Shown: piece after piece, positions 1 to 63,371 of the stretch
Position numbering within the stretch: the first letter of the stretch is position 1
Layout of the letters: each line of letters opens with the position of its first letter
Source: an uncultured Nitrospirales bacterium
GTDB taxonomy: Bacteria; Nitrospirota; Nitrospiria; Nitrospirales; NS-4
Direction: 5' to 3'
Assembly: GCA_964542245.1 (NCBI GenBank)
Contig: CAZITU010000004.1
Coordinates: forward strand, 1 to 63,371
Length of the DNA stretch: 63,371 bases
The notes under the pieces: model-generated
The model's input: only the letters and a program-made list of their open reading frames with translations
What the model was told of the DNA's origin: nothing
The model's database searches: none
Made by a program: the position numbers and the translations under genes

Positions 1-5220
<5,220 letters not shown>

Positions 5221-5263
5221 GCCTGCCCCCTACCTGCTGCGCCTAGAACGCGCGGCATGTCCC

Positions 5264-6037
5264 ATGATCCCGGCACGAAAGACTGTCCTCTTGTTCCTCG
5301 GCGGCGCGGCGCTGCTGGCCGGCATCTACATCACTCTGGACGAACTGAAGCACACCCTCGAAGAGCAACGCGCGGACCGGTTTATCCAGGCGGTCAATCA
5401 ACTCGGGAACGACACTCTCGAAATGCGTCTCGGCGGGATTTACGCGCTTGAGCGCCTCGCCGCAGGCTCGGAACGAGATTATTGGCCGATTATGGAAATC
5501 CTCACGGCCTACGTGCGGGAGCGCGCTTCGGTACGGAAGAACCCGGCACTGAAGGAGCCGCCACGGCAGCCCGCTCCCGACATTCAAGCGGCGCTCGACG
5601 TCATCGGCAGACGCCGCCATAGCTATAACGATGGAGAAAGCCAACGGCTGGATTTGCGAGGAACGGATCTGCGCCGAGTCAATTTAGCCGGAGCAAAATT
5701 CGCAGGCGCCATCCTTAGCGAGGTTCACTTGGAAGAAGCAAACTTGGCCGGAATTCGTTTGGAGGATGCGATACTCCGAGAAGCTCATCTAGAACGCGCG
5801 AATCTCACTCAAGCTGAGATGGAACGAACCTTTTTACTGAATAGTAGGCTCAAAGGGACGAGGCTTCGGGCCGCGAATCTGCGCCAGGCTTATCTCATCG
5901 GAGCCCAGTTCGATGAAGCCGATCTCCTGGGCGCCGACCTCACGGACGCATTCGGCCTCGCCTGGGAGCAGATCAAGACGGCCAAGAAAGACAACAAAAC
6001 TCGCTTGCCCACATACCTGAGGGTTACCGCACGCTGA
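5264..6037 (+). CDS. Membrane-anchored pentapeptide-repeat protein
   Basis: N-terminal TM helix, RLGGIYALERLA motif, A(N/D)L-type pentapeptide repeats in the C-terminal half. Confidence 0.85.
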   Translation: MIPARKTVLLFLGGAALLAGIYITLDELKHTLEEQRADRFIQAVNQLGNDTLEMRLGGIYALERLAAGSERDYWPIMEILTAYVRERASVRKNPALKEPPRQPAPDIQAALDVIGRRRHSYNDGESQRLDLRGTDLRRVNLAGAKFAGAILSEVHLEEANLAGIRLEDAILREAHLERANLTQAEMERTFLLNSRLKGTRLRAANLRQAYLIGAQFDEADLLGADLTDAFGLAWEQIKTAKKDNKTRLPTYLRVTAR

Positions 6038-7514
6038 CGAAACGGCCCTGGGCAGTCTCCCGCAACTGCTCGACGTCTTCCCGGCGGGTCACGGAAAGGG
6101 GAATCGTCTGGCGAATCTCTTCGAGGAGCAGCGCCGTGTCAAGAGGGCGCTTCTGCGAGAGGGCCCGGTAGAGCGAGGCGACCACCGCCTGCTCGATCTC
6201 AGAGCCGCTGAACCCTTCGCATGCCGATACGATCTCGGCCAGATTGAACTTCTGCGCCTCCTGTTTGCGCAGGCCGAGGTGAATTTTTAGAATGACTTCG
6301 CGTTCCTCAGGGGTCGGCAGGTCCACGAAGAAAATCTCGTCGAACCGACCCTTGCGAAGCAGTTCGGGGGGAAGGATTGCCAGGTCGTTCGCGGTGGCCA
6401 CGACAAAGACTTCCTGGCGCTTCTCCTGCAGCCAGGTCAAGAACGCTCCGAACAGTCGGCGGCTGAGTCCCCCATCGGACTCGCTGCTTCCCGCCGAAAC
6501 CAGCGCTTTCTCGATTTCATCAATCCAGAGGACGGTGGGCGCCATGGACTCGGCCAACGAGATGGCCTTGCGAAAGTTCTTCTCGGACTCGCCGATGTAT
6601 TTGTCGAAGAGCCGTCCCGCATCCAGTTTCAAGAGGGGCAGCTTCCACTCGCGGGCGATCACCTTCGCAGCCAACGACTTCCCGCAGCCCGGCACGCCGA
6701 CGATGAGGATGCCGCGTGGGGGGCTCAAGTTGAGCGCCTGCGCCTCACGGCTGAACCCCACGTACGCACGCTGTAGCCAGGATTTCAAATTGGCGAACCC
6801 ACCAAGCTGGTAGCGGTTGTCCTCCATCGGGTAATATTCCAGAAGTCCCCCGTCACGGACCATTTGCGCCTTACGCTTCAACACGGCCTGGATGTCTTCC
6901 GGCGTGAACCTGCCGTCACTCAGCACCGCGCCGGCCACCGCCTGCCTTGCCTGATGTAAGGTCAGACCTTGAAGCGCCTTCAGGAACTGCTCACGCTCCT
7001 CCTCCCGGAACAGCGCTTCGAGCTTCTTGCCGACCTTCAAGGATTGAAGCACCATGTTGACGACCTTGAGCAACTCGTCCCGATCAGGAAACTTTAAGTC
7101 GTAGCGCACGGCCTCCAGTTCGATCTCGCCCGGGAGCTGGACCGTCGCGCCGGTCAGCACCATGGTCGATCGCTTCTGGCGGAATGCCTGCGCCACCTCG
7201 CGGAAATGCCTGGCCACTTTGGCCTCTTCGAGGTATTTCGAAAAATCCTTCAGAACAAATATCCCATCCACGTTCAACCTGGCCAGGTGCTTGAGCAGTA
7301 AGAGCGGTTCAGTCGTTTGGGCTATCGGGTTCCCCTCCGATCTCAGTACCAGCCCATGAGTGACGGACCACTCGAAAAGCGACGGCCACACCTGGTCCGC
7401 GACGGCCTGTAAGAGCGACAGGACCCGATCCTCCTCCACCGTCTCGATGACGATGACCGGATGAAATGAAAGGACCAGGGTTTTGAGATCGTGGACGCTG
7501 GTTGAAGTGTTCAT
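6024..7514 (-). CDS. AAA+ ATPase (Ycf46-like)
   Basis: Walker A GVPGCGKS, Walker B LWIDEIEK, SRH LPPELLRKGRFDE, degenerate N-terminal AAA-like domain. Confidence 0.9.
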   Translation of the reverse strand: MNTSTSVHDLKTLVLSFHPVIVIETVEEDRVLSLLQAVADQVWPSLFEWSVTHGLVLRSEGNPIAQTTEPLLLLKHLARLNVDGIFVLKDFSKYLEEAKVARHFREVAQAFRQKRSTMVLTGATVQLPGEIELEAVRYDLKFPDRDELLKVVNMVLQSLKVGKKLEALFREEEREQFLKALQGLTLHQARQAVAGAVLSDGRFTPEDIQAVLKRKAQMVRDGGLLEYYPMEDNRYQLGGFANLKSWLQRAYVGFSREAQALNLSPPRGILIVGVPGCGKSLAAKVIAREWKLPLLKLDAGRLFDKYIGESEKNFRKAISLAESMAPTVLWIDEIEKALVSAGSSESDGGLSRRLFGAFLTWLQEKRQEVFVVATANDLAILPPELLRKGRFDEIFFVDLPTPEEREVILKIHLGLRKQEAQKFNLAEIVSACEGFSGSEIEQAVVASLYRALSQKRPLDTALLLEEIRQTIPLSVTRREDVEQLRETAQGRFVSVR

Positions 7515-7535
7515 AGATGATGACTCCCGCGTCGC

Positions 7536-8021
7536 TTACTTGGTGATGTCGTGCGTGAGCAACGCGACGTCCCGCATGACGTCGAGGATCTTCCGGGTCT
7601 CCTTGTCCATGATGAGGATGTCGGTGCCGACGGTCACGCGAACCTGGTTCGGGGAGGGCAGCGGCTTGAGGCGAATCTCCAGATCACGAGGCAACGGCTG
7701 CATCTCCTTCTGAAGCTCAACCGGCAGAATGGCGCCGCGCTCGAGCTGCTTCTGAATACCGGGCGGCAGTTTGTTTTTTTTGGCAAGACCCGGCGGCAGC
7801 CCTTTTTGTTTCTTCCCTTTCCCGTGGCCCTTTCCTTCTTTCGCCGCTTTCTCATTGGCCTTTTCGATAATTTCTCTCTCGTAGTAATTCTTGATGATCC
7901 TGTGGTCGTCATCGCCGAAGACGATCCGGACATCCCCTCCCGACACCTGGGGCCACGATATCATCCAGGCGATGAAAAACATCAACGTAAAGCCCGCCAC
8001 TTTATGCACGCTGTTTCTCAT
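7536..8021 (-). CDS. Exported protein with PPGLAKK motif (RcnB-like)
   Basis: Signal-like N-terminus from ATG at 8021 (AAGGAG upstream). KGLPPGLAKK and LPPGIQK repeats. Confidence 0.7.
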   Translation of the reverse strand: MRNSVHKVAGFTLMFFIAWMISWPQVSGGDVRIVFGDDDHRIIKNYYEREIIEKANEKAAKEGKGHGKGKKQKGLPPGLAKKNKLPPGIQKQLERGAILPVELQKEMQPLPRDLEIRLKPLPSPNQVRVTVGTDILIMDKETRKILDVMRDVALLTHDITK

Positions 8022-8073
8022 GATTGTCTCCTTATTCTGGTCTAAAGCATGTAGGTTTGAATATAATGGGGCC

Positions 8074-8490
8074 ATGCAGACGTTGGACGTCAACCGCCCC
8101 GGCCTGCCGGACCTCCAGTTCGTCCTGATGGTTCTGGCCCTATGCACATCCGACCTGCCCACGCTGAACGTACCGGAATCTCTCCGGCAAACCATCTTTC
8201 ATCGTTGTTGGACGCTGGTTCATGACGGGCCCCCGCCGACTCAAAAAGAAGAGCGCGTGCTGGACTTGCGCGGCGGCACCGAGGTGACGCTCGAAGCAAT
8301 GGTGGAAGTGATCCGGAGCACCTTGAACGAGCACGGCATCAGGCAATTGACCTGGGACCATCCGCCCAGTGAGCCCACACGCTCCACCACCCCAGAAGCA
8401 CTCCCGTTGGTAGAACGGCTGCAACAGCTCTTTCCGGCTGCCCCCGATATCGCCGACGACCCATCTGAACCTGCTAAGCCCGCCGGGTAG
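8074..8490 (+). CDS. Hypothetical protein
   Basis: ATG at 8074, globular composition, fills the gap between neighbours. Confidence 0.65.
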   Translation: MQTLDVNRPGLPDLQFVLMVLALCTSDLPTLNVPESLRQTIFHRCWTLVHDGPPPTQKEERVLDLRGGTEVTLEAMVEVIRSTLNEHGIRQLTWDHPPSEPTRSTTPEALPLVERLQQLFPAAPDIADDPSEPAKPAG

Positions 8491-8510
8491 GGGCACAGCA
8501 TGCTGTGCCC

Positions 8511-9209
8511 CTACTTGACGCCGTAGGCGGCGTAGATCTTTTCTTTCCACTGATCCATGTACGCGGGAAAGGCCAGGACCTCCCGACCTGCCGCACCGCT
8601 CCGGCGAATGCGGACAAGCTTGTACGCTTCTCCGGTCAGCACCTTCTCCCGCAGCAGCTTGTCAACCAGAGACGGCCCGCCGGCCTCCAGCATCCCCGGA
8701 TCGCGCTCGAACGCGCCCTTACGGAGCGTCTCCGCGATCTCGTCCTGCGTGGTATTGCCGACCAGAAGCATCAGATACAAAGAATACCACGCCGCCAGGT
8801 GTTCGCGGCGGGTCTCCGGCGTGATCTCCCGGTCGGGCCAGTAGTGCGAGGCGTTCATATACCGGCGGGCGATGTCCTTGAAGAAAGCCGGCACCAGGCG
8901 AACGTCCATGTATGGGCCGTCCTGGCCTTCAACTAAGATGGACTTTGAAATGGTACCCAGCGCCCACAGCGAATCATTGGCCAGCGGACGACGGGAGGAC
9001 TGCGGCTGCTCCAGGATCTGCTCGTTCGACAGCACCTGTCGGGTCAGCGACTCGTAGAGGTAGAGGGCGTGAGGCGGCGAGAGGTGTATGGCGACGGCCG
9101 CCAGGGCCTCTTCGACCGATCGCTGCGACGGTGGTTGCGCCTGCTCCTGTGCCCAGATCGGGTGGACGAACAGGAGAAATGCGGCCATCAACGAAAGAAG
9201 ACGCTTCAT
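8511..9209 (-). CDS. Exported hypothetical protein
   Basis: MKRLLSLMAAFLLFVHPIWA signal peptide with AxA-like cleavage. Confidence 0.75.
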   Translation of the reverse strand: MKRLLSLMAAFLLFVHPIWAQEQAQPPSQRSVEEALAAVAIHLSPPHALYLYESLTRQVLSNEQILEQPQSSRRPLANDSLWALGTISKSILVEGQDGPYMDVRLVPAFFKDIARRYMNASHYWPDREITPETRREHLAAWYSLYLMLLVGNTTQDEIAETLRKGAFERDPGMLEAGGPSLVDKLLREKVLTGEAYKLVRIRRSGAAGREVLAFPAYMDQWKEKIYAAYGVK

Positions 9210-9225
9210 TGTTACATTCAACGAC

Positions 9226-9600
9226 TCATGACAACTGCTCGGCATCCGCCTGCTCTCGCGTGGATGGGACCTGCGGTCGCTCCGGCCGGTCTCGTTGCAT
9301 GCTGCCGAAAGTGAAGCGATCCTCCGTAACGGAATGCCACTCGTTCAACAGAATGGCATCGGTGAGTTCGTGGATAATGTGGTCCACCACAATGTCTATA
9401 TCCGGGAGGCCCTCCACCTGATAGTGCCAGGTGCGTGTCCCACTGTCGTTGTCGGTCGTGCGCCCCATGAGAGCCCACCGCTCGCTGTAGCCCGTCGCTC
9501 GCTGGATGATGGCCGGGAAAGACTCCACGGCCCAACGCTGAGAATCGCCCAAGGCCTTCGACAAGCTGAAGCAGATCGCCCGGCGAGAGGTGAGTGTCAT
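9226..9600 (-). CDS. Hypothetical protein
   Basis: 124-aa ORF co-oriented with the downstream exported gene, no recognised motif. Confidence 0.5.
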   Translation of the reverse strand: MTLTSRRAICFSLSKALGDSQRWAVESFPAIIQRATGYSERWALMGRTTDNDSGTRTWHYQVEGLPDIDIVVDHIIHELTDAILLNEWHSVTEDRFTFGSMQRDRPERPQVPSTREQADAEQLS

Positions 9601-9761
9601 TTTTCAGAGGATAGCCCGTCACGCGGGGATGGGTCAACCAGGCCTGCAGGTCGGCGGATGGGTGGGACAATGATCTTCGTATTCGCGCTTCCTTGCATAA
9701 TAGTTGCGTACTTGTCATGGCCTATTATAGGCTTATCACAAAGTTCTGCGGGGGGGACGCC

Positions 9762-10124
9762 ATGACGGACCAACAGCCAGTACAACGGTTTGCTAATAGG
9801 TTGCCGGACACGGATTGGGCGGAAGTCGCGTCCTACCCGGAAGGCAAATCATTGACGCTCGGACACCTCAAAGATGTCAGCGCCGGTGGCCTCTCGCTGG
9901 ATTTGCCCCTGTGCCTCCAGCCAGGCACGAAGGTCCGGGTCAAACTTTCACGGATGAGCCCCACCGGTCTGCTGCGACACTTCCAATTCACCGGAACGGT
10001 GATGCATGTCGAATCTTCGGGCCAGGGGTGGGTGCACGGCATCAAACTTAACGACATGTCGGCGGCCGAGCGCACCGCGCTGACGGACTACCTCTGCCAA
10101 GTGGAATTTCGGTCGACTTCCTGA
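9762..10124 (+). CDS. Stand-alone PilZ domain protein
   Basis: RFANR (RxxxR) and DVSAGG (D/NxSxxG) motifs. Confidence 0.85.
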   Translation: MTDQQPVQRFANRLPDTDWAEVASYPEGKSLTLGHLKDVSAGGLSLDLPLCLQPGTKVRVKLSRMSPTGLLRHFQFTGTVMHVESSGQGWVHGIKLNDMSAAERTALTDYLCQVEFRSTS

Positions 10125-10215
10125 TCGGGCCGACAGGGCTCCGGCGACCTCATTGACCGGCACCCCGCTCCAGGGATATCCTAATCCCCGCTTACATCAT
10201 CCAGGAGGTTTCGTC

Positions 10216-10749
10216 ATGCCCGACCAGGAAGCCCTTGTGTCCCCGCCACCATCAAAGTTCACCGTCGCCTACGCGGATCAACTCAAAAAATTGGAAGCCA
10301 TACGCCACAGGCAGGCAGACCCCTCAACGCTTGACCAATTCGATGAGGAGACCGAACAGCTCATTCTCAGGACGTTCGGGGACGCCACCAATCATCTGGA
10401 AGCCTACGAACTGGCCACCATGGGTGAAGCCGAGACTATCGTGAACATGCCACAACCAGCCCAGGAAGACGCGACCCAGGATCTGCCCCACAAGGCGATC
10501 GAGCAGCGTCGGCAGGTACTTGAAGCGTGCTTGGCTGAGCTTGCGTCGGACTCCGGCCGGAAGCAATCAAAGAAGACGTCGGTCTCACCGGCCAAGCAAA
10601 AGAAGACCCGCGTAGCCAAGAAGAAGGCCCGTGCTTCTCTGAAGCGCCCGGTAAAGAAGAAGGCCGGCGCAGCCAAGAGAAAGCACGCCGCCGGGGCCAA
10701 GAAAAAGAAAACCATTCCGCCCAAGAAAAAGGCATCCAAGGGCAAATGA
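10216..10749 (+). CDS. Hypothetical protein with lysine-rich, histone-H1-like C-terminal tail
   Basis: GGAGG RBS before ATG 10216. Acidic helical N-domain, then a K/A/R-rich tail. Confidence 0.75.
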   Translation: MPDQEALVSPPPSKFTVAYADQLKKLEAIRHRQADPSTLDQFDEETEQLILRTFGDATNHLEAYELATMGEAETIVNMPQPAQEDATQDLPHKAIEQRRQVLEACLAELASDSGRKQSKKTSVSPAKQKKTRVAKKKARASLKRPVKKKAGAAKRKHAAGAKKKKTIPPKKKASKGK

Positions 10750-10827
10750 GAAGGATCACCGGTGGTATTGGATATCCCGGCATATTTGATCGCAATGCCG
10801 GGTCGAGCAAGCTTTGATGGAGGAGCT

Positions 10828-11136
10828 ATGCCGAATTATGTGAGAGTCGCCGGAACCGCGGACGTGGCGCCAGGCGCCGGGATCGTGGCCACCGCCAACG
10901 AAAAGGAATACGCCGTCTTTAACGTGGATGGGGCCTTCCACGTGATTGATAATACCTGCATGCACCGGGGGGGACCGCTGGGAGAAGGCGAGCTGGACGG
11001 CGACACCGTTACCTGCCCGTGGCATGGCTGGCAGTACAACGTGAAGACCGGCACCTGCCTGACGAAGGACGGGATCAAGATAGGCTGCTACGTCGTGAAA
11101 GTGGACGGTGGAGACATCAAAATCGCCCTGCCGTGA
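10828..11136 (+). CDS. Rieske [2Fe-2S] ferredoxin
   Basis: CMHRGGPL and CPWHGW ligands, GGAGGAG RBS. Confidence 0.95.
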   Translation: MPNYVRVAGTADVAPGAGIVATANEKEYAVFNVDGAFHVIDNTCMHRGGPLGEGELDGDTVTCPWHGWQYNVKTGTCLTKDGIKIGCYVVKVDGGDIKIALP

Positions 11137-13475
11137 AGGCTGAACTCAGTGAGGTCTGGCAAGACACTCGCCTGATCGTCCTGACGGCTCAGATCGCCGC
11201 GATCTACGCCGCCGTTCTGATCCCCTTCAAAGTCGGTATCCCGCTTATCCCCGGCTTCGTTGAGCTGCGTCCCGCGAACGCCATTCCCATCATCGCCTCG
11301 CTCCTTTTCGGCCCGGCGGCTGCCTGGGGGGCGGCCATCGGGAATCTTATCGGCGACCTGTTCGGGACGCTGGGCCCCGGCAGCATCTTTGGGGCCATCG
11401 GCAACTTCCTTTACGCCTATCTACCCTACCGCCTCTGGGGCCACCTCGGGCCGCTCTCTTCGGGGCATCCCCCCGAGTTACGCTCGTTCCACCAGATCCT
11501 GGAGTACCTGACGATCTGCGTTCTGGCCTCCCTGGTCTGCGCGGGGACGATCGCCTGGGGCCTGGACGTCATGCATCTCCTCCCGTTTCAGGTGCTCGCG
11601 CCGGCGATCTTTCTCAATAATCTTCTCATGTCGGCCTTGCTCGGTCCCCCCCTGCTGCGGTTCCTCTACCCCCGCGTCGCCCGGTGGGGCCTGCTCTATG
11701 GCGACATCACGAGCGATCGGGTCGAAGCCCATCAGATGATGCCCCATTCTGTCCGGGATGAGCGACTCGCCACGCTCGCCGATGCGCCTGGAATCACGAT
11801 CCGAGACCTCCATTTCGTCTACCGCGGCACGTCACGACGGGCCCTGCATCGCCTCTCTCTTTCCTTAAGGCCGGGGACCATGACCTTGGTCCTGGGAGGG
11901 ACCGGATCCGGGAAGTCCACTCTGTGCTACAGCCTCAACGGCCTGATCCCCCACCATCTGCATGGGGAATTGACCGGCAGGGTGCTCGTCGGGGGGCGAG
12001 ATAGTCGTCAGTGGACGGTCTGGCAACATGCGCGGGCGGTCGGGCTGCTCTTCCAGGACTTTGAATCTCAACTGGTCTCGACCAACGTCGAACAAGAGCT
12101 GGCCTTTACCCTCAGGAACCTCTGCCCTAATCTTTCCCCCGAAGCCAGCGCCGCTCGCATCAGCGAGACACTGGCGCAGGTGGGCTTGGAAGGACATCGG
12201 CGGCGCGACCCCCTTTCCCTCTCAGGCGGGGAACGGCAGCGGCTCGCCATCGCGTCGGTCATGGCTCCCGGTCCGTCGGTGCTGGTCCTGGATGATCCCG
12301 CTACCGATTTGGATCCGGCCGGCCGCGCGGTTCTCTATGCCGTGTTGAGGGCGTTCCGGACAGCGGGAACCACAGTGGTGGTCACCGACCGCGAGGCGGA
12401 CGAGGCGGCTCTGGCGGATCGTCTGTGCCTGCTGTCGGAGGGAGGCATCGTGTGGGACGGCCCCGCCACCGGATTGCTCAGAAAGCCGGCGCTCATGGAG
12501 CAATGCGGCGTCCGCCCCGATTTCCTCGCCACCTTTTTCGTTCAGTTGGGGTACCGTGACGACCTTCCGCTCACACCGGATGAGGCCGTCTCGCTCTTGA
12601 AGGGTAAAACCGTGAGGGTGACCGAGCCGGAATCGCCACCAACAGCCGAGCAAGGAGGCCCGCCCGCTCTCGAAGTTCGTGCGGTGGACTTCACGTACTC
12701 TCCCGGATCGTCGGCGGGACGACAGGCGCTGGACCGCATCCACCTGACGATCTGTCAGGGCGAGTTCGTCGCCTTGATCGGCCAGAACGGCTCAGGGAAG
12801 ACGACGTTGGCCAAGCTCTTGAACGGCCTGCTCTCACCCACCCGCGGTCAGGTGCGCGTCCACGGGCAGGACACGCGAACGATGAAGGCCGGTCGGCTTG
12901 CGGCCACCGCCGGGTATGTCTTCCAGAACCCCGATCACCAGATTTTCGCCGAAACGGTGTTCGAGGAAGTCGCCTTCGGTCCCCGCAACCTGGGTGTTCC
13001 CGCTGTCGAGGTTCCCGCAAGAGTCCGGGAAGCTCTCAACGCCGTCGGGTTGGACCGTCCGGAAATTGAGACGGCCGATCCGTTCTCGCTGACCAAGGGC
13101 GACCGCCAGCGGGTGGCGGTGGCCTCGGTGCTGGCCACGAGGCCGGGCATCCTGATCTTTGATGAACCGACCACCGGGCTGGACTACCGGGAGATCCGGG
13201 GGATGATGGGCCTGATTTGCCGGCTCAACCAAGCGGGCCATACGATCATCATGATCACCCACAGTATGTGGGTCGTCGCGGAATACGCGGCCCGCTGTGT
13301 GGTCATGCAAGACGGTCGAATTGTCGCGGATGGCCCGGCGCGCGCGATTTTCGCGCAACCCGAGCGACTGGAACCGCTCGGCCTCAGACTCCCCCAGATC
13401 CCGCGCTTCAGCCAGCATTTCGGTCGGACACTGCTTACGCTCAAGGAACTGGCGACCTGTTTCAGGATCGAGTAA
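11133..13475 (+). CDS. ECF transporter: QueT/MtsT-like S component fused to two ABC ATPase domains
   Basis: GTG at 11133 overlaps the ferredoxin stop. Multi-TM N-terminus (RPANAIP...FGPAAAWGAAIGNLIGD), two Walker A motifs (GGTGSGKST, GQNGSGKTT), FQNPDHQIF. Confidence 0.88.
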   Translation: MKAELSEVWQDTRLIVLTAQIAAIYAAVLIPFKVGIPLIPGFVELRPANAIPIIASLLFGPAAAWGAAIGNLIGDLFGTLGPGSIFGAIGNFLYAYLPYRLWGHLGPLSSGHPPELRSFHQILEYLTICVLASLVCAGTIAWGLDVMHLLPFQVLAPAIFLNNLLMSALLGPPLLRFLYPRVARWGLLYGDITSDRVEAHQMMPHSVRDERLATLADAPGITIRDLHFVYRGTSRRALHRLSLSLRPGTMTLVLGGTGSGKSTLCYSLNGLIPHHLHGELTGRVLVGGRDSRQWTVWQHARAVGLLFQDFESQLVSTNVEQELAFTLRNLCPNLSPEASAARISETLAQVGLEGHRRRDPLSLSGGERQRLAIASVMAPGPSVLVLDDPATDLDPAGRAVLYAVLRAFRTAGTTVVVTDREADEAALADRLCLLSEGGIVWDGPATGLLRKPALMEQCGVRPDFLATFFVQLGYRDDLPLTPDEAVSLLKGKTVRVTEPESPPTAEQGGPPALEVRAVDFTYSPGSSAGRQALDRIHLTICQGEFVALIGQNGSGKTTLAKLLNGLLSPTRGQVRVHGQDTRTMKAGRLAATAGYVFQNPDHQIFAETVFEEVAFGPRNLGVPAVEVPARVREALNAVGLDRPEIETADPFSLTKGDRQRVAVASVLATRPGILIFDEPTTGLDYREIRGMMGLICRLNQAGHTIIMITHSMWVVAEYAARCVVMQDGRIVADGPARAIFAQPERLEPLGLRLPQIPRFSQHFGRTLLTLKELATCFRIE

Positions 13476-13479
13476 CGAA

Positions 13480-14244
13480 ATGGAACTGTTTCTCTACCGA
13501 GAGTCCGACACCATCCTCCATCGCCTGGATGCCAGGACGAAGATCCTGGGGCTCGCGGTGTTCTTTACCGTCGCGCTCCTGCTCAGCGATCCTCTCGTGT
13601 TGCTGGGGCTACTGGCTGCGGTCATGGGCCTGGCCGCCATGGGGCGCTGCCTGACGAATCTGAGGAAAATCTGGGTGCTTCTGCTGCTGCTGTTTCTGTA
13701 TTGCCTTCTTCTATGGCCGCTGTTTATCAAGGGACCCCTTGAGCAGACCGTGGCCTTGAGCGCGGGAATGGGCATCCGCCTGGATGTGATGTTGATTGCC
13801 GGGGTGATCGTCGCCTCCACGACCCGAGTCGAAGACTTTACCGCCGGACTTCAACGGCTGGGTCTTCCGGGACCCATGGCGTTCGCGCTCTCCCTCGCCT
13901 TTCGTTGGGTCCCGACGTTCCTTGGGACTGCGCAAACCATCGTGCAGGCCCAACAGGCGCGCGGCTTGGATCTGCAAGGGGGAAACCTCGTAGTGCGGGC
14001 GGGACGGTACGTCCCCTTGGTCCTTCCCCTCGTGGCGCACGCGATCCGGCAAACTCGGTTTCTGGCGATGGCCCTGGAAGCCAAGGGATTCAACCCATCC
14101 ACATCACGGATGGGATATAAGGAGGGCTCCTACACGGCGACCGATGCCCTCGTCCTGGTAGTACTCGCCGCGCTTCTGCTCGCCGCCCTATGGCTCCGAT
14201 GGAACGGTTACGGAGTCGTCGCAGGGGGTGGGATTTTGAAGTAG
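13480..14244 (+). CDS. ecfT: ECF transporter T component
   Basis: LHRLDARTK start, AQQARG and ALEAKGF coupling motifs, directly after the ATPase gene. Confidence 0.9.
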   Translation: MELFLYRESDTILHRLDARTKILGLAVFFTVALLLSDPLVLLGLLAAVMGLAAMGRCLTNLRKIWVLLLLLFLYCLLLWPLFIKGPLEQTVALSAGMGIRLDVMLIAGVIVASTTRVEDFTAGLQRLGLPGPMAFALSLAFRWVPTFLGTAQTIVQAQQARGLDLQGGNLVVRAGRYVPLVLPLVAHAIRQTRFLAMALEAKGFNPSTSRMGYKEGSYTATDALVLVVLAALLLAALWLRWNGYGVVAGGGILK

Positions 14245-14796
14245 GCTCCAGACGACCTCGTGGCCATCGTGCATGAGAGCGACGAGGTGGTCCTGAAATC
14301 GGACGTGGCGCACGGGCCAGAGGCGGGAGGCATAGTCCACGAGCAGATTGTCCTGGTCGAGGACCGCGTGAATGCGGGCCTTCTTCAGGTGGGAGATCCC
14401 GATGCCGACCGCCTTCAGCACGGCCTCTTTCGCCGTCCAGTAGCGGAAGAACGTCTCCCAGCCTCGGCCCGCCAGCGCCCATTCCGATTCGTCGGCGATG
14501 TAGGCATGGAGGCCCTCGTTCCGGGGAACGATCTCCTCGATGTCAATCCCGATGGGAGCCGGCCCGACGACCGCGGCCACGTATCGCGGCTTGTGGGAAA
14601 GCGACCAATAGGTATTGTTGAAAGGCAGCGGGGCATCGCGGTCGCCCTTATTCAAAAAACCCAAGGCGACCCCGCTCGCCTCGCAACTGAGGACCAGCGC
14701 CTCGCGCGCCCGTCGGCTCTGCGCCTGCACGCCCTCCCGCCCGCGTAGCAATTGATCCTCCGTGGAGAGCGACAGGATGATGGGACGAAGTTTCAT
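14188..14796 (-). CDS. 4'-phosphopantetheinyl transferase (Sfp-type)
   Basis: SLSHK, IGIDIEE and FFRYWTAKEAVLKAVGIG motifs. Confidence 0.9.
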   Translation of the reverse strand: MKLRPIILSLSTEDQLLRGREGVQAQSRRAREALVLSCEASGVALGFLNKGDRDAPLPFNNTYWSLSHKPRYVAAVVGPAPIGIDIEEIVPRNEGLHAYIADESEWALAGRGWETFFRYWTAKEAVLKAVGIGISHLKKARIHAVLDQDNLLVDYASRLWPVRHVRFQDHLVALMHDGHEVVWSLLQNPTPCDDSVTVPSEP

Positions 14797-14866
14797 AGGT
14801 TCGGGCCGAATCTTACCATCTTCTTTTCACGCAAGGGAGGAAATTATCATCGTATCCTTGACTGGA

Positions 14867-14895
14867 TTGCTTAAAGAACAGGGACAGTCTAGAAT
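14867..14895 (+). promoter_or_regulatory. sigma70-type promoter of pilZ
   Basis: TTGCTT-N17-TAGAAT, 45 nt before ATG 14941. Confidence 0.6.
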
Positions 14896-14940
14896 CCTGC
14901 TTCGTTGCATCGCACTCCATATGGAACCGGAGGTGATCTG

Positions 14941-15297
14941 ATGGCTGTTTCAGAGCGGCGGGTGCTGCCCCGGTATTATTTTGTGACTCTGGTGGACGTT
15001 TCGGTGCCAGGCTTTAGCGATAGTCTCTGGGGAGCTGTAGCGAATATCAGTCGAACCGGAATCGCCCTTTACATTCGGCAGCAGTTGAAACCCGGAAGCG
15101 CGGTCACGATACGATTCCGGTTCCAGGGCGAGGGTGGGAGGGAGGTCAGCGAGACTATCACTGCCAAGCTTGTGTGGCAGCGCGGCGAGACTGCCGGTTT
15201 GGAATTTGAGCCGCCTATGCTGGCTAATTCACCCGCGTCAAAGAAGGCCCCGCACCTTGCAGACTACTTGAGCAAGAAAGAGGCGACCAAAGGTTGA
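14941..15297 (+). CDS. Stand-alone PilZ domain protein
   Basis: RVLPR and NISRTG motifs, GGAGGTGA RBS. Confidence 0.85.
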   Translation: MAVSERRVLPRYYFVTLVDVSVPGFSDSLWGAVANISRTGIALYIRQQLKPGSAVTIRFRFQGEGGREVSETITAKLVWQRGETAGLEFEPPMLANSPASKKAPHLADYLSKKEATKG

Positions 15298-15316
15298 AAC
15301 AGCCGCACAGAGAACC

Positions 15317-15634
15317 CTACGCGCCCGAGCGATGGCCGACTGCCACGACCACCCACTCACCTGACGTCCCCCCCGCATCGAACAGCGCCCACGGGGAGCC
15401 CCAGGTGTAGGTGAACTGGTGTTTGCCCGGAATCCGCGGAATCTCCACCGCGACGACCCACTGCGGCGAGGTCATGATGATCCAGTGGTCCCGCCGCTGG
15501 ATCTCGATGAGGCAATTGGTGTGGAGCAGAGCAAACGTCTGCTCCGGCGAGTAGAACACTGTACCCGTCACCGCACAGCCTTCCGGCATTGACGCTTTCA
15601 TAAGCCAAAGTGTGAAGAACATGCTCTCAAACAT
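15317..15634 (-). CDS. Hypothetical protein
   Basis: 105-aa ORF with AGGAGG upstream, no known motif. Confidence 0.55.
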   Translation of the reverse strand: MFESMFFTLWLMKASMPEGCAVTGTVFYSPEQTFALLHTNCLIEIQRRDHWIIMTSPQWVVAVEIPRIPGKHQFTYTWGSPWALFDAGGTSGEWVVVAVGHRSGA

Positions 15635-16092
15635 GGGGCCCTCCTGGGCTAGGGATGACCCGTATGCCGCAACCCTTTGGGGCCACGCGGCCCGAGGCCA
15701 CCCCTAACCTGTTGGAAGCCACGATCGTGTTGATGGCCTGCCTTGCTTGCACGGTTCGTCCTCCGACTCGTCTTCCCTGAGTATCGTTTGCAGAACCTAA
15801 TCCGGAGACTCATCAAATCCTGTGCCAGGCGCTACCGGGATCACGAGAACCGCCAGAACGCTTCTTTCTTAGGCCCTTACGAGTGCGCGCTCTTCCCTGA
15901 TCACGTGGTTTTCCAGGTTTGTATGAACGGCAGTTCCACCTGCAGGAAACGATTTGGCTAAGCTAAAAGTCGAATGCTCAACGCCACCGACGAAAGAGAA
16001 GCTACCGACAAGTGACGGAGCAAGGCATGGTAAGATGGTGCCCACGAGCAGCACGGCTAGGCGACAACACTCTGATGAAAGGAGCGAGGGTG

Positions 16093-16614
16093 ATGAAAGA
16101 GTTATGGTTTGTGGCCATGACGGGGGCGTTGGTAATGGGTGGCGCGGGGATCGGCAGGCTGGCCTATGCTGAGAAGCCCCTTCAGATCGCAGACGGCATG
16201 AAAGTGACCTTGGAATACACGTTGACGCTTCCGGACAAAACGGTCGCGGACAGCACCGCAGGCCAGGCGCCGTTCTCCTACATTCACGGCAATCACGAGA
16301 TCATCCCCGGCCTGGAGAAAGCGCTGGCGGGTCTGAAGCCCGGAGACAAAAAGCTCATCACGGTGCCGGCGGAACAGGCGTATGGCCTCTACGATGAAAA
16401 GAGGAAAGTGACGGTGCCGAAGGACAAAATGCCGCCGGAGGTGAAGGTGGGCACCAGGCTTCGCTCGCAAGACGGCCAGGAGGCCAAGGTGGCGGAGATC
16501 AAAGGCGACTCGGTGGTGGTGGACGTCAATCATCCCCTTGCCGGCAAAGACCTCACGTTCGACGTCAACATCCTCAAGGTGGAAAAGCCGCCGAAGCCGG
16601 CCCAAGAGAAATAG
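16093..16614 (+). CDS. Exported FKBP-type peptidyl-prolyl isomerase (SlyD-like)
   Basis: IIPGLEKAL, AEQAYG, VDVNHPLAGKDLTFDV, signal peptide. Confidence 0.93.
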   Translation: MKELWFVAMTGALVMGGAGIGRLAYAEKPLQIADGMKVTLEYTLTLPDKTVADSTAGQAPFSYIHGNHEIIPGLEKALAGLKPGDKKLITVPAEQAYGLYDEKRKVTVPKDKMPPEVKVGTRLRSQDGQEAKVAEIKGDSVVVDVNHPLAGKDLTFDVNILKVEKPPKPAQEK

Positions 16615-16619
16615 CTGCC

Positions 16620-17336
16620 ATGCCGGAGCGCTCCCCCCGAACCTCCACTCTCGATTTTATTGACGCGCTGGAGCGCGAGCTGAAGGCGCTACCCGTCCAC
16701 ACGAATCCCTTCTTTCAGGCCTTTCAACGGGGGATGACCCTCGAGCAAGTGAAGCGCTTCATCAGGCAGTGGTACATCTTCGGCATCCGGTTCCGGAAGA
16801 TTCTGATCGGCCTCCTGTGCAACGTCTCCGACCGGGATGAGGCCATCGGCCTGGAACTGATGCGGGTCCTGTATTCGGAGTACGGCGAAGGGGTCCGGGA
16901 GAACGTCCATGCCGCGCAGATGCTCCGGCTCGTGGACCGGCTGGGGATTGATCGCGGCTGTCTCGCCAAGGAACGGCTGTGCCCCGAAGCCCAGGACTAT
17001 ATTGACACCGTCGGCGAGATTTTCATGCGCGGGGACTTGCCGTCGGCGCTCGGCGCCTCCTTCGGCATCGAGACGACGGCCGGCCTCATGTATCGGTACA
17101 TCTACAGCGGCCTACTGACCTTTCCGGATCTCTCCCTGGAGGACATCCGGTTTTTTGAGACCCATCTGTTCGAGGAGCTGCACCACGGCGATTGGTTGCG
17201 GACCGCCCTGGCCGGCTATGCGGAGTTGGATGAACATCGAGACAAGATCCGAGCGGCCGCGCTCTTGGCCATGGAGAAATGGCACGGCCTCTGGGAGGGG
17301 ATGTGTCGCGTCGTGCTGAGTAGCACGCCGACTTAG
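16620..17336 (+). CDS. Heme-oxygenase-like diiron oxidase (TenA/PqqC/CADD fold)
   Basis: E-x9-H (SEYGEGVRENVH), GIE and H-x3-E-x2-H (HLFEELHH) metal-ligand pattern. Confidence 0.75.
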   Translation: MPERSPRTSTLDFIDALERELKALPVHTNPFFQAFQRGMTLEQVKRFIRQWYIFGIRFRKILIGLLCNVSDRDEAIGLELMRVLYSEYGEGVRENVHAAQMLRLVDRLGIDRGCLAKERLCPEAQDYIDTVGEIFMRGDLPSALGASFGIETTAGLMYRYIYSGLLTFPDLSLEDIRFFETHLFEELHHGDWLRTALAGYAELDEHRDKIRAAALLAMEKWHGLWEGMCRVVLSSTPT

Positions 17337-17351
17337 AGTGTTTGATTCTCG

Positions 17352-17723
17352 TCAGCGTCCCGATTCCTTCTCAATCAAGAAGGCGCTGAGGTAGGGCGCT
17401 GACAGCATCGCCGGGGAACGGCCCTTCAGCGGCGGCTCGAGCTCGAACCCGGCCTTGCCTCCGAGTTGCCAGATGAGCTTAGCGGCGAGTGACTCCGTGA
17501 CTTCACGTCCATCGGCACTATGGAGACAGAAGAGAATGGTCACGCTCAGGTTAGGCCGCAGTTGCTGTCGGAGCGACATCGCCACGCCGGTCCGGCTTAA
17601 GTTGCTGAGGCTTCCCCAGTAGGTCTTCCCGCCGCCGGTCACGCCCGCCCGAACCTGGAGCGTGTACCGCAGGTCCTGGCGTTGTTCACCGGACTTCGAT
17701 TCGTCGGACCTGTAAGGCGCCAT
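17352..17723 (-). CDS. Stand-alone PilZ domain protein, paralogue of 14941-15297
   Basis: RQDLR and NLSRTG motifs, alignable along most of its length with the 14941 protein. Confidence 0.85.
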   Translation of the reverse strand: MAPYRSDESKSGEQRQDLRYTLQVRAGVTGGGKTYWGSLSNLSRTGVAMSLRQQLRPNLSVTILFCLHSADGREVTESLAAKLIWQLGGKAGFELEPPLKGRSPAMLSAPYLSAFLIEKESGR

Positions 17724-17734
17724 AGGGTAATGAG

Positions 17735-18538
17735 CTAATCCGGCCGGAGCGACCGGCGCATGATGTCCTTGTCGAAGTAGTTGACGGACATCCCCGCGTC
17801 GAGGACGATCCCCTGGGCGTTGATCCCGGACGAGCGCGCGCTCAGGAGAAATGCCGCCGCGTTGGCCACTTCCTGCGTCGTCACCCCCTTTTTTCTCAGC
17901 GTGAGGCTTTCCGCGTAGAGGTAGTAGTCGGCGTAGTCGGGGATGCCGGCCGAGGCCGAGGTCTTGAGCAGGCCGGGATTGACCGAATTGAAGCGGACGT
18001 TGGAGACCGAACTGAAGGACTTGGCCAGGAAGCAGATCGTCGAGTCCAGCGCGGCCTTCACGGGACCCATGATGCCGTAGTTCTCAGCCGCCATCTTTGT
18101 GGTGGAGATGGAGACGGCCACGACGGAGGCGTCGGGCGCCAGGATGTTCTTGAAGGCGTTCGCGATCGCGATGAGGGAGTAACAGGAGATGTCTATGGAC
18201 TGAAGAAAGGCCTTCCGGGTCGTCTCGTGGAAGGGTTTGATCCCCCCGTCGTAGTCGAGAAAGGCGATGGAGTGGACCAGCCCGTGGATTGTCGGGTGGG
18301 CCTTCGTGATGTCGCGGGCCACGGCAAGGATTTCCTCGTCCCGAGCGACGTCGCACACGTGGATCTCCCCCTTGGGCAGGAGCTTTGCGACGCTGTCCTT
18401 GCGCTCCTTCGATCGGACCACATAGACGACCATCGCGCCCTCCGCCTCCAGCACCTGGCCGATCTGGTAGGCGACGCTCTTCTTGTTCGCCACGCCGAAG
18501 ACAACGATGGTCTTGCCTTCGAAGCCGAGAAAGCTCAC
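17735..18538 (-). CDS. fabI: Enoyl-ACP reductase
   Basis: [28 protein letters not shown] (YxxMxxxK). Confidence 0.88.
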
Positions 18539-19008
18539 GCCAGGCTCCTCATAGTTGGCTCATTGCTTATGGGGTCTCCAAGGGAAGCCATGGTCACGAC
18601 GAATTCCGTGCGCAACACGTTCCGGCCGTCCACGCTGACCGACCCTTTCATGATCAGCGCCCCCATGATCTCCTCCACGATCTCCGCTTCGATCACGAGC
18701 CTGGCGCCCGGGAAGACGGGCCTCCGGAACCGGGCGTTCTGAATCTTGCTGAGCACCGGCACTCGACCCGGATCCATCGGGCCTCGGCTGAACAGGAGGG
18801 CCGCCCCTGCCTGGAACACGCATTCACAGATCAGGACGCCAGGCATGATGGGCCGGCCGGGGAAATGTCCCGTCAAATAGGGTTCATCCGGACTGAGTGT
18901 CTTGACGGCCTTGATGTGCCGCTCGTCCCGTTCGAGGATTGCGTCAAGGAAAAGGAACGGGGGGCGGTGCGGAATTAGTCTAAGCACCTCGTCCCCGCCA
19001 GCCATCAT
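18535..19008 (-). CDS. fabZ: 3-hydroxyacyl-ACP dehydratase
   Basis: [12 protein letters not shown] and [15 protein letters not shown]. Confidence 0.9.
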
Positions 19009-19009
19009 C

Positions 19010-19762
19010 TTACAGGCCTCCGTCCACGGACAGGACCGACCCCGTAATGTAGCCGGCCTCGCGGGAGGCCAGGAAGAGCACGCAGTACGCGATGTCATCG
19101 GGCGTCCCGAAGCGTTTGAGCGGGATCGAGGCCAGGTAGTCCTTGCGGAGCTTCTCCGGCAGGTCCGCGACGAACTCCGTGTCGATGAAGCCGGGCGACA
19201 CGCAATTCACCGTGATCCCGCGCGAGGCCACTTCCTTCGACAGCGAGCGGGTCATCGCGATCTGGCCGGCCTTCGACGCCGAATAGTTCGCCTGGCCCTC
19301 GAATCCGAAGCGGCTCGCCGGCGATGTAATGGTGATGATGCGGCCGTAACGGTTGCCCATGAACCGATGCACGGCCAGCTTCGACATATAGAAGGTCCCC
19401 GTCAGGTTCACGTCCAGCACCTTCTGCCAGTCATCCGGCTTCATCATCGCCAGGACGGCGTCCTTGCGGATGCCGGAATTGTTGACCAGGACGGTGAAAT
19501 TCTTGTACTCCGCGTCGAGGTCCTTGTAGAACGCCTCGACCTGCGCATAGTCGGCGACGTCGAACTTGCGGACGTGGAGGCCCTGGGCGAGCGGGCCGAG
19601 AGCCGTGCGAAACTCCTCCGTCGCCGTGTCGTTGGCGGCGTAGGTGGCGACGACCGTCGCGCCCGCTTCCAGAAACCGCCTGGAGATGGCCCGGCCGATG
19701 CCGCGAGTGCCTCCCGTGACGACAACCGTTTGATCGCGGAAATCGTACGCGGCGCTACTCAT
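19010..19762 (-). CDS. fabG: 3-oxoacyl-ACP reductase
   Basis: [24 protein letters not shown]. Confidence 0.92.
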
Positions 19763-21281
19763 GCGCAACAATGACCTCCCTCTCCCCCGCCGGGAGAGGG
19801 ACGGGTGAGGGAGATGTAGCGAATCGGTCCAGCAGGTTCTCTTGCGTGTGCATAAACGAAGTGGCCGCCGCATTCTGCCTGAGGTGCTTGTCGATCTCGT
19901 TGGCCACGATGACGCCGTAGTTGATGGCACCCAGCCAGCCGGACATGATGATGCCGACGGAGCCGGCGTGAAAGAGACCGCCGATCTGATTGGGCAGGTT
20001 CTGGCTGATCTTCAAGCCCTCGAACTTCGTGCCGAACGACGCACCGGCCATATGCCGGGTATAGTACTCGAAAGTCCGCGGGGTGGACGCTTCCAGATGA
20101 TCAATCTTAGCGGTGACGCCGGGGAGGTACTTCTCGAGGGTCTCCACCACGCCCCGGATGAGTTTGTCTTTCTCCCGCTTGTACGCCTCCTCCGAGAGGC
20201 TCGCCCAATCTTCGTAGTTGGCATTCGTCGAACAGACAATGGAGTACCGATCCGATCCCGGCCGCGTGTCCGGGTAGTAGAAGGAATAGGTGCGGCTGGT
20301 CACCTCCATGGCGTTCAGGGCATTGGAATCAAACACCGGGTGGGTGGAGGTGAAGAACAAATCCCCGATGTAGGGAATGGACTCGCCCTTGCGGATACCC
20401 ATGTAGACCTGACAACTGCTGCTGTTGAGGCGGACGGCGTTGGCCTCCGTAAGAAAGTCGGGGGCGAAGTGTTCGTCCCCCACCAGTTTGTGGATGGTGG
20501 ACCTGAGATTGGCGTTCGACAGGACGGCCTTCGCATGGATCGTCCGGCCGTTGCAGAGCACGCCGGCCACGCGGCCCCGCTCGACGAGCACTTTTTCCAC
20601 CAGCGCGTGGTGACGCAGGTCCACCTTGTTGGCCTTGAGCGTCGCCTTCATCTTCATGATGAGCTTGTCCGTGCCTCCCTGGAAGGTATAGACGCCCTTG
20701 CTCATGAAGTTGGAGAAGACGATGCCGAACGTGATGGCCGGGTCGTCCAGCGTGGACCCGTTGGCGTAGGCGATGGGCTCCATCAGCAGGCGCCAGACGT
20801 CCGGGCGGCCCGGGAAGTACATCTGGAACAGCTCCCGGGTCGTCATGGCCTGGCCGTCGTAAAAGTTCATGCCGCGGGTGAATTTGAAAAACGCCTCGAC
20901 GGTCTCCTCTGGAATCTTGAAGTCATTGACCAGCTTGTCCGTGAAGTCTTTTTTATCGAAGGTCGTCGTGAAAGAGAATTGGGGGTTGTCGAAGCGAATC
21001 CCCTTGAGTTGGACTATGGACTCGGCAATGTCGGCCGACCAGTACTTGCGGCACGTCTTCACCATGCCGACCGGGAATCCGTGAAGGGAGATGTCAAAGA
21101 TGTGCCCGCCTTTTCGCTTGAACCACGTGGCCATGCCGCCGAAGTTGTAGTGGTGTTCCAGGAGCAGGACCGAATACCCGCAGGTCGCCAATCGGTTGGC
21201 GGCCGTCAGCCCGGCCAGCCCCGAGCCGATGATGATGGCGTCGTACTCGGGCTTGACGTCTCTGAGCCAGTCTTGGGCCAT
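19755..21281 (-). CDS. Phytoene-desaturase-like FAD oxidoreductase (second copy)
   Basis: IIGSGLAGL Rossmann motif, [27 protein letters not shown]-terminus extended through a palindromic repeat. Confidence 0.85.
19778..19811. repeat. REP-like palindrome A (inside CDS 3' end)
   Basis: CCCTCTCCC-ccgcc-GGGAGAGGG-acGGGTGAGGG. Confidence 0.8.
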
Positions 21282-22675
21282 TACGCCTTCTTCAGCACGT
21301 GAAGGTTGGCCATCGAAATGCCGCTCAACATGGAACCCACGATGCCGAGAAACCCTTGGTCGTTGCCGCAAATGAACAGATTGTCCAGGTGCGTCCGCCC
21401 CGTCTTGAGCTTATGCGGCGCCCCGTACACCGCCCCGTTCAGGTGACCGGTCCACTGTTTGATGGTCCGCGGGGTGAAGAAGTCCGTGAACATGACATGG
21501 CCCCGGAAGTCGGGAACGAATTTTAGCACTTCTTGGTGGATCCTCGGAAGCCACTCCCCCTTGGCCTGCACGTACGCCGGCTCGTCAAGGGCAGTCCAGC
21601 GGTCGAAGTTGGCCAGGCAGGTGATCCGGATCATGCTCTGGGGCAGGGGTTCATCGAAGAGGAAGTTGTTGGGACAGCAGATGACCCCCGTCCTGGGATC
21701 CACCAGATCTTTGGGGTTTTCGTAGTGGAACGTCATGCCGGTGTTGAAAAACACGTTCGTGGTGTCATGGCCGAGCGTTTTCATCTCCCGGTCCAAGATG
21801 GAGATGATCTCCACGAACGACAACCGGCCTTCCAAGTGGGCCAGCTTCTCCGGATCACAATCGGTGCAGAGGCGCATCGTTTCGACGTAACCGGCAGACG
21901 AAACGACGGTATCGGCGGTGAGCATCTCCCCGTTGTCGAGTTCCACGGACCGGACCCGCCCTCCCGCCGCGTGCAAGGCCCGGACCCCGCACTTCATCCG
22001 GACATTGCCGCCGACCTCCCGCAGCTTTCTCCGCAGGACCGTAATGATGCGCCGGACCCCTTCCCAGGGCCGGGCCAGGCCCTCGCAGAGGATGCTTTTG
22101 AACATCACCGCGAACTGCCCGAACTCCATATCGTGCTCTTCGGCGTTGCCGTAAATCATCAAGGGGCAGAAGATCATGTCGGCGAGCAAGGGATCGGTCA
22201 GGAAGCGCGACACGACCTGCCGCCCCGACAGGGGTTTCGCATTCAGATCCAACTCATCATAGTCCTTGATGTAGCGCACCAACCGGATAAAATTGTCCTT
22301 CTGGGCGGGGAAGTTCTCAATGACCTCCTGAACGAAGAAGTCGAAGTCGTTGTTGAAGCGAAGCGTCTTTCCCGGGAACCGCACCTCGGACTGATGTTGG
22401 GGGACGAGCCCGAAATCATCCGGCGTCAGCCGTAATTGCCTGTAGAGCTTGGTGAGGGGCGCGCCGCGGGTGCCCGGAGGCACGTAGTTGGTCACGGCGT
22501 GGAGGCCAACGTCGAAATTGTAGCCCCCCAGAGAGTAAAAGGAATTCAGGCCCCCGGCAGTGTAGTGACGCTCTAAGACACAGACCTTTTTGTCGAAGTA
22601 GGCGAGCCGAATCGCCGCCGCCAGACCGGACATGCCGGCGCCGATGATAATGACGTCATAGCGGGTCGAAGGCAT
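21281..22675 (-). CDS. Phytoene-desaturase-like FAD oxidoreductase (first copy)
   Basis: [35 protein letters not shown]. Confidence 0.85.
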
Positions 22676-22750
22676 GGGAATAGATGAGCGTCGGTACGGG
22701 GGAAACGGTATCAGTCCGACGGGGGGGCTGTCAAAGGCTTTAAGGCTGAA

Positions 22751-23002
22751 TCACCGGTCTTTGAGCTTGGGCGCGAGGTAGGCTACGCAACTATCCAGGC
22801 TGGCCAGTTGCCCGTACTCGGCTTCCGGAACTTCTACGTTGTAACGCTTACGCAGCTCCATTACGATATCGAGAAAGTCCATGGAGTCCAGCTCAAGCTG
22901 TTCCCGGAGCGCCACGTCGCTTTTGAGATGGGTCAGGTCCTCATCAGGCGCGATCACGCTGATGATCTGGAGGACGGCATTCTTGATCTGATCGTTCGTC
23001 AT
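22751..23002 (-). CDS. Acyl carrier protein
   Basis: LDSMDFL phosphopantetheine Ser motif, 83 aa, acidic. Confidence 0.95.
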   Translation of the reverse strand: MTNDQIKNAVLQIISVIAPDEDLTHLKSDVALREQLELDSMDFLDIVMELRKRYNVEVPEAEYGQLASLDSCVAYLAPKLKDR

Positions 23003-23058
23003 GTGGAGGCTTCCCCGGATGGCCTGGCGGTCGCAATCGGCCTAAGAAAATACACGAT

Positions 23059-24291
23059 TTACACCTGTTTTACAACCACCACGGAATTGATGCCCAGCAT
23101 TCCCGAAGAATTATTAAGGATATAGTGGATGGAGGGCACCTTCACCGGCGAATTGAGGACCAAATTCGGGAGGACGCATTGGGTGTCCAAGTGGTCCACG
23201 TTGATGGTCGGGTGGACGAAGCCGTCCTCGAAGGCCGGAAGATTCCCGGCCAGTTCCAAGGCTCCCGCCGCACCCATCGCGTGCCCTATGAAGCTTTTCG
23301 TGTTGTTGAAATACGTCCTGGGGCAGTCGGCGAACACGGCTCGCAGCGCCTGGCACTCCTGGATATCACCGAGGTTCGTCGCGGTCGCGTGGGTGCTGAC
23401 GATGCCGATGTCCTGAGGACCGATTCCCGCTTTCTTGAGGGCCGCCTGCATGCACTCGATCTGGCGCTGAGGGTTTGGGAGGACGAAATCCGACGCGTCG
23501 GAGTTCATGTGGGAGCCGACGATCTCCCCATAGACCCTGGCGCCGCGGGCCTCGGCATGGTCCAGACGCTCCAGGACGAACACGCACCCGCCTTCCGAGC
23601 ACACAATGCCGTTCCGGTCACGGTCGAAGGGCCGGCAGGCCTTGGTGGGGTCGGAATGAGTCGCCAGCGCATTCTGGCTGGCGAAGCTGGCGAAGATGCC
23701 GAACGTGTGGATGCTCTCCGAGATCCCCCCGGCCAGGGCCATGTCCACCTCGCCCAGCAGCAGCATCTGGACGCCCTGAATGAGGCCGGCATTGCCGGCC
23801 GCGCAGGCGGCGCCGATGGTGTAATGTGGGCCGGTGATGCCCATGTTCAGCGTGACCTCGCCCGCCGGGGAATTGGCGACCGTCCGGGGATTATGATGGT
23901 GGGACCAGAACTTGGTGTCGTAGTTGAACTGGCTGAGGTTGTAGATCTCGTTTTCGGTCTCCACATTGCCGTGCTCGGTCACGCCCAAGTAGACGCCGAT
24001 CCGGCTCTTATCCAGGGACATGAAGTCGAGCTTCGAGTCGCCCATCGCCTCCTGCGAGCAGTAGATGGCGATGGACCCGGCTCGCGTGCCGCGCCGGACT
24101 TCCTTCTTCAACTGATACTTGAGCGCGTCATAGTTGCAGACGCCTGCGAGCACTTTCCCCATGTAGCGGGTCTCGAACCAGACGACCCCCGAGATCCCTT
24201 TCAGGAGGTTCGCCCGAAACTCGGCGAGGGTATTGCCGTTGGGCGAGGTGAGCCCGATGCCCGTGATGACGATGCGGCGGTGGTTATTCAT
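23059..24291 (-). CDS. fabF: Beta-ketoacyl-ACP synthase (KAS II type)
   Basis: Catalytic Cys-His-His in GAACAAG, HATAT and KSFIGHAMGAAG. AAGGAG RBS. Confidence 0.9.
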   Translation of the reverse strand: MNNHRRIVITGIGLTSPNGNTLAEFRANLLKGISGVVWFETRYMGKVLAGVCNYDALKYQLKKEVRRGTRAGSIAIYCSQEAMGDSKLDFMSLDKSRIGVYLGVTEHGNVETENEIYNLSQFNYDTKFWSHHHNPRTVANSPAGEVTLNMGITGPHYTIGAACAAGNAGLIQGVQMLLLGEVDMALAGGISESIHTFGIFASFASQNALATHSDPTKACRPFDRDRNGIVCSEGGCVFVLERLDHAEARGARVYGEIVGSHMNSDASDFVLPNPQRQIECMQAALKKAGIGPQDIGIVSTHATATNLGDIQECQALRAVFADCPRTYFNNTKSFIGHAMGAAGALELAGNLPAFEDGFVHPTINVDHLDTQCVLPNLVLNSPVKVPSIHYILNNSSGMLGINSVVVVKQV

Positions 24292-24301
24292 CGTCTCCTT
24301 T

Positions 24302-24381
24302 CCCTCGCCCTTTTAGGGAGAGGGTGGGGGTGAGGGTGCCCTCTGAGATTCCCTCGCCCTGGAGGGAGAGGGAGTCAATTT
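24302..24381. repeat. Two REP-like palindromes (B1 24302-24336, B2 24351-24381)
   Basis: CCCTCGCCC-tttta-GGGAGAGGG-tGGGGGTGAGGG and CCCTCGCCC-tgga-GGGAGAGGG-agtcaattt. Confidence 0.8.
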
Positions 24382-24395
24382 AATGCCGCGCGATG

Positions 24396-24647
24396 TCAGG
24401 CGCTGCGCTGCCGCTTGACGACCTGGCGACGCTGATGACGCAGCACCGGCGCAAGGGCGCGCAGTGCCTCGTTTACAGTCGCACCATCCGGGAACACGTC
24501 GAGACCTCCGGGATCCACGACAACGACGTTTGCGCCCTGGGCGTACCTCGCTGCAGTGATCCCGCGAACTGCCCGGCTGAAGTCGTACGAAGGCCGCATC
24601 GTGTCACGATCGGCCGGCTTGCGTCTAGTTCTACCCTTCTTCTTCAT
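24396..24647 (-). CDS. Probable antitoxin paired with BrnT-family toxin
   Basis: MKKKG...MRPSYDFS...VFPDGATVNEALRAL. Start overlaps the reconstructed toxin 3' end. Confidence 0.7.
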   Translation of the reverse strand: MKKKGRTRRKPADRDTMRPSYDFSRAVRGITAARYAQGANVVVVDPGGLDVFPDGATVNEALRALAPVLRHQRRQVVKRQRSA

Positions 24648-24925
24648 AACGTCTCCGTTCCGGACGGCTCCCACAGCGCGCCGAAATTAAACGCGTTCGC
24701 GGCGGCCGTTCAGCAAAGGCTACCACGAGAAGTCGACGACGATTGGATATGCCCAGTGGATATGCCCAGGAGCAGGTACCGCTGTTCCTCCGCTGAATGG
24801 TCGGGGTCGTGCATCAGCAACGAGAGGGGGTCGCCGAATACCGTGGACGCCTCGTCAAACGTGACGCCGTGCTTTCGCGCATTCGACTCAGCCTTCTCCG
24901 CGTCCCATTCAAACTCATAGCCCAA
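24631..24925 (-). pseudogene. brnT: BrnT-family toxin frameshifted by a 13-bp tandem duplication
   Basis: FEWDAEKAESNARKHGVTFDEASTVFGDP N-terminus. TGGATATGCCCAG occurs twice at 24744-24769. Removing one copy restores a 93-aa ORF ending ...LLVVAFAERPPRTRLISAR...RRYEEEG. Confidence 0.85.
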
Positions 24926-24952
24926 GGCACCCTCCCCCAATAAGCATTGTCA

Positions 24953-25969
24953 CTACTCTCTCCCGCCAGGGGAGAGGGAATCAATTTGGATTGCCTTCAA
25001 TGTCCGCTCCAGTCCTTCTTCGGTGCTGATCTTGGGCTCGTACCCCAGCTCGCGGCGCGCCTTCGAAATGTCGAAGTAATGCGCGGTCGCCAACTGGTCC
25101 GCCAGGAACCTGGTCATCCTCGGCTCACCCCGAAACGGCAGCACAGTATAGGCCATTTCCATGGCGGCTCCAACAGCCCTCGCCATTCCGTGCGACAACT
25201 TACGACGAACTCTCGGGATGCCGAGTCTCTCCAGGATCGTATTGATCCAGGTCCAGAGCACGACCGGAGTCCCCTGGGAGATGAAATAGGCCTGGCCGTT
25301 GACCGGGGAGCCTTCTTCTAAGTGGTCGGCCGCCAAGAGGTGCGCATCGGCCGCGTTCTCCACGTACACCACGTCCACCTTGTTCGTGCCATCCCCCACT
25401 TGGATCAACTCCCCTCGCCGTCCCCGCTCGATGATCCGTGGGAACAGGTGCGGGTCCCCAGGACCGAAGATCAAATGCGGCCGGAGGGATACCGTCAGGA
25501 GGCCATCGGCGCCGTTCGCCTGGAGGACAAGCCGTTCCGCCATCGCTTTGGTTGCGGGGTAAGGGCACTCGTATCGGGCGGGATACGGGACGGTCTCATC
25601 AGCATGCTCCAAGCCCCCGCGGGCCGACACAACGCTCGGCGTGCTCGTATAAATCAGCTTCCGCACACCGGCCTTGCGGCATCCGACAAGGACATTTTGC
25701 GTGCCGACGACGTTAGGGCCGAAGAACGCCTGCCACAGGCCCCAGTAGCCCGCCAGCGCTCCCACATGGAAGACCGTCTCCATGCCAAGGCATGACCGCT
25801 CGACCGCCGCCGCATCCTGAAGGTCGGCGCAAACCGCCTCCACGCCCCTCTTCTCCAGGTCAGGATAAGGCCGGCGTCCCAGGACTCGAACCGTGTCTCC
25901 TCGCGCCAGCAGCTTTGCGACGATACGCCGCCCGAGAAAGCCCCCGCCGCCGGTGACCAGCGCTTTCAT
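24953..25969 (-). CDS. oleD: 2-alkyl-3-oxoalkanoate reductase (3-beta-HSD-like SDR)
   Basis: VTGGGGFLG, YTSTPSV, YPATK (YxxxK). Fourth gene of an oleABCD-ordered set. Confidence 0.85.
   Translation of the reverse strand: MKALVTGGGGFLGRRIVAKLLARGDTVRVLGRRPYPDLEKRGVEAVCADLQDAAAVERSCLGMETVFHVGALAGYWGLWQAFFGPNVVGTQNVLVGCRKAGVRKLIYTSTPSVVSARGGLEHADETVPYPARYECPYPATKAMAERLVLQANGADGLLTVSLRPHLIFGPGDPHLFPRIIERGRRGELIQVGDGTNKVDVVYVENAADAHLLAADHLEEGSPVNGQAYFISQGTPVVLWTWINTILERLGIPRVRRKLSHGMARAVGAAMEMAYTVLPFRGEPRMTRFLADQLATAHYFDISKARRELGYEPKISTEEGLERTLKAIQIDSLSPGGRE
24956..24987. repeat. REP-like palindrome C (in oleD 3' end)
   Basis: CTCTCCC-gccag-GGGAGAG then ggaatcaattt, matching B2. Confidence 0.75.
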
Positions 25970-27639
25970 CGCAATCGCCCCGCGGCCCACACCGCAAGCT
26001 TGTCGCGCGAGATTTTCACATTGTGGCGGACATCCACCGGAAGCGAACGGTGGAACAAGACCGAGGCAATCCCCGTAGTTAATGGATTGGCCCTACCCAA
26101 CCGTAATAGTTCATCTTTGTACCGGGCTGTTTCGCTGGGAGTCGCGGGAAATTTTCCCGGGGATGGTTCGATGACAATCACCGGCCGCTGGTTCCCAATG
26201 GGACCGATCCCCACAAGGGCCGAGCGGAACACATCCGGGTGTTGGTTGAAGATTGCCTCACATGGATCAGTGAACAACGTCCCGGAGGCAGTCTGCACCC
26301 GGTCTGCCTTGCGTCCGCAGAACCAGACCCGGTCTTGGCTGTCGAGGTAGCCGACATCTCCCATGCGGTGCCACCAGGTGTCGCCGTCCTTGATCTTCGC
26401 CAGCGCCGTCGCCTGCTCGCGCTTGAAGTACTCCCGCGTGACGACAGGACCCTTGACGACGAGTTCGCCGATTTCGCCATGTGGGAGGACCAGCCGGTCG
26501 TCCCACGATGGAATGGCCTCATCGGTGATGCGGATGACCCGCAAGGTGATGCTCGGAAACATGCGACCGACACAGGTGCCTTTACCGGCGCGGGTCAGCA
26601 CGGCCGTCTCTTTTAGGACTTCGCGCGCCGTGATGGAGGAGACCGGCAGCGCCTCCGTCGCGCCGTAGGGCGTATGGGCGTCGGCGGCCTCTGGCAGAAC
26701 CTCCCGGACCCGTTCCAGCACAGCGGGCGACACGGGCGCCCCCGCCATGAGCACGCGCGTGAGGGAGGGCAAAGTCAGGCTCCGTTCTGCACAGTACCGG
26801 CCGACCCTGTCCCAGATGGCAGGGGAACCGAAAGACTGCGTGGCCTGATACCGCTGGAGATCGGCGACAAACTGTGCCGGGTTCACCTGGGCAGGGCGTG
26901 TAGGATCCATGTCGGGGACGACGACGGTCATGCCCATGACCACGCTGAAGAGGGCGAAGAGCGGAAAGGCCGCCAGGTCCACCTCGCCTTCCCGGATAGC
27001 GTAATAGTCGCGCAGCGCGCGCACCTGGGCGTCGAACATCCCATGCTCGTACACCACGCCCTTGGGAGCGCCCGTGCTGCCGGAGGTGAACAGGACGGCG
27101 GCGGTTTCATCTGAACGCGTGGGCGCGCACGGAAACTCCCGCCAGGTTGATCCGCGAATGTGAGCCAGCGTCGGGCCGCCCCAGAACCAACGACGCCCGA
27201 CCGTGACGACATGTCTCACGCTCTTAAATGAGCCGGGGAATAGTATCCGCGCTGCCTGGGCTTTGGAGACTGCAATGAAGGCTTCGGGCTCTGCCTCTTC
27301 GATGCACGCGAAGAGGTTAGCCTTGCCCATGCCGGGGTCTATCAAGACCGGAACAGCCCCCAATTTGAAGAGCGCAAAGGTCAGGCCGAAAAACTCCAGA
27401 CCTGGCCTGACCATTAAAACAGTTCGGGCGCCCCGTCCGATGCCCAGGCGGCTCAGGCCCCACGCGATCCGGTCGCTTTCCTCGTTAAGCTGCCGAAACG
27501 TGAGTCGAGCATCGCCGCCCTTGGGGAAGATAATCGCAGGCTGGTCTGGACGTCGGCCCGCCATCAGGAGCAGATGGGTCGCGATGTTGAGTAGGCCCGG
27601 TTCGGTTGCGGCGGTGTTCTGGGAGGCTGCGACCGTCAT
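25966..27639 (-). CDS. oleC: Olefin beta-lactone synthetase (ANL adenylating enzyme)
   Basis: FTSGSTGAPKG, PYGATEALPV, WHRMGDVG, PVDVRHNVKI. ATGA overlaps with oleB and oleD. Confidence 0.9.
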   Translation of the reverse strand: MTVAASQNTAATEPGLLNIATHLLLMAGRRPDQPAIIFPKGGDARLTFRQLNEESDRIAWGLSRLGIGRGARTVLMVRPGLEFFGLTFALFKLGAVPVLIDPGMGKANLFACIEEAEPEAFIAVSKAQAARILFPGSFKSVRHVVTVGRRWFWGGPTLAHIRGSTWREFPCAPTRSDETAAVLFTSGSTGAPKGVVYEHGMFDAQVRALRDYYAIREGEVDLAAFPLFALFSVVMGMTVVVPDMDPTRPAQVNPAQFVADLQRYQATQSFGSPAIWDRVGRYCAERSLTLPSLTRVLMAGAPVSPAVLERVREVLPEAADAHTPYGATEALPVSSITAREVLKETAVLTRAGKGTCVGRMFPSITLRVIRITDEAIPSWDDRLVLPHGEIGELVVKGPVVTREYFKREQATALAKIKDGDTWWHRMGDVGYLDSQDRVWFCGRKADRVQTASGTLFTDPCEAIFNQHPDVFRSALVGIGPIGNQRPVIVIEPSPGKFPATPSETARYKDELLRLGRANPLTTGIASVLFHRSLPVDVRHNVKISRDKLAVWAAGRLR

Positions 27640-28517
27640 GGGACCGGATGCTTGGCGAAGAACTCGCGGACCCAGGGAATGATCCGCTCGTGCGCGTCCT
27701 CGACCACGTAATGGCCGGCATCGGGAACCCGTCGGACCTCCGCATTGGGAAATCGCTTCTGCCACGTAGACAGAAACTCCGTCGTGAAACACCAGTCCTG
27801 CTCGCCCCAGATGAGCAGCATCGGGTGGTCCTTGAAGGCCGCCAGTCCCCTTCCGATCTCGTCCACCAGCGTGTAGGTCGGATGGGACGGGCGCATCGGA
27901 ATGTCTTGCACGAAGCGCAGGAGGGCGACACGATTCGCGTAACTGTCGTACGGGGCCCGGTACCCGGATTTCACGGCCGGCGTCATGCGCTCAGGTTTGG
28001 CGCTGGCCATGAAGGGCGCCAGGCCGGCGAAGGCGTTGAATCCGCGGACCGCCACCGCGCCGAAGAGGGGCAGCTTGCAGATGTTGATCCGGAAGGGAAT
28101 CCGGGTTGCCGGAAAAGCCGCGGAGTTGAAGATGATGAAGCGCTTGATTCGATCCGGGTGGCGCACCGCATAGCCCATCCCGATAGGCCCTCCCCAGTCG
28201 TGCAGGAACAGCGTCATGCGGTCGAGCTTGAGCGACTCCAACAGGGCTTCCAGGTTGGTGATGTGCTGTTCCAGGGTATATGGGTACTCCTGGGGCTTGT
28301 CGGAGAGGCCGCAGCCCATGTGATCGGGGGCAATGACCCGTGACGTCTTGCGGAACTCAGCAATCAGGGTGCGGTAGTAGAAAGACCACGTCGGATTACC
28401 GTGGAGCATGACGAGAGGATCGCCGTCCTGCCCCTCGTCCACATAGTGATATCGCAAGCCTGCAAGGCTCAGGAAATGGGACTGAAAGGGGTAGAGGTCC
28501 CGGAAGGAGTCCGCCAT
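27636..28517 (-). CDS. oleB: Beta-lactone decarboxylase (haloalkane-dehalogenase-like hydrolase)
   Basis: HGNPTWSFYY, HDWGG nucleophile, GHYVVEDA. Confidence 0.88.
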   Translation of the reverse strand: MADSFRDLYPFQSHFLSLAGLRYHYVDEGQDGDPLVMLHGNPTWSFYYRTLIAEFRKTSRVIAPDHMGCGLSDKPQEYPYTLEQHITNLEALLESLKLDRMTLFLHDWGGPIGMGYAVRHPDRIKRFIIFNSAAFPATRIPFRINICKLPLFGAVAVRGFNAFAGLAPFMASAKPERMTPAVKSGYRAPYDSYANRVALLRFVQDIPMRPSHPTYTLVDEIGRGLAAFKDHPMLLIWGEQDWCFTTEFLSTWQKRFPNAEVRRVPDAGHYVVEDAHERIIPWVREFFAKHPVP

Positions 28518-28531
28518 CCTCACCGGGCTCC

Positions 28532-29578
28532 CTACCAGGTGACGCCCAGCATCAGGCAGTTCAGGCCGCTGCCGATGCCCAGCAGGGCCAGCCTCTCGGA
28601 ACGCTTGATGTTGCCGGCCTCGATGCTGAGCGCCATCGTGATGGGTAAAGACACCGACCCCATGTTGCCCAGGAACTCGACGGTCGGGTAGTCAATCGCG
28701 GGGTCCAGTTTCAAGGTCTCGAACAGCAGGCGGCGGTGGGCGACGCCTACCTGATGGCAGAAGGTCTTGGTCACGTCCTGATCGCTCCAGACCAGTTCCC
28801 GCTTGAAATCAAGCCAGGTCCGGCCGGCCAGTTCGCATCCCCGGTGCAGGAGCTCCTCCGATTGCGTGGACATTTCCGGCCGGCTGTCGGCATCCAGCCC
28901 CGTATCGGCGCTGCCGCGGCAGAGGTCATTTTGCTCCGAGTCGGTGCGCACGACCCCGCCGGCGAGCGCATGGCCGCTCTTTGAGACGGACGCGTGGGTC
29001 ATAACGATCGCGGCCGCCCCGGAACCGATGGTGAGGGAGGCGAAGGCGTCCTTGAATTTCTTCCGGGTCATGCTGGGGTCTGAGAGGAGTTGTTGAATCG
29101 TCGTTTCGACCAGCGGCTTCCCGTTCTCCCCTGCGACGAGGAGTCCGCGCGTGATCTGTCCCAATTCGATCATATTGCCCAGCGTCACCATGCCGTTCAG
29201 CATGCCGAGACAGGCGTTGGAGATGTCGAAGAGCACGGCTTGCGGCGAGATCTTCAGCCGCTCGTGAACGACGGATGCCGTCGCCGGCTCCAGGAAATCA
29301 CGGGATACGGAACAGTGGAGGATACATTCGATCTCATGTCCGAGGACTCCTGCCTGGTCGAGCGCCTTTCTGCCGGCCAGCGCAGCGGCGTCGCTGGGCC
29401 TCGTGCCCTCGTCCCAGAACCGCCGCTCGCGGATGCCGCTCATCAGCTCCAGCCGCCCGTAAGGAAGCTGGAGTCTGTCATACAGAGGCGCGAGGCGCGC
29501 TTCGATCTCGGCCGAGGTGACGACGTGCTTCGGTAGCTCGTACCCGATGGACTCGATGCAGACCGTGGAATAGCGCAT
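28532..29578 (-). CDS. oleA: Acyl-CoA:acyl-CoA alkyltransferase (head-to-head condensing thiolase)
   Basis: SRDFLEPATAS (catalytic Glu), DISNACLG (Cys), CHQVG (His), GNMGSVS (Asn). Confidence 0.9.
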   Translation of the reverse strand: MRYSTVCIESIGYELPKHVVTSAEIEARLAPLYDRLQLPYGRLELMSGIRERRFWDEGTRPSDAAALAGRKALDQAGVLGHEIECILHCSVSRDFLEPATASVVHERLKISPQAVLFDISNACLGMLNGMVTLGNMIELGQITRGLLVAGENGKPLVETTIQQLLSDPSMTRKKFKDAFASLTIGSGAAAIVMTHASVSKSGHALAGGVVRTDSEQNDLCRGSADTGLDADSRPEMSTQSEELLHRGCELAGRTWLDFKRELVWSDQDVTKTFCHQVGVAHRRLLFETLKLDPAIDYPTVEFLGNMGSVSLPITMALSIEAGNIKRSERLALLGIGSGLNCLMLGVTW

Positions 29579-29637
29579 GGGCGGTTGACCCTGAAGGCCT
29601 AGGTATTTTTCCTATAGAGAGTGTCTAGGTCACCGCC

Positions 29638-29711
29638 ATTCTAAACAAGCCCGTCCGGGAGGGTCAAGGACGTTCACGCGATTTGCTTTACGGTCGAGGC
29701 GGGCCTAGAAT
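29638..29711. promoter_or_regulatory. Back-to-back sigma70 promoters for the ole/fab operon (-) and the macrodomain gene (+)
   Basis: Minus strand TTGACC-N18-TAGAAT (29667-29638). Plus strand TTGCTT-N17-TAGAAT (29683-29711). Confidence 0.6.
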
Positions 29712-29738
29712 CCGGCCGGAGTTAGTTGGGGCTCCAAG

Positions 29739-30266
29739 GTGGCGAAGATGCACCATAGAATCTCCGTCGTCGAAGGGAACATCACCGAGCAGACGGTGGA
29801 TGCGATCGTCAACGCGGCGAATCATTCGCTGCTCGGCGGGGGCGGCGTGGATGGGGCCATTCACCGGGCGGCCGGGCCAGGCCTCGTGGAAGAATGCCGG
29901 GGGCTGGGCGGGTGCGCCACGGGGGAAGCCAAGATCACAAAGGGCTACAACCTCCCCGCCCGGTGGGTCATCCACACCGTCGGCCCTGTCTGGCATGGCG
30001 GCCAGCATGGGGAAGATGAACTCCTGGCGGGTTGTTATCGAAACTGTCTCGCGCTGGTCGAACGGCATGCCATCCGGACAGTCGCGTTTCCATCCATCAG
30101 CACGGGCGCCTACGGCTTTCCGATCGAGCGTGCTGCTCGAATCGCGATCACCGAAATAAGAGCCTTTCTTGACCAAGACACTTCCCTTGAGAAGGTCATC
30201 CTCGTGTCCTTCGGGACAAAGGCCTTCCAAGCTCACATGTCGGCGGTGCAGGAACTCATTGGGTGA
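29739..30266 (+). CDS. ymdB: Macrodomain O-acetyl-ADP-ribose deacetylase
   Basis: [46 protein letters not shown]. Confidence 0.92.
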
Positions 30267-30281
30267 GTCCGGCCGGGCCGA

Positions 30282-33200
30282 TCAGGAGGAAGGCGGGCCC
30301 AGCTCTTCCTTGCGCGGGAAGCGCTCTTCCAGAATCGTGTAGAGGGTCGGTATCAGGAACAGTGTCAGCGTGGTGGATACCGTGAGCCCACCAATGACTG
30401 CCCGGGCCAGCGGCGCGTTGGTCTCCCCGCCGGTGCCGAGCCCCAGCGCCATCGGCAGCAGGCCGAAGACCGTGGCCAGCGATGTCATGAGGATGGGCCG
30501 CAACCGGATCCGCGCTGCCTTGACGACCGCCTCGTGAAGCTCGATCCCGCGTCGGCGGAGGACGTTCGTATAGTCCACCAGGAGCACGCCGTTCGAAACC
30601 ACGATCCCCAGCAGCATGATGACGCCCATAAAGGACGTGATCGACAGAGTAGTGCCGGTCAGAAACAGCATCACGATTACTCCGGGGAATCCCATAGGGA
30701 TCGAAAACATGATGATGAAAGGATCAACAAGGGATTTGAATTGAGCTGCCATGACCATGTAGACGAGAATCAGCGCCAGGGGCAAGGCTAAAAAAATTAA
30801 ATTCTGGAAAGCCTCCTGTTGCTGCTGGATCTGCCCGGCCAGTCGGATGCCGAACCCCTCTGGAAGCCGAAGAGTCGCAAACCGCGCCTCTAACTCTTCA
30901 GCAATGGAACCGAGATCGCGGTCCACCGGATTGGCCGTGATGTGCACCACCCGCTGGAAATACTTGCGGTCGATTTTCACCGGGCCCGAGTTGAGCGTAA
31001 GACTCGCGACGTTCTTCAGCAGGACCGGGCTCCCGGACGGCGTGGCCAGGATGATCCGTTCCAGGTCGCTCAAGTTGCTGCGGTACTCTTCCGCCAGCCA
31101 GGCGCTGATGTAGTACTCGTTCCCGTTCTGGGGATCGGTGAAGATGATCGGATCAACCTGGCCGTTGCCGTTGAGCGAGTACAGCACCGCATTGGCCACG
31201 TCCGTCTCGCTGATGCCGAGCAGCGCGGCCTTTTCCCGGTCCACCGCGACGTTGACTTCCGGATAGTTCTCTTCCCGGCTGATCTGGATGTCGGCCAGGC
31301 CCGCAACCTGGTGCATGACGGCGTCCACCTGGCGGACGACCTGGCGGGCTTTTTCCATGTCGTATCCGTAAATCTCCACGTCCACCGCAGCCTGCGAGCC
31401 GAAGCTGGTGATCCGCTTGACGATCCCGCCGGGGTCGAAGATCATCAGCACGCCGGGAAACAGCTTGACCGCCTTGGACCGCACCTCGTTCATGATCTGG
31501 ACCTGGTTACGCTTCCGCTTGTCCGGCGGCAGCAGGTACACCTGCACAATCGCCGTATGCGGCCCCGTGTTGGGATTGAACAGCGAGGACCGGCCCTGCG
31601 CCAGCACGCCGGTGCTGGAGACGATGGTGCCCAGCTCGTTCGGCTTGACTGTCTCGCGTATGACCCGTTCGACCTCGGCCACCTGTTGCTCCGTCTTCTC
31701 CACCCGCTGGCCCACCGGCGCACGCACGATGATCCGGAACTGGCTTTCGTCCGTCACAGGAATGAACTCGCTTCCGATCAAGGGCACCAGGGCCAGCGAT
31801 CCGGCGAAGACCAGGATGACCGAACCGATCAGAATCCTGCGATGGCCCAGCGCCCAGGTCAGCAGTTCCTGGTAGCGGACGTCCAACCGCTCGTACTTGT
31901 CCCGGCTCCATTCCATGAACCGGGCCAGCCAGCCCGGCATGGATCGGATCGCCTCGTGTTCCGGCTTCACGAATTTGTAACAGAGCGCCGGGGTCACGGT
32001 CCGGGACACGAAGAAGGACGTGAACAGGGCGATCGTGATCGTGAACACCAGCGGGATGAACAGGAGCTTGGCGATGCCCACCAAGAAGAAGATCGGCAGG
32101 AATACTACGACGGTCGTCACAGTCGAGGCGAAGATCGGCATCGCCACCTCGCGGGCCGCTTCCAGGACCGCCTCCCACCGCGACTGCCCGGTGTTCAGGT
32201 GGCGCTGGATGTTCTCCAGCTCCACAATCGAGTCGTCCACCAACCGTCCGATGCCCAGGGCCAATCCGCCCATCGTCATGATGTTCAGGGTCTGGCCGGT
32301 AAAGTAAAGCGTGATGAAGGTGACGAGCACGGAGAGCGGAATGGCCACCGAGATGATCAGCGTGCTGGTGATGTTGCGCAGGAACACCAGGATCACGGCG
32401 GCCGCCAGGAGCGACCCCTCCACAGCCTGGGTGATGAGGTTCTTGATGGACTGCCGGATGTACACCGACTGATCGAAGGAGATTCCCAGCCTCACGCCGG
32501 GGGGGATCCCGACCATCTTCGGCAGGGCCTTCCTGAGCGCGTCCACCACTTCCACGGTGTTCGCGTTCGGCTGCTTGTTCACGCGTAGGTAGACCGACCG
32601 CCGGCCATCCGTCCGCACGATGTTCGTCTGGATGTCCGAGGAGTCGGTCACAGTTCCGAGATCACGCACCCGCACCGGCGTCCTTTCCGGCGTCGTCTTC
32701 ACGATCACGTCGTTGATCGGCTCGGCGCTCTTGAACTGCGTATTCGTGAACACGTTGTAATCGAGGTTGCCGGCCTTCAGATCGCCGGACGGGAGGATTA
32801 GGTTCGACGCCTTGACCGCTTTGACGACATCCAGGATCGAGAGCCCCCGCGCCTGCAGCAGCGCCGGGTCCAGATTGATGTTGATCTGGCGGACCCTGCC
32901 GCCTTCGACCGTCGCCGCCGCGACATTGGGCAATTGCTCGACCTGGGGCGCGATCGTGTTGAACGCCAGATCGTAGAGGGCCCGTTCATCCAGATTGCCG
33001 CCGGAGACGGTCACGAAGGCGACCGGGATGTTCGAGACGTCGAACTTGACGATGAACGGCTGGAGGATGCCGGGCGGGAGCTGGTTCAGGATCTGGGTGA
33101 CGCGCTGCATCACCTCCATCTGGCCCACGTTGATGTCCGCCCCCCAGTTGAACCACACCTGGACCGCCCCGATGCCCTGCTTGGAGAACGACTCCACGTG

Positions 33201-33434
33201 TTCCACGTTCGAGGCGGAGCTGACCGCCTTTTCGATGGGGTAGACGACGCTCTGCTCGATGTCAATGGGCGGCGCGCCCTTGTAGATGACCCCGACGAAG
33301 GCGACGGGCACTTGGATCTGGGGAAAGAGGTCCCGCGGCAGGCGGTCCAGGGAGATCGCCCCCAGCACGACCATCGCGAGCGACAGCATCAGGATGCCGA
33401 TGCGGTTACGGAGCGCGAGGAGAGTCAGCCACAT
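30282..33434 (-). CDS. RND efflux permease (AcrB family)
   Basis: 1050 aa, GRLVDDSIVELEN, GIVVSNGVLLVD, RLRPILMTSLAT. Confidence 0.95.
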   Translation of the reverse strand: MWLTLLALRNRIGILMLSLAMVVLGAISLDRLPRDLFPQIQVPVAFVGVIYKGAPPIDIEQSVVYPIEKAVSSASNVEHVESFSKQGIGAVQVWFNWGADINVGQMEVMQRVTQILNQLPPGILQPFIVKFDVSNIPVAFVTVSGGNLDERALYDLAFNTIAPQVEQLPNVAAATVEGGRVRQININLDPALLQARGLSILDVVKAVKASNLILPSGDLKAGNLDYNVFTNTQFKSAEPINDVIVKTTPERTPVRVRDLGTVTDSSDIQTNIVRTDGRRSVYLRVNKQPNANTVEVVDALRKALPKMVGIPPGVRLGISFDQSVYIRQSIKNLITQAVEGSLLAAAVILVFLRNITSTLIISVAIPLSVLVTFITLYFTGQTLNIMTMGGLALGIGRLVDDSIVELENIQRHLNTGQSRWEAVLEAAREVAMPIFASTVTTVVVFLPIFFLVGIAKLLFIPLVFTITIALFTSFFVSRTVTPALCYKFVKPEHEAIRSMPGWLARFMEWSRDKYERLDVRYQELLTWALGHRRILIGSVILVFAGSLALVPLIGSEFIPVTDESQFRIIVRAPVGQRVEKTEQQVAEVERVIRETVKPNELGTIVSSTGVLAQGRSSLFNPNTGPHTAIVQVYLLPPDKRKRNQVQIMNEVRSKAVKLFPGVLMIFDPGGIVKRITSFGSQAAVDVEIYGYDMEKARQVVRQVDAVMHQVAGLADIQISREENYPEVNVAVDREKAALLGISETDVANAVLYSLNGNGQVDPIIFTDPQNGNEYYISAWLAEEYRSNLSDLERIILATPSGSPVLLKNVASLTLNSGPVKIDRKYFQRVVHITANPVDRDLGSIAEELEARFATLRLPEGFGIRLAGQIQQQQEAFQNLIFLALPLALILVYMVMAAQFKSLVDPFIIMFSIPMGFPGVIVMLFLTGTTLSITSFMGVIMLLGIVVSNGVLLVDYTNVLRRRGIELHEAVVKAARIRLRPILMTSLATVFGLLPMALGLGTGGETNAPLARAVIGGLTVSTTLTLFLIPTLYTILEERFPRKEELGPPSS

Positions 33435-33456
33435 ACGCTTGATCTGGGGCTGAGGA

Positions 33457-33506
33457 CCCCCTCTCCCTCACCCTCCCCCTCGAGGGGGGAGGGATGGGTG
33501 GGGGTG
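33457..33506. repeat. REP-like palindrome D (intergenic in RND operon)
   Basis: ccctctccctca-CCCTCCCCC-tcgag-GGGGGAGGG-atgggtggggg. Confidence 0.8.
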
Positions 33507-33522
33507 AACCATTGCGTATTCA

Positions 33523-34731
33523 TCACTGGGCCCGCGGCTGGGAGGCCGGGGAGCCGGCCGCGTTCGTCGGCTTGGCGTCCACCTTGACGCCGTCCGTCAC
33601 GAGGTCTTTGCCGGAAACAATGACCGGCTCGGTTCCTGTCAACCCTTTGACGATCTCGATCATTCCGTTGCTTCGGATGCCCAGTTCGACCGGCACTTTC
33701 CGGGCCTTGCCGTCCTGCATGGTATAGACATACTGGTCAGACTCCAGACGGGTGACCGCATCAATCGGAATCTGCAACGCATTCGCGTGGACACCGACCA
33801 GGAGTTCGACCCTGGCGAACATGCCGCCTTTGAGGGCGCGATCCTGATTAGGAATGTCCACTTCCACCTTCATGGTCCGCGTATTCGGGTCCAGAGCCTG
33901 GACGACGCGCGTCACTTTGCCCGTGAAGACGCGGCTCGGATACGCGTCCGCGCGGAGCTCGGCCGGTTGACCGATCTTCACGAGCGGCACGTCTTTCTCG
34001 ACCACATCCACCAGCACGCGCACGGTCGTGATGTCCTGCAAGACCAGGATCCCACGCGACAAGGTTGAGGTGCTGGCGGTCGAGCCTGATACGAAGGCGC
34101 CGGCGTCTAGGTTCCGCACGGAGATGGACCCCGCAAAAGGCGCCCGGATGTACGAGTACGTCAGGTTCGTCTCGGCCTGCTGAAGCGCCACCTCCATCTG
34201 GTGCACCTGGGCCTGCAGCGAGTCCACTTGCGCGACCGCCACGTCATAGGCCGCCTGCGCGTTGTCCACATCTTGTTGCGAGATATACTGGTCCTTGATG
34301 AGCGTCCGCATCCGGTCCAGATTCAGTTTCGCGTTGCGGATGGTCGCCTCCTGGCTCACAACATTCGCGCGCGCGGCCGCCAGGTTGGCTTTGGCGCGAT
34401 TCACCGCATGCACGTAATCGGTATGATCAACCTCCACCAGCAACTGGCCCGCCTTGACGTAATCTCCCTTGTCCACGTAGATGTTGGAGATGTAGCCGTC
34501 AACCCTCGAGAAAATGTTGACCTGCTGGTAGGGCTGGATGTCGGCCGTATACACCAGGCGCACGTCGAGGTCCTTCCGGACTGGAACGATCGTGCCGACG
34601 CTGATCACGCGCTCCTTCCGTGGGTCTTTTTTGGCCCCGCTGCTCGCGAGACGAAAAGCCACGAGCGCGACCAGCGCCAGGACAAGGATGCCTACGACGG
34701 TCAAGAGAGGATGGCGTTTGAATCGGCTCAT
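33523..34731 (-). CDS. RND periplasmic adaptor (MFP)
   Basis: N-terminal TM, GDYVKAGQLL lipoyl-like motif, helical hairpin, IRAPFAG. Confidence 0.93.
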   Translation of the reverse strand: MSRFKRHPLLTVVGILVLALVALVAFRLASSGAKKDPRKERVISVGTIVPVRKDLDVRLVYTADIQPYQQVNIFSRVDGYISNIYVDKGDYVKAGQLLVEVDHTDYVHAVNRAKANLAAARANVVSQEATIRNAKLNLDRMRTLIKDQYISQQDVDNAQAAYDVAVAQVDSLQAQVHQMEVALQQAETNLTYSYIRAPFAGSISVRNLDAGAFVSGSTASTSTLSRGILVLQDITTVRVLVDVVEKDVPLVKIGQPAELRADAYPSRVFTGKVTRVVQALDPNTRTMKVEVDIPNQDRALKGGMFARVELLVGVHANALQIPIDAVTRLESDQYVYTMQDGKARKVPVELGIRSNGMIEIVKGLTGTEPVIVSGKDLVTDGVKVDAKPTNAAGSPASQPRAQ

Positions 34732-35381
34732 AGGCGCTTGACCGCCTTTTTCGCGGCAGAATGCCTCGGACGGAGACCGTCCAGAAACACCTGTACATAG
34801 CCGGCGACTGCTTCCTCCGGCGAGCAATGGGGGGGGACTTTGAAGATCTCATGCAGCAACCGGTGATACACAATCATGCCGATGAAGGACTGGGCAGCCA
34901 GCAGCGGGTCCACCTGCCGGAACGCCCCTTCCCTGGTGCGCTGGGCAATGTACCCGGCCAGGTACTCGTAAAACACCCGGTGCCGGTTCTGGAAAAACAT
35001 GTCCGAGAGTTCGTGCCCTTCGAGCGCGCTGAACAGCAATAGGCGGAGCAACGACGGGTCCGTGCCCCGGTGAATGCGGAAGCTGGCGATGAGGGTGAAG
35101 ACCCGCACGTCATCCCGCTTCTCGGCTGCCTCCTCGACGGTCGCCATAAGATGGGAGAGCTGCACCTTTTCAGCCAGAATCGCGGCGTACAGCGCTCGCT
35201 TGGTCGGAAAGTATCGGAACACGAGCGCTTCACTGATCCCGGCGGTCTTCGCGATCTCGCGGGTCGTGGTGCCGTTGAAGCCCTTCTGGGCAAACAGGGA
35301 GGCCGCGGCGGCAATAATGCTGGCTTGCCGCTCCCGTCCTGACGGTTTTTGCGTGCCGGACTTCTGGCGTGATCTCATCAC
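34728..35381 (-). CDS. TetR/AcrR family regulator
   Basis: FAQKGFNGTTTREIAKTAGISEALVFRYFPTK HTH. Confidence 0.95.
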   Translation of the reverse strand: MMRSRQKSGTQKPSGRERQASIIAAAASLFAQKGFNGTTTREIAKTAGISEALVFRYFPTKRALYAAILAEKVQLSHLMATVEEAAEKRDDVRVFTLIASFRIHRGTDPSLLRLLLFSALEGHELSDMFFQNRHRVFYEYLAGYIAQRTREGAFRQVDPLLAAQSFIGMIVYHRLLHEIFKVPPHCSPEEAVAGYVQVFLDGLRPRHSAAKKAVKRL

Positions 35382-35390
35382 GTACTCGTC

Positions 35391-35441
35391 ATGTGAGTGA
35401 GTGATTACTTACATACTAGCAGGCGCGCTCCAGCATGTCCA
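35391..35441 (-). promoter_or_regulatory. tetR promoter with probable TetR operator
   Basis: Inverted repeat ATGTGAGT-N8-ACTTACAT (35391-35414) next to minus-strand TGGACA-N17-TAGTAT (35441-35413). Confidence 0.65.
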
Positions 35442-35485
35442 GCAGAAATGATTCCCCAACAGGCGCCGGTCTTGTTGCGGCACGT

Positions 35486-36352
35486 TCAGGTCCGCGATGG
35501 CGCACGCTTGCGCAGCAGGAGATCTGGCGAGCGTTCGCTGGTCTCCTTCACATGGATGCCCATCTTGGGATGGGACGGCTCGAAATCCACCGGAAGCTGG
35601 TAGGCGCGCAGGCGCTCGGCCACGATGGGACCGACGGCAGAGACAACGGCCCTCTCCAGCGCCTGCCGGAGGCGATCGGCGCCATCCAATCGCTCGGCCA
35701 TCTGCATCACGTGCTCCACCTGCACCGCATTGGTGAAGAGGACCACGTCCACCTCGCCCTGCATGAGAGCGCGCACCGCCGCCGTGAGCGGGCCGGTGTC
35801 TTCCGGCAGCATCCACTGGTACACAGGCACCCGCGTGACGGTCGCCCCGCGCGCATCAAGCGCGGCCAGCAGTTCTGCGTTCGACACGCCGTACTCCTGC
35901 ACGGCGACGGTCTTGCCGGTCAGCGGCCGATCCATGGCGTCGAGCGCCTGCACGAGGTCCTTCCAGGTGTTCGGCTCCGGGACGGCGATGGTGGGGGTCA
36001 GGCCCAACTCGCGAAGCACGGCGGTCGGCTTGGGTCCGCGCACGACCAGGATCGTCTTGGCAAGAGCGGCCAGAGTCTGCTCGCGCGGCCAGCGCGTGTC
36101 CAGGACTTTCAGCATGAAACGGGTCCCCACGCCGGTGAGCAGGATCACCATGGCGAACTCGCCGGCCATGAGCCGCTCACCGAAATCCAGCGCGGCGGTG
36201 TTCTGCTCCAGCGGGACCTCGCGCATCGAGGGCGCCACCAGCGGTCGCCCCCCATAGCGCTCGATGAGTTGCGCCATCTGGTCGGCCAACCGGCTCTCAA
36301 ATGCGGCCACGCGAAGGCCCGCGAATCCGGATCGGTCGCTGTCACCAGCCAC
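35486..36352 (-). CDS. hemD: Uroporphyrinogen-III synthase
   Basis: AAFESR, LLTGVG, RGPKP, VPVYQW, FTNAVQV, VGPIVAERL. Confidence 0.85.
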   Translation of the reverse strand: MAGDSDRSGFAGLRVAAFESRLADQMAQLIERYGGRPLVAPSMREVPLEQNTAALDFGERLMAGEFAMVILLTGVGTRFMLKVLDTRWPREQTLAALAKTILVVRGPKPTAVLRELGLTPTIAVPEPNTWKDLVQALDAMDRPLTGKTVAVQEYGVSNAELLAALDARGATVTRVPVYQWMLPEDTGPLTAAVRALMQGEVDVVLFTNAVQVEHVMQMAERLDGADRLRQALERAVVSAVGPIVAERLRAYQLPVDFEPSHPKMGIHVKETSERSPDLLLRKRAPSRT

Positions 36353-36378
36353 AGTTACTCCTTCAGGGTGAGGGGCGA

Positions 36379-36408
36379 TTGACAGGATGCGACGAGTGCG
36401 ACTACGCT
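36379..36408 (+). promoter_or_regulatory. sigma70 promoter of tRNA-Arg(TCG)
   Basis: TTGACA-N18-TACGCT. Confidence 0.6.
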
Positions 36409-36419
36409 TACGTAACCGT

Positions 36420-36496
36420 GCGCCCGTAGCTCAGTTGGATAGAGCGTCGGGCTTCGAACCCGCAGGCCGCAGGTTCAAGTCCTGCCGGGCGCACCA
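36420..36496 (+). tRNA. tRNA-Arg(TCG)
   Basis: Acceptor GCGCCCG/CGGGCGC, D arm GCTC..GAGC, loop CT-TCG-AA, TTCAAGT T-loop, encoded CCA. Confidence 0.93.
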
Positions 36497-36596
36497 ACCG
36501 TTTCAGAACTGCAGCCCCAATCCCGCTTCCCGTCTTCAGCCATTCTAACAGGTTGTGAGGAGTTGAGAGGATCTTGGCGGAGGTGGAGGGAAAGGA

Positions 36597-37742
36597 TTAG
36601 GATGCCTGCTCCAGGACACCGTTGCTGATCACTCGATTGCGTCCTTCGCGTTTGGCTTGATAGAGGGCCTGGTCGGCAAAGTTGATCAGGGCTCCCGGTT
36701 CGGCGTCCTGCGTGGGTATCAGGGCAGCCACGCCGGTACTGACGGTCACCCGATCGGTGACCCGGGAGTTAATATGCGGAATATTCAGGGCCTCCACGTT
36801 CGCGCGCATTGATTCGGCCACCATGGCGGCGTTCTTCGCGTCCGTCTTCGGCAAGAGCACCACGAATTCCTCGCCGCCGTATCGGGCCACGACATCCCCG
36901 GGGCGACACACCGTTCCCTTGATCGCGCGCGCCACCCGTTGCAAACAGTGGTCTCCGGCCTGATGACCGTACGTGTCATTGAAGGCTTTGAAATCATCTA
37001 TATCCATCATCAGCACCGCCAGCGGTGCGCCCTCCCGTCTTGTGCGTCCCCACTCCTGCGTAAACAGCTCGTCAAAGCGACGGCGATTGGCGAGCGCCGT
37101 CAACCAGTCCACACCGGATTGATCTTTCAACTCCTCTTCGAGCTGCTTGAGCGCAGTAATCTCCACCAAGAGGCCGGCGAGTCTCTGTTTCTCCTTACGA
37201 ACCGTCTCCGTCGTCGCCCCATAAAAAATTGATGTCATGAGCAGCACCGTGAGGCCGATGAGGCGACCTTCGGACAGCAAGCCGGTTTCCAGAGAATCCA
37301 AGTAGAGAACCGTTCCATAGGCGGCGCACAGGATGACGGAGAGCCCGATCATCTGCTTCAGAGTGGGCGCGAAGGCGGCGATCAGCATGACCAGAAAATA
37401 GGAGATGTAGAGGGCGGACCCGGTGTTGCCCGACAGATAGAGGACGGCGGCCCCAACGGCGGTATCGCCCAGGACCAATGTCACAACGGGCCAGCCGCGC
37501 TCCCACATGCGAGCCGGAAGAAAGAACACGCCGAGGAGAAACAGCATGAGCCCGGAGACGGCAAATTCTTTGACCTCGGCGCTGAGGAGCTTGTCTTCGC
37601 TGAACAGCAACTGATAGCAGAGAACAATAATGACCAGCGTATGGAGCAGCACAAACTGCTTGCGCTGCCCGGTATCCGAGAAAACTGCACTCAACCGGAG
37701 TTCCGCCGACGCAGGATCCACTGTCAAGGCGTGATCAGGCAT
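36597..37742 (-). CDS. Membrane diguanylate cyclase 1
   Basis: About 5-6 TM helices, DIDDFKAFNDTYGHQAGD, RPGD I-site, RYGGEEF. Confidence 0.93.
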   Translation of the reverse strand: MPDHALTVDPASAELRLSAVFSDTGQRKQFVLLHTLVIIVLCYQLLFSEDKLLSAEVKEFAVSGLMLFLLGVFFLPARMWERGWPVVTLVLGDTAVGAAVLYLSGNTGSALYISYFLVMLIAAFAPTLKQMIGLSVILCAAYGTVLYLDSLETGLLSEGRLIGLTVLLMTSIFYGATTETVRKEKQRLAGLLVEITALKQLEEELKDQSGVDWLTALANRRRFDELFTQEWGRTRREGAPLAVLMMDIDDFKAFNDTYGHQAGDHCLQRVARAIKGTVCRPGDVVARYGGEEFVVLLPKTDAKNAAMVAESMRANVEALNIPHINSRVTDRVTVSTGVAALIPTQDAEPGALINFADQALYQAKREGRNRVISNGVLEQAS

Positions 37743-37779
37743 CGTCCTCGTTGTCGAAAGGCGGGGTAGCTACGGGCGG

Positions 37780-37808
37780 ATTGTAGCCCGACCCGCGCCT
37801 GAAAGCAA
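37780..37808 (-). promoter_or_regulatory. sigma70 promoter of DGC1
   Basis: TTGCTT-N17-TACAAT. Confidence 0.6.
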
Positions 37809-37823
37809 ACGAGATAAACGCCT

Positions 37824-38969
37824 TCACAGCGATCCAAGCACCATTACGCTGCTGATCACGCGATTGCGCCCATTGCGCTTGGCTTGATAGAGGGCCTGGT
37901 CGGCAAAGGTGAGCAGGACGAACGGGTCTGTGTCTAGCGTAGGTGTCACGGCGGCAACCCCCAAACTGATGGTCACGTGATCGATGACCCTGGAGTTAAT
38001 ATGCGGAATATTCAGGGCCTCGACTTTAGCACGCATCGTTTCTGCCACCAAGACGGCGTTCTTCGCATCCGTCTTCGGCAAGACCACCACGAATTCCTCG
38101 CCGCCGTATCGGGCCGCAAGATCTCCGTGGCGATTCACCGACGCCCCGATCACGCACGCCACCTGTTGCAAACAATCGTCTCCGGCCTGATGACCGTAAG
38201 TGTCATTAAACTCTTTGAAATGATCAATATCAATCATCAGCAGCGCCAGCGGGGCGGCGTCCCGTCGTGCGCGCCCCCACTCCTGCTGGAACACCTCGTC
38301 GAACCGACGGCGATTGGGGAGCGCCGTCAACCAGTCCGTCACGGATTGCGCTTTCAGCTCCTCTTCTATCCGCTTGAGCGCAGCAATCTGCTCAAAAAGT
38401 CCGGCCTGTTTCTGTCTCTCTTTGCGAACCGTCTCCGTCGTGGCCCCGTAAAAAATCGCCGTCGTGAGAAGCACCGTGAGGCCGAGGAGGCGACCTTCGG
38501 ACAACGAGCCGCTCTGCTGGGAATCCAGGTAGAGAATCACGCCATAGGTGGCGCACAGGATGAGAGAAAGACCGATCATCTGCCTCAGACTGGGAGCGTA
38601 GGCGCCGATCAGCATGACCAGAAAATAGGAGATATATAAGGCGGAACTGGTGTTACCGGAGAGATAGAAAACGGCTGTCGTGATGGCGGTATCCCCCAAG
38701 ACCAATCCCACAACGGGCCAGCCCCGCTCCCAAATCCGAGCCGGAACAAAGAACACGCCGAGCATAAACAGCATGAGCCCGACCACGGCAAGCGGCTTGT
38801 CCTCAGCGCCGAGGAACGAGTCTGGGCTGAACAGTAACTGATAGCAGAGAACAATTACGACGAGGGTCTGGAGCAGCACAAACTGTAGGCGGCTTTTGGG
38901 ATCTACGGAAGGGGTCTTCGGCTCGGATTCCGCAAACGAAGAATCGAGTGCCAAATCCAGATCAGCCAT
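37824..38969 (-). CDS. Membrane diguanylate cyclase 2 (paralogue of DGC1)
   Basis: Same 381-aa length, RHGD I-site, RYGGEEF. Confidence 0.93.
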   Translation of the reverse strand: MADLDLALDSSFAESEPKTPSVDPKSRLQFVLLQTLVVIVLCYQLLFSPDSFLGAEDKPLAVVGLMLFMLGVFFVPARIWERGWPVVGLVLGDTAITTAVFYLSGNTSSALYISYFLVMLIGAYAPSLRQMIGLSLILCATYGVILYLDSQQSGSLSEGRLLGLTVLLTTAIFYGATTETVRKERQKQAGLFEQIAALKRIEEELKAQSVTDWLTALPNRRRFDEVFQQEWGRARRDAAPLALLMIDIDHFKEFNDTYGHQAGDDCLQQVACVIGASVNRHGDLAARYGGEEFVVVLPKTDAKNAVLVAETMRAKVEALNIPHINSRVIDHVTISLGVAAVTPTLDTDPFVLLTFADQALYQAKRNGRNRVISSVMVLGSL

Positions 38970-39042
38970 GATGCTCAGTTCCTCTTTATCCGAGGAATTG
39001 AAAAGCTCTGTCGCGCTGTGCTCTGCTTCCTAAGCAGGCGGG

Positions 39043-39071
39043 ATTCTAGCCCGCCCTTGCTTCTAAAGCAA
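39043..39071 (-). promoter_or_regulatory. sigma70 promoter of DGC2
   Basis: TTGCTT-N17-TAGAAT. Confidence 0.6.
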
Positions 39072-39224
39072 CACGCACTAACGTTTTCGCGAGGGCGTAG
39101 GTGGCGCGTGCAAAGTGTTTTTTCTTAGCTGAAAGCCTGAGGTATTGAACATCCGGCACTGTTGATCGGGGAACCCGTTGCTCGGCAAATAGCAACGGGT
39201 CATTCGACCCGAGCAAGCCTGGTT

Positions 39225-39299
39225 TGGAGCGGGAAACGGGATTTGAACCCGCGACCCTCGCCTTGGCAAGGCGATGCTCTACCACTGAGCTATTCCCGC
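39225..39299 (-). tRNA. tRNA-Gly(GCC)
   Basis: GCGGGAA acceptor, loop TT-GCC-AA, TTCAAAT T-loop, encoded CCA. Confidence 0.96.
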
Positions 39300-39319
39300 C
39301 CCGGGCAGTGCCAACTGGG

Positions 39320-39349
39320 ATTATAGAGAGCGCTCTGGAAGAGTGTCAA
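39320..39349 (-). promoter_or_regulatory. sigma70 promoter of tRNA-Gly
   Basis: TTGACA-N18-TATAAT. The -35 overlaps the stop codon of the upstream gene. Confidence 0.75.
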
Positions 39350-42165
39350 GGCGTGGTGACCGTGAACCGCCGGCGGATGAGTTGTTCGACCGCTGGAAAG
39401 TATCGTTGCGGCAAGTTCTTGAACCGCCGGCGACACTCCAGCACGGCGACCTCGGCGTTGGGAAACTCCCGGGCCGTTTCCATGAGGTTGTCGTAGTATT
39501 CGCGGACCTTTGCTTCGACCCTCGGATCCTTGGCGCCCGCCAGATCGGCCGCGGCGTCTGCAATGAGTCCGTCGCGAGCGACAATCGTCTGGAAGCACAG
39601 CCCCTTGAAGCGCGAGGCTACGGTGCCCCGGCTGATCCCAAGGCGCTTGGCGACCAGGTCAATCTCGAAGCGTGATTCCCGCATGAAATCCAGGAACGCG
39701 CCGTCGCCTGAAATGTCCCGCCCGGACGCACTCGCGGTATTCGCGGCACCGGCAAGGATCACCCGCCCAACGGCCTCGGATGGGGTGCCCAGACCGAGGT
39801 CTGCCTCGGAGATGACCGTGTCGTCAGCGAACACCACCGCGCGCTCGACGGCATTGCGCAGATCGCGCACATTGCCCCGCCACTCCTGCCGGCGGAGCGT
39901 CTGCATGGCTCGCTCCGAGAATCCCAAGATCGGCTTGCCCGCCCGGTCGGCGAACTCCCGGAGGAAGTGCCGGGCCAATCGCTGCACGTCGTCAGGCCGG
40001 TCGCGGAGCGGCGGCAAGACGACCTGGACGACATTCAGGCGGTAATACAGGTCTTCGCGAAACCGTTTCGCGCGAACCTCCTCTTCCAGGTTTCGGTTGG
40101 TCGCGGCGATGATCCGAACGTCAACGTGCCGCGGATCGGCGCCTCCCACGCGATCCACTTCCCCTGATTGGAGAACCCGCAGCAGCTTTGCTTGGAGGTC
40201 GGGCGACAGTTCGCCGATTTCGTCCAGAAACAACGTGCCGCGGTCGGCCTGTTCGAAGCGTCCCTTTTTGTCCGCATGGGCGCCCGTGAAGGCCCCCTTC
40301 ACATGACCGAAGAGCTCGCTTTCAGCCAGGGTTTCGGTGATCGCCGCCATGTTCACCGCCACGAACGGGCCGTGCCCCCGCGGGCTGAGCGCGTGCAGGG
40401 CCCGAGCCACAAGTTCCTTCCCCGTTCCGGTCTCCCCCGTCAGGAGCACCGCACTGGAGGCCGGGGCGACTTTCTTGACCATCTGAAAGACCTCGATCAT
40501 CCGGCGATCTCCGATGACGATGCCGTACGCCTCCGCTTCGGCCCGCACCGCTTCCTCATCCGTACTGAGAATGACCGTGGACGCAGGCGTCATGGGGCGC
40601 ATGTCCTGGAGCCGCTGTTCCAACTCTTCTACCTGCGCGACGAGACGGTCCCGTTCAACGTGAGCCTTCTGCAAGGCTCCGTCCAGATCCCTGGTCTTGG
40701 CCTCCACTTCGTGAACCTTTTCGGCCGTCTCCCGCGCCGCTTCGCGCAACCGGCGCGCCTCGTCAATTGCCACATCGAATTCCCGGTCATGGGACTCCAA
40801 CCGCGCGCGGCTGGCGGTCAGCGCGGACTCCGTGTCGCGAATCTGCCGCTCCAGGCGCGCGAGCCGTGCACGGACACGGGCCTGTCCCTGAACCGGCACT
40901 ACAACGACGGACAGGAGGAAGGCGGTCATCGGGGCCACGATGGGCAGGACCCGGCCGAACAACTGAAAGGCGACGATCGCCAGTCCCAGGTACACAACGT
41001 TGCCGGCCGCCACCCCGGCGAGGGGGAGCTTCCAGAATCGTCCGGACACGACCAGCGCGCCGGCCACCCCCATCAGGACCACCCACAGGGATACTTCGGC
41101 CGTGGACGGGGAATACAGCCACCGGGCCGTCAGGATCGTATTGAGCGCGTTGGCGTGAACGGTGCCTCCCGGAACGGCGAGCTCCAACGGGACCGTCTTG
41201 AGATCAAAGCCGGTCGCCGTGGTCAGGATCAGGACCGTGGCCCCTTTGAAACGCGCCTCGATCTTGCGCCGGCCCTCCGGCGTCGCGGCCAAGCCCAGAA
41301 CCTCCGAAAACCCGTAATGCGGCAAAAACGTCTCGGTCCACTTGCCCGCATAATTGACCAACATCTGTCCTCGCTCATCAATCGGAATCCGGATCTGTTT
41401 GCGCGGATCAGCCTCAACCCCGCTCAGTTGAACGTACCGGCCCGGCACGATCGCGACGTTCTGCGGCTTCACGCCCAGGACATCCATGGCGACCCGGAGA
41501 GAAAAGGCCGGCAGCAGCCGGTCCTTCACACGCACGACCAGCGGGACGCGCCGGATCACGCCGTCCGGATCCCTGTTGGATGCGATATGGCCCACCCCCA
41601 CCGCGGCGGCGGTCAAGTCGGCCGACGACATAAAGAGTTTCCCCGTCACCAGCAGATCTCCGGAATTCCCATCGGCCAACCAGGGCAAGCCGCTTGATCC
41701 GAGAACGCCCGAGAGCAACGATTGCATCTGGGCCAGCTCAGCCTCGGAGACTCCCTCAGACCCTGGCGCAAAGAGCTCCACGCCGATCGGGAGGTACACG
41801 TTCTTAGCTTGGGCGATGACCTTCATGAAACGCAGGTCGCTGACGGACGATGGGACACTGAACACCACGTCATAGGCGATGGCCTTAGCCCCGACGGAGC
41901 TGAGGATTTCCACCATCAAGGCGTGGACGGCCCGGTCCCATGGCCAGCGGCCCAGCGCGGCCACGCTGGTGTCATCGGAGTCGATGAGAATGAGGCGAGA
42001 ATCGGTGGGGATGGGGTTACGGAGGGCAAAGCGAAGGTCGAGGGTCTTATCCTCCCACACCTGGAAGACCCAGGGCCAAAGTCCCGACACCGCCGCCACA
42101 AGCAGACCGCAGGCTGCCCCGAGGGAGAGAAGACGTGTCAGGTCGGGACGTTCGGCGGCGCTCAT
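39346..42165 (-). CDS. CHASE2-TM-coiled-coil-sigma54 activator (one-component bEBP)
   Basis: LGRWPWDR/DVVFS/DPDGVIRRVPL CHASE2 motifs, TM helices, heptad region, GETGTGKE, GAFTGA, LFLDEIGE, FREDLYYRL, C-terminal HTH-like AKRLGISRGTV. Confidence 0.88.
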   Translation of the reverse strand: MSAAERPDLTRLLSLGAACGLLVAAVSGLWPWVFQVWEDKTLDLRFALRNPIPTDSRLILIDSDDTSVAALGRWPWDRAVHALMVEILSSVGAKAIAYDVVFSVPSSVSDLRFMKVIAQAKNVYLPIGVELFAPGSEGVSEAELAQMQSLLSGVLGSSGLPWLADGNSGDLLVTGKLFMSSADLTAAAVGVGHIASNRDPDGVIRRVPLVVRVKDRLLPAFSLRVAMDVLGVKPQNVAIVPGRYVQLSGVEADPRKQIRIPIDERGQMLVNYAGKWTETFLPHYGFSEVLGLAATPEGRRKIEARFKGATVLILTTATGFDLKTVPLELAVPGGTVHANALNTILTARWLYSPSTAEVSLWVVLMGVAGALVVSGRFWKLPLAGVAAGNVVYLGLAIVAFQLFGRVLPIVAPMTAFLLSVVVVPVQGQARVRARLARLERQIRDTESALTASRARLESHDREFDVAIDEARRLREAARETAEKVHEVEAKTRDLDGALQKAHVERDRLVAQVEELEQRLQDMRPMTPASTVILSTDEEAVRAEAEAYGIVIGDRRMIEVFQMVKKVAPASSAVLLTGETGTGKELVARALHALSPRGHGPFVAVNMAAITETLAESELFGHVKGAFTGAHADKKGRFEQADRGTLFLDEIGELSPDLQAKLLRVLQSGEVDRVGGADPRHVDVRIIAATNRNLEEEVRAKRFREDLYYRLNVVQVVLPPLRDRPDDVQRLARHFLREFADRAGKPILGFSERAMQTLRRQEWRGNVRDLRNAVERAVVFADDTVISEADLGLGTPSEAVGRVILAGAANTASASGRDISGDGAFLDFMRESRFEIDLVAKRLGISRGTVASRFKGLCFQTIVARDGLIADAAADLAGAKDPRVEAKVREYYDNLMETAREFPNAEVAVLECRRRFKNLPQRYFPAVEQLIRRRFTVTTP

Positions 42166-44384
42166 TTGGTCTGCATCTCATACACACCGTCCCAGTCTAC
42201 GGGTGGCGGGTTCTTGAGGAACTCCTCGGAGCGCTCGAGGTACAGCACAGACGGCCCGTCTGTCTTATCAAGCGAAAGCGCATAGGTAAAGGCCCCGACG
42301 GCGCCGGACCAATCCCGTTTCTTGTAGGCCGCCAGGCCTTCATTATATGCAGCGACGACCCGGCGCTTGAGTTCCGACAGCTCGCCTTTCCTGGCCATGA
42401 CCTCGTAGACACGCACGCCTTGCTTCTTGCCCTTGACCCGCAAGAGGTCCAACTCGCGCCACTCCACGGCGTCCTTGGCCATCGAATGCGTCCGTTCCGT
42501 CATCATGATCTCGGTATGAAACGGCTTGTTGCCCCCTTCGACCCGGGAAGCCAGATTCACCGCATCACCCATCACCGTGTACTCCATGCGGGCCTCGGAC
42601 CCCATGTTGCCGACCAGCACGACGCCCGTGTTGAGGCCGACCCGCATCGCCAGTTCCGGCCTGCCTTCCTGCTTCCACTTCTCGCGGAGAGGTTGCATGG
42701 CCGCCTGCATATCGAGCGCCGTGTTCACCGCCCGGATCGCGTGGTCCTCCTGCGGCACAGGGTCTCCGAAGAACCACAACATGCCGTCGCCGATGAACTT
42801 GTCCAGCGTGCCCTGGTAGGCGAACCCGATGCGGGTCAATTCGTTGAAATATTCCTGGAGGACCTTCTGCACGACTTCCGGCTCGATGCCTTCGCAGAGG
42901 CTGGTGAACGAGACCACGTCCGTGAACAGGATCGTGAGTTCCTTGCGCTGCCCGCCCATGAGGCGGTCCATGTGGTCGCTCAAAATCATATCCACGACGG
43001 CCGGAGCGAAGTACGGTGCCAGCGCGGCTCTCGTCTTGCGTTTCTCTCGTTCGCCGGCCGCATACCGATAGGTCAACATGCCGGCGCTGGAGAGCACCCC
43101 CGCCAGCACGACGGGGGCGATCGGGAGAATCCGGCCGAACTCGCTGAAGCTCATCCAGGCCCCTTCCACATACCCTAAAATCGCTCCGATCGCCACGAGC
43201 AAGTAGAGGTACGGCCTGAGCCAGAGCGACAGGAGGGCGACCCCGATCCCCACCCCAAGCACGAGCAGAATCACGGTGGTCGGTCCAGACTCCACCAGAA
43301 ACTGCTGGGTCAGGATGGTGTTGATCATATTCATGTGAACACCGTTGAGGGGGTAGGACGGCTCCAGGGGGACGGTACCCGTGTCGCTCGAGCCGGTCGT
43401 AGACACCGCAAACAGCGCCACGGCGCCTTTGAACCCTCGTTCAAGTTCCGGTCGCTTCTCGGGGTCCTTCGCTTCCTCCAGCAGTTCCACGGCGGAGATA
43501 TGGGTGAACGCCTCGTCCCACCTGGCGGCAAAATTCACCGTGAGTCGGCCATGCTCATCTACCGGAATCCGAATATCGCGTCTCGCGGTTTCCCCGGCAA
43601 CGAGGGCGTCGCGGATGATCACAGCGCCGGGTTGGAGACCGACCTTCGATAAGTCGCTCCCGAGCAGATCGAGCGCCACGCGAAACGAGAGGGCGGGAAA
43701 CAGCCGATCCTTCACCCGCACGAGCAATGGATTCCGTCGCACGCCTCCGTCGGAGTCCTTGGTCGCCGAGGCGTGGCCGATACCGCGGACCACCTGTCCG
43801 AAGACCTCCATCGGCAGCAATCGGGTTTTTCCATAATAGAGGCTGAGGGGGAGGGGTGCCGGCTCAGGCACCGTGAAGCGATGCAGGAGATCGTCCGGGT
43901 ACAGCATCTCGCGCCTGGAGCCCTCTTCCTCTTCCGACTCGGCCTCGGGGGCCAGGGTAAGCGAGAGCGCGCTCGCGAGATACACGTTACCCATGGAGGA
44001 CAGCGCCTTGGCGAAGGCTCGGTCGTTTTCGTTCTTTGGGTCCACCTTCGGATTGGTGGGGAAGGGGAAGAAGACGTCAAAGACGACGGCCCGAACGCCG
44101 AGATCGCGCAGGGTCTCGACCACCCGTGCATTGAGCGCCCTGGGCCACGGCCACCGGCCCAGGGCGCTTACGCTGGTGTCATCAACATTGACGTGGACGA
44201 GACGGGGATCCTGGCGGATCGGACCGCGGAGCTGGTGCATCCGGTCGCTGATCCGAAGATCCAGTTCCTTGAGGTAGGTGGGAAGGGCTACATACGCCAG
44301 CCCGATGACGCACGCCGCTGCAACACCGGCGACCAACGGCGGACCATACCGCGCGATGTCGGGTCGCGTTACCCGACCTCCCAT
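42162..44384 (-). CDS. CHASE2 class III adenylate cyclase with C-terminal TPR-like helix pair
   Basis: LGRWPWPR, FTDVVSFT, LDKFIGDG (Lys), YTVMGDAVNLASRVE (Thr). Lys/Thr are the ATP-specifying residues. Confidence 0.92.
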   Translation of the reverse strand: MGGRVTRPDIARYGPPLVAGVAAACVIGLAYVALPTYLKELDLRISDRMHQLRGPIRQDPRLVHVNVDDTSVSALGRWPWPRALNARVVETLRDLGVRAVVFDVFFPFPTNPKVDPKNENDRAFAKALSSMGNVYLASALSLTLAPEAESEEEEGSRREMLYPDDLLHRFTVPEPAPLPLSLYYGKTRLLPMEVFGQVVRGIGHASATKDSDGGVRRNPLLVRVKDRLFPALSFRVALDLLGSDLSKVGLQPGAVIIRDALVAGETARRDIRIPVDEHGRLTVNFAARWDEAFTHISAVELLEEAKDPEKRPELERGFKGAVALFAVSTTGSSDTGTVPLEPSYPLNGVHMNMINTILTQQFLVESGPTTVILLVLGVGIGVALLSLWLRPYLYLLVAIGAILGYVEGAWMSFSEFGRILPIAPVVLAGVLSSAGMLTYRYAAGEREKRKTRAALAPYFAPAVVDMILSDHMDRLMGGQRKELTILFTDVVSFTSLCEGIEPEVVQKVLQEYFNELTRIGFAYQGTLDKFIGDGMLWFFGDPVPQEDHAIRAVNTALDMQAAMQPLREKWKQEGRPELAMRVGLNTGVVLVGNMGSEARMEYTVMGDAVNLASRVEGGNKPFHTEIMMTERTHSMAKDAVEWRELDLLRVKGKKQGVRVYEVMARKGELSELKRRVVAAYNEGLAAYKKRDWSGAVGAFTYALSLDKTDGPSVLYLERSEEFLKNPPPVDWDGVYEMQTK

Positions 44385-44447
44385 ACACCGCCTTTTTCTG
44401 CGTGGATCGCCTCCCGGACACAGTCACGGCAAGCGTCCCGATGACCG

Positions 44448-45542
44448 CTACGGGTTCTTGTCGCCACCACTCTGAGACCGGCCCATCGTTCCCATCGTTT
44501 CGACGGGACGCTCACCCTTCTTACGACCCGGCACACCGATGATGTCAATCGGCTGCTCCGGCTTCTCGGGCGACTTACTCAGACTGCGGGTGCCGACCTT
44601 GGGTTTGGGGAGATCTATCTCCTTCCGCTCCTGGGCGAACCGCTGGTCGTCCTTGTTGGAAGTAGTAATGGCCACCGCCGCTTCGGCCCAGGCCGCAGAT
44701 TTGCTCCTGCCTTTCATGCTGTTTTGGACTTTCGACAGATAGACCGTGGCCTCGCTGACCTGGCCTGTTGGGGTCAGCTCCGCATCGAACGGCACCGTGC
44801 TGGCCAAGGCCTTGATGGTCTCCGCACCGAACGGCCCGGAAATCTTGAACTCCGCCGCGCCTCCGTCATCCCCGAACGAGTAGGTCTGTCCGCCCTTGAT
44901 AGTGGCTTCACGGACGAAAACGTTCGGCACGAGATGAACCACTTTGCCTTCGGCCGTATAGTAGTCCAGCTTCAGGTACGCGTCCTTTTCGGACTCCACG
45001 TATATGATCAGCCGGTCGCCCTCCGCGTACGGCTCGTCCTTCTTGTTCGTCCAGACCTTCAGGTTAAAGCTGGAGGGGGACTGGGCAACGACCGGAGATT
45101 GGGCCGTCTTCGCCACGTCCTTCGAAGCCAGTTGCTGGGCGATCAACTCGGCCACTTCACGGGAATTCGGCGTCGCGGTGATCCACACGCAAATCTGCTT
45201 CGCCTTCACTTCTTGCTTGGTGATCTTCAGATCGCCTAGCCCGACACGGCTGACCGCCGCCACGATGGTATCCTCCATCCCGCTACTGGCAATGCGTTCG
45301 GCATTGTCGGTGTAGGCCTTCATCTTCTGCAGGGCCGCTTCGCGGGCCAGGTTGAGCGCCTTCTTTTGGGCCGCCATGAGGGCCTCGTCGTCGGTTTGTT
45401 GGTAGCAGGCCGAGCCTTGCACAACGTCTGGATTGGCATCCGCGGTAGGCTTACCCTTCGTCTGAGCCAACGCCTGATCGGCCAGGGAACCTGCCAGTAT
45501 CATCATCGCCATCAGGATCCGTGTGAACCGTGCGTATTTCAT
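44448..45542 (-). CDS. Exported DUF4384-like domain protein
   Basis: Signal peptide. Y.EGDRL.IYVE.EKDAYL...GKVVHLVPN and GPFGAETIKALAS resemble DUF4384. Confidence 0.72.
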   Translation of the reverse strand: MKYARFTRILMAMMILAGSLADQALAQTKGKPTADANPDVVQGSACYQQTDDEALMAAQKKALNLAREAALQKMKAYTDNAERIASSGMEDTIVAAVSRVGLGDLKITKQEVKAKQICVWITATPNSREVAELIAQQLASKDVAKTAQSPVVAQSPSSFNLKVWTNKKDEPYAEGDRLIIYVESEKDAYLKLDYYTAEGKVVHLVPNVFVREATIKGGQTYSFGDDGGAAEFKISGPFGAETIKALASTVPFDAELTPTGQVSEATVYLSKVQNSMKGRSKSAAWAEAAVAITTSNKDDQRFAQERKEIDLPKPKVGTRSLSKSPEKPEQPIDIIGVPGRKKGERPVETMGTMGRSQSGGDKNP

Positions 45543-45586
45543 TGGGAACCTCCCCTTTCTCCCTCTCATTACTTTTGATTTTTTCC

Positions 45587-45639
45587 ATTGTCGCTTTAGG
45601 CCAGGGTTTTGTCAATTACGGCGTGCAAGGTCAGTACCA
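45587..45639 (-). promoter_or_regulatory. Tandem sigma54 and sigma70 promoters of the DUF4384-cyclase-bEBP operon
   Basis: TGGTAC-TGACC-TTGCA (GG-N10-GC, 45639-45624) followed by TTGACA-N17-GACAAT (45615-45587). Confidence 0.65.
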
Positions 45640-45899
45640 CTGCCGGCTCCGCGACGATGTCCGCATCCCATCAGGACGAGCGCTGGATAAGGTATGCCAA
45701 ATCAGTCGGTTGCAAGCTCTTCAGGCGCCGAGCGCTGGATCGTCGCCCCTCGGGCTCCTTCCCACCATGCATGGGAACCCATGCGGCCACGCCATTCGGA
45801 TTACCTGCCGGGCTCAGCGTAGTGAGCCGCCCGCATTGACCCGGAATGCAAATTACGCTAGGGTTCGCGCACGCTTTTCATTTCGCCACGAGGTGCCTC

Positions 45900-47498
45900 A
45901 TGACGTCATCCGTTGATCTCTGGAAACGGTTCAAGACCTACCTGAATGTAAACGAGTCCGTCGGCGTGACTGTGGACATCAGCCGCATAAACTTCCAGGA
46001 CTCGTTTTTTGCCGAGATGGAGGCGCCCATCAAAAAAGCCTTTGCCCAGATGACGGCGCTGGAAGCGGGGGCCATCGCCAACCCGGATGAGCATCGCATG
46101 GTAGGACACTACTGGCTCCGCGATTCCAGTCTTGCCCCCGATCCGACGATCCGCCAAGCCATTGACGAGACCATCGCCGCCGTGAAGAAATTCGCGGCGG
46201 ACGTGCACGCCGGGACGATCCTCACCGAGAAGGGCGCGCGGTTCAAAAATCTCATTGTCGTGGGCATCGGGGGCTCAGCGCTGGGGCCGCAGTTCGTCGC
46301 CCACGCCCTCACCTCACCGCGTGATGCCATGAAGGTCTGGTTCATCGACAACACCGACCCGGACGGCATGGACAAAGTGCTGGCCCAAATCGGCGGCGGT
46401 CATATCGGGGACGGCTTGAGTGAAACGCTCACGGTCGTGATCTCGAAGTCGGGCGGCACGAAGGAGACGCGCAACGGTCAACTCGAAATCAAAGCGGCAT
46501 ATACGCGCGCCGGGCTCACCTTCGTGCGCCACGCGGTCGCGGTGACCGGCGCGGCCAGCGAGCTTGACGCAACGGCCAGCGACTGGCTGGCCCGCTTTCC
46601 GATGTGGGACTGGGTCGGCGGTCGCACGTCGGAGTTCTCGGCCGTCGGTCTGCTGCCGGCGGCGCTCCAGGGCTTCGACATTGACGGGATGTTGAAGGGG
46701 GCTCGCGAAATGGACCGCGTCACGCGAGAGGGGGACCCGCGCCGTAACCCGGCCGCCCTCCTGGCGTTGATGTGGTACCACGCGGGAAAAGGCAGGGGCC
46801 AAAAGGACATGGTGGTCCTTCCGTACAAGGATCGCTTCGAGTTGTTCAGCCGCTATCTTCAGCAACTCGTGATGGAATCGCTCGGAAAGGAGAAGGACCT
46901 CAACGGTGCCGTCGTCCACCAGGGCATCGCCGTTTACGGCAACAAGGGTTCGACCGACCAACACGCTTACGTCCAGCAACTCCGCGAGGGCGTGAACAAT
47001 TTCTTCGTCGTGTTCATCGAAGTGCTTAAAGACCGGGCGGGTCGGTCCATTGAGGTCGAACCCGGCGTCACCAGCGGCGACTACCTCAATGGCTTTCTCC
47101 AGGGCACCCGGCGCGCATTGCACGAGAACGGCCGGGAGTCCCTGACGATCACTTTACAGGAGGGCGGGCCCGAGACAGTCGGAAAGCTGATCGCCCTCTT
47201 CGAGCGTGCCGTGGGGTTTTATGCCGCGCTGGTCAATATCAACGCCTACCACCAGCCCGGCGTGGAGGCCGGGAAAAAGGCGGCGGCGGCCGTGATCGCC
47301 CTTCAGCACAAAATCCAGCATTATCTTGCCACGCATAAGGGACAGACCTTCACGGCCGAGCATATCGCAGACGCGATCGGCGCTCTCACCGAGGTAGAAA
47401 CGGTTTTCAAGACCCTCCAGCATCTGGCCGCCAATGAGGACCACGCGGTGAAGCGGACCCCTGGGAAAACTATCTTTGACGCGACGTACGGGATGTAA
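45900..47498 (+). CDS. pgi: Glucose-6-phosphate isomerase
   Basis: [49 protein letters not shown]. Confidence 0.97.
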
Positions 47499-47521
47499 TG
47501 CGAACCGGCTGCCGATGCCCC

Positions 47522-48358
47522 TTAGGGATTGGCAGGAAAGATGGGAACGATCGGGGTCGAACCGTCGGTAGGTGGCGGACCGGCCTTACCAAGCGAAACC
47601 GAGAAGCCCGCAGCGTGAGTATGGCCGCCGCCGCCGTACTTCACGGCGATCTTCGCCACGTCGGCGCCGCCCTCTTCCGAACGCAAGCTGAAGTTGCGCC
47701 TCCCGTTGCGATCATGCCAGATCAAGCAGAACGGCCGACCGGGTGAGAGCTGCTCGCCGATCTGGCTGGTCAAAATCGCGCTCTGCACGCACGGCACCGT
47801 TTCTCGCTCGAATCGGACCCACACCGCTTGACGGATTATCTTCTGCACCAACGCGTGTTCGAACCGGAGGATGGCCTGCCCTTCCTGCTCGAGCGTGTCC
47901 TTTTTCAGGGAATCCCAGATGCTGAAATCATAGGGATAGGCATTCAACCCCGCGTTGATCTCGCGGCTGCCGGGGAGCTTCCACGCCCAGAGATCCTTGT
48001 CCTGCACGTATTGCAGGAGCCAGGGCGGCGGCGTGCCGTGAGCCCACTCCCAGGCAAGGACTGCGCCGCTTTTTTCGAGATCGAAATGGACATAAGGTAG
48101 CCCGCCGAGAGCCTCTTGGGCCGTGATATGGTGATCCAATACCTGGATAGCCGCCGCTTCCTTCGCCATTCCGTCCAAGATCGGTCGGGGATAACTGAAG
48201 TCCACGATCACCACCTTCCGTCCGGCGCAACTGACGGGCGGGGGATGTCCGTGGTCGGCAGGGATAAATTCAGCCGCCGGGAACCGCTTCCAGATGGCCC
48301 AGGCGGCGCCGAATCCGTCGGTACACTCGGCGTGGTAGAGGACCAGGTCGGGAACCAT
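47522..48358 (-). CDS. DHH/DHHA1 phosphoesterase
   Basis: CTDGFGAA, IVDFS, LDHH, GGGGHTHAAG. Confidence 0.85.
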   Translation of the reverse strand: MVPDLVLYHAECTDGFGAAWAIWKRFPAAEFIPADHGHPPPVSCAGRKVVIVDFSYPRPILDGMAKEAAAIQVLDHHITAQEALGGLPYVHFDLEKSGAVLAWEWAHGTPPPWLLQYVQDKDLWAWKLPGSREINAGLNAYPYDFSIWDSLKKDTLEQEGQAILRFEHALVQKIIRQAVWVRFERETVPCVQSAILTSQIGEQLSPGRPFCLIWHDRNGRRNFSLRSEEGGADVAKIAVKYGGGGHTHAAGFSVSLGKAGPPPTDGSTPIVPIFPANP

Positions 48359-48452
48359 GGTACCGTAGCATACCATGTCGGTATCGGAGAGAGAAAGCGA
48401 CGGGAATTTACAGCGCCTCCGATGGTATGATACAAGGGTGACGGTGGATATC

Positions 48453-48833
48453 ATGACGCGAGCGAGTGCGCTGCTCGTTGCCCTGGTCTTCGGTATGTGC
48501 GCGACCGGAGCCGCGCAGGCCCGACCGCACAAGCCGCTTCCGCCGGAACCACCGCAGGAGCTGGCGATGGAGGAGATTTACGACAACGAGGCGGCGCTGA
48601 TCATTTTCACTTACTCACTCAAACGAGACGGCGTGGTGGACTACGTCACCGGACGGAAAGTGGTCACCTGGCGCGTCAATGACTACGGCCACGGAGTGTA
48701 CGATATCGAACGTTTCCCCGTATTTTATTGGTACGACCACACACTTTGGCGGGACATGGACGCCGACGGCGTCAACGGGAACGAAACCGTTCACATGGAG
48801 AATGTCAGTTTCGACCGGCTTCGGTATAAGTAG
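48453..48833 (+). CDS. Exported hypothetical protein
   Basis: Signal peptide ending AQA, aromatic-rich domain, DMDADG motif. Confidence 0.7.
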   Translation: MTRASALLVALVFGMCATGAAQARPHKPLPPEPPQELAMEEIYDNEAALIIFTYSLKRDGVVDYVTGRKVVTWRVNDYGHGVYDIERFPVFYWYDHTLWRDMDADGVNGNETVHMENVSFDRLRYK

Positions 48834-48844
48834 GCCCGAAGACG

Positions 48845-49051
48845 GTGGCCCAGCGCGACCGGGACTGGCCCGGCTTCACCCAATGGTTTTTCTGCCCTGA
48901 GTGTAACGGTTTGTGGACCCCTTGCGAGAGCGGCGTCGCCGCCATCAAACGGTCGCAGCTTCTCATGCCCCCCATCGCCTCGCCGGCCGCCCCTCCGCAA
49001 CGATGCCCTGTCTGCACCGGAACGCTGAACGGCAGCACGCACGAGTTGTAG
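48845..49051 (+). CDS. Small putative zinc-binding protein
   Basis: CPEC and CPVC pairs in a 68-aa ORF directly after the previous gene. Confidence 0.5.
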   Translation: MAQRDRDWPGFTQWFFCPECNGLWTPCESGVAAIKRSQLLMPPIASPAAPPQRCPVCTGTLNGSTHEL

Positions 49052-49128
49052 CGCCACGGCATGCCGCGGCGCTACTGCGTTAGGGGAAGCCGGAGCGGAG
49101 GAACGCTCCGGTGTGGTACACTGCATTC

Positions 49129-50307
49129 ATGAAAATCCAGACGGCGTTGTCACGAGCGGAGCAGACCTCGAAGGCTGTGGAATCCGTGTGCCGCGAGGTC
49201 TCCGCCGGACTGGCCGGCTCCTCGGTGGACCTGGCCTTCGTCTTCTTTTCTGCCAACCATACTGAATCCGCCGAATTTCTGGTGTCAATGGTGCACGAAC
49301 AGTTGCACCCGAAGGTTCTCCTCGGCTGCTCGGCCGAGAGCGTGATTGGAGGAGAGCAGGAAGTCGAGGGTCAGCCGGCCCTATGTCTCTGGGCTGCACA
49401 CCTTCCGGGAACCACGTTGACACCGTTCCACCTTGAATTCCGGCAGGACGGAGACGGCTTTGCGGTCACCGGCTGGCCCAAGACGATGCCCAGGCTGGAG
49501 ACCAACCCGTCGTTTCTCATCATCGGGGATCCCTTCACCACCCCAACCGACGCCCTGCTGGAAGAACTGAGTGCCCGGTGCCCGGGCGCTCCTGCGATCG
49601 GGGGCATGGCCAGTGGGGGCCACGAGCCCGGCTCGAATCGGCTGGTGTTCAACGACAAGTCGGTTGATGATGGCGTCGTCGGCGTCGGGGTCGCCGGCGC
49701 CGTCCGAATCCGAACGGTGGTCTCGCAGGGTTGCCGGCCGATCGGCGACCGTTTCATGATCACGCATGCCGAGCAGAACATCATCCATGAACTCAGCGGC
49801 AAGCCGGCCCTGGATCGCCTGCGGGAGGTCTTCGGACTCCTCTCTCCCGCCGAGCAGCAGCAGGCCGAACGAGCGCTTCACCTGGGCCTCGTCATCGACG
49901 AGCACAAGGATCAATTCGAACGGGGCGACTTCCTGATCCGAAACCTCGTGGGCGCCGACCAACGGACCGGGAGTGTTGCGGTGACTGATCTCGTGAAGGG
50001 GGGACAGACCGTCCAGTTCCAGCTCCGCGATTCTGCCTCGGCCAGTGAAGACCTGCACGCCCTGATGACCGCCGAGCGCGCCGTGCAGAGCGCGCGTCCC
50101 CCCGTCGGAGCATTGATTTTTAGCTGCAACGGGCGAGGCCAGCGGTTCTTCCGTACCCCTCATCACGACGTCACGGTCGTCCGCGCGCGGATGGGCGCCA
50201 TCCCGGTGGGAGGCTTCTTCGCCATGGGCGAAATCGGTCCGGTCGGCGGGGACAACTTCCTCCACAGTTACACTGCAAGCGTCGCTCTCTTCTGCCAAGA
50301 CGACTGA
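49129..50307 (+). CDS. FIST domain sensor protein
   Basis: GGMASGG, VSQGCRPIG, FSCNGRG, GFFAMGEIGP, FLHSYTAS. Confidence 0.9.
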   Translation: MKIQTALSRAEQTSKAVESVCREVSAGLAGSSVDLAFVFFSANHTESAEFLVSMVHEQLHPKVLLGCSAESVIGGEQEVEGQPALCLWAAHLPGTTLTPFHLEFRQDGDGFAVTGWPKTMPRLETNPSFLIIGDPFTTPTDALLEELSARCPGAPAIGGMASGGHEPGSNRLVFNDKSVDDGVVGVGVAGAVRIRTVVSQGCRPIGDRFMITHAEQNIIHELSGKPALDRLREVFGLLSPAEQQQAERALHLGLVIDEHKDQFERGDFLIRNLVGADQRTGSVAVTDLVKGGQTVQFQLRDSASASEDLHALMTAERAVQSARPPVGALIFSCNGRGQRFFRTPHHDVTVVRARMGAIPVGGFFAMGEIGPVGGDNFLHSYTASVALFCQDD

Positions 50308-50489
50308 GACCCAGTCCACTTGACCAGCACGGAAGTCCCGCCGTAGCATGGGATGTAATGGATACTGATCCTATTTGATCGAAAGGGGCGGTACAAGCAA
50401 GCATAAACGGAGCTTACTTGTGGTTTGAGTATCCGGACGCATCCGATCGAAGCAGCCGGCACGAGCAAGCTCGGTTGGGAGGGCACGCC

Positions 50490-50918
50490 ATGAAACTCCG
50501 TTGGATTTCATATTGCGGTATCCTCGCCGTCGCCGTAGCCGGTTTGTGGGCCGGAACGGTGTCGGCCTCGCACGTCCGGCAACTCAGCGCGCAGGAAGTC
50601 AAGAACGCGATCGACAAGGCGCCGAGCCTGCGCGAGAAGGGATTCATCCTGGTGGATGTGCGGTCCGTCGAAGAACACGACACGGGCGCCATTCCCGGCA
50701 CTGACCTGAACATTGATTTTAGGGAGATGGCTCAGCGTCATCGCGAGATCGGCGCCGGACTCGACGATCACATCGTCGTGTACTGCCAGTCCGGGAAGCG
50801 GAGCAATATCGCCGCCGACACCTTGACCGAACTCGGTTACAAGAACGTCTATAACATACGCGGCAGCATGAATGCCTGGCTGCAGGCCGGATTCCCGCTG
50901 GCCGGCGGGCGCCGTTGA
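50490..50918 (+). CDS. Exported rhodanese-domain protein
   Basis: LVDVRSVEE, VVYCQSGKRS, GSMNAW, signal peptide. Confidence 0.9.
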   Translation: MKLRWISYCGILAVAVAGLWAGTVSASHVRQLSAQEVKNAIDKAPSLREKGFILVDVRSVEEHDTGAIPGTDLNIDFREMAQRHREIGAGLDDHIVVYCQSGKRSNIAADTLTELGYKNVYNIRGSMNAWLQAGFPLAGGRR

Positions 50919-52093
50919 TTTTCCTGCCCCTGCTCCTCCTGGCGCTTCTCTGGGCCCCCGGCGCGGCGGAGGCTCAGACCGCAACACCTCCACAGGCTCC
51001 GCAGGAAGAGCCCCGCATCCGCGTGCGAGCCCTCGGCGTCGCTCTCGGCGACTTCCCGACCGGCAAGCTCAACGCCATCACTGACGTGGCCGGCGTTCGG
51101 GTCGGCCACGTCACCCTGATCCAGGGTGAGGGCAAACTGGTCCCCGGCCGAGGCCCGGTCCGCACCGGAGTGACCGTCGTCATCCCTCGCGACGACGTCT
51201 GGCACAAGAAGGTTCCGGCAGGAGCCTTCGTGCTGAACGGCACCGGCGAGATGACGGGCCTCGCCTGGATCGAGGAGTCCGGGTTCCTCGAATATCCCAT
51301 CGCTTTGACCAACACCCTCAACCTCCCGCGGGTGGCGAACGGCGTCATGACCTGGCTGATCGCCCGCAACCCCGAGATCGGCATCCGGGACGACACGCTC
51401 ACACCGGTGGCTGCCGAATGCGACGACAGCCGACTCAACGACATCCAAGGCCGGCACGTCTCGGAGGCCGACGTCGTGAAGGCCTTAGACACAGCGAGCG
51501 GCGGCCCCGTACCCGAAGGGACGGTAGGAGCCGGCACGGGGATGATCGCGTACGGCTTTAAAGGCGGAATCGGAACGTCCTCCAGGGTCATCCCATCGGC
51601 GGAGGGCTATACCGTAGGGGTGCTGGTCAACGCCAACTCCGGGCGACGCGGCGAGTTGACGATGGGGGGCGTGCCGGTCGGCAAACTCTACGGCGACTCG
51701 GACGCAGCCGCGCAGGGGGCCGAAGGCTCCATCATCATCGTCATCGCGACCAATGCGCCGCTCGACGCTCGTCAACTGAAGCGCCTCGCCAAGCGGGCGG
51801 CTCTCGGTCTGGCCCGAACCGGTTCGACGGTGCGGCATGGAAGCGGCGACTTCATCCTGGCCTTCTCGACCGGCAACGTCATCCCGCACTATCCCAAAGA
51901 GCGGACTTACCCGATCACCGCCTTTGCGGATACCCACCTGAACACGCTTTTTGCGGCAACCGTCGAGGCCACCCAAGAAGCCATTCTAAACGCGCTCACG
52001 ATGGCGACGACGGTCGTCGGCCGCGACGGCAACAGGGCCGAGGCCATCAACCTGCGTCGCGTCCGGGAAATCCTGAAAAGCTACGGCCGATAG
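50915..52093 (+). CDS. P1/S58 (DmpA-like) aminopeptidase
   Basis: NAITDVAGVRVGH, VRTGVT, GAGTGM, FKGGIGTSSR, GSIII self-cleavage site. Confidence 0.9.
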   Translation: MIFLPLLLLALLWAPGAAEAQTATPPQAPQEEPRIRVRALGVALGDFPTGKLNAITDVAGVRVGHVTLIQGEGKLVPGRGPVRTGVTVVIPRDDVWHKKVPAGAFVLNGTGEMTGLAWIEESGFLEYPIALTNTLNLPRVANGVMTWLIARNPEIGIRDDTLTPVAAECDDSRLNDIQGRHVSEADVVKALDTASGGPVPEGTVGAGTGMIAYGFKGGIGTSSRVIPSAEGYTVGVLVNANSGRRGELTMGGVPVGKLYGDSDAAAQGAEGSIIIVIATNAPLDARQLKRLAKRAALGLARTGSTVRHGSGDFILAFSTGNVIPHYPKERTYPITAFADTHLNTLFAATVEATQEAILNALTMATTVVGRDGNRAEAINLRRVREILKSYGR

Positions 52094-52101
52094 GAAGGAT
52101 T

Positions 52102-52737
52102 TTACGGAGTGATGACGGCCAAGAGGTCGCGCAGCGTGGCGCTTCCCGTTTCCGGCACCCGGCCTTCCGACACGATCGGGTCGTCAAACGGCACGAACCG
52201 CGCGAGCTTCACGAACGACCGGCGGTCGAGCAGCGCCATCAACTCGTTCTTGCGCTCCCATGTGAGCTCCATGGTATAACCCTCACCGCGCCTCCATTCC
52301 CAGGGGGATCCACCGAGGCACAGACAAATCCCCTTCTCAGCGACCTTCTCGTAGCGATTCATGAGGTTGTGCTTGTAGCGGGTTAAGTGGCCGCCTTCCA
52401 GGATCAGAGCGAACACGTAATGGTGGCCCCACCAGAAGAGCGACCGAAAGGTGAATTTCACCTCGCCGTCGAAATGCTTGGGAAAGTCGAGGTACTGATA
52501 CGGGAAGTCTTCCAGGTGCTCCCCCTTCACGAACTGATGCAGCGCGTGATCGAATCCCTCCGGGGCCAGGAGATCCGCCCCGGCGAGGTCGTCCTTCAAC
52601 CCGGCATACGTTGCTTCCAACTGCGCCTTCACCTTCTTCATGATCCGCGCCTTCGCGCGAAAGAATTGCTCGTCGCCGAGCAGGCGCAGCTCGTCCGGCG
52701 TGAAGAGAACAGACGCGACGGGCTTTTCCCGATCCAT
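52102..52737 (-). CDS. Conserved hypothetical protein
   Basis: KGEHLEDFPYQYLDFPK...FRSLFWWGH, typical of a conserved uncharacterised family. Confidence 0.7.
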   Translation of the reverse strand: MDREKPVASVLFTPDELRLLGDEQFFRAKARIMKKVKAQLEATYAGLKDDLAGADLLAPEGFDHALHQFVKGEHLEDFPYQYLDFPKHFDGEVKFTFRSLFWWGHHYVFALILEGGHLTRYKHNLMNRYEKVAEKGICLCLGGSPWEWRRGEGYTMELTWERKNELMALLDRRSFVKLARFVPFDDPIVSEGRVPETGSATLRDLLAVITP

Positions 52738-52750
52738 GTGATGAGAGAAA

Positions 52751-53365
52751 TTAGTCGCCGTTGCCGTTGCGGGGAATCGGCTTTTGGTCGCGGATGATCA
52801 CATCTTTGCGCTGATAGATGGCTTTGCCTCTCAACTTCATAGCCACATCCTTCACGCCGAAAGTATGTGTTCTCCCGCCTCCCTTCTTGCCAGCACGACT
52901 CTTCTCGTATTTCCAGTCTGATTTCTGCAGGAAGACCACATCTACGCGCCAGATGATGACCGGCTTGCCGCGTTCGAGTGATTCCGTTGAATCGACCAGA
53001 TACCGCCAGATGATGTACCAGCCGGGATGATCGTAGTGTGACTGAATCGCCCAGGGACGCTTGCTTCCCTTGCTTTCGAGTGATTCTTTGGGAGACGGCT
53101 TCTGGCCGGAGCCGCGTCTGCGAAGATCAGGGAACCGCTGCTGTGCTGTATCTATGTTGCGGTGTTTCTCATAATTGCTGACCGAATCGAGAGCTTTCGT
53201 GCCGAAGATGCCGACGATGGCGCTGAAGACATTCGCCTGCTCATAGTAGATTTCGACCAGTTCAGCCAGTTCTTGTTCGATGTAGTCAATTGCACGGCGG
53301 ATTGCAGTTACGTCGAGACCGAGCGGAAGGGATACTGAAGGATTGAAATCATCCTTTCGTGCCAT
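52751..53365 (-). CDS. Putative restriction endonuclease
   Basis: Overlaps the MTase 3' end. FPDL...SLESKG fits PD-(D/E)xK. Lower-GC codon usage. Confidence 0.6.
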   Translation of the reverse strand: MARKDDFNPSVSLPLGLDVTAIRRAIDYIEQELAELVEIYYEQANVFSAIVGIFGTKALDSVSNYEKHRNIDTAQQRFPDLRRRGSGQKPSPKESLESKGSKRPWAIQSHYDHPGWYIIWRYLVDSTESLERGKPVIIWRVDVVFLQKSDWKYEKSRAGKKGGGRTHTFGVKDVAMKLRGKAIYQRKDVIIRDQKPIPRNGNGD

Positions 53366-54410
53366 TCCCATTGCCCTCTGTCGGTGCGAACTTGGCAAGC
53401 GCAGGAATGGCCTTAGCTGCAAGCTGATAGTACTCGGCGTTGGTTTCCAAGCCGATGCTTTGCAAACCACAAGCGGAAGCGGCAGCGACGGTCGAGCCGG
53501 AGCCCATGAACGGATCGAGAATGACACCGCGTTCGAACGGCAGGGCCGCGCGGACGATCTGACGAAGAAAGTGCTGGGGCTTGAGTGAAGGATGTGGTGC
53601 AACCTCGCGCTCGAAACCTCGCGCTGGCGATGAGTAAATCAGATCTTTGAAAGGCTCGTCCGGAGAGATTCGCCGGAGACCTCCCGTTTTCCATTTCCGC
53701 AAGTTGTCCTGCACACGCCCCTCGCACGGCTTGCGGAAGAGACCCCATGGTTCCCAGCACGACTTCGGCATGACTGAAATTTCAGGAAAATCTTCATGGG
53801 CGTTCTTGGGGCGGTCGCCTCCTCGTAGCGTGTAAACAACGCGGATGATTTCGCCTCGTTTTTCAAAACCGGCGGTGATGAATGGTTCATAGACAAGATG
53901 TGAGACCAGTGGATTGGTCGCGATAAACACGTGCGCTCCTGGCACAAGAACAGGCATGAGGCGTTCAGCAAGCCGCTTAAAAAACTCTCTCAATCTGGCC
54001 CGATCTTTGTCGTCCAGCACAGTGAAGCGGGGCAGCGGTCTGCGTTGGCAGCCGTCAAAAGACGGTGGGATACGCCAAACGCCTCCTCGCCCATTTCGCA
54101 TTTTCTCCAACTCACGCGGACTGTACTCTATCAGTCCGTAAGGCGGGTCAGTTACGACTGCGTGGATGGACTTGGGCTTGGCATGTTTAAGCCACTTGAA
54201 TGCGTCAACGTGGAAAACTTTGTAAGGCGCTGGCTTTGCGGTAGCTAGAGATGAAGGCTGCGAGGTAGTATATTTTCTGCTTACATTCTTCGCAGTTCTT
54301 TGAAGTACTCGCATGTCCCAGAAGGTCAGTGTGATGCTATCGGCTTGAAGACGAGGATTGCGTCGCATACTAACACTTCTCCCTTGGTGGTTCAATACAA
54401 CATAAGACAC
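53349..54410 (-). CDS. N4-C/N6-A DNA methyltransferase, beta class (start uncertain, possibly 54314)
   Basis: VTDPPY precedes HPSLKP and LDPFMGSGST. Confidence 0.92.
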   Translation of the reverse strand: MSYVVLNHQGRSVSMRRNPRLQADSITLTFWDMRVLQRTAKNVSRKYTTSQPSSLATAKPAPYKVFHVDAFKWLKHAKPKSIHAVVTDPPYGLIEYSPRELEKMRNGRGGVWRIPPSFDGCQRRPLPRFTVLDDKDRARLREFFKRLAERLMPVLVPGAHVFIATNPLVSHLVYEPFITAGFEKRGEIIRVVYTLRGGDRPKNAHEDFPEISVMPKSCWEPWGLFRKPCEGRVQDNLRKWKTGGLRRISPDEPFKDLIYSSPARGFEREVAPHPSLKPQHFLRQIVRAALPFERGVILDPFMGSGSTVAAASACGLQSIGLETNAEYYQLAAKAIPALAKFAPTEGNGNGTKG

Positions 54411-54452
54411 GGACTTGTGGGAAAAAGTTAAATCGTAGGCATGCCGCTGCTC

Positions 54453-54481
54453 TTGACGCCTTCAGCACGGCCCCCTATGAT
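54453..54481 (+). promoter_or_regulatory. sigma70 promoter of thyX
   Basis: TTGACG-N17-TATGAT. Confidence 0.65.
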
Positions 54482-54508
54482 GCACGGCATGCACAAGATG
54501 CTGCCGTC

Positions 54509-55972
54509 ATGACCACGCCCGCACGCCGCGTGCTGGCCCTGGCGCCCATGCCGCCGGAAAAGTCCGCTTACGCGCTGGCCCGATACAGCCGCTCGGTGGA
54601 CTCCATCGAGGACAGCCTGCGCTGGGTCCACGGCCACTCATCCGAGAAGTTCTGGGAGCAGTTTTACTTCGATTACGGGCACGCTTCGATCGCCGACCTC
54701 GGCCACGTCATCATCTGCTTCGAAGGCATCTCCGAATTGGCCGCCATCCATATCCAAGATGAGTCCTTGTGGGATGGCCAAGCCAAGTCGTCCCGCTACC
54801 AGGACTTCGGCCCGGGCGGCGTCTTCGTGCCTGAGGCAATACTCGGCACGCCGGTCGAGGCCACGTATCGGGGCATCGCCGCACGCCTTCACCAGGCTTA
54901 TGAGACGCTGCATACGCCCATCAAGGATTACTTGACCCGGACGACGCCGAAGCCCGACGAGATGAAGCCCGCAGCCTATGATCGGACGATGAACGCCCGC
55001 GCGTTGGACGTCACGCGCTATGTGCTGACGCTTGCGTCACACACCAACGTAGGCCAAGTGGTCAGCATCCGGACGCTGGAGAAGCAGATCAGCCGTCTGC
55101 TCTCGTTGCCGGTCGCCGAGCTCCGGGCGATCGGCGAGGACTTGAAGACGGCCTGCGCCGCCCCACCGGTGAATGTCTGGGGGGAGCTCGATGGGGCACC
55201 CGCGGGTCACAACGAGCCCCTCGCCCCGACACTGGCCCGCTATGCGCGCCCGAGCGAATATCTCATCACAACCTATCAAGAACTGAAACAGGCCGCCGGC
55301 GAGCGCTTGCGCCTCGGAGAGGTTCAGGCGAGCGCGCCGGTGGAATTGATCGAGCCCCATCATCTCTTGGAGGAACTGTCGGCGACGTTACTCTATCGGG
55401 TGACGGCCTACCCCTACCGGCAAATCTTGTCTGCCGTGCGGAGCTGGACGGAAAAGGAACATGAGGAACTGATCGAGGTCGGGCTCAGGCGACGCGGCCC
55501 CCACGACGAACTCCTCAAAGAGTTTCACTGCGGGTATACGTTCATCTTCGATATCCTGATGGACCTCGGTGGCTGGCGGGATCTCCACCGGCACCGCCGC
55601 TGTCAGCAGATCCGGCAGGACTTCACGACGATCCACGGCTACGAGACACCTACAGCCCTGACGGCCGCGGGGGTCGCGGAGCAATACCGGCAGACGATGG
55701 ACGACGTCAGAGGGCAGGTGGAAAGTTTCGCCGTCTCTCACCCGGAAGCCGCGGCCTATCTCACACCCTTCGGCTTCCGCACCCGCTGCCTGTTCAAGAT
55801 GGACTACGCGGAGGCGGAGTACATTGCCCGGCTCCGTTCGGGAGTGAAAGGCCATTTCTCCTATCGCACGGTCGCCTGGCTTATCCGGCAGGCTCTACAG
55901 GCACGTCACCCGTTCCTGGGCGACCGGATCGAGGCCACGCCCCCCGGCATCGAGGACTCGCTCACCCGCTAG
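54509..55972 (+). CDS. thyX: FAD-dependent thymidylate synthase, tandem-domain form
   Basis: YGHASIADLG, SSRYQDF, ARALDVTRY, WRDLHRHR, ARLRSG..GHFSYR. About twice single-domain length. Confidence 0.85.
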   Translation: MTTPARRVLALAPMPPEKSAYALARYSRSVDSIEDSLRWVHGHSSEKFWEQFYFDYGHASIADLGHVIICFEGISELAAIHIQDESLWDGQAKSSRYQDFGPGGVFVPEAILGTPVEATYRGIAARLHQAYETLHTPIKDYLTRTTPKPDEMKPAAYDRTMNARALDVTRYVLTLASHTNVGQVVSIRTLEKQISRLLSLPVAELRAIGEDLKTACAAPPVNVWGELDGAPAGHNEPLAPTLARYARPSEYLITTYQELKQAAGERLRLGEVQASAPVELIEPHHLLEELSATLLYRVTAYPYRQILSAVRSWTEKEHEELIEVGLRRRGPHDELLKEFHCGYTFIFDILMDLGGWRDLHRHRRCQQIRQDFTTIHGYETPTALTAAGVAEQYRQTMDDVRGQVESFAVSHPEAAAYLTPFGFRTRCLFKMDYAEAEYIARLRSGVKGHFSYRTVAWLIRQALQARHPFLGDRIEATPPGIEDSLTR

Positions 55973-56041
55973 CAATCGTCTTCAGGCCGATTGCAATGCC
56001 CCCACGACTTCCCTACAATACGCCTGCTTCACGCCTACTTC

Positions 56042-56117
56042 GCGCCCGTAGCTCAATGGATAGAGCATCAGACTACGGATCTGAGGGTTGGGGGTTCGAC
56101 TCCCTCCGGGCGCGCCA
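56042..56117 (+). tRNA. tRNA-Arg(ACG)
   Basis: GCGCCCG/CGGGCGC acceptor, loop CT-ACG-GA, TTCGACT T-loop, CCA. Upstream TTGCAA-N17-TACAAT (55991-56019). Confidence 0.96.
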
Positions 56118-56159
56118 CAGCCGCCTACAACCTCTTTCACAATAGAGATGGCAACCGAG

Positions 56160-56606
56160 TTAGGGTTGCCCGACTGGACGCCAATCCTTTTCGTCATAGG
56201 GCGGGGTGAAGATCACGTAGGCTTCACTGGCTTCGGAATGGATGTTTTCGGCCCAGTGAGGCGTCCCGCGCGGAATCTCGATTACATCCCCCGGCCCCAC
56301 GATCACGCTCCGGTCTCCGAAATGCACCCGGAACTTCCCGGTTAGAACAAAAATGGTCCCGTCGTGACCATCATGCACGTGCGGCTCCTCAGCAGTCCCT
56401 ACACGCACAAGGTGGAAGCTGGCTTCCTTGGTCGCCTGCAAGGTCCGGATCGCGACCTTGCGGGCGCGCTCCTCCTCGCTCCAATTTATTTCCGCGAGAG
56501 TGGCGTGCGGGGAAACCACCCGCCCTTTCTTGACCTCAACACAGGCGACCAGTAGGAGCAGGATGGATAAGTTTACAGCAGCATACAGAAGCGTTCTCAC
56601 TCCCAT
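56160..56606 (-). CDS. Cupin-domain lipoprotein
   Basis: LLLVAC lipobox, PHVHDGHD and GDVIEIPRGTPHW cupin motifs. Confidence 0.85.
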   Translation of the reverse strand: MGVRTLLYAAVNLSILLLLVACVEVKKGRVVSPHATLAEINWSEEERARKVAIRTLQATKEASFHLVRVGTAEEPHVHDGHDGTIFVLTGKFRVHFGDRSVIVGPGDVIEIPRGTPHWAENIHSEASEAYVIFTPPYDEKDWRPVGQP

Positions 56607-56777
56607 CACCATGTTATTGATGCGCTCCACCAGCACGGTTGCCGGAATCTTGCTCTGCAACACACGAAGGGTAGCAATTCTCTAGAATTCATACGGGTGT
56701 TGTAGTATTTTATCATTCTCAGTCTTGTCTTCGTAGGGCTCACACTGGGAGACCACGGACCTGAATCCCAATAAGCC

Positions 56778-57125
56778 GTGAGATACCAGCAGTTGCGGCG
56801 GGCTATTTTGCAGTTGCTCTACGAGCGGGCGGTGGAGACTCCGCAATCGCTCATTGCCGGCATCGAGGCCAGGGAAATCGCCGCCTTGCTCGACATGACC
56901 GCGCATGAGTTTGCCTTCAACGCCCTGTATCTGGACGGCAAAGGATTCATCACCAACGATCGCGCCAGCAACGGGGGCGAATACCACTTTAACGCAATCA
57001 TGCTTACGTCGGCCGGCATTGATGTGGTTGAGGACCCCGTCGAGATGGATCGCCACGTGCCCATCACGCCACAGGCAAGGACGCACGACAGGCGTCGCGG
57101 CCGAACTCGACGCCCCTTGACTTAA
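56778..57125 (+). CDS. Hypothetical winged-helix-like protein
   Basis: LRRAILQLLY...YLDGKGFI...LTSAGIDVVE pattern. Confidence 0.6.
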   Translation: MRYQQLRRAILQLLYERAVETPQSLIAGIEAREIAALLDMTAHEFAFNALYLDGKGFITNDRASNGGEYHFNAIMLTSAGIDVVEDPVEMDRHVPITPQARTHDRRRGRTRRPLT

Positions 57126-57158
57126 TTCTGAAGAAACGAGTAGCCGGGAACTCCGGAA

Positions 57159-57650
57159 CTAGCGGCGTTTAGGTTTGGGGCCGCCTCTCCGCGTCTGGCG
57201 ACCCTTGGGCCGTTTCCTCGGACGAGGCTTGGCCGTGGCCCGTGGTCGTGCCTTCCGGCGACGCGGGGCTTTGGCTTCGGTTCTCCCGCGGGCCACACGC
57301 ACGGCAGGCAAGGTCCCCAGGATACTCTGGATGGTCCGCTCCTGGCCCGGATCAAAGGCGATGCCGAACACACCCGTACCCGCGAGTCGAACGACCCTCC
57401 CGGATACCTGGTTGAGGGCGCCCGGCTTCACATGCCGCGTGGGGAATGTCAGCAGCACAGCTGTGCCGGGCTCCGGCATGTCTAAGGAGAAAACCGCAGC
57501 GCCGCTGAGACTGATGTTCTCTATTGAGACGATACGCCGGCAATCGTCCACCTGCATGATGAGGTGTGACAGAGCACGGACCCTGTGGTGGCACCGCCGG
57601 CCATCCTCATTTACGACGAGAGGACTCGGTACCGAGTTCCGGACATCCAT
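57159..57650 (-). CDS. PilZ domain protein with Arg/Lys/Pro-rich C-terminal tail
   Basis: RCHHR and NISLSG motifs, AGGAGGA RBS, basic tail. Confidence 0.8.
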   Translation of the reverse strand: MDVRNSVPSPLVVNEDGRRCHHRVRALSHLIMQVDDCRRIVSIENISLSGAAVFSLDMPEPGTAVLLTFPTRHVKPGALNQVSGRVVRLAGTGVFGIAFDPGQERTIQSILGTLPAVRVARGRTEAKAPRRRKARPRATAKPRPRKRPKGRQTRRGGPKPKRR

Positions 57651-57662
57651 GCTTCCTCCTCC

Positions 57663-58124
57663 TTAGGGCATAAGCGGCTGGGGGGACCTGCGCGCCAGGA
57701 ACACCGCCACGACCAACGCAACAATGACCAACACATTGACACCCACATCCAGGAGGTATCGGTGAAACACTTCGGTGGTCAGATGCTCTGCATAGGCAGT
57801 CTCGGCTCCGGTAGTAAGTATGCGCCGAGTGGAGGCAATGATGCAGATATACAAGAAGGGCTCCAGCGTGATGACGTGGGTCTTGAGGAAATTGATAATG
57901 GTCCGAAAAAGTTCCAGCAGGATAATGACCAGCAACAGGTCATGGATGAGGGACAGAACCGCAGGCAAGACCCCTGAGGCGAACGTCGTCACGAACACAT
58001 ACCAGGCATGAGCAAAGACCACCATGCCGACCGCCAAGAAACTGAAGCCAGCCGTGATGTAGCCCAACCCGTCGAGGGTCTCCATCCATGCGATCCAGAG
58101 GTTCGGCCTGGGTGCGTTGTCCAT
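57663..58124 (-). CDS. Phosphate-starvation-inducible PsiE-family membrane protein
   Basis: Four TM helices, LLELFRTI...EPFLYICIIASTRRIL. Confidence 0.85.
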   Translation of the reverse strand: MDNAPRPNLWIAWMETLDGLGYITAGFSFLAVGMVVFAHAWYVFVTTFASGVLPAVLSLIHDLLLVIILLELFRTIINFLKTHVITLEPFLYICIIASTRRILTTGAETAYAEHLTTEVFHRYLLDVGVNVLVIVALVVAVFLARRSPQPLMP

Positions 58125-58234
58125 GAGAAGCGCGAGACTAGCACACCGATCACAAGCGGTCAACCAACGCCTCAGGCCTTCTCCCACATTGTCGCCCTGA
58201 CATGCCCCATGCTAGGCTTACGCGCTATACGCGT

Positions 58235-59371
58235 ATGAACCATGCGTTTATGAACCATGCGTTGGTGTGGAAATTCGTCTGGGCTGGGTGTTCCCTCTGG
58301 CTCCTCGGCACGCTACCCGGGCATGCTACTTCGGCGCCGGAATTTCGTCATGCCCTTCCCGGATACCAATTCCGTTTTCCTCTGGACCATGGTTCGCATG
58401 ACGACTTCCAGACTGAATGGTGGTACTACACCGGCCACCTTCGGAGCGGCGAAGGCCGGACATTCGGCTATCAAGTCACCTTCTTCCGGCGGGCCGTGGC
58501 TCATGAGGTTGCAGCCCGGAACCCTTCGCGATGGACAATCCGTCACATCTACTTCGCACACTTTGCCCTCACCGATGAAGGAGGAGGGCAATTCCGTTTT
58601 GCGGAAAAAATTTCCCGGGCGGGGATTCGGAAGGCGGGCGCCGACTCCGGAAGGCTCGCCGTGTGGATTGATGATTGGCGAGCCGAAGGGGAGGGCGAAA
58701 CGCATGTGCTCGAAGCGCGAGCTGAGGACATGGCTCTCCGCCTCAGGTTGAGGCCGGATAAGCCGCCGGTGATTCACGGCCGCGACGGCGTCAGCCGGAA
58801 GGGGGAGACCGCCGGTCAGGCGTCGCATTACTATTCCTTCAGTCGAATGCGCACGGATGGCACGCTCATGCTCGGCGGGAAGGCCCTTCCCGTCACTGGC
58901 CGGAGTTGGATGGATCACGAGTTCGGCAGCAACCAACTTAGCGACGCGCAAATCGGATGGGATTGGTTCTCCCTGCAGATGGACGACCGGACCGAGTTGA
59001 TGGTCTACCAAATCCGACGCCGGGATGGGTCCATCGAGCCGGCTTCAGGGGGGACGTGGATCAATCCTGATGGAACGAGCGTGCCCCTCCCACTGAACGC
59101 CATTGTGGTCGAGGCCTTGGAGCATTGGCAGTCCCCTCAAAGCGGCGGCCGCTATCCCGCGCGGTGGCGCATCACCGTCCCCTCCGCTCGTCTGGCGGTC
59201 GAAGTCCTCCCAACGATTCCGCACCAGGAACTGGTCACACGCGCCAGCACACAGATCACGTATTGGGAAGGGAGCGTCACCGTCAAGGGCGAACGAGAAG
59301 GGAGGCCCGTTTCAGGCCTGGGCTATGCGGAGCTGACCGGCTACGCAGCGCCTCTCCGGCGGCGCCTGTGA
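58235..59371 (+). CDS. Lipocalin-like / CrtC-AttH-type hydratase family protein
   Basis: DHGSHDDFQTEWWYYTG, SHYYSFSR, WMDHEFGS, GWDWFSLQ, YWEGSV, GYAELTGY. Confidence 0.85.
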   Translation: MNHAFMNHALVWKFVWAGCSLWLLGTLPGHATSAPEFRHALPGYQFRFPLDHGSHDDFQTEWWYYTGHLRSGEGRTFGYQVTFFRRAVAHEVAARNPSRWTIRHIYFAHFALTDEGGGQFRFAEKISRAGIRKAGADSGRLAVWIDDWRAEGEGETHVLEARAEDMALRLRLRPDKPPVIHGRDGVSRKGETAGQASHYYSFSRMRTDGTLMLGGKALPVTGRSWMDHEFGSNQLSDAQIGWDWFSLQMDDRTELMVYQIRRRDGSIEPASGGTWINPDGTSVPLPLNAIVVEALEHWQSPQSGGRYPARWRITVPSARLAVEVLPTIPHQELVTRASTQITYWEGSVTVKGEREGRPVSGLGYAELTGYAAPLRRRL

Positions 59372-59446
59372 GGGCACCGAGCAGCCTTGACACCCCACGG
59401 ATGTTTCATTAGTGTACCCAAACTTCGCGATCGAGGGGAGGCGGGA

Positions 59447-60493
59447 ATGACCCCTATCTTGCGTGCGCTCACACTGATCAGCCTCTTGCTTTCCGGCACG
59501 GGCTGCGGAAAACAGAGCGACACGATCGTGGCGATCGCCCCGCATCCACGGAATCCCGACATCATCTACATCGCCACCAACGAATCGCTCTACAAGACCC
59601 GCGACGGAGGGTCCACTTGGACCAAAAAGACGACAGACCTGAGTAGTTTCCGCGTCCTGACGTTGGGCGTTGACCCTCATAGTCCTTCGAACGTGCTGGC
59701 CGGAACCATGGGTGACGCCGTCTACAAGAGTCCCGACGGCGGCCAGAGTTGGACCCCGCACAACGGCGGCCTCAAGGAGCACGTGTCGGTCGTCAACCAG
59801 TTCGTCTTCCACCCTTCCACGCCCGACACCATCTACGTTGCCACAACCGTCGGAGCCTTTCGAACCAAGGATGGGGGGCGTTTTTGGGAGGAGCGCATGC
59901 ACGGGATGAAAGAGGTCCACTATGTCGTGACGTTGGCCATGGACCCCAAAAACACAGACGTGCTGTATGCTGGCACAACAGGAGGTGTCTACAAAACCTC
60001 CGACGGCACGGTGAAGTGGGAACTGGTCAACAACGGCCTCATCCCGAAGGAAAAACTGGACGCGGCAATGGCGCTCGGCGTGAATACCCTCGTGACGGAC
60101 CCGCACATGCCCGGGACGGTTTATGCGGGCACAACCAACGGCCTGTTCAAGACCACCGACGCGGCGGCCTCGTGGAAGCGTATCGAGAAAGGGTTAGCCG
60201 ACACGTACATCAGCGCCATCCTGATTGAGCCGTCCAATCCCAACATCCTGTATGTCGGGACGCGCAAAGGGGTCCACAAGACTACAGACGGCGGGGAATC
60301 CTGGAGTGAAGCCAGCACCGGCTTGACGACTCTGAATATCCGGGCCATGGCTCTCAGTCCGGTCTCCTCACAGACAGTGTTTGCCGGAACCAACGGCAGC
60401 GGCCTATTTCGCAGCACCGATGGAGCCAAGCTCTGGAAGCCTGTCCCTCTCACCCCCCCCACGAAACCTCCTACGCCGACTGTCACCCAATAA
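59447..60493 (+). CDS. BNR-repeat beta-propeller lipoprotein (YCF48/VPS10-like)
   Basis: Lipobox SGTGC, repeated (Y/F)K(T/S)xDGGxxW Asp-boxes. Upstream TTGACA-N17-TAGTGT (59387-59415). Confidence 0.88.
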   Translation: MTPILRALTLISLLLSGTGCGKQSDTIVAIAPHPRNPDIIYIATNESLYKTRDGGSTWTKKTTDLSSFRVLTLGVDPHSPSNVLAGTMGDAVYKSPDGGQSWTPHNGGLKEHVSVVNQFVFHPSTPDTIYVATTVGAFRTKDGGRFWEERMHGMKEVHYVVTLAMDPKNTDVLYAGTTGGVYKTSDGTVKWELVNNGLIPKEKLDAAMALGVNTLVTDPHMPGTVYAGTTNGLFKTTDAAASWKRIEKGLADTYISAILIEPSNPNILYVGTRKGVHKTTDGGESWSEASTGLTTLNIRAMALSPVSSQTVFAGTNGSGLFRSTDGAKLWKPVPLTPPTKPPTPTVTQ

Positions 60494-60911
60494 CCACTGA
60501 ACAGTACTTATACCTACGTTAAACATGCTGTTTATCAACTACGTGTACTTCCCTTCACATTCCACCATGCCTTAAGCATTCTTGTGGTCATTGAAGTTTA
60601 TAATCTAAATATTGTAGGTAGGGCTCAAAACTATTTTGTGTATGTTAAATCAATGTGTTACATAATATCCACAGCTTGGTGCTTATCACCGAAAATGGAG
60701 TAATTGATAGAAATTGAAAAGGAAAACATAACGGAAACAGGATATCGTGCAGTTAAAAGAAGCACGCTTCGACGTAATTGCTTTCTCGCTCTATATCTCA
60801 TTGAAGTAGATGCCCTTCTATATCTTTAAAAGAAAAAAGCACGGCATAGAAAAATTTTATTGACATGCTTTAAAGCGCCTGCTATAAAGCAATCTTAGAA
60901 GAGAGCTTGCT
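60494..60911. other. AT-rich non-coding region
   Basis: Manual count 126/360 GC (~35%) over 60541-60900, against clearly GC-rich flanks. No ORF of 60 aa or more. Confidence 0.85.
60860..60888 (+). promoter_or_regulatory. Near-consensus sigma70 promoter
   Basis: TTGACA-N17-TATAAA with extended -10 TG and an AAAAATTTTAT UP-like tract. Confidence 0.8.
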
Positions 60912-61424
60912 TTGGAAGAGCTTAAAGATATCATTGTCGGCCTTGATCAAAGAATTAGCGCGTATAAATCCAGGCTCCAAGACCTCCAGAAAAAACGCGA
61001 AAAGATTGACGACGAAATCGCGACCATCAAGAAATATCTCGAGCTTGCCGAAACGTTGTATCGTGTGGAGGTTGACAAGGCCAAGCTCGCAAGCCTCTCC
61101 AGCCAGATCATCACCGATGCGGACAAAGACAAGTCAGGTCGCCAGACCCCCCTCATGGACGTCACCGACCAATCTCGTGAAATCCTTCTGGGCCGGTCCA
61201 AATACGTCGGCATGAGCGTGTCGGAGGCCGCCTACCAGATCCTCCGTGATGCCGGTTCGGCAATGCATGCCAAAGACATCTGCCATCGCCTGATCGAAGG
61301 AGGGATCAGGATCAAAGGGAAGACTCCAGTCACTTCGATAGCCACGTCGCTCAAACGAGATCGGCGATTCCGCAAGGTGGCGCCGAACACGTTCGAGGCG
61401 GTCGAGAAACTACAGGCCGTTTGA
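60912..61424 (+). CDS. Coiled-coil + HARE-HTH (winged-helix) protein
   Basis: TTG start, N-terminal heptads. SVSEAAYQILRDAGSAMHAKDICHRL...KGKTPVTSIATSL...RFRKVAPNTF matches the HB1/ASXL/restriction-endonuclease HTH pattern. Confidence 0.8.
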   Translation: MEELKDIIVGLDQRISAYKSRLQDLQKKREKIDDEIATIKKYLELAETLYRVEVDKAKLASLSSQIITDADKDKSGRQTPLMDVTDQSREILLGRSKYVGMSVSEAAYQILRDAGSAMHAKDICHRLIEGGIRIKGKTPVTSIATSLKRDRRFRKVAPNTFEAVEKLQAV

Positions 61425-61467
61425 ACGTAGAGCGGACCGAACCGACCCTCAGGGGAGGTGAACGTTC

Positions 61468-61506
61468 ATGCCCGCGAAGAAAAAGGCAGCGAAGAAGAAA
61501 CGCTGA
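61468..61506 (+). CDS. 12-aa lysine-rich micro-ORF MPAKKKAAKKKR
   Basis: GGAGGTGA (61454-61461), 6-nt spacer, ATG...TGA. Confidence 0.65.
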   Translation: MPAKKKAAKKKR

Positions 61507-61603
61507 GGTCTAAGTTGGGATGGGTGGCTGTCTCAGTTCCGCGACAATGGAACCGCGAACTGAGGCTGACCGAACTTTCGACGAAGAAAGGAGGTGAGGA
61601 TTG

Positions 61604-61642
61604 ATGGCCGCGAAGAAGAAGTCAGCGAAGAAGAAGAAATAA
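61604..61642 (+). CDS. 12-aa lysine-rich micro-ORF MAAKKKSAKKKK
   Basis: AAAGGAGGTGA (61587-61597), 6-nt spacer, ATG...TAA. Confidence 0.65.
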   Translation: MAAKKKSAKKKK

Positions 61643-61660
61643 GTTCCCCTCTAGCATCGC

Positions 61661-61692
61661 GTGCTGGGGGCAAGGCCACTTGCCCCCAGCAC
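61661..61692. terminator. Strong hairpin between convergent units
   Basis: GTGCTGGGGGCAAG-gcca-CTTGCCCCCAGCAC, perfect 14-bp stem, no U-tract. Confidence 0.65.
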
Positions 61693-61779
61693 CCAATCAG
61701 CCTGCTCGTCTTACACCTCCCTACGCAGAACGATTATAGTTGAAGTCAGCCCAGGCAGGGTATGTGCAGCGGTTCTGTC

Positions 61780-62703
61780 TTAGTCGCGTTGCGGGGAGGC
61801 AACGAGCGATGGAGGGAGTTCTCGCATGCGACCGGCCGGCATGTGGGGCTCTGCCGAAACAAGCATCCAGCTTTCCCGAGATTCAAGAATTTGAGCTGCA
61901 AGACGAGCATGCAGGGCATGGCCCGACCGAACAGCAACGATCTCTCCAATGAAGGGCAGACCCAGGAGGGCCATGTCTCCGATTAGATCGAGGACCTTGT
62001 GGCGGACGAACTCATCCCGGAACCTGAGGCCGCCTTCGTTGAGCAATCGATCTTCCGAGAGGATCAGTGTGTTCTGGAGTGACCCGCCGAGCCCCAAGCC
62101 AGCCGCCCAGAGTGCTTCGACTTCACGCAGAAACCCAAACGTCCTGGCCGGAGCAATGTCCCGGACAAAAACTTCCTGCGACCAGGGATAAGTGTAGTCC
62201 TGCCGCTGGATCAAAGGGTGATCGTAATCGATAGTACAAGTGACGCTTGACAGCGTGGCCGGACGGATAGCGATATATTTGTCTCCGTCGCTCACCTCGA
62301 TGGAGCGCACAATCTTGAGATAAGGCCGTTGACGTCCCTGCTGGGCAATACCTGCTCCTAAAATCATGCTCACAAAGGGTGCGGCGCTCCCATCCAGCGC
62401 CGGCAGTTCCGGAGCATCCACCTCAATGTAGAGATTATCAACCAAGAGTCCCGCTGCAGCAGCAAGGACATGTTCGACGGTCTGGACATGCACGCCGCCT
62501 ATCCCGACCACCGTAGATAGGAGCGCAGGCCGAATATTCTTGATCGATGCGCTAATCCGTAAGCCTGTGCCGAGGTCTTTTCGGATGAAGACGATGCCGG
62601 TGTCGGGAGACGCAGGCAGCATTGTAAGCGACACCCGGCAGCCCGAATGAAGGCCGACCCCGGTGCATGTGACTGGCCTCTGAATAGTTTGCTGAAATAC
62701 CAT
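61780..62703 (-). CDS. lpxC: UDP-3-O-acyl-GlcNAc deacetylase
   Basis: QQTI, GVGLHSG, TVEH, LDGSA, IAPARTFGF, RHKVLDLIGD, SGHALH. Confidence 0.96.
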   Translation of the reverse strand: MVFQQTIQRPVTCTGVGLHSGCRVSLTMLPASPDTGIVFIRKDLGTGLRISASIKNIRPALLSTVVGIGGVHVQTVEHVLAAAAGLLVDNLYIEVDAPELPALDGSAAPFVSMILGAGIAQQGRQRPYLKIVRSIEVSDGDKYIAIRPATLSSVTCTIDYDHPLIQRQDYTYPWSQEVFVRDIAPARTFGFLREVEALWAAGLGLGGSLQNTLILSEDRLLNEGGLRFRDEFVRHKVLDLIGDMALLGLPFIGEIVAVRSGHALHARLAAQILESRESWMLVSAEPHMPAGRMRELPPSLVASPQRD

Positions 62704-62739
62704 AATACTTCCTCTTGATCGCAGGGTCGAAATCAATAA

Positions 62740-62755
62740 AGCAATTCATGTACCA
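62740..62755 (-). promoter_or_regulatory. sigma54 -24/-12 promoter upstream of lpxC
   Basis: TGGTAC-ATGAA-TTGCT (GG-N10-GC), 37 nt upstream of ATG, AT-rich upstream. Confidence 0.65.
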
Positions 62756-62927
62756 TATTACAACACCAACAAACGACAGCCTATCGTATTGAAACTTAAT
62801 GTGTTCTTAAGGTTCGCCGCCATTAGTGAATACCCTCTGCGATCTTTGAGTTGTGGCAAAAACACGTCATTTGTGGCTTTTCAGCAGAGCCACAACCAAG
62901 CCCTCATCAGGTAGTCGTTCCCAAGCT

Positions 62928-63371
62928 TTAAGGCTTTGGGTCAAGCTCAATGAGGCCCTTACGGATGGCCAGGATGGCGGCCTGTGTACGGTCGTAGACC
63001 TGGAGCTTGTGGAAAATATTCCGGACATGGTTCTTCACGGTCTTCTCGCTGAGATTGAGATCGTTCGCGATCTCTTTATTCGTCTTGCCGTCCGCGACGA
63101 GACGCAATACCGTGATCTCGCGTTCCGTCAAATCGTGCTCGGTGCGCGCCTGTTTTTTTCCTTTCCCTTCGGCCATCAGCGAAAATTCTGTGAGGATCTT
63201 GCTGGCTACCGACGGATGGATCAGGGACTCTCCTTTATAGATGGACCGGATGGCCGACACGATCTGCGCCGAATCCGAGTCCTTGAGCAAGTACCCCGTG
63301 GCCCCTGCGCGCACGAGGTCGAAGATGAATTTTTCCTCGTCGTACATCGTGAGCGCCACGATGCCAATGTG
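62928..63371 (-). CDS. NarL/LuxR response regulator (5'-truncated)
   Basis: GATGYLLKDS receiver end, LTEREITVLRLVADGKTNKEIA...SEKTVKNHV HTH. Confidence 0.95.
   Translation of the reverse strand, partial: HIGIVALTMYDEEKFIFDLVRAGATGYLLKDSDSAQIVSAIRSIYKGESLIHPSVASKILTEFSLMAEGKGKKQARTEHDLTEREITVLRLVADGKTNKEIANDLNLSEKTVKNHVRNIFHKLQVYDRTQAAILAIRKGLIELDPKP

Follow-up and report, generated by a model that had tools for sequence, protein, structure and literature searches.

What would a bacterium make from the four enzymes of head-to-head olefin synthesis, a fatty acid synthase (FAS) set of type II and two flavoproteins resembling carotenoid desaturases, when all are encoded on one strand in a single gene run? 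This question is raised by a cluster in the 63,371-nucleotide stretch of DNA analysed here (the window), whose source organism is a soil or groundwater Nitrospirales bacterium.

Gene content and layout of the locus

Gene families were assigned with Pfam and NCBIfam models, and the starts of oleC (27639), oleD (25969), the gene for CrtI-like flavoprotein B (21281), fabG (19762) and fabZ (19008) were revised by homologue alignment. The order on the minus strand between 17735 and 29578 is OleA-OleB-OleC-OleD-BrnT/BrnA-FabF-ACP-CrtI-like A-CrtI-like B-FabG-FabZ-FabI, and all 12 genes named in the original prediction lie where it had placed them. The cluster and its nearest neighbours comprise the following features:

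29638–29667, minus strand: sigma-70-like promoter match, TTGACC-18-TAGAAT, 10/12 consensus positions
28532–29578, minus strand: oleA, head-to-head condensing thiolase, 348 aa (PRK09258, 434 bits, cut-off 285)
27636–28523, minus strand: oleB, haloalkane-dehalogenase-like alpha/beta hydrolase, 295 aa (Pfam/NCBIfam)
25966–27639, minus strand: oleC, AMP-dependent beta-lactone synthetase homologue, 557 aa from the ATG at 27639 (NCBIfam)
24953–25969, minus strand: oleD, 3-beta-HSD/SDR-type 2-alkyl-3-oxoalkanoate reductase homologue, 338 aa (NF042422, 379 bits, below the cut-off of 580; Pfam 3Beta_HSD)
24631–24940, minus strand: brnT toxin gene, frameshifted (BrnT_toxin, E 7e-15)
24396–24647, minus strand: brnA-like antitoxin ORF, identified from its position, where it overlaps the last part of the BrnT C-terminal frame
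23059–24291, minus strand: fabF-like elongating ketosynthase, 410 aa (TIGR03150, 305 bits, below the cut-off of 494)
22751–23002, minus strand: dedicated ACP, 83 aa, DSM serine motif (Pfam PP-binding; about 35 bits against ACP models with cut-offs of about 70)
21281–22675, minus strand: CrtI/CrtD-fold flavoprotein A, 464 aa (amine-oxidase/CrtI superfamily)
19755–21281, minus strand: CrtI/CrtD-fold flavoprotein B, 508 aa (amine-oxidase/CrtI superfamily)
19010–19762, minus strand: fabG, ketoacyl-ACP reductase, 250 aa (TIGR01830, 275 bits)
18535–19008, minus strand: fabZ, hydroxyacyl-ACP dehydratase, 157 aa (NF000582, 118.5 bits, above the cut-off of 113)
17735–18538, minus strand: fabI, enoyl-ACP reductase, 267 aa (adh_short_C2)
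17352–17723, minus strand: PilZ-domain protein, 11 nt after fabI
14188–14796, minus strand: 4'-phosphopantetheinyl transferase (PPTase; ACPS superfamily), 3 kb downstream of fabI

Packing is tight, and measurement of the junctions agrees with the earlier statement that most of them overlap or abut. The oleB gene starts after a gap of 8 nt from oleA, oleB/oleC and oleC/oleD each meet in an ATGA overlap, the two flavoprotein genes (CrtA and CrtB) share 1 nt at TAATG, flavoprotein B overlaps fabG by 8 nt, fabZ follows fabG after 1 nt, and fabZ and fabI overlap at GTGA. The C-terminus of flavoprotein B runs over a hairpin element at 19778–19800. Wider gaps occur only around the toxin-antitoxin (TA) pair (12, 62 and 104 nt), between fabF and the ACP gene (56 nt) and between the latter and flavoprotein A (75 nt). 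Since the 104-nt gap between the ole and fab halves holds two hairpins in this genome and adjoins a decayed TA pair, co-transcription of the halves is only putative. The single upstream sigma-70 promoter proposed at first is present as a site about 60 nt 5' of the oleA ATG; it is nevertheless a consensus match and only a putative promoter, because a scan of the whole 13.9 kb found 4 such sites against 2.2 expected.

The TA pair noted earlier in the slot between the two halves is a BrnT/BrnA pair, and its toxin gene is frameshifted. The N-terminal part of brnT (24710–24940) and the C-terminal part (24631–24738) occupy different frames, and a three-frame translation places the C-terminal 'RRLLVVAF...LISAR...RYEEEG' out of frame with the N-terminal part; the brnA-like ORF had no match in a Pfam search. 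Downstream, the PilZ gene is kept at the same position in a sister locus (L006, 77% identity) and is possibly co-transcribed with fabI. The PPTase probably activates the dedicated ACP; six sister Nitrospirales loci also have one, 3–4 kb downstream of fabI, and in Chloroflexota loci it follows fabI immediately. The ORFs of the window that were scanned, the largest of which are GltB and AcrB homologues, included neither a Pfa-sized ORF nor a phytoene synthase or prenyltransferase, just as first reported. A CrtC-family lipocalin gene is located at 58202–59371, 28 kb from the cluster.

The catalytic residues had been described as intact, and the motifs of OleA, FabF, FabZ, FabI and FabG are indeed conserved, while those of ACP, OleB and OleC are present. 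The best solved relatives of OleA are Xanthomonas OleA structures (3ROW, 3FK5; E about 1e-67, against 1e-17 for FabH). All 52 of 52 cassette OleA proteins share its Cys123, His275, Asn305 and Glu97, and the Xanthomonas counterparts of Cys123 and Glu97 are C143 and E117; this OleA-specific glutamate identifies the cassette thiolases as OleA-type enzymes and rules them out as FabH primers. As read from the translations, OleB carries the Asp-nucleophile motif HDWGG and OleC the motif TSGSTGAPKG. In Opitutus sp. GAS368, the gene that follows oleA encodes a protein 43% identical to OleB. OleC exceeds the PRK09274 cut-off (720 bits against 478) and scores 611 and 563 bits with the olefin beta-lactone synthetase models NF045786 and NF045785, in both cases below the equivalog cut-off.

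Within the FAS half, FabF keeps its Cys, His, His and Lys and has the gating loop GMLG in place of GFGG, as do all 67 of 67 cassette FabFs; the N-Y-x3-K of FabG, the His and Glu of FabZ and the Y-x6-K of FabI (54/54) are conserved. Given this loop, and FabF and ACP scores well under the NCBIfam equivalog cut-offs for housekeeping forms, the earlier label of a private FAS is reasonable. The operon lacks FabD and FabH, so malonyl-ACP and priming would come from elsewhere in the genome. The two flavoproteins are about 24% identical to each other, and an AlphaFold model of flavoprotein A (pLDDT 76, pTM 0.81) finds its best fold matches in CrtD (4REP, TM 0.70) and then CrtI (4DGK).

Distribution of the cassette

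A species-genome scan for relatives of flavoprotein A gave 239 stretches, and the best 80 loci were analysed. Among these best 80 of 239, flavoprotein B is paired with A in 71 and was not detected in the other 9, OleABCD with the full FAS/flavoprotein set recurs in 7 of 7 full-context Nitrospirales loci, and, in Chloroflexota/Dehalococcoidia, the largest carrier group, 20 of 21 full-context loci have an OleA-type thiolase with the cassette. The same 20 Chloroflexota loci combine OleA, the cassette and a PPTase, and OleB, OleC and OleD occur within 10 kb in none of the 21, so the cassette can do without the enzymes that finish the olefin. Relatives of flavoprotein A are 54–87% identical across five phyla, and in about 70 loci from five phyla both flavoprotein genes lie between those for ACP and FabG/FabZ.

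The guess that similar arrangements exist in Planctomycetes or Verrucomicrobia was correct, in the form of partial fusions. Planctomycetota loci (L074, L077–L079) read OleC-OleD-FabF-ACP-CrtA-CrtB-FabZ-FabI, and cultured Opitutaceae (Opitutus sp. GAS368, Oleiharenicola lentus) read FabF-ACP-CrtA-CrtB-FabZ-FabI-OleA-OleB. The FAS/flavoprotein module adjoins oleA in five bacterial phyla, and the divergence gradient between phyla is alike for all cluster genes, which suggests that the cluster evolves as a unit. Recurrence of the ole and fab halves together across genomes indicates conserved synteny and not chance. The join proposed at the outset is thus upheld in Nitrospirales, but only its OleA component is constant. 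The conserved unit is OleA with the divergent type II FAS and two flavoproteins, OleBCD is a lineage-specific finishing module, and the fab plus ole operon extends that core in particular lineages.

Candidate pathway and alternative products

With gene identities, intact motifs, tight packing and the cross-phylum linkage of OleA to the FAS/flavoprotein cassette directly supported, we consider it somewhat more probable than an even chance that a single operon in this region directs the synthesis of a head-to-head hydrocarbon with a long and probably polyunsaturated chain. The mechanism originally proposed, in which OleA condenses unsaturated acyl chains supplied by the FAS and flavoenzymes, is a plausible fit to this linkage. 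The divergent type II set (FabF with its modified gating loop, ACP, FabG, FabZ, FabI and the nearby PPTase) would build the acyl chain, and the two CrtI/CrtD-fold flavoproteins would preserve or install C=C bonds, possibly conjugated ones, in the acyl thioester as it grows. In the preferred version they would be flavin-dependent double-bond isomerases or dehydrogenases, one turning trans-2 into cis-3 and the other turning trans-2 into cis-2, which are the roles of FabA-like domains in Pfa synthases. OleA may then take the acyl-ACP directly from the carrier and would join two such chains by Claisen condensation, after which OleD would reduce the 3-keto group, OleC would close the beta-lactone and OleB would decarboxylate it to the olefin. 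The cassette is compact and amenable to testing, a candidate for a still unproven pathway to polyunsaturated lipids that needs no oxygen.

The Chloroflexota loci, with OleA in 20 of 21 and OleBCD in none, favour a different reading that is possible but on balance unlikely: the OleA/FAS/flavoprotein module would make another lipid, for instance a ketone of long chain length or a 2-alkyl-3-keto or -hydroxy acid, free or as its ester or amide, with OleBCD added in Nitrospirales. OleA alone yields ketones in heterologous hosts, and in the place of OleBCD many Chloroflexota loci contain a free-standing Condensation-domain protein, DUF362, an SRPBCC cyclase-like protein, FabD and a conserved 138-aa protein without a Pfam match. 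The flavoproteins need not polyunsaturate here; they could introduce one cis bond as an oxygen-independent substitute for FabA/FabX, isomerise or saturate, and the Nitrospirales product would be an ordinary mono- to tri-unsaturated olefin. Consistent with this, the top NCBIfam match of both flavoproteins is a carotenoid isomerase model, not a desaturase, and FabI, whose complete reduction would not in itself be looked for in a polyene maker, is constant in Nitrospirales and Chloroflexota loci. However, OleBCD could sit elsewhere in the Chloroflexota genomes, beyond the 10 kb covered, the ole-cassette fusions occur in differing gene orders in three phyla, which argues for a functional link over one chance fusion, and two conserved flavoproteins exceed the need of a single double bond.

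It is improbable that the pathway ends in a stable beta-lactone or other OleC-derived natural product (compare lipstatin and nocardiolactone) whose unusual side chain the FAS and flavoproteins would supply. OleA-FabF pairs are duplicated in loci L020, L021, L023, L029 and L028, recalling the two OleA homologues of lipstatin, LstA and LstB, but OleB is the decarboxylase that distinguishes olefin clusters from lactone clusters, and in the window it is intact, with its Asp nucleophile motif, and tightly coupled between oleA and oleC. Some beta-lactone natural products are likewise made by homologues of OleA, OleC and OleD (PMC7064751).

There is still less probability that the flavoproteins are true carotenoid or isoprenoid enzymes placed incidentally beside fab and ole genes. 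Their CrtD/CrtI fold, weak matches to carotenoid isomerase and desaturase models and the CrtC-family gene 28 kb away are in keeping with such a role, but they score only 66–105 bits where the family cut-offs are 238–587, their position between ACP and FabG/FabZ is shared across phyla, and no phytoene synthase or prenyltransferase turned up in the ORFs of the window that were scanned. Enzymes with a similar gene context in anammox bacteria, moreover, do not complement crtI and made no lycopene (PMC4790861). A cyclised or radical-SAM-modified, ladderane-type lipid for which the flavoproteins would prepare the precursor is hardly credible: the architecture resembles kuste3603-3608 (ACP, FabZ, two FabF, phytoene-desaturase-like, radical SAM; PMC4790861, PMC13459092), and in sister locus L017 oleD and fabF flank a B12-binding radical SAM gene, which in L065 and L066 adjoins the flavoprotein A gene, but the window cluster and its flanks have none, the decayed TA pair fills the slot, only 1/7 Nitrospirales and 3/21 Chloroflexota full-context loci carry one, and the window FabZ and ACP, compared with anammox-specific and canonical forms, are no closer to the anammox ones.

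Relation to known systems

The hydrocarbon pathway favoured here has a close counterpart in the OleABCD systems of Xanthomonas campestris, Shewanella oneidensis and Micrococcus luteus, with which the window shares the canonical A-B-C-D order and an OleA, closest among solved proteins to that of Xanthomonas, bearing the Cys/His/Asn triad and the OleA-specific glutamate. Described acyl donors come from housekeeping FAS or a Pfa synthase, whereas the window has an in-operon FAS and two flavoproteins, and its OleC and OleD fall under NCBIfam equivalog cut-offs. In Shewanella, Photobacterium and Geobacter, a Pfa synthase is genetically linked to ole and the product is C31:9 hentriacontanonaene (PMC6463001, PMC3098273, PMC4882568). 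Both arrangements link to ole genes a secondary lipid synthase that gives OleA, or in the window would give it, a special acyl chain; in the window, where no multidomain PKS-like Pfa was found among the ORFs scanned, discrete type II enzymes and CrtI-fold flavoproteins would replace the FabA-like DH domains. In the literature searched, no paper describing the fusion of ole genes with the FAS/flavoprotein cassette was found.

The idea that flavoproteins and FASII produce polyunsaturation has a partial forerunner. For Desulfotalea psychrophila, which makes C31:8 and C31:9 hydrocarbons without a PKS-type PUFA pathway, Rattray et al. (2009) suggested that polyunsaturated chains arise from FASII clusters containing phytoene-dehydrogenase-like genes, and a role in oxygen-independent polyunsaturation has been proposed for such Kuenenia/Desulfotalea-type clusters (PMC2649909). 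In the literature searched, no test of this proposal, which is close to the mechanism considered here, was found for the Desulfotalea and anammox clusters. Compared by cluster content, Kuenenia stuttgartiensis (kuste3603-3608, kuste3335-3352) and D. psychrophila (DP1860, DP2405, DP2406) likewise co-cluster FabF, ACP, FabZ and an amine-oxidase/CrtI-like flavoprotein; they differ in having radical SAM genes, of which the window cluster has none, and the papers give no oleABCD link for them.

Relative to CrtI, CrtD and CRTISO, the window flavoproteins retain the FAD Rossmann motif and overall fold (A against CrtD 4REP, as above), but they are only 16–20% identical to these enzymes, score far under the family cut-offs and have ACP and Fab enzymes as constant neighbours in place of adjacent carotenoid pathway genes. 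FabX of Helicobacter pylori, whose fold is unrelated to the CrtI fold, acts as a single enzyme where the window has two flavoproteins. As a flavin/[4Fe-4S] acyl-ACP dehydrogenase/isomerase, it nevertheless provides a precedent for a flavoenzyme working on acyl-ACP (PMC8626469), and the likeness, one of functional analogy and not of membership, lies in a flavoenzyme that forms a cis double bond within type II FAS without O2-dependent desaturation.

Gene organisation of the cluster

The 63,371-base window has a GC content of about 61%, and its proteins share 80-91% identity with proteins of uncultured Nitrospirales found in soil and groundwater metagenomes. On its minus strand lies a continuous run of genes in which oleABCD is followed by a fab half encoding a FabF-like ketosynthase, an 83-aa ACP, two amine-oxidase/CrtI-superfamily flavoproteins (CrtA and CrtB), FabG, FabZ and FabI. 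The features discussed in this section and the next are listed below.

Features in and around the cluster
14905-15297 (plus), 17352-17723 (minus), 36597-38969 (minus), 39346-44384 (minus): c-di-GMP and cyclic-nucleotide signalling genes
16620-17336 (plus): heme-oxygenase-like diiron protein
17735-29578 (minus): ole, fab and flavoprotein gene series
19778-19800, 24302-24324, 24351-24372, about 24955-24979, 33465-33493: short palindromes
24396-24647: BrnA-like ORF, intact
24631-24940 (minus): BrnT toxin gene, frameshifted
30282-35381 (minus): TetR regulator, membrane-fusion protein and AcrB-type RND pump
58202-59371 (plus): CrtC-family lipocalin gene

Once gene starts had been corrected from homologue alignments, the junctions were measured as overlaps (ATGA, GTGA, TAATG, 8 nt) or gaps of 1-12 nt, except around an inserted toxin-antitoxin pair and at FabF-ACP-CrtA. 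The original prediction of a single minus-strand cluster of ole, fab and flavoprotein genes is borne out in its gene identities, its junctions and the presence of the catalytic residues checked. A promoter-like TTGACC-18-TAGAAT, recognised by consensus match only, lies about 60 nt upstream of oleA, and co-transcription is assumed across the hairpin-bearing gap of 104 nt before fabF. A PilZ gene follows fabI, and a phosphopantetheinyl transferase (PPTase) gene lies 3 kb downstream of the cluster. OleABCD and an elongating FAS with its private ACP and PPTase form one operon-like unit.

The toxin-antitoxin pair predicted between oleD and fabF was found as BrnT/BrnA, with only the antitoxin ORF intact: the C-terminal half of the toxin ('RRLLVVAF...LISAR...RYEEEG') is read in another frame than the N-terminal half, the Pfam BrnT_toxin match is limited to the latter, and an intact toxin frame is absent. 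The same slot in sister Nitrospirales is either empty or occupied by a B12-binding radical SAM gene. GC-rich short palindromes (CCCTCNCCC-loop-GGGAGAGGG), which look like REP- or MITE-like elements, occur where genes meet within and close to the operon; the toxin-antitoxin insertion is flanked by them, and two extend into oleD and crtB at their 3' ends. The C-terminus of CrtB is longer than in its relatives (508 aa versus about 470-484).

The surroundings are rich in signalling genes, including two PilZ genes, a tandem pair of GGDEF genes and two CHASE2 sensors, one of them a sigma-54 activator and the other a cyclase; the PilZ gene directly after fabI is kept in the homologous locus L006. Just past it lies the diiron protein gene, with Pfam Haem_oxygenas_2/TENA matches and the PDB relatives BesC and CADD, which was considered as a syntenic member and rejected, its position not being conserved in relatives. 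On the strand of the ole genes, directly upstream of their promoter, stand the regulator, membrane-fusion and pump genes, which are not conserved beside the cluster in sister genomes.

Ole enzymes, dedicated synthase and flavoproteins

OleA scores 434 bits against PRK09258 (cut-off 285) and matches the crystallised Xanthomonas OleA with an E-value of about 1e-67, versus 1e-17 for the best FabH. Alignment to 3FK5 and 3ROW places Cys123 at Xanthomonas C143 and Glu97 at E117. The Cys/His/Asn triad and the OleA-specific glutamate are invariant in all 52 cassette thiolases (52/52), which are therefore OleA-type condensing enzymes, not FabH primers. OleB, encoded adjacent to oleA and oleC, is a haloalkane-dehalogenase-like alpha/beta hydrolase with HDWGG, which holds the Asp nucleophile, and a C-terminal GH motif; in the NCBIfam search it was matched by no curated OleB model. 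Both proteins carry the features expected of OleABCD pathway members. The far best specific matches of OleC are NF045786 (611 bits, cut-off 900) and NF045785 (563 bits, cut-off 850), and it exceeds the PRK09274 cut-off (720 bits, cut-off 478), while OleD, with its TGGGGFLG and YxxxK motifs, matches NF042422 best by a wide margin (379 bits, cut-off 580). OleC and OleD are thus below the curated equivalog scores and right in context, and the Ole part is, judged by sequence, a member of the known pathway.

The fab half diverges from housekeeping proteins, since neither FabF (305 bits against TIGR03150, cut-off 494) nor the ACP (34 bits against TIGR00517, cut-off 70) reaches its equivalog cut-off. 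The gating loop beside the FabF active site reads GMLG in place of GFGG in 67 of 67 cassette FabFs (loci L006-L085), a change that may suit the enzyme to an unusual acyl chain. Since the catalytic Cys, His, His and Lys are retained, the enzyme set should function as a FAS, though not as the canonical one. Neither FabD nor FabH was found among the window ORFs scanned, so malonyl-ACP and priming would depend on the cell; a FabD gene follows the PPTase gene in 10 Chloroflexota loci. A housekeeping fabZ, sought beside lpxC at the window end as proof of a second FAS, was not there, and the term 'private' is therefore justified by divergence from the models rather than by a second copy. Neither the FabZ nor the ACP of the window is closer to anammox-type entries, which we take to be 7QV0/8AY* and 7AUF, than to canonical proteins.

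CrtA (464 aa) and CrtB (508 aa) are about 24% identical to each other and are remote members of the CrtI superfamily. Neither reaches the cut-off of the CrtI phytoene desaturase model TIGR02734 (66.5 and 77 bits, cut-off 238), and their best match is a carotenoid isomerase model (84 and 105 bits, cut-off 587). Profile searches of solved structures returned CrtD (4REP) and CrtI (4DGK) alone, and weakly; for CrtB, this profile sequence search supplies the tie to CrtI/CrtD. The AlphaFold model of CrtA (pLDDT 76, pTM 0.81) matches 4REP best (TM 0.70), then 4DGK, then generic amine oxidases, and CrtA is assigned a CrtI-type fold with an N-terminal FAD Rossmann motif. Identity between phyla is 54-63% for CrtA and 60-69% for CrtB, unusually high for an accessory enzyme. 

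No phytoene synthase or prenyltransferase was found among the window ORFs scanned, and no Pfa-type megasynthase either, as no ORF exceeds 1254 aa and the two largest encode glutamate synthase and AcrB. The sole carotenoid-flavoured gene of the window, 28 kb from the cluster, encodes a CrtC N-terminal lipocalin domain with Lipocalin_9 (carotenoid 1,2-hydratase/AttH-like family).

Distribution of the cassette across phyla

CrtA homologues were aligned and the GTDB collection, at one genome per species, was scanned, yielding 239 stretches that encode a CrtA relative. The best 80 of these 239 loci were taken with 10 kb flanks, the window proteins were placed on them by tblastn, and all ORFs were clustered. 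In this set, the conserved neighbours of the cassette are fab, ACP and oleA genes.

Gene context by lineage among the best 80 of 239 loci (L numbers denote individual homologous loci)
Nitrospirales, 7 full-context loci: OleA, B, C, D, FabF, ACP, CrtA, CrtB, FabG, FabZ and FabI in the window's order in 7/7; PPTase a few kb downstream in 5/7
Chloroflexota/Dehalococcoidia, 21 full-context loci: FabF-ACP-CrtA-CrtB-FabG-FabZ-FabI-PPTase in 21/21; OleA-type gene first in 20/21; OleB, C, D within 10 kb in 0/21
Planctomycetota/Phycisphaerae, context variable: OleC-OleD-FabF-ACP-CrtA-CrtB-FabZ-FabI(-PPTase) in L074 and L077-L079; OleA on the opposite strand in L074 and L085
Opitutaceae, 3 loci (one MAG and the cultured Opitutus sp. 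GAS368 and Oleiharenicola lentus): FabF-ACP-CrtA-CrtB-FabZ-FabI-OleA-OleB

OleA is found together with the FAS/flavoprotein cassette in several phyla, and because ole genes and cassette are joined in orders that differ from phylum to phylum, a functional link is favoured over one inherited accident. OleA alone is the constant ole partner. The conserved unit is accordingly redefined as OleA, the FAS and the two flavoproteins, a set found widely among uncultured Dehalococcoidia, a group with little-known lipids.

Several further features accompany these loci. A duplicated front end, OleA-FabF-ACP-OleA-FabF, is present in L020, L021, L023 and L029 (Dehalococcoidia) and L028 (Planctomycetota), and is reminiscent of the paired OleA homologues of lipstatin-type pathways. 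A 138-aa protein with no Pfam match is encoded directly upstream of OleA in 31 Chloroflexota loci; a Condensation-domain protein, a DUF362 protein and an SRPBCC protein surround the OleBCD-less cassette in 14-18, and a 1412-aa BcrAD/DUF2229/HGD-D activase-like protein occurs in 9 (examples of such accessory genes are L030 6708-7133 and 15721-18944, L064 2436-6674 and L027 15430-16371). A 3-beta-HSD gene beside the Opitutus cassette was considered as OleD and rejected, being divergent, GalE-like and 25% identical.

In three MAGs labelled Desulfobacterota (L065, L066, L049), CrtA nests among Dehalococcoidia copies at 71-76% identity, a pattern that points to recent horizontal transfer or to misbinning. 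When the Thermodesulfobacteriota homologue (L066) served as the search seed, Dehalococcoidia-type relatives alone came up, at 71-76% identity, and no Desulfotalea.

A candidate route to polyunsaturated chains and its relation to known systems

To our knowledge, the Pfa synthase is the sole proven source of polyunsaturated precursors for C31:9-type olefins. Sukovich et al. in 2010 reportedly found C31:9 in Opitutaceae TAV2 and Planctomyces maris. Shulse and Allen make no mention of Opitutaceae, and P. maris is not among the carriers of Pfa-like clusters listed in the available part of their paper (PMC3098273). C31:9 and other head-to-head olefins are known from several groups of bacteria, Planctomycetes and Desulfotalea among them (PMC7534041, PMC2649909). 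Desulfotalea psychrophila produces the hydrocarbons C31:8 and C31:9, is without a PKS-type PUFA pathway and carries FASII clusters with phytoene-dehydrogenase-like genes, and Rattray et al. (2009) proposed type II FAS with such enzymes as an anaerobic PUFA route (PMC2649909). The same idea underlies one model of ladderane biosynthesis; anammox homologues do not replace CrtI (PMC4790861), and in a 2026 review the step is still no more than a proposal (PMC13459092). No experimental test of the 2009 route was found in the searchable literature (PMC2649909, PMC4790861, PMC13459092). Nor did that literature yield a paper describing the fusion of ole genes with the cassette.

On its own ACP the cassette would assemble a special acyl chain whose unsaturation the two flavoproteins would determine; two chains would then be condensed head to head by OleA, and OleD, OleC and OleB would finish the product to an internal olefin, following the established Ole mechanism. 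An all-cis methylene-interrupted chain, for instance the 16:4 chain from which C31:9 derives, needs two trans-2-enoyl isomerisations, to cis-3 and to cis-2, which FabA-like domains carry out in Pfa synthases. Both C=C isomerisation and allylic dehydrogenation are known activities of the CrtI-type fold. Our preferred hypothesis is that the two flavoproteins would perform these two isomerisations; the FabZ of the cassette is an ordinary dehydratase, and the conserved flavoproteins of this fold number exactly two. FabX of Helicobacter offers a precedent for a flavoenzyme acting so on acyl-ACP (PMC8626469), and the Desulfotalea findings of Rattray et al. lend the scheme published support (PMC2649909).

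Tentatively, the system could represent a third way to polyunsaturated acyl chains, independent of oxygen and unlike both desaturase/elongase systems and Pfa PKS-type synthases, in which a discrete type II FAS and two CrtI-fold flavoenzymes acting on enoyl- or acyl-ACP let cis bonds survive elongation and OleA is the dedicated outlet. If true, this would account for hydrocarbons of the C31:9 type in bacteria that lack pfa and identify the long-sought 'phytoene-dehydrogenase-like' step of the Desulfotalea and anammox lipid clusters.

The main rival holds that the product of the OleA/FAS/flavoprotein core is not a polyolefin, with OleBCD a late add-on and the flavoproteins possibly setting a single double bond; it draws on the Chloroflexota cassettes, which lack OleBCD within 10 kb and often have Condensation-domain, DUF362 and SRPBCC proteins instead. 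That the pathway stops at a beta-lactone is unlikely because OleB is intact, and the invariant fab context makes a carotenoid role of the flavoproteins unlikely too. Ladderane-like radical SAM chemistry, to which a sister genome lends some weight by carrying a B12-radical SAM gene in the exact slot of the decayed toxin-antitoxin pair (L017), does not apply to the window, whose cluster has no such gene.

Whether polyolefin or another product is made, the module is real, widespread and uncharacterised. It offers a minimal gene set on 12 kb, adjoining the enzymes that would consume its product, and together with the cultured Opitutaceae carriers pointed out here this makes the question directly testable, turning a long-standing hypothesis into a 12-gene experiment.

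Compared with known systems, and judged by the ORFs scanned, the window departs from Pfa-type PUFA synthases in missing their large multidomain KS-AT-ACPn-KR and DH proteins, from housekeeping type II FAS in its set without FabD and FabH, and from the CrtI family in having no associated phytoene synthase or prenyltransferase gene. The radical SAM gene of the Desulfotalea and anammox clusters is missing from the window cluster and present in L017 and a few other loci, and their ACP and FabZ specialisations are not shared by the window cassette. The flavoproteins are possible counterparts of kuste3607, kuste3336, DP2405 and DP2406. What joins the window to the Desulfotalea and anammox clusters is the supply module, which is alike in architecture and proposed function.

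Follow-up and report, generated by a model that had tools for sequence, protein, structure and literature searches.

The window analysed here, a stretch of 63,371 nucleotides, contains three consecutive genes on the minus strand, designated A, B and C (Table 1). A encodes a putative exported DUF4384 protein, B a predicted CHASE2 adenylate cyclase and C a CHASE2 protein with the module of a sigma-54 activator. Coordinates and domain searches bear out this layout, which a preliminary description had proposed from the nucleotide sequence alone, including the 4-nt ATGA overlap between the end of B (42162) and the start of C (42165). That description had made its case depend on synteny elsewhere, and the order A-B-C is indeed kept in 10 other Nitrospirales loci (L001-L004 and L010-L016, with B decayed to fragments in L013), which argues for a conserved unit of three genes. 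The sequence of the window is present in hot-spring and groundwater metagenome DNA runs and in no RNA run. The three genes, carried by a hot-spring Nitrospirales bacterium, are best explained as a conserved envelope-signalling operon of the Nitrospirales.

A further gene, U, immediately precedes A in L001-L004, L010-L012 and L014-L016; its product resembles DHH/DHHA1-type phosphoesterases remotely (DHHA1, E 2.7e-5; DHH, E 0.009; PDB 4ls9, E 1.4e-3). In the window, and likewise in L013, the phosphoglucose isomerase gene (pgi) stands between U and A; its interpretation as a mobile element was rejected. Gene order suggests that the ancestral unit included U as a fourth, upstream gene, which pgi has split off in the window.

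Table 1. Predicted genes, protein regions and control elements of the A-B-C locus (positions in the window)
Feature	Position	Strand	Basis or remark
Gene C, putative membrane-integral sigma-54 activator, 939 aa	39346..42165	-	domain searches, hydropathy, AlphaFold
C, C-terminal domain with putative HTH	39358-39708	-	sub-threshold HTH_8, fold model
C, AAA+	39796-40512	-	Sigma54_activat PF00158, E 7e-71
C, GAFTGA	40279-40296	-	residues 624-629
C, coiled coil	40600-40893	-	heptad pattern, AlphaFold model
C, TM2-4	40894-41103	-	hydropathy
C, CHASE2	41056-42099	-	E 4e-50
Gene B, CHASE2 / 4 TM / predicted class IIIb adenylate cyclase, 740 aa	42162..44384	-	Pfam, hydropathy
B, Guanylate_cyc	42405-42944	-	E 3e-26
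B, CHASE2	43248-44312	-	E 9e-44
Gene A, putative exported DUF4384 protein, 364 aa from ATG 45542	44448..45542	-	PF14326 and orthologues
A, DUF4384	44790-45029	-	E 2e-21, full-length match (2-81 of 81)
Sigma-70-type promoter, TTGACA-N17-GACAAT	45587..45615	-	10/12 matches
Candidate sigma-54 -24/-12 element, TGGTACTGACCTTGCA	45624..45639	-	predicted start near 45613
IHF-like site, AATCAGTCGGTTG (WATCAR-N4-TTR)	45700..45712	+	between candidate UAS and sigma-54 promoter
Palindrome, GCATGGGAACCCATGC, 16 bp, perfect; candidate enhancer (UAS)	45769..45784	.	129 nt upstream of the -24 element
Gene U, remote DHH/DHHA1-type phosphoesterase	47525..48376	-	tblastn, 84% identity to U of L001

The longest open reading frame of A (44448..45569) would encode 373 aa. 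Translation more likely starts at the ATG at 45542 (M10) than at 45569, since GGGGAGG precedes this codon and the database gene call has 364 aa. With its DUF4384 match (orthologues are 59-86% identical) and a signal peptide read by eye (MKYARFTRILMAMMILAGSLADQALA/QT, in which no lipobox cysteine was seen), A fits the exported first gene proposed earlier. Its N-terminal half has no Pfam match even at E 1, and an LPP20/FlgT-like domain considered for this half was dropped for that reason; distant relatives of A give weak matches to LPP20, FlgO or FlgT_N. In other loci, TPR and ankyrin proteins are the exported partners in place of DUF4384, and DUF4384 relatives also adjoin kinases and CHAT proteases. 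DUF4384 counts among several interchangeable exported partners.

The best PDB match of B is CyaB from P. aeruginosa (3r5g, E 5e-43). The catalytic motifs FTD, KFIGDG and T..N..R are retained, and in the alignment with 3r5g the stretches FTDVVSFT, DKFIGDG and YTVMGDAVNLASR keep the metal Asp pair, the substrate Lys/Thr and the transition-state Asn and Arg. B is accordingly assigned, by prediction, to the class IIIb adenylate cyclases with an intact catalytic set (Lys/Thr pair), in agreement with its earlier designation as a CHASE2 cyclase. A weak TPR match lies at its C-terminal end. One hydrophobic segment at the N-terminus and three after CHASE2 correspond to the set found in C, and the CHASE2 and TM regions of both proteins are paralogous (36% identity, E 1e-58), as had been supposed. 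The preliminary description had both sensors read one cue and give parallel outputs; in a strong form of this model, B and C would make up a heteromeric CHASE2 receptor for one ligand delivered by A, with coupled cAMP and sigma-54 outputs. The paralogy, the translational coupling through the ATGA overlap and the conserved gene order speak for such a receptor. However, L013 combines intact A and C with a decayed B, and B is absent from the loci of distant clades (L009, L005-L008, L120 and L121); moreover, at 36% identity two domains could well bind different ligands. We therefore regard the joint receptor as unlikely. In view of its decay in L013 and its absence from other clades, the cyclase is dispensable and stands outside the conserved core; it may represent a lineage-specific CHASE2 paralogue that adds a cAMP output.

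A predicted sigma-54 activator with a CHASE2 sensor

Hydrophobic segments of C comprise residues 12-30, 355-373, 382-400 and 406-424, i.e., TM1, a periplasmic domain of ~320 aa and three further TM helices, which is the full CHASE2 topology. Both B and C thus have one N-terminal and three C-terminal TM helices around CHASE2 and a cytoplasmic output. CHASE2 proteins are known with cyclase, GGDEF/EAL, histidine kinase, Ser/Thr kinase and HD outputs; the sigma-54 AAA+ activator of C is not among them. A search of CHASE2 against PDB sequences found no relative. The AAA+ core is 45-55% identical to those of other bacterial enhancer-binding proteins (bEBPs), with PDB matches to NifA (9qq6, E 1.5e-78), ZraR (1ojl) and Aquifex NtrC1 (1ny5), and C also matches AAA_lid_14. 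Walker A and B, GAFTGA, arginine fingers and sensor II are kept down to relatives at 35% identity (alignment A1, with conserved GETGTGKE, LFLDEIGE, FREDLYYRL and GNVRDL); the sigma-54-contact loop reads GAFTGA in C and GSFTGA or GAFAGA in relatives. The domain search gave no Response_reg match, hence no receiver of the NtrC type, and the NCBIfam NtrC-type matches cover only residues ~520-860, all of them below the cut-offs.

Behind TM4, a heptad pattern extends across residues 429-545. In the AlphaFold model (pLDDT 71), a helix of residues 410-479 is continuous with TM4 and is followed by a second helix (484-522); the helical coiled-coil region measures ~110 residues. A short, poorly conserved linker then leads to the AAA+ module; its residues 524-534 are of low confidence in the model and vary in length and sequence between clades. 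The flexibility and variability of this linker are more in keeping with a tether or cleavage site than with signalling through a rigid helix. Pfam, hydropathy and heptads together uphold the order CHASE2, TM, coiled coil and GAFTGA-containing AAA+ without a receiver, as first described.

The helix-turn-helix at the C-terminus, also part of that description, stands only in part. A candidate Fis-like HTH is present, but its HTH_8 match (PF02954, E 0.0055) reaches 16.8 bits against a cut-off of 22 bits, and it is embedded in a larger, new domain of 125 aa that is all-helical with seven helices (model pLDDT 92) and carries an invariant CRRRFKNLP motif. A weak precomputed PF02954 match exists for the distant member P0022. 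Foldseek against the PDB returned nothing below E 2.5 for this domain; only Fis aligns, over ~50 columns and with a probability of 0.25.

A domain-architecture census, which the preliminary description had called for, showed that the architecture is no singleton: the CHASE2 / sigma-54 activator combination forms at least 119 clusters at 50% identity. When 150 representatives were scored with home-made HMMs of three regions, the 7-helix C-terminal domain, which has no PDB match, proved common to most clusters, and 11 of the 150 entries had the AAA+ and C-terminal domains alone, although most of these look like truncated gene calls. In the literature searched, we found no account of CHASE2 together with sigma-54 and nothing relevant on membrane-bound or transmembrane bEBPs. 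The CHASE2-bEBP family is uncharacterised but widespread. C itself is best explained as a one-component, membrane-integral bEBP.

Control region and predicted target genes

Upstream of A, the elements follow one another in the order palindrome, IHF-like site, -24/-12 element and sigma-70-type promoter. The window contains two matches to TGGYAY-N5-TTGCW (0.12 expected), and TGGTAY-N5-TTGCW is kept in the window, L001 and L010-L016. The palindrome (GCATGGGNNCCCATGC) occurs once in the window and is shared by the promoters of 8 orthologues, L012 having it in a symmetrically altered form, GCGTGGCTTCCCACGC. Between palindrome and -24/-12 element, the columns without variation in alignment A2 coincide exactly with the positions of the IHF consensus (AA .. 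TGAT.T), whereas the N4 spacer varies; the match to this consensus is our own reading. The operon carries a single dyad, whereas the enhancers of many bEBPs comprise at least two sites. All orthologues, L003 and L004 among them, share the sigma-70-type promoter without change (GATTGACAAG..GACAAT). In the window, its -35 hexamer spans the predicted sigma-54 start; in the relatives, a further 50-70 nt separate the promoter from the -12 element. These features point to two tandem promoters, a distal sigma-54 promoter with IHF-like site and dyad and a proximal one of sigma-70 type. Both promoters had been noted before, and both are borne out by conservation, the sigma-54 site being accompanied by palindrome and IHF-like site at classic distances.

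The same palindrome recurs, at the same distance, before a gene that we call T, encoding a 199-aa exported protein of the OmpA family. This likely output gene does not figure in the preliminary description, and neither a T homologue nor a second palindrome is present in the window. The pattern GCATGGGNNCCCATGC-N(100-130)-TGGYAY-N5-TTGC has 18 exact matches in two public collections, 9 before the operon and 9 before T. Eight come from 596 Gb of genomes, all from Nitrospirales (operon, 5; T, 3, the latter in the same three MAGs), and 10 from metagenomes (4 and 6, respectively). In a fourth MAG, T still has its sigma-54 and IHF sites, and the T promoter of L043 has a perfect IHF-like site (AATCAATAAGTTG). 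The distance from palindrome to -24 element is 113-129 nt at both promoter types.

In most relatives the palindrome lies 10-40 nt past the stop codon of a co-directional gene (U or a kinase, K), and the L012 variant alters both arms symmetrically, as would be expected of a transcript hairpin or terminator of that gene rather than of a protein-binding enhancer. However, no T-run follows the palindrome, the RNA folds no better than its shuffled versions (z +0.40), and the palindrome arms take no part in the structure of minimum energy. Furthermore, where pgi was inserted (window, L013), the palindrome stayed with the promoter of A at an unchanged distance, and the held spacing to the -24 element at both promoter types is also at odds with a hairpin. 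Because of the folding score and the position retained after the pgi insertion, the terminator was rejected; it is highly improbable.

The C family seems to activate its own operon together with an OmpA-like envelope protein. At the promoters of the operon and of T, a -24/-12 element is combined with a candidate upstream enhancer, for which C is the putative activator. The positive feedback through sigma-54 assumed earlier is plausible since the same palindrome marks a second promoter, but it does not extend to all loci: L003 and L004 have C and no sigma-54 site before the operon. The latter loci could also indicate that promoter and palindrome are real but served by another, soluble bEBP, while C acts on unlinked promoters and no autoregulatory loop exists. 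Indeed, C is tied to the palindrome by correlation (linkage and co-occurrence), Nitrospirales carry further bEBPs (e.g., L027), and in L012 a T homologue adjoins C with a mis-spaced TGGTAA-N4-TTGC and without the palindrome. Yet each of the 18 matches belongs to the operon or to T, none comes from outside the lineage with C, and the 63-kb window encodes no second bEBP (nor rpoN or ihf). In addition, two further clades place a dyad and a sigma-54-type promoter directly after the activator gene. In L005 and L007 this promoter is canonical; at L120, a KSB1 locus, an exported protein encoded just after the activator is preceded by the palindrome TGCGGAAATATTCCGCA and TGGTAC-N5-TTGTC (GT for GC at -12). 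Service by another bEBP is therefore rather improbable. The distant clade (P0022 and P0023, 34-36% identity) has an OmpA-family gene directly after the activator gene, with the canonical sigma-54 promoter TGGCCTCCCCGTTGC or TGGCGTCCGCGTTGC and TGCGGGG/CCCCGCA repeats upstream. In the AT-rich loci L009 and L121, no clear sigma-54 site was found by eye. The neighbours of C-type activator genes differ in other clades.

Mode of action and relation to known systems

We consider it probable, though by no means certain, that C is a membrane-integral bEBP which binds the dyad and drives its own operon and T from sigma-54 promoters. C would bind GCATGGG-N2-CCCATGC through its C-terminal domain. A change of state in the periplasmic CHASE2 domain, possibly mediated by the exported DUF4384 partner, would convert dimers held by the coiled coil into an active AAA+ ring, which, with the DNA bent by IHF, would remodel the closed complex of the sigma-54 holoenzyme. 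As a result, expression of the operon would rise above its sigma-70 basal level in a positive feedback, and more of the peptidoglycan-associated OmpA-like protein T would be made. C could do so while embedded in the membrane, in the manner of ToxR and CadC and with a geometry that the membrane AAA+ hexamer FtsH shows to be feasible, or after cleavage in the flexible linker.

If cleavage were obligatory, C would be a membrane-held pro-activator, and a signal would trigger proteolysis in the linker or coiled coil, releasing a soluble AAA+/HTH fragment as the active bEBP. Regulated proteolysis of membrane-held regulators is established, the variable, low-confidence linker would suit it, and so would the database entries consisting of AAA+ and C-terminal domain, were most not apparent truncations. 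On the other hand, no protease gene is conserved in the neighbourhood at the compared loci, no cleavage motif was identified in C, and FtsH hexamers as well as ToxR and CadC illustrate that release is not required. This route is conceivable but doubtful. An equally tentative proposal is that CHASE2-bEBPs in general are widespread transmembrane one-component activators of sigma-54 that work without leaving the membrane and employ a new type of C-terminal DNA-binding domain. Periplasmic ligand status, read with an exported DUF4384, TPR or ankyrin partner, would then control assembly of the anchored ring, which would capture, at the membrane, enhancer DNA bent by IHF and turn on envelope proteins of the OmpA type.

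C shares GAFTGA and arginine fingers with NtrC1, DctD, ZraR and NifA and has a putative counterpart of their C-terminal Fis-type HTH, and its predicted target has their arrangement of UAS, IHF site and -24/-12 element. The inactive dimer of NtrC1 and DctD is kept together by a coiled-coil segment ahead of AAA+; this segment measures ~15 residues in bEBPs of this type, compared with ~110 in C. Instead of a receiver, GAF, PAS or V4R domain, the input of C is an extracytoplasmic CHASE2 with four TM helices, and its predicted DNA-binding end is the 125-aa, 7-helix domain with CRRRFKNLP. ToxR, CadC and TcpP combine a periplasmic sensor and a cytoplasmic DNA-binding activator in one polypeptide without a phosphorelay, and such a protein often has an exported or membrane accessory partner. 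C likewise joins sensor and activator across the membrane. However, those regulators have a single TM helix and an N-terminal winged helix of OmpR type and recruit the sigma-70 holoenzyme, whereas C has the opposite orientation, four TM helices, a putative C-terminal HTH and no Trans_reg_C match, and needs an ATP-hydrolysing ring acting on sigma-54. By analogy, C may work like the ToxR/CadC regulators, though it is not one of them.

In the PspF-PspA-PspBC system, envelope status controls a receiver-less bEBP that is self-regulated through a sigma-54 promoter with an IHF site. The C system resembles it in its receiver-less bEBP, sigma-54 promoter and IHF-like site and in its putative envelope control and self-regulation; PspF, however, is soluble and restrained by PspA, while in C sensor and activator are covalently fused in the membrane. 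FtsH assembles its AAA+ ring although the subunits are TM-anchored and have a periplasmic domain, but it is a protease of a different AAA+ clade, without DNA binding or sigma-54 contact. B has the CHASE2 / TM / class III cyclase layout of CyaD1, CyaD2 and CyaK from S. meliloti. The CHASE2 cyclases of that organism sense via the outer-membrane protein NsrA, a precedent for an envelope partner (PMC13001267). In place of a beta-barrel, the presumed partner in the present locus is a periplasmic DUF4384 protein; a link to a Clr/CRP regulator did not emerge, and the paralogue C has a sigma-54 activator in place of the cyclase.

In the textbook view, a sigma-54 activator is a soluble protein under the control of phosphorylation, small ligands or anti-activators, and CHASE2 serves cyclases, kinases and c-di-GMP enzymes as their input. 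A fusion of CHASE2 to a sigma-54 AAA+ module, on the scale found in the census, would add a new route of signalling from envelope to transcription: if the proposal is true, the periplasm would act on sigma-54 directly, without kinase, second messenger or anti-activator. It has been proposed that sigma-54 governs the cell exterior (PMC3162934), and the C circuit fits this proposal. The finding also raises the mechanistic question of how a ring ATPase anchored by 24 TM helices reaches enhancer DNA. As the predicted regulon is small and well defined, with two promoters (of the operon and of the OmpA-like protein), this question is directly testable in a heterologous host. The Nitrospirales, a group with few genetic tools, would gain a predicted envelope-response circuit.

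The operon and its neighbourhood

The interval 39346-45569 is occupied by three ORFs, all in the same direction, which encode an exported DUF4384 protein (gene A), a CHASE2 adenylate cyclase (gene B) and a sigma-54 activator with a CHASE2 domain and four transmembrane segments (gene C). The A-B-C order is retained in ten related loci (L001-L004, L010-L016), so that the synteny expected for the three-gene envelope-sensing operon of the preliminary description is found elsewhere. Full-length C orthologues (66-78% identity) come from Nitrospirales or Nitrospirota MAGs, and the DNA of the window was also found in a hot-spring metagenome.

Features of the operon, its control region and its neighbours (window positions)
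Feature	Position	Strand	Remarks
U, DHH/DHHA1-like gene	47525-48376 (L001: 3456-4328)	- (window)	remote similarity; DHHA1 E 2.7e-5, DHH E 0.009
pgi, phosphoglucose isomerase	45846-47498	+	PF00342 E 7e-58; separates U from A
Palindrome (candidate upstream enhancer site)	45784-45769	-	GCATGGGTTCCCATGC; kept in orthologous promoters
IHF-like site	45700-45712	+	AATCAGTCGGTTG; columns without variation coincide exactly with the consensus, spacer varies
Predicted sigma-54 -24/-12 element	45639-45624	-	TGGTACTGACCTTGCA
Sigma-70-type promoter	45615-45587	-	TTGACA-N17-GACAAT; hexamers also recovered by a neutral scan
Gene A	44448-45569	-	complete DUF4384 domain, E 2e-21; predicted exported; more likely start ATG 45542 behind GGGGAGG
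Gene B	42162-44384	-	CHASE2 and class III nucleotide cyclase
Gene C	39346-42165	-	939 aa; ATGA overlap with B
Tandem GGDEF diguanylate cyclase paralogues	36597-37742, 37824-38969	-	381 aa each, 71% mutually identical

The nearest solved structure to B is CyaB of P. aeruginosa (3r5g, E 5e-43). As the residues of this enzyme for metal binding (Asp), substrate (Lys/Thr pair) and transition state (Asn/Arg) are all retained in B, its product should be cAMP. In one close relative (L013, MAG VBOG01000052.1, positions 7333-7906), B has decayed and is left as two short ORFs whose matches are confined to residues 4-74 and 583-730; A and C are intact. The cAMP branch has been lost naturally at this locus, and B is a dispensable member of the operon.

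In relatives without the pgi insertion, U (~290 aa) lies directly upstream of A and is co-directional with it, as the conserved first gene of the cluster; it might conceivably take part in the turnover of nucleotides or cyclic nucleotides next to a cyclase gene. Apart from the window, pgi is inserted only in L013 (76% identical pgi), and the insertion left the palindrome on the side of A. The GGDEF pair, located between C and the conserved HEM4-MFP-RND genes, is confined to the window; in L001, the HEM4-MFP-RND genes follow C directly. No Pfam match was obtained for the N-terminal 200 aa of either GGDEF protein. A perfect sigma-70 consensus (12/12, TTGACA-N18-TATAAT; 39320-39349, minus strand) overlaps the stop codon of C and faces the GGDEF genes.

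The partner gene just before the activator differs from clade to clade: a DUF4384 protein in the Nitrospirales loci, a DUF4384 and an LPP20-like protein in L009, a TPR protein in L005-L008, and an exported ankyrin protein with a TPR protein in L121. Furthermore, distant homologues of A adjoin a TPR-CHAT protease, a Ser/Thr kinase or a TPR/zf-HC2 protein, and DUF4384 proteins are therefore general exported partners of envelope signalling proteins rather than CHASE2-specific ones. A precedent for sensing by way of a separate envelope protein is found in S. meliloti, whose CHASE2 cyclases use NsrA for this purpose (PMC13001267).

A transmembrane family of predicted sigma-54 activators

The CHASE2 domain of C (E 4e-50) is accompanied by hydrophobic segments at residues 12-30, 355-373, 382-400 and 406-424 and followed by a heptad-patterned helical stretch from ~425 to 522. 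In the AlphaFold model, a helix continuous with the fourth transmembrane segment (410-479) is succeeded by a second helix (484-522) and a low-confidence linker (524-534). The sigma-54 interaction module is complete (PF00158, E 7e-71, lid domain present), and GAFTGA (residues 624-629), Walker A/B, arginine fingers and sensor II are kept in relatives down to 35% identity. A receiver domain was not found in C, and NtrC-type NCBIfam models match its central part only, below their cut-offs. The proposed layout (CHASE2, transmembrane segments, coiled coil, GAFTGA AAA+ domain, no receiver) is thus borne out except for the terminal HTH, where the Fis-type match stays below threshold (E 0.0055). Modelled alone, the C-terminal ~125 aa form a seven-helix domain (pLDDT 92.4), whose CRRRFKNLP motif is invariant throughout the clades; a PDB fold search with this domain gave no significant neighbour, and only Fis aligns, over ~50 columns.

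A full-length family profile was compared with 1.84 billion representatives at 50% identity, and the best 150 matches were classified by our own HMMs of the CHASE2, AAA+ and C-terminal regions. CHASE2, AAA+ and the family C-terminal domain were combined in 103 of them, and another 16 had CHASE2 and AAA+ only; the others were AAA+ proteins with the C-terminal domain, mostly fragments (11), and ordinary bacterial enhancer-binding proteins (bEBPs; 20). The CHASE2-AAA+ architecture comprises at least 119 clusters at 50% identity. Named members among the matches listed belong to Nitrospirota and candidate division KSB1 and are annotated merely as "sigma 54-interacting transcriptional regulator". 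In the literature that we searched, CHASE2 and sigma-54 were not mentioned together and no account of a transmembrane bEBP was found; in a survey of Clostridiales, transmembrane regions were absent from most EBP input domains (PMC6615313). The CHASE2-bEBPs are an uncharacterised and fairly widespread family of bEBPs in which the input is a transmembrane CHASE2 module and the putative DNA-binding end is new.

Promoters of the operon and of an OmpA-family gene

Both promoters postulated before A, the sigma-54 and the sigma-70 one, are kept in eight orthologous promoters together with the palindrome and the IHF-like site. Two occurrences of the -24/-12 pattern were found in the window (0.12 expected). 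Owing to a deletion of ~45-60 nt, the -12 element and the -35 hexamer are only 9 nt apart in the window, which places the predicted sigma-54 start (~45613) inside this hexamer, and the two holoenzymes therefore probably compete at this promoter. The most divergent orthologues (L003 and L004) possess only the sigma-70 promoter, the sigma-54 site being absent. The likely ATG (~62702) of lpxC (PF03331, E 8e-101) is preceded, at a distance of ~40 nt, by another sigma-54-type element, TGGTACATGAATTGCT (62740-62755, minus strand), with no palindrome nearby.

In a collection of 596 Gb with one genome per species, we looked for the palindrome followed after 100-130 nt by TGGYAY-N5-TTGC. All eight matches were in Nitrospirales: five were the operon promoter, and three preceded a gene (T) for a 199-aa exported OmpA-family protein (PF00691, E 1.5e-19), on other contigs of three MAGs that also have the operon match. 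The identical pattern gave ten matches in metagenome contigs, four before the operon and six before T, and none of any other kind. At the T promoter of a fourth MAG, the sigma-54 element is retained, the IHF site is perfect and the palindrome is shortened. No T homologue was found in the window. The gene upstream of T (L039, 368-2104; also L035, L123 and L127) encodes a 578-aa Ser/Thr kinase with a transmembrane segment, whose extracytoplasmic part is a DUF4384 domain (E 5e-11); this domain is thus present both in the exported protein of the operon and beside the predicted second target.

In L130 (Ga0105164_10000010), the T promoter (TGGCACATGACTTGCT) has both the palindrome and a canonical TGGCAC-N5-TTGCT; in L004 (Ga0105164_10000043), from the same metagenome sample, the operon is without its sigma-54 site. 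This is a hint at T as the older target, provided that both contigs belong to one genome.

An OmpA-family protein is also encoded directly 3' of the activator gene in a distant clade, that of P0022 and P0023 (34-36% identity). The short intergenic region carries TGCGGGG/CCCCGCA repeats and, downstream of them, a sigma-54 promoter of canonical form (TGGCCTCCCCGTTGC or TGGCGTCCGCGTTGC). In a locus of candidate division KSB1 (L120, 8660-8800), the CHASE2-bEBP gene is followed by a 17-bp perfect palindrome (TGCGGAAATATTCCGCA) with an extra half-site, then TGGTAC-N5-TTGTC (GT, not GC, at -12) and a gene for a 273-aa exported protein without a Pfam match. The half-sites are alike across clades (TGC..GG / CC..GCA). 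Since such dyads and promoters follow the activator gene in these clades, with similar half-sites, C appears to be the best candidate reader of the Nitrospirales palindrome.

A model for the CHASE2 activator

The preliminary description was confirmed in its observations, with small corrections, and in part in its interpretation, namely for the operon, its promoters and the paralogous relation of B and C; its model of one cue with two outputs is a hypothesis. Directly observed are the domain architecture, the synteny, the conservation of the promoter layout and a two-member promoter set with a common enhancer. In the proposed mechanism, C would bind the dyad GCATGGGAACCCATGC through its own C-terminal domain and be kept inactive as a coiled-coil dimer, in the way in which the linker acts in NtrC1 and DctD. 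A periplasmic signal would then lead to ring assembly of C and, on DNA bent by IHF, to activation of the sigma-54 holoenzyme at both promoters, that of the operon and that of T; basal expression would come from the sigma-70 promoter and feedback from the sigma-54 promoter. As the linker before the AAA+ domain is variable and flexible, C may act either at the membrane or after proteolytic release.

Sigma-54 has been proposed to control the cell exterior (PMC3162934), and an OmpA-like output and the sigma-54-like site of lpxC fit this view. The predicted regulon, consisting of the operon and T, is concrete and testable. If L130 and L004 derive from one organism, the OmpA-like gene would be the conserved target and autoregulation would be optional.
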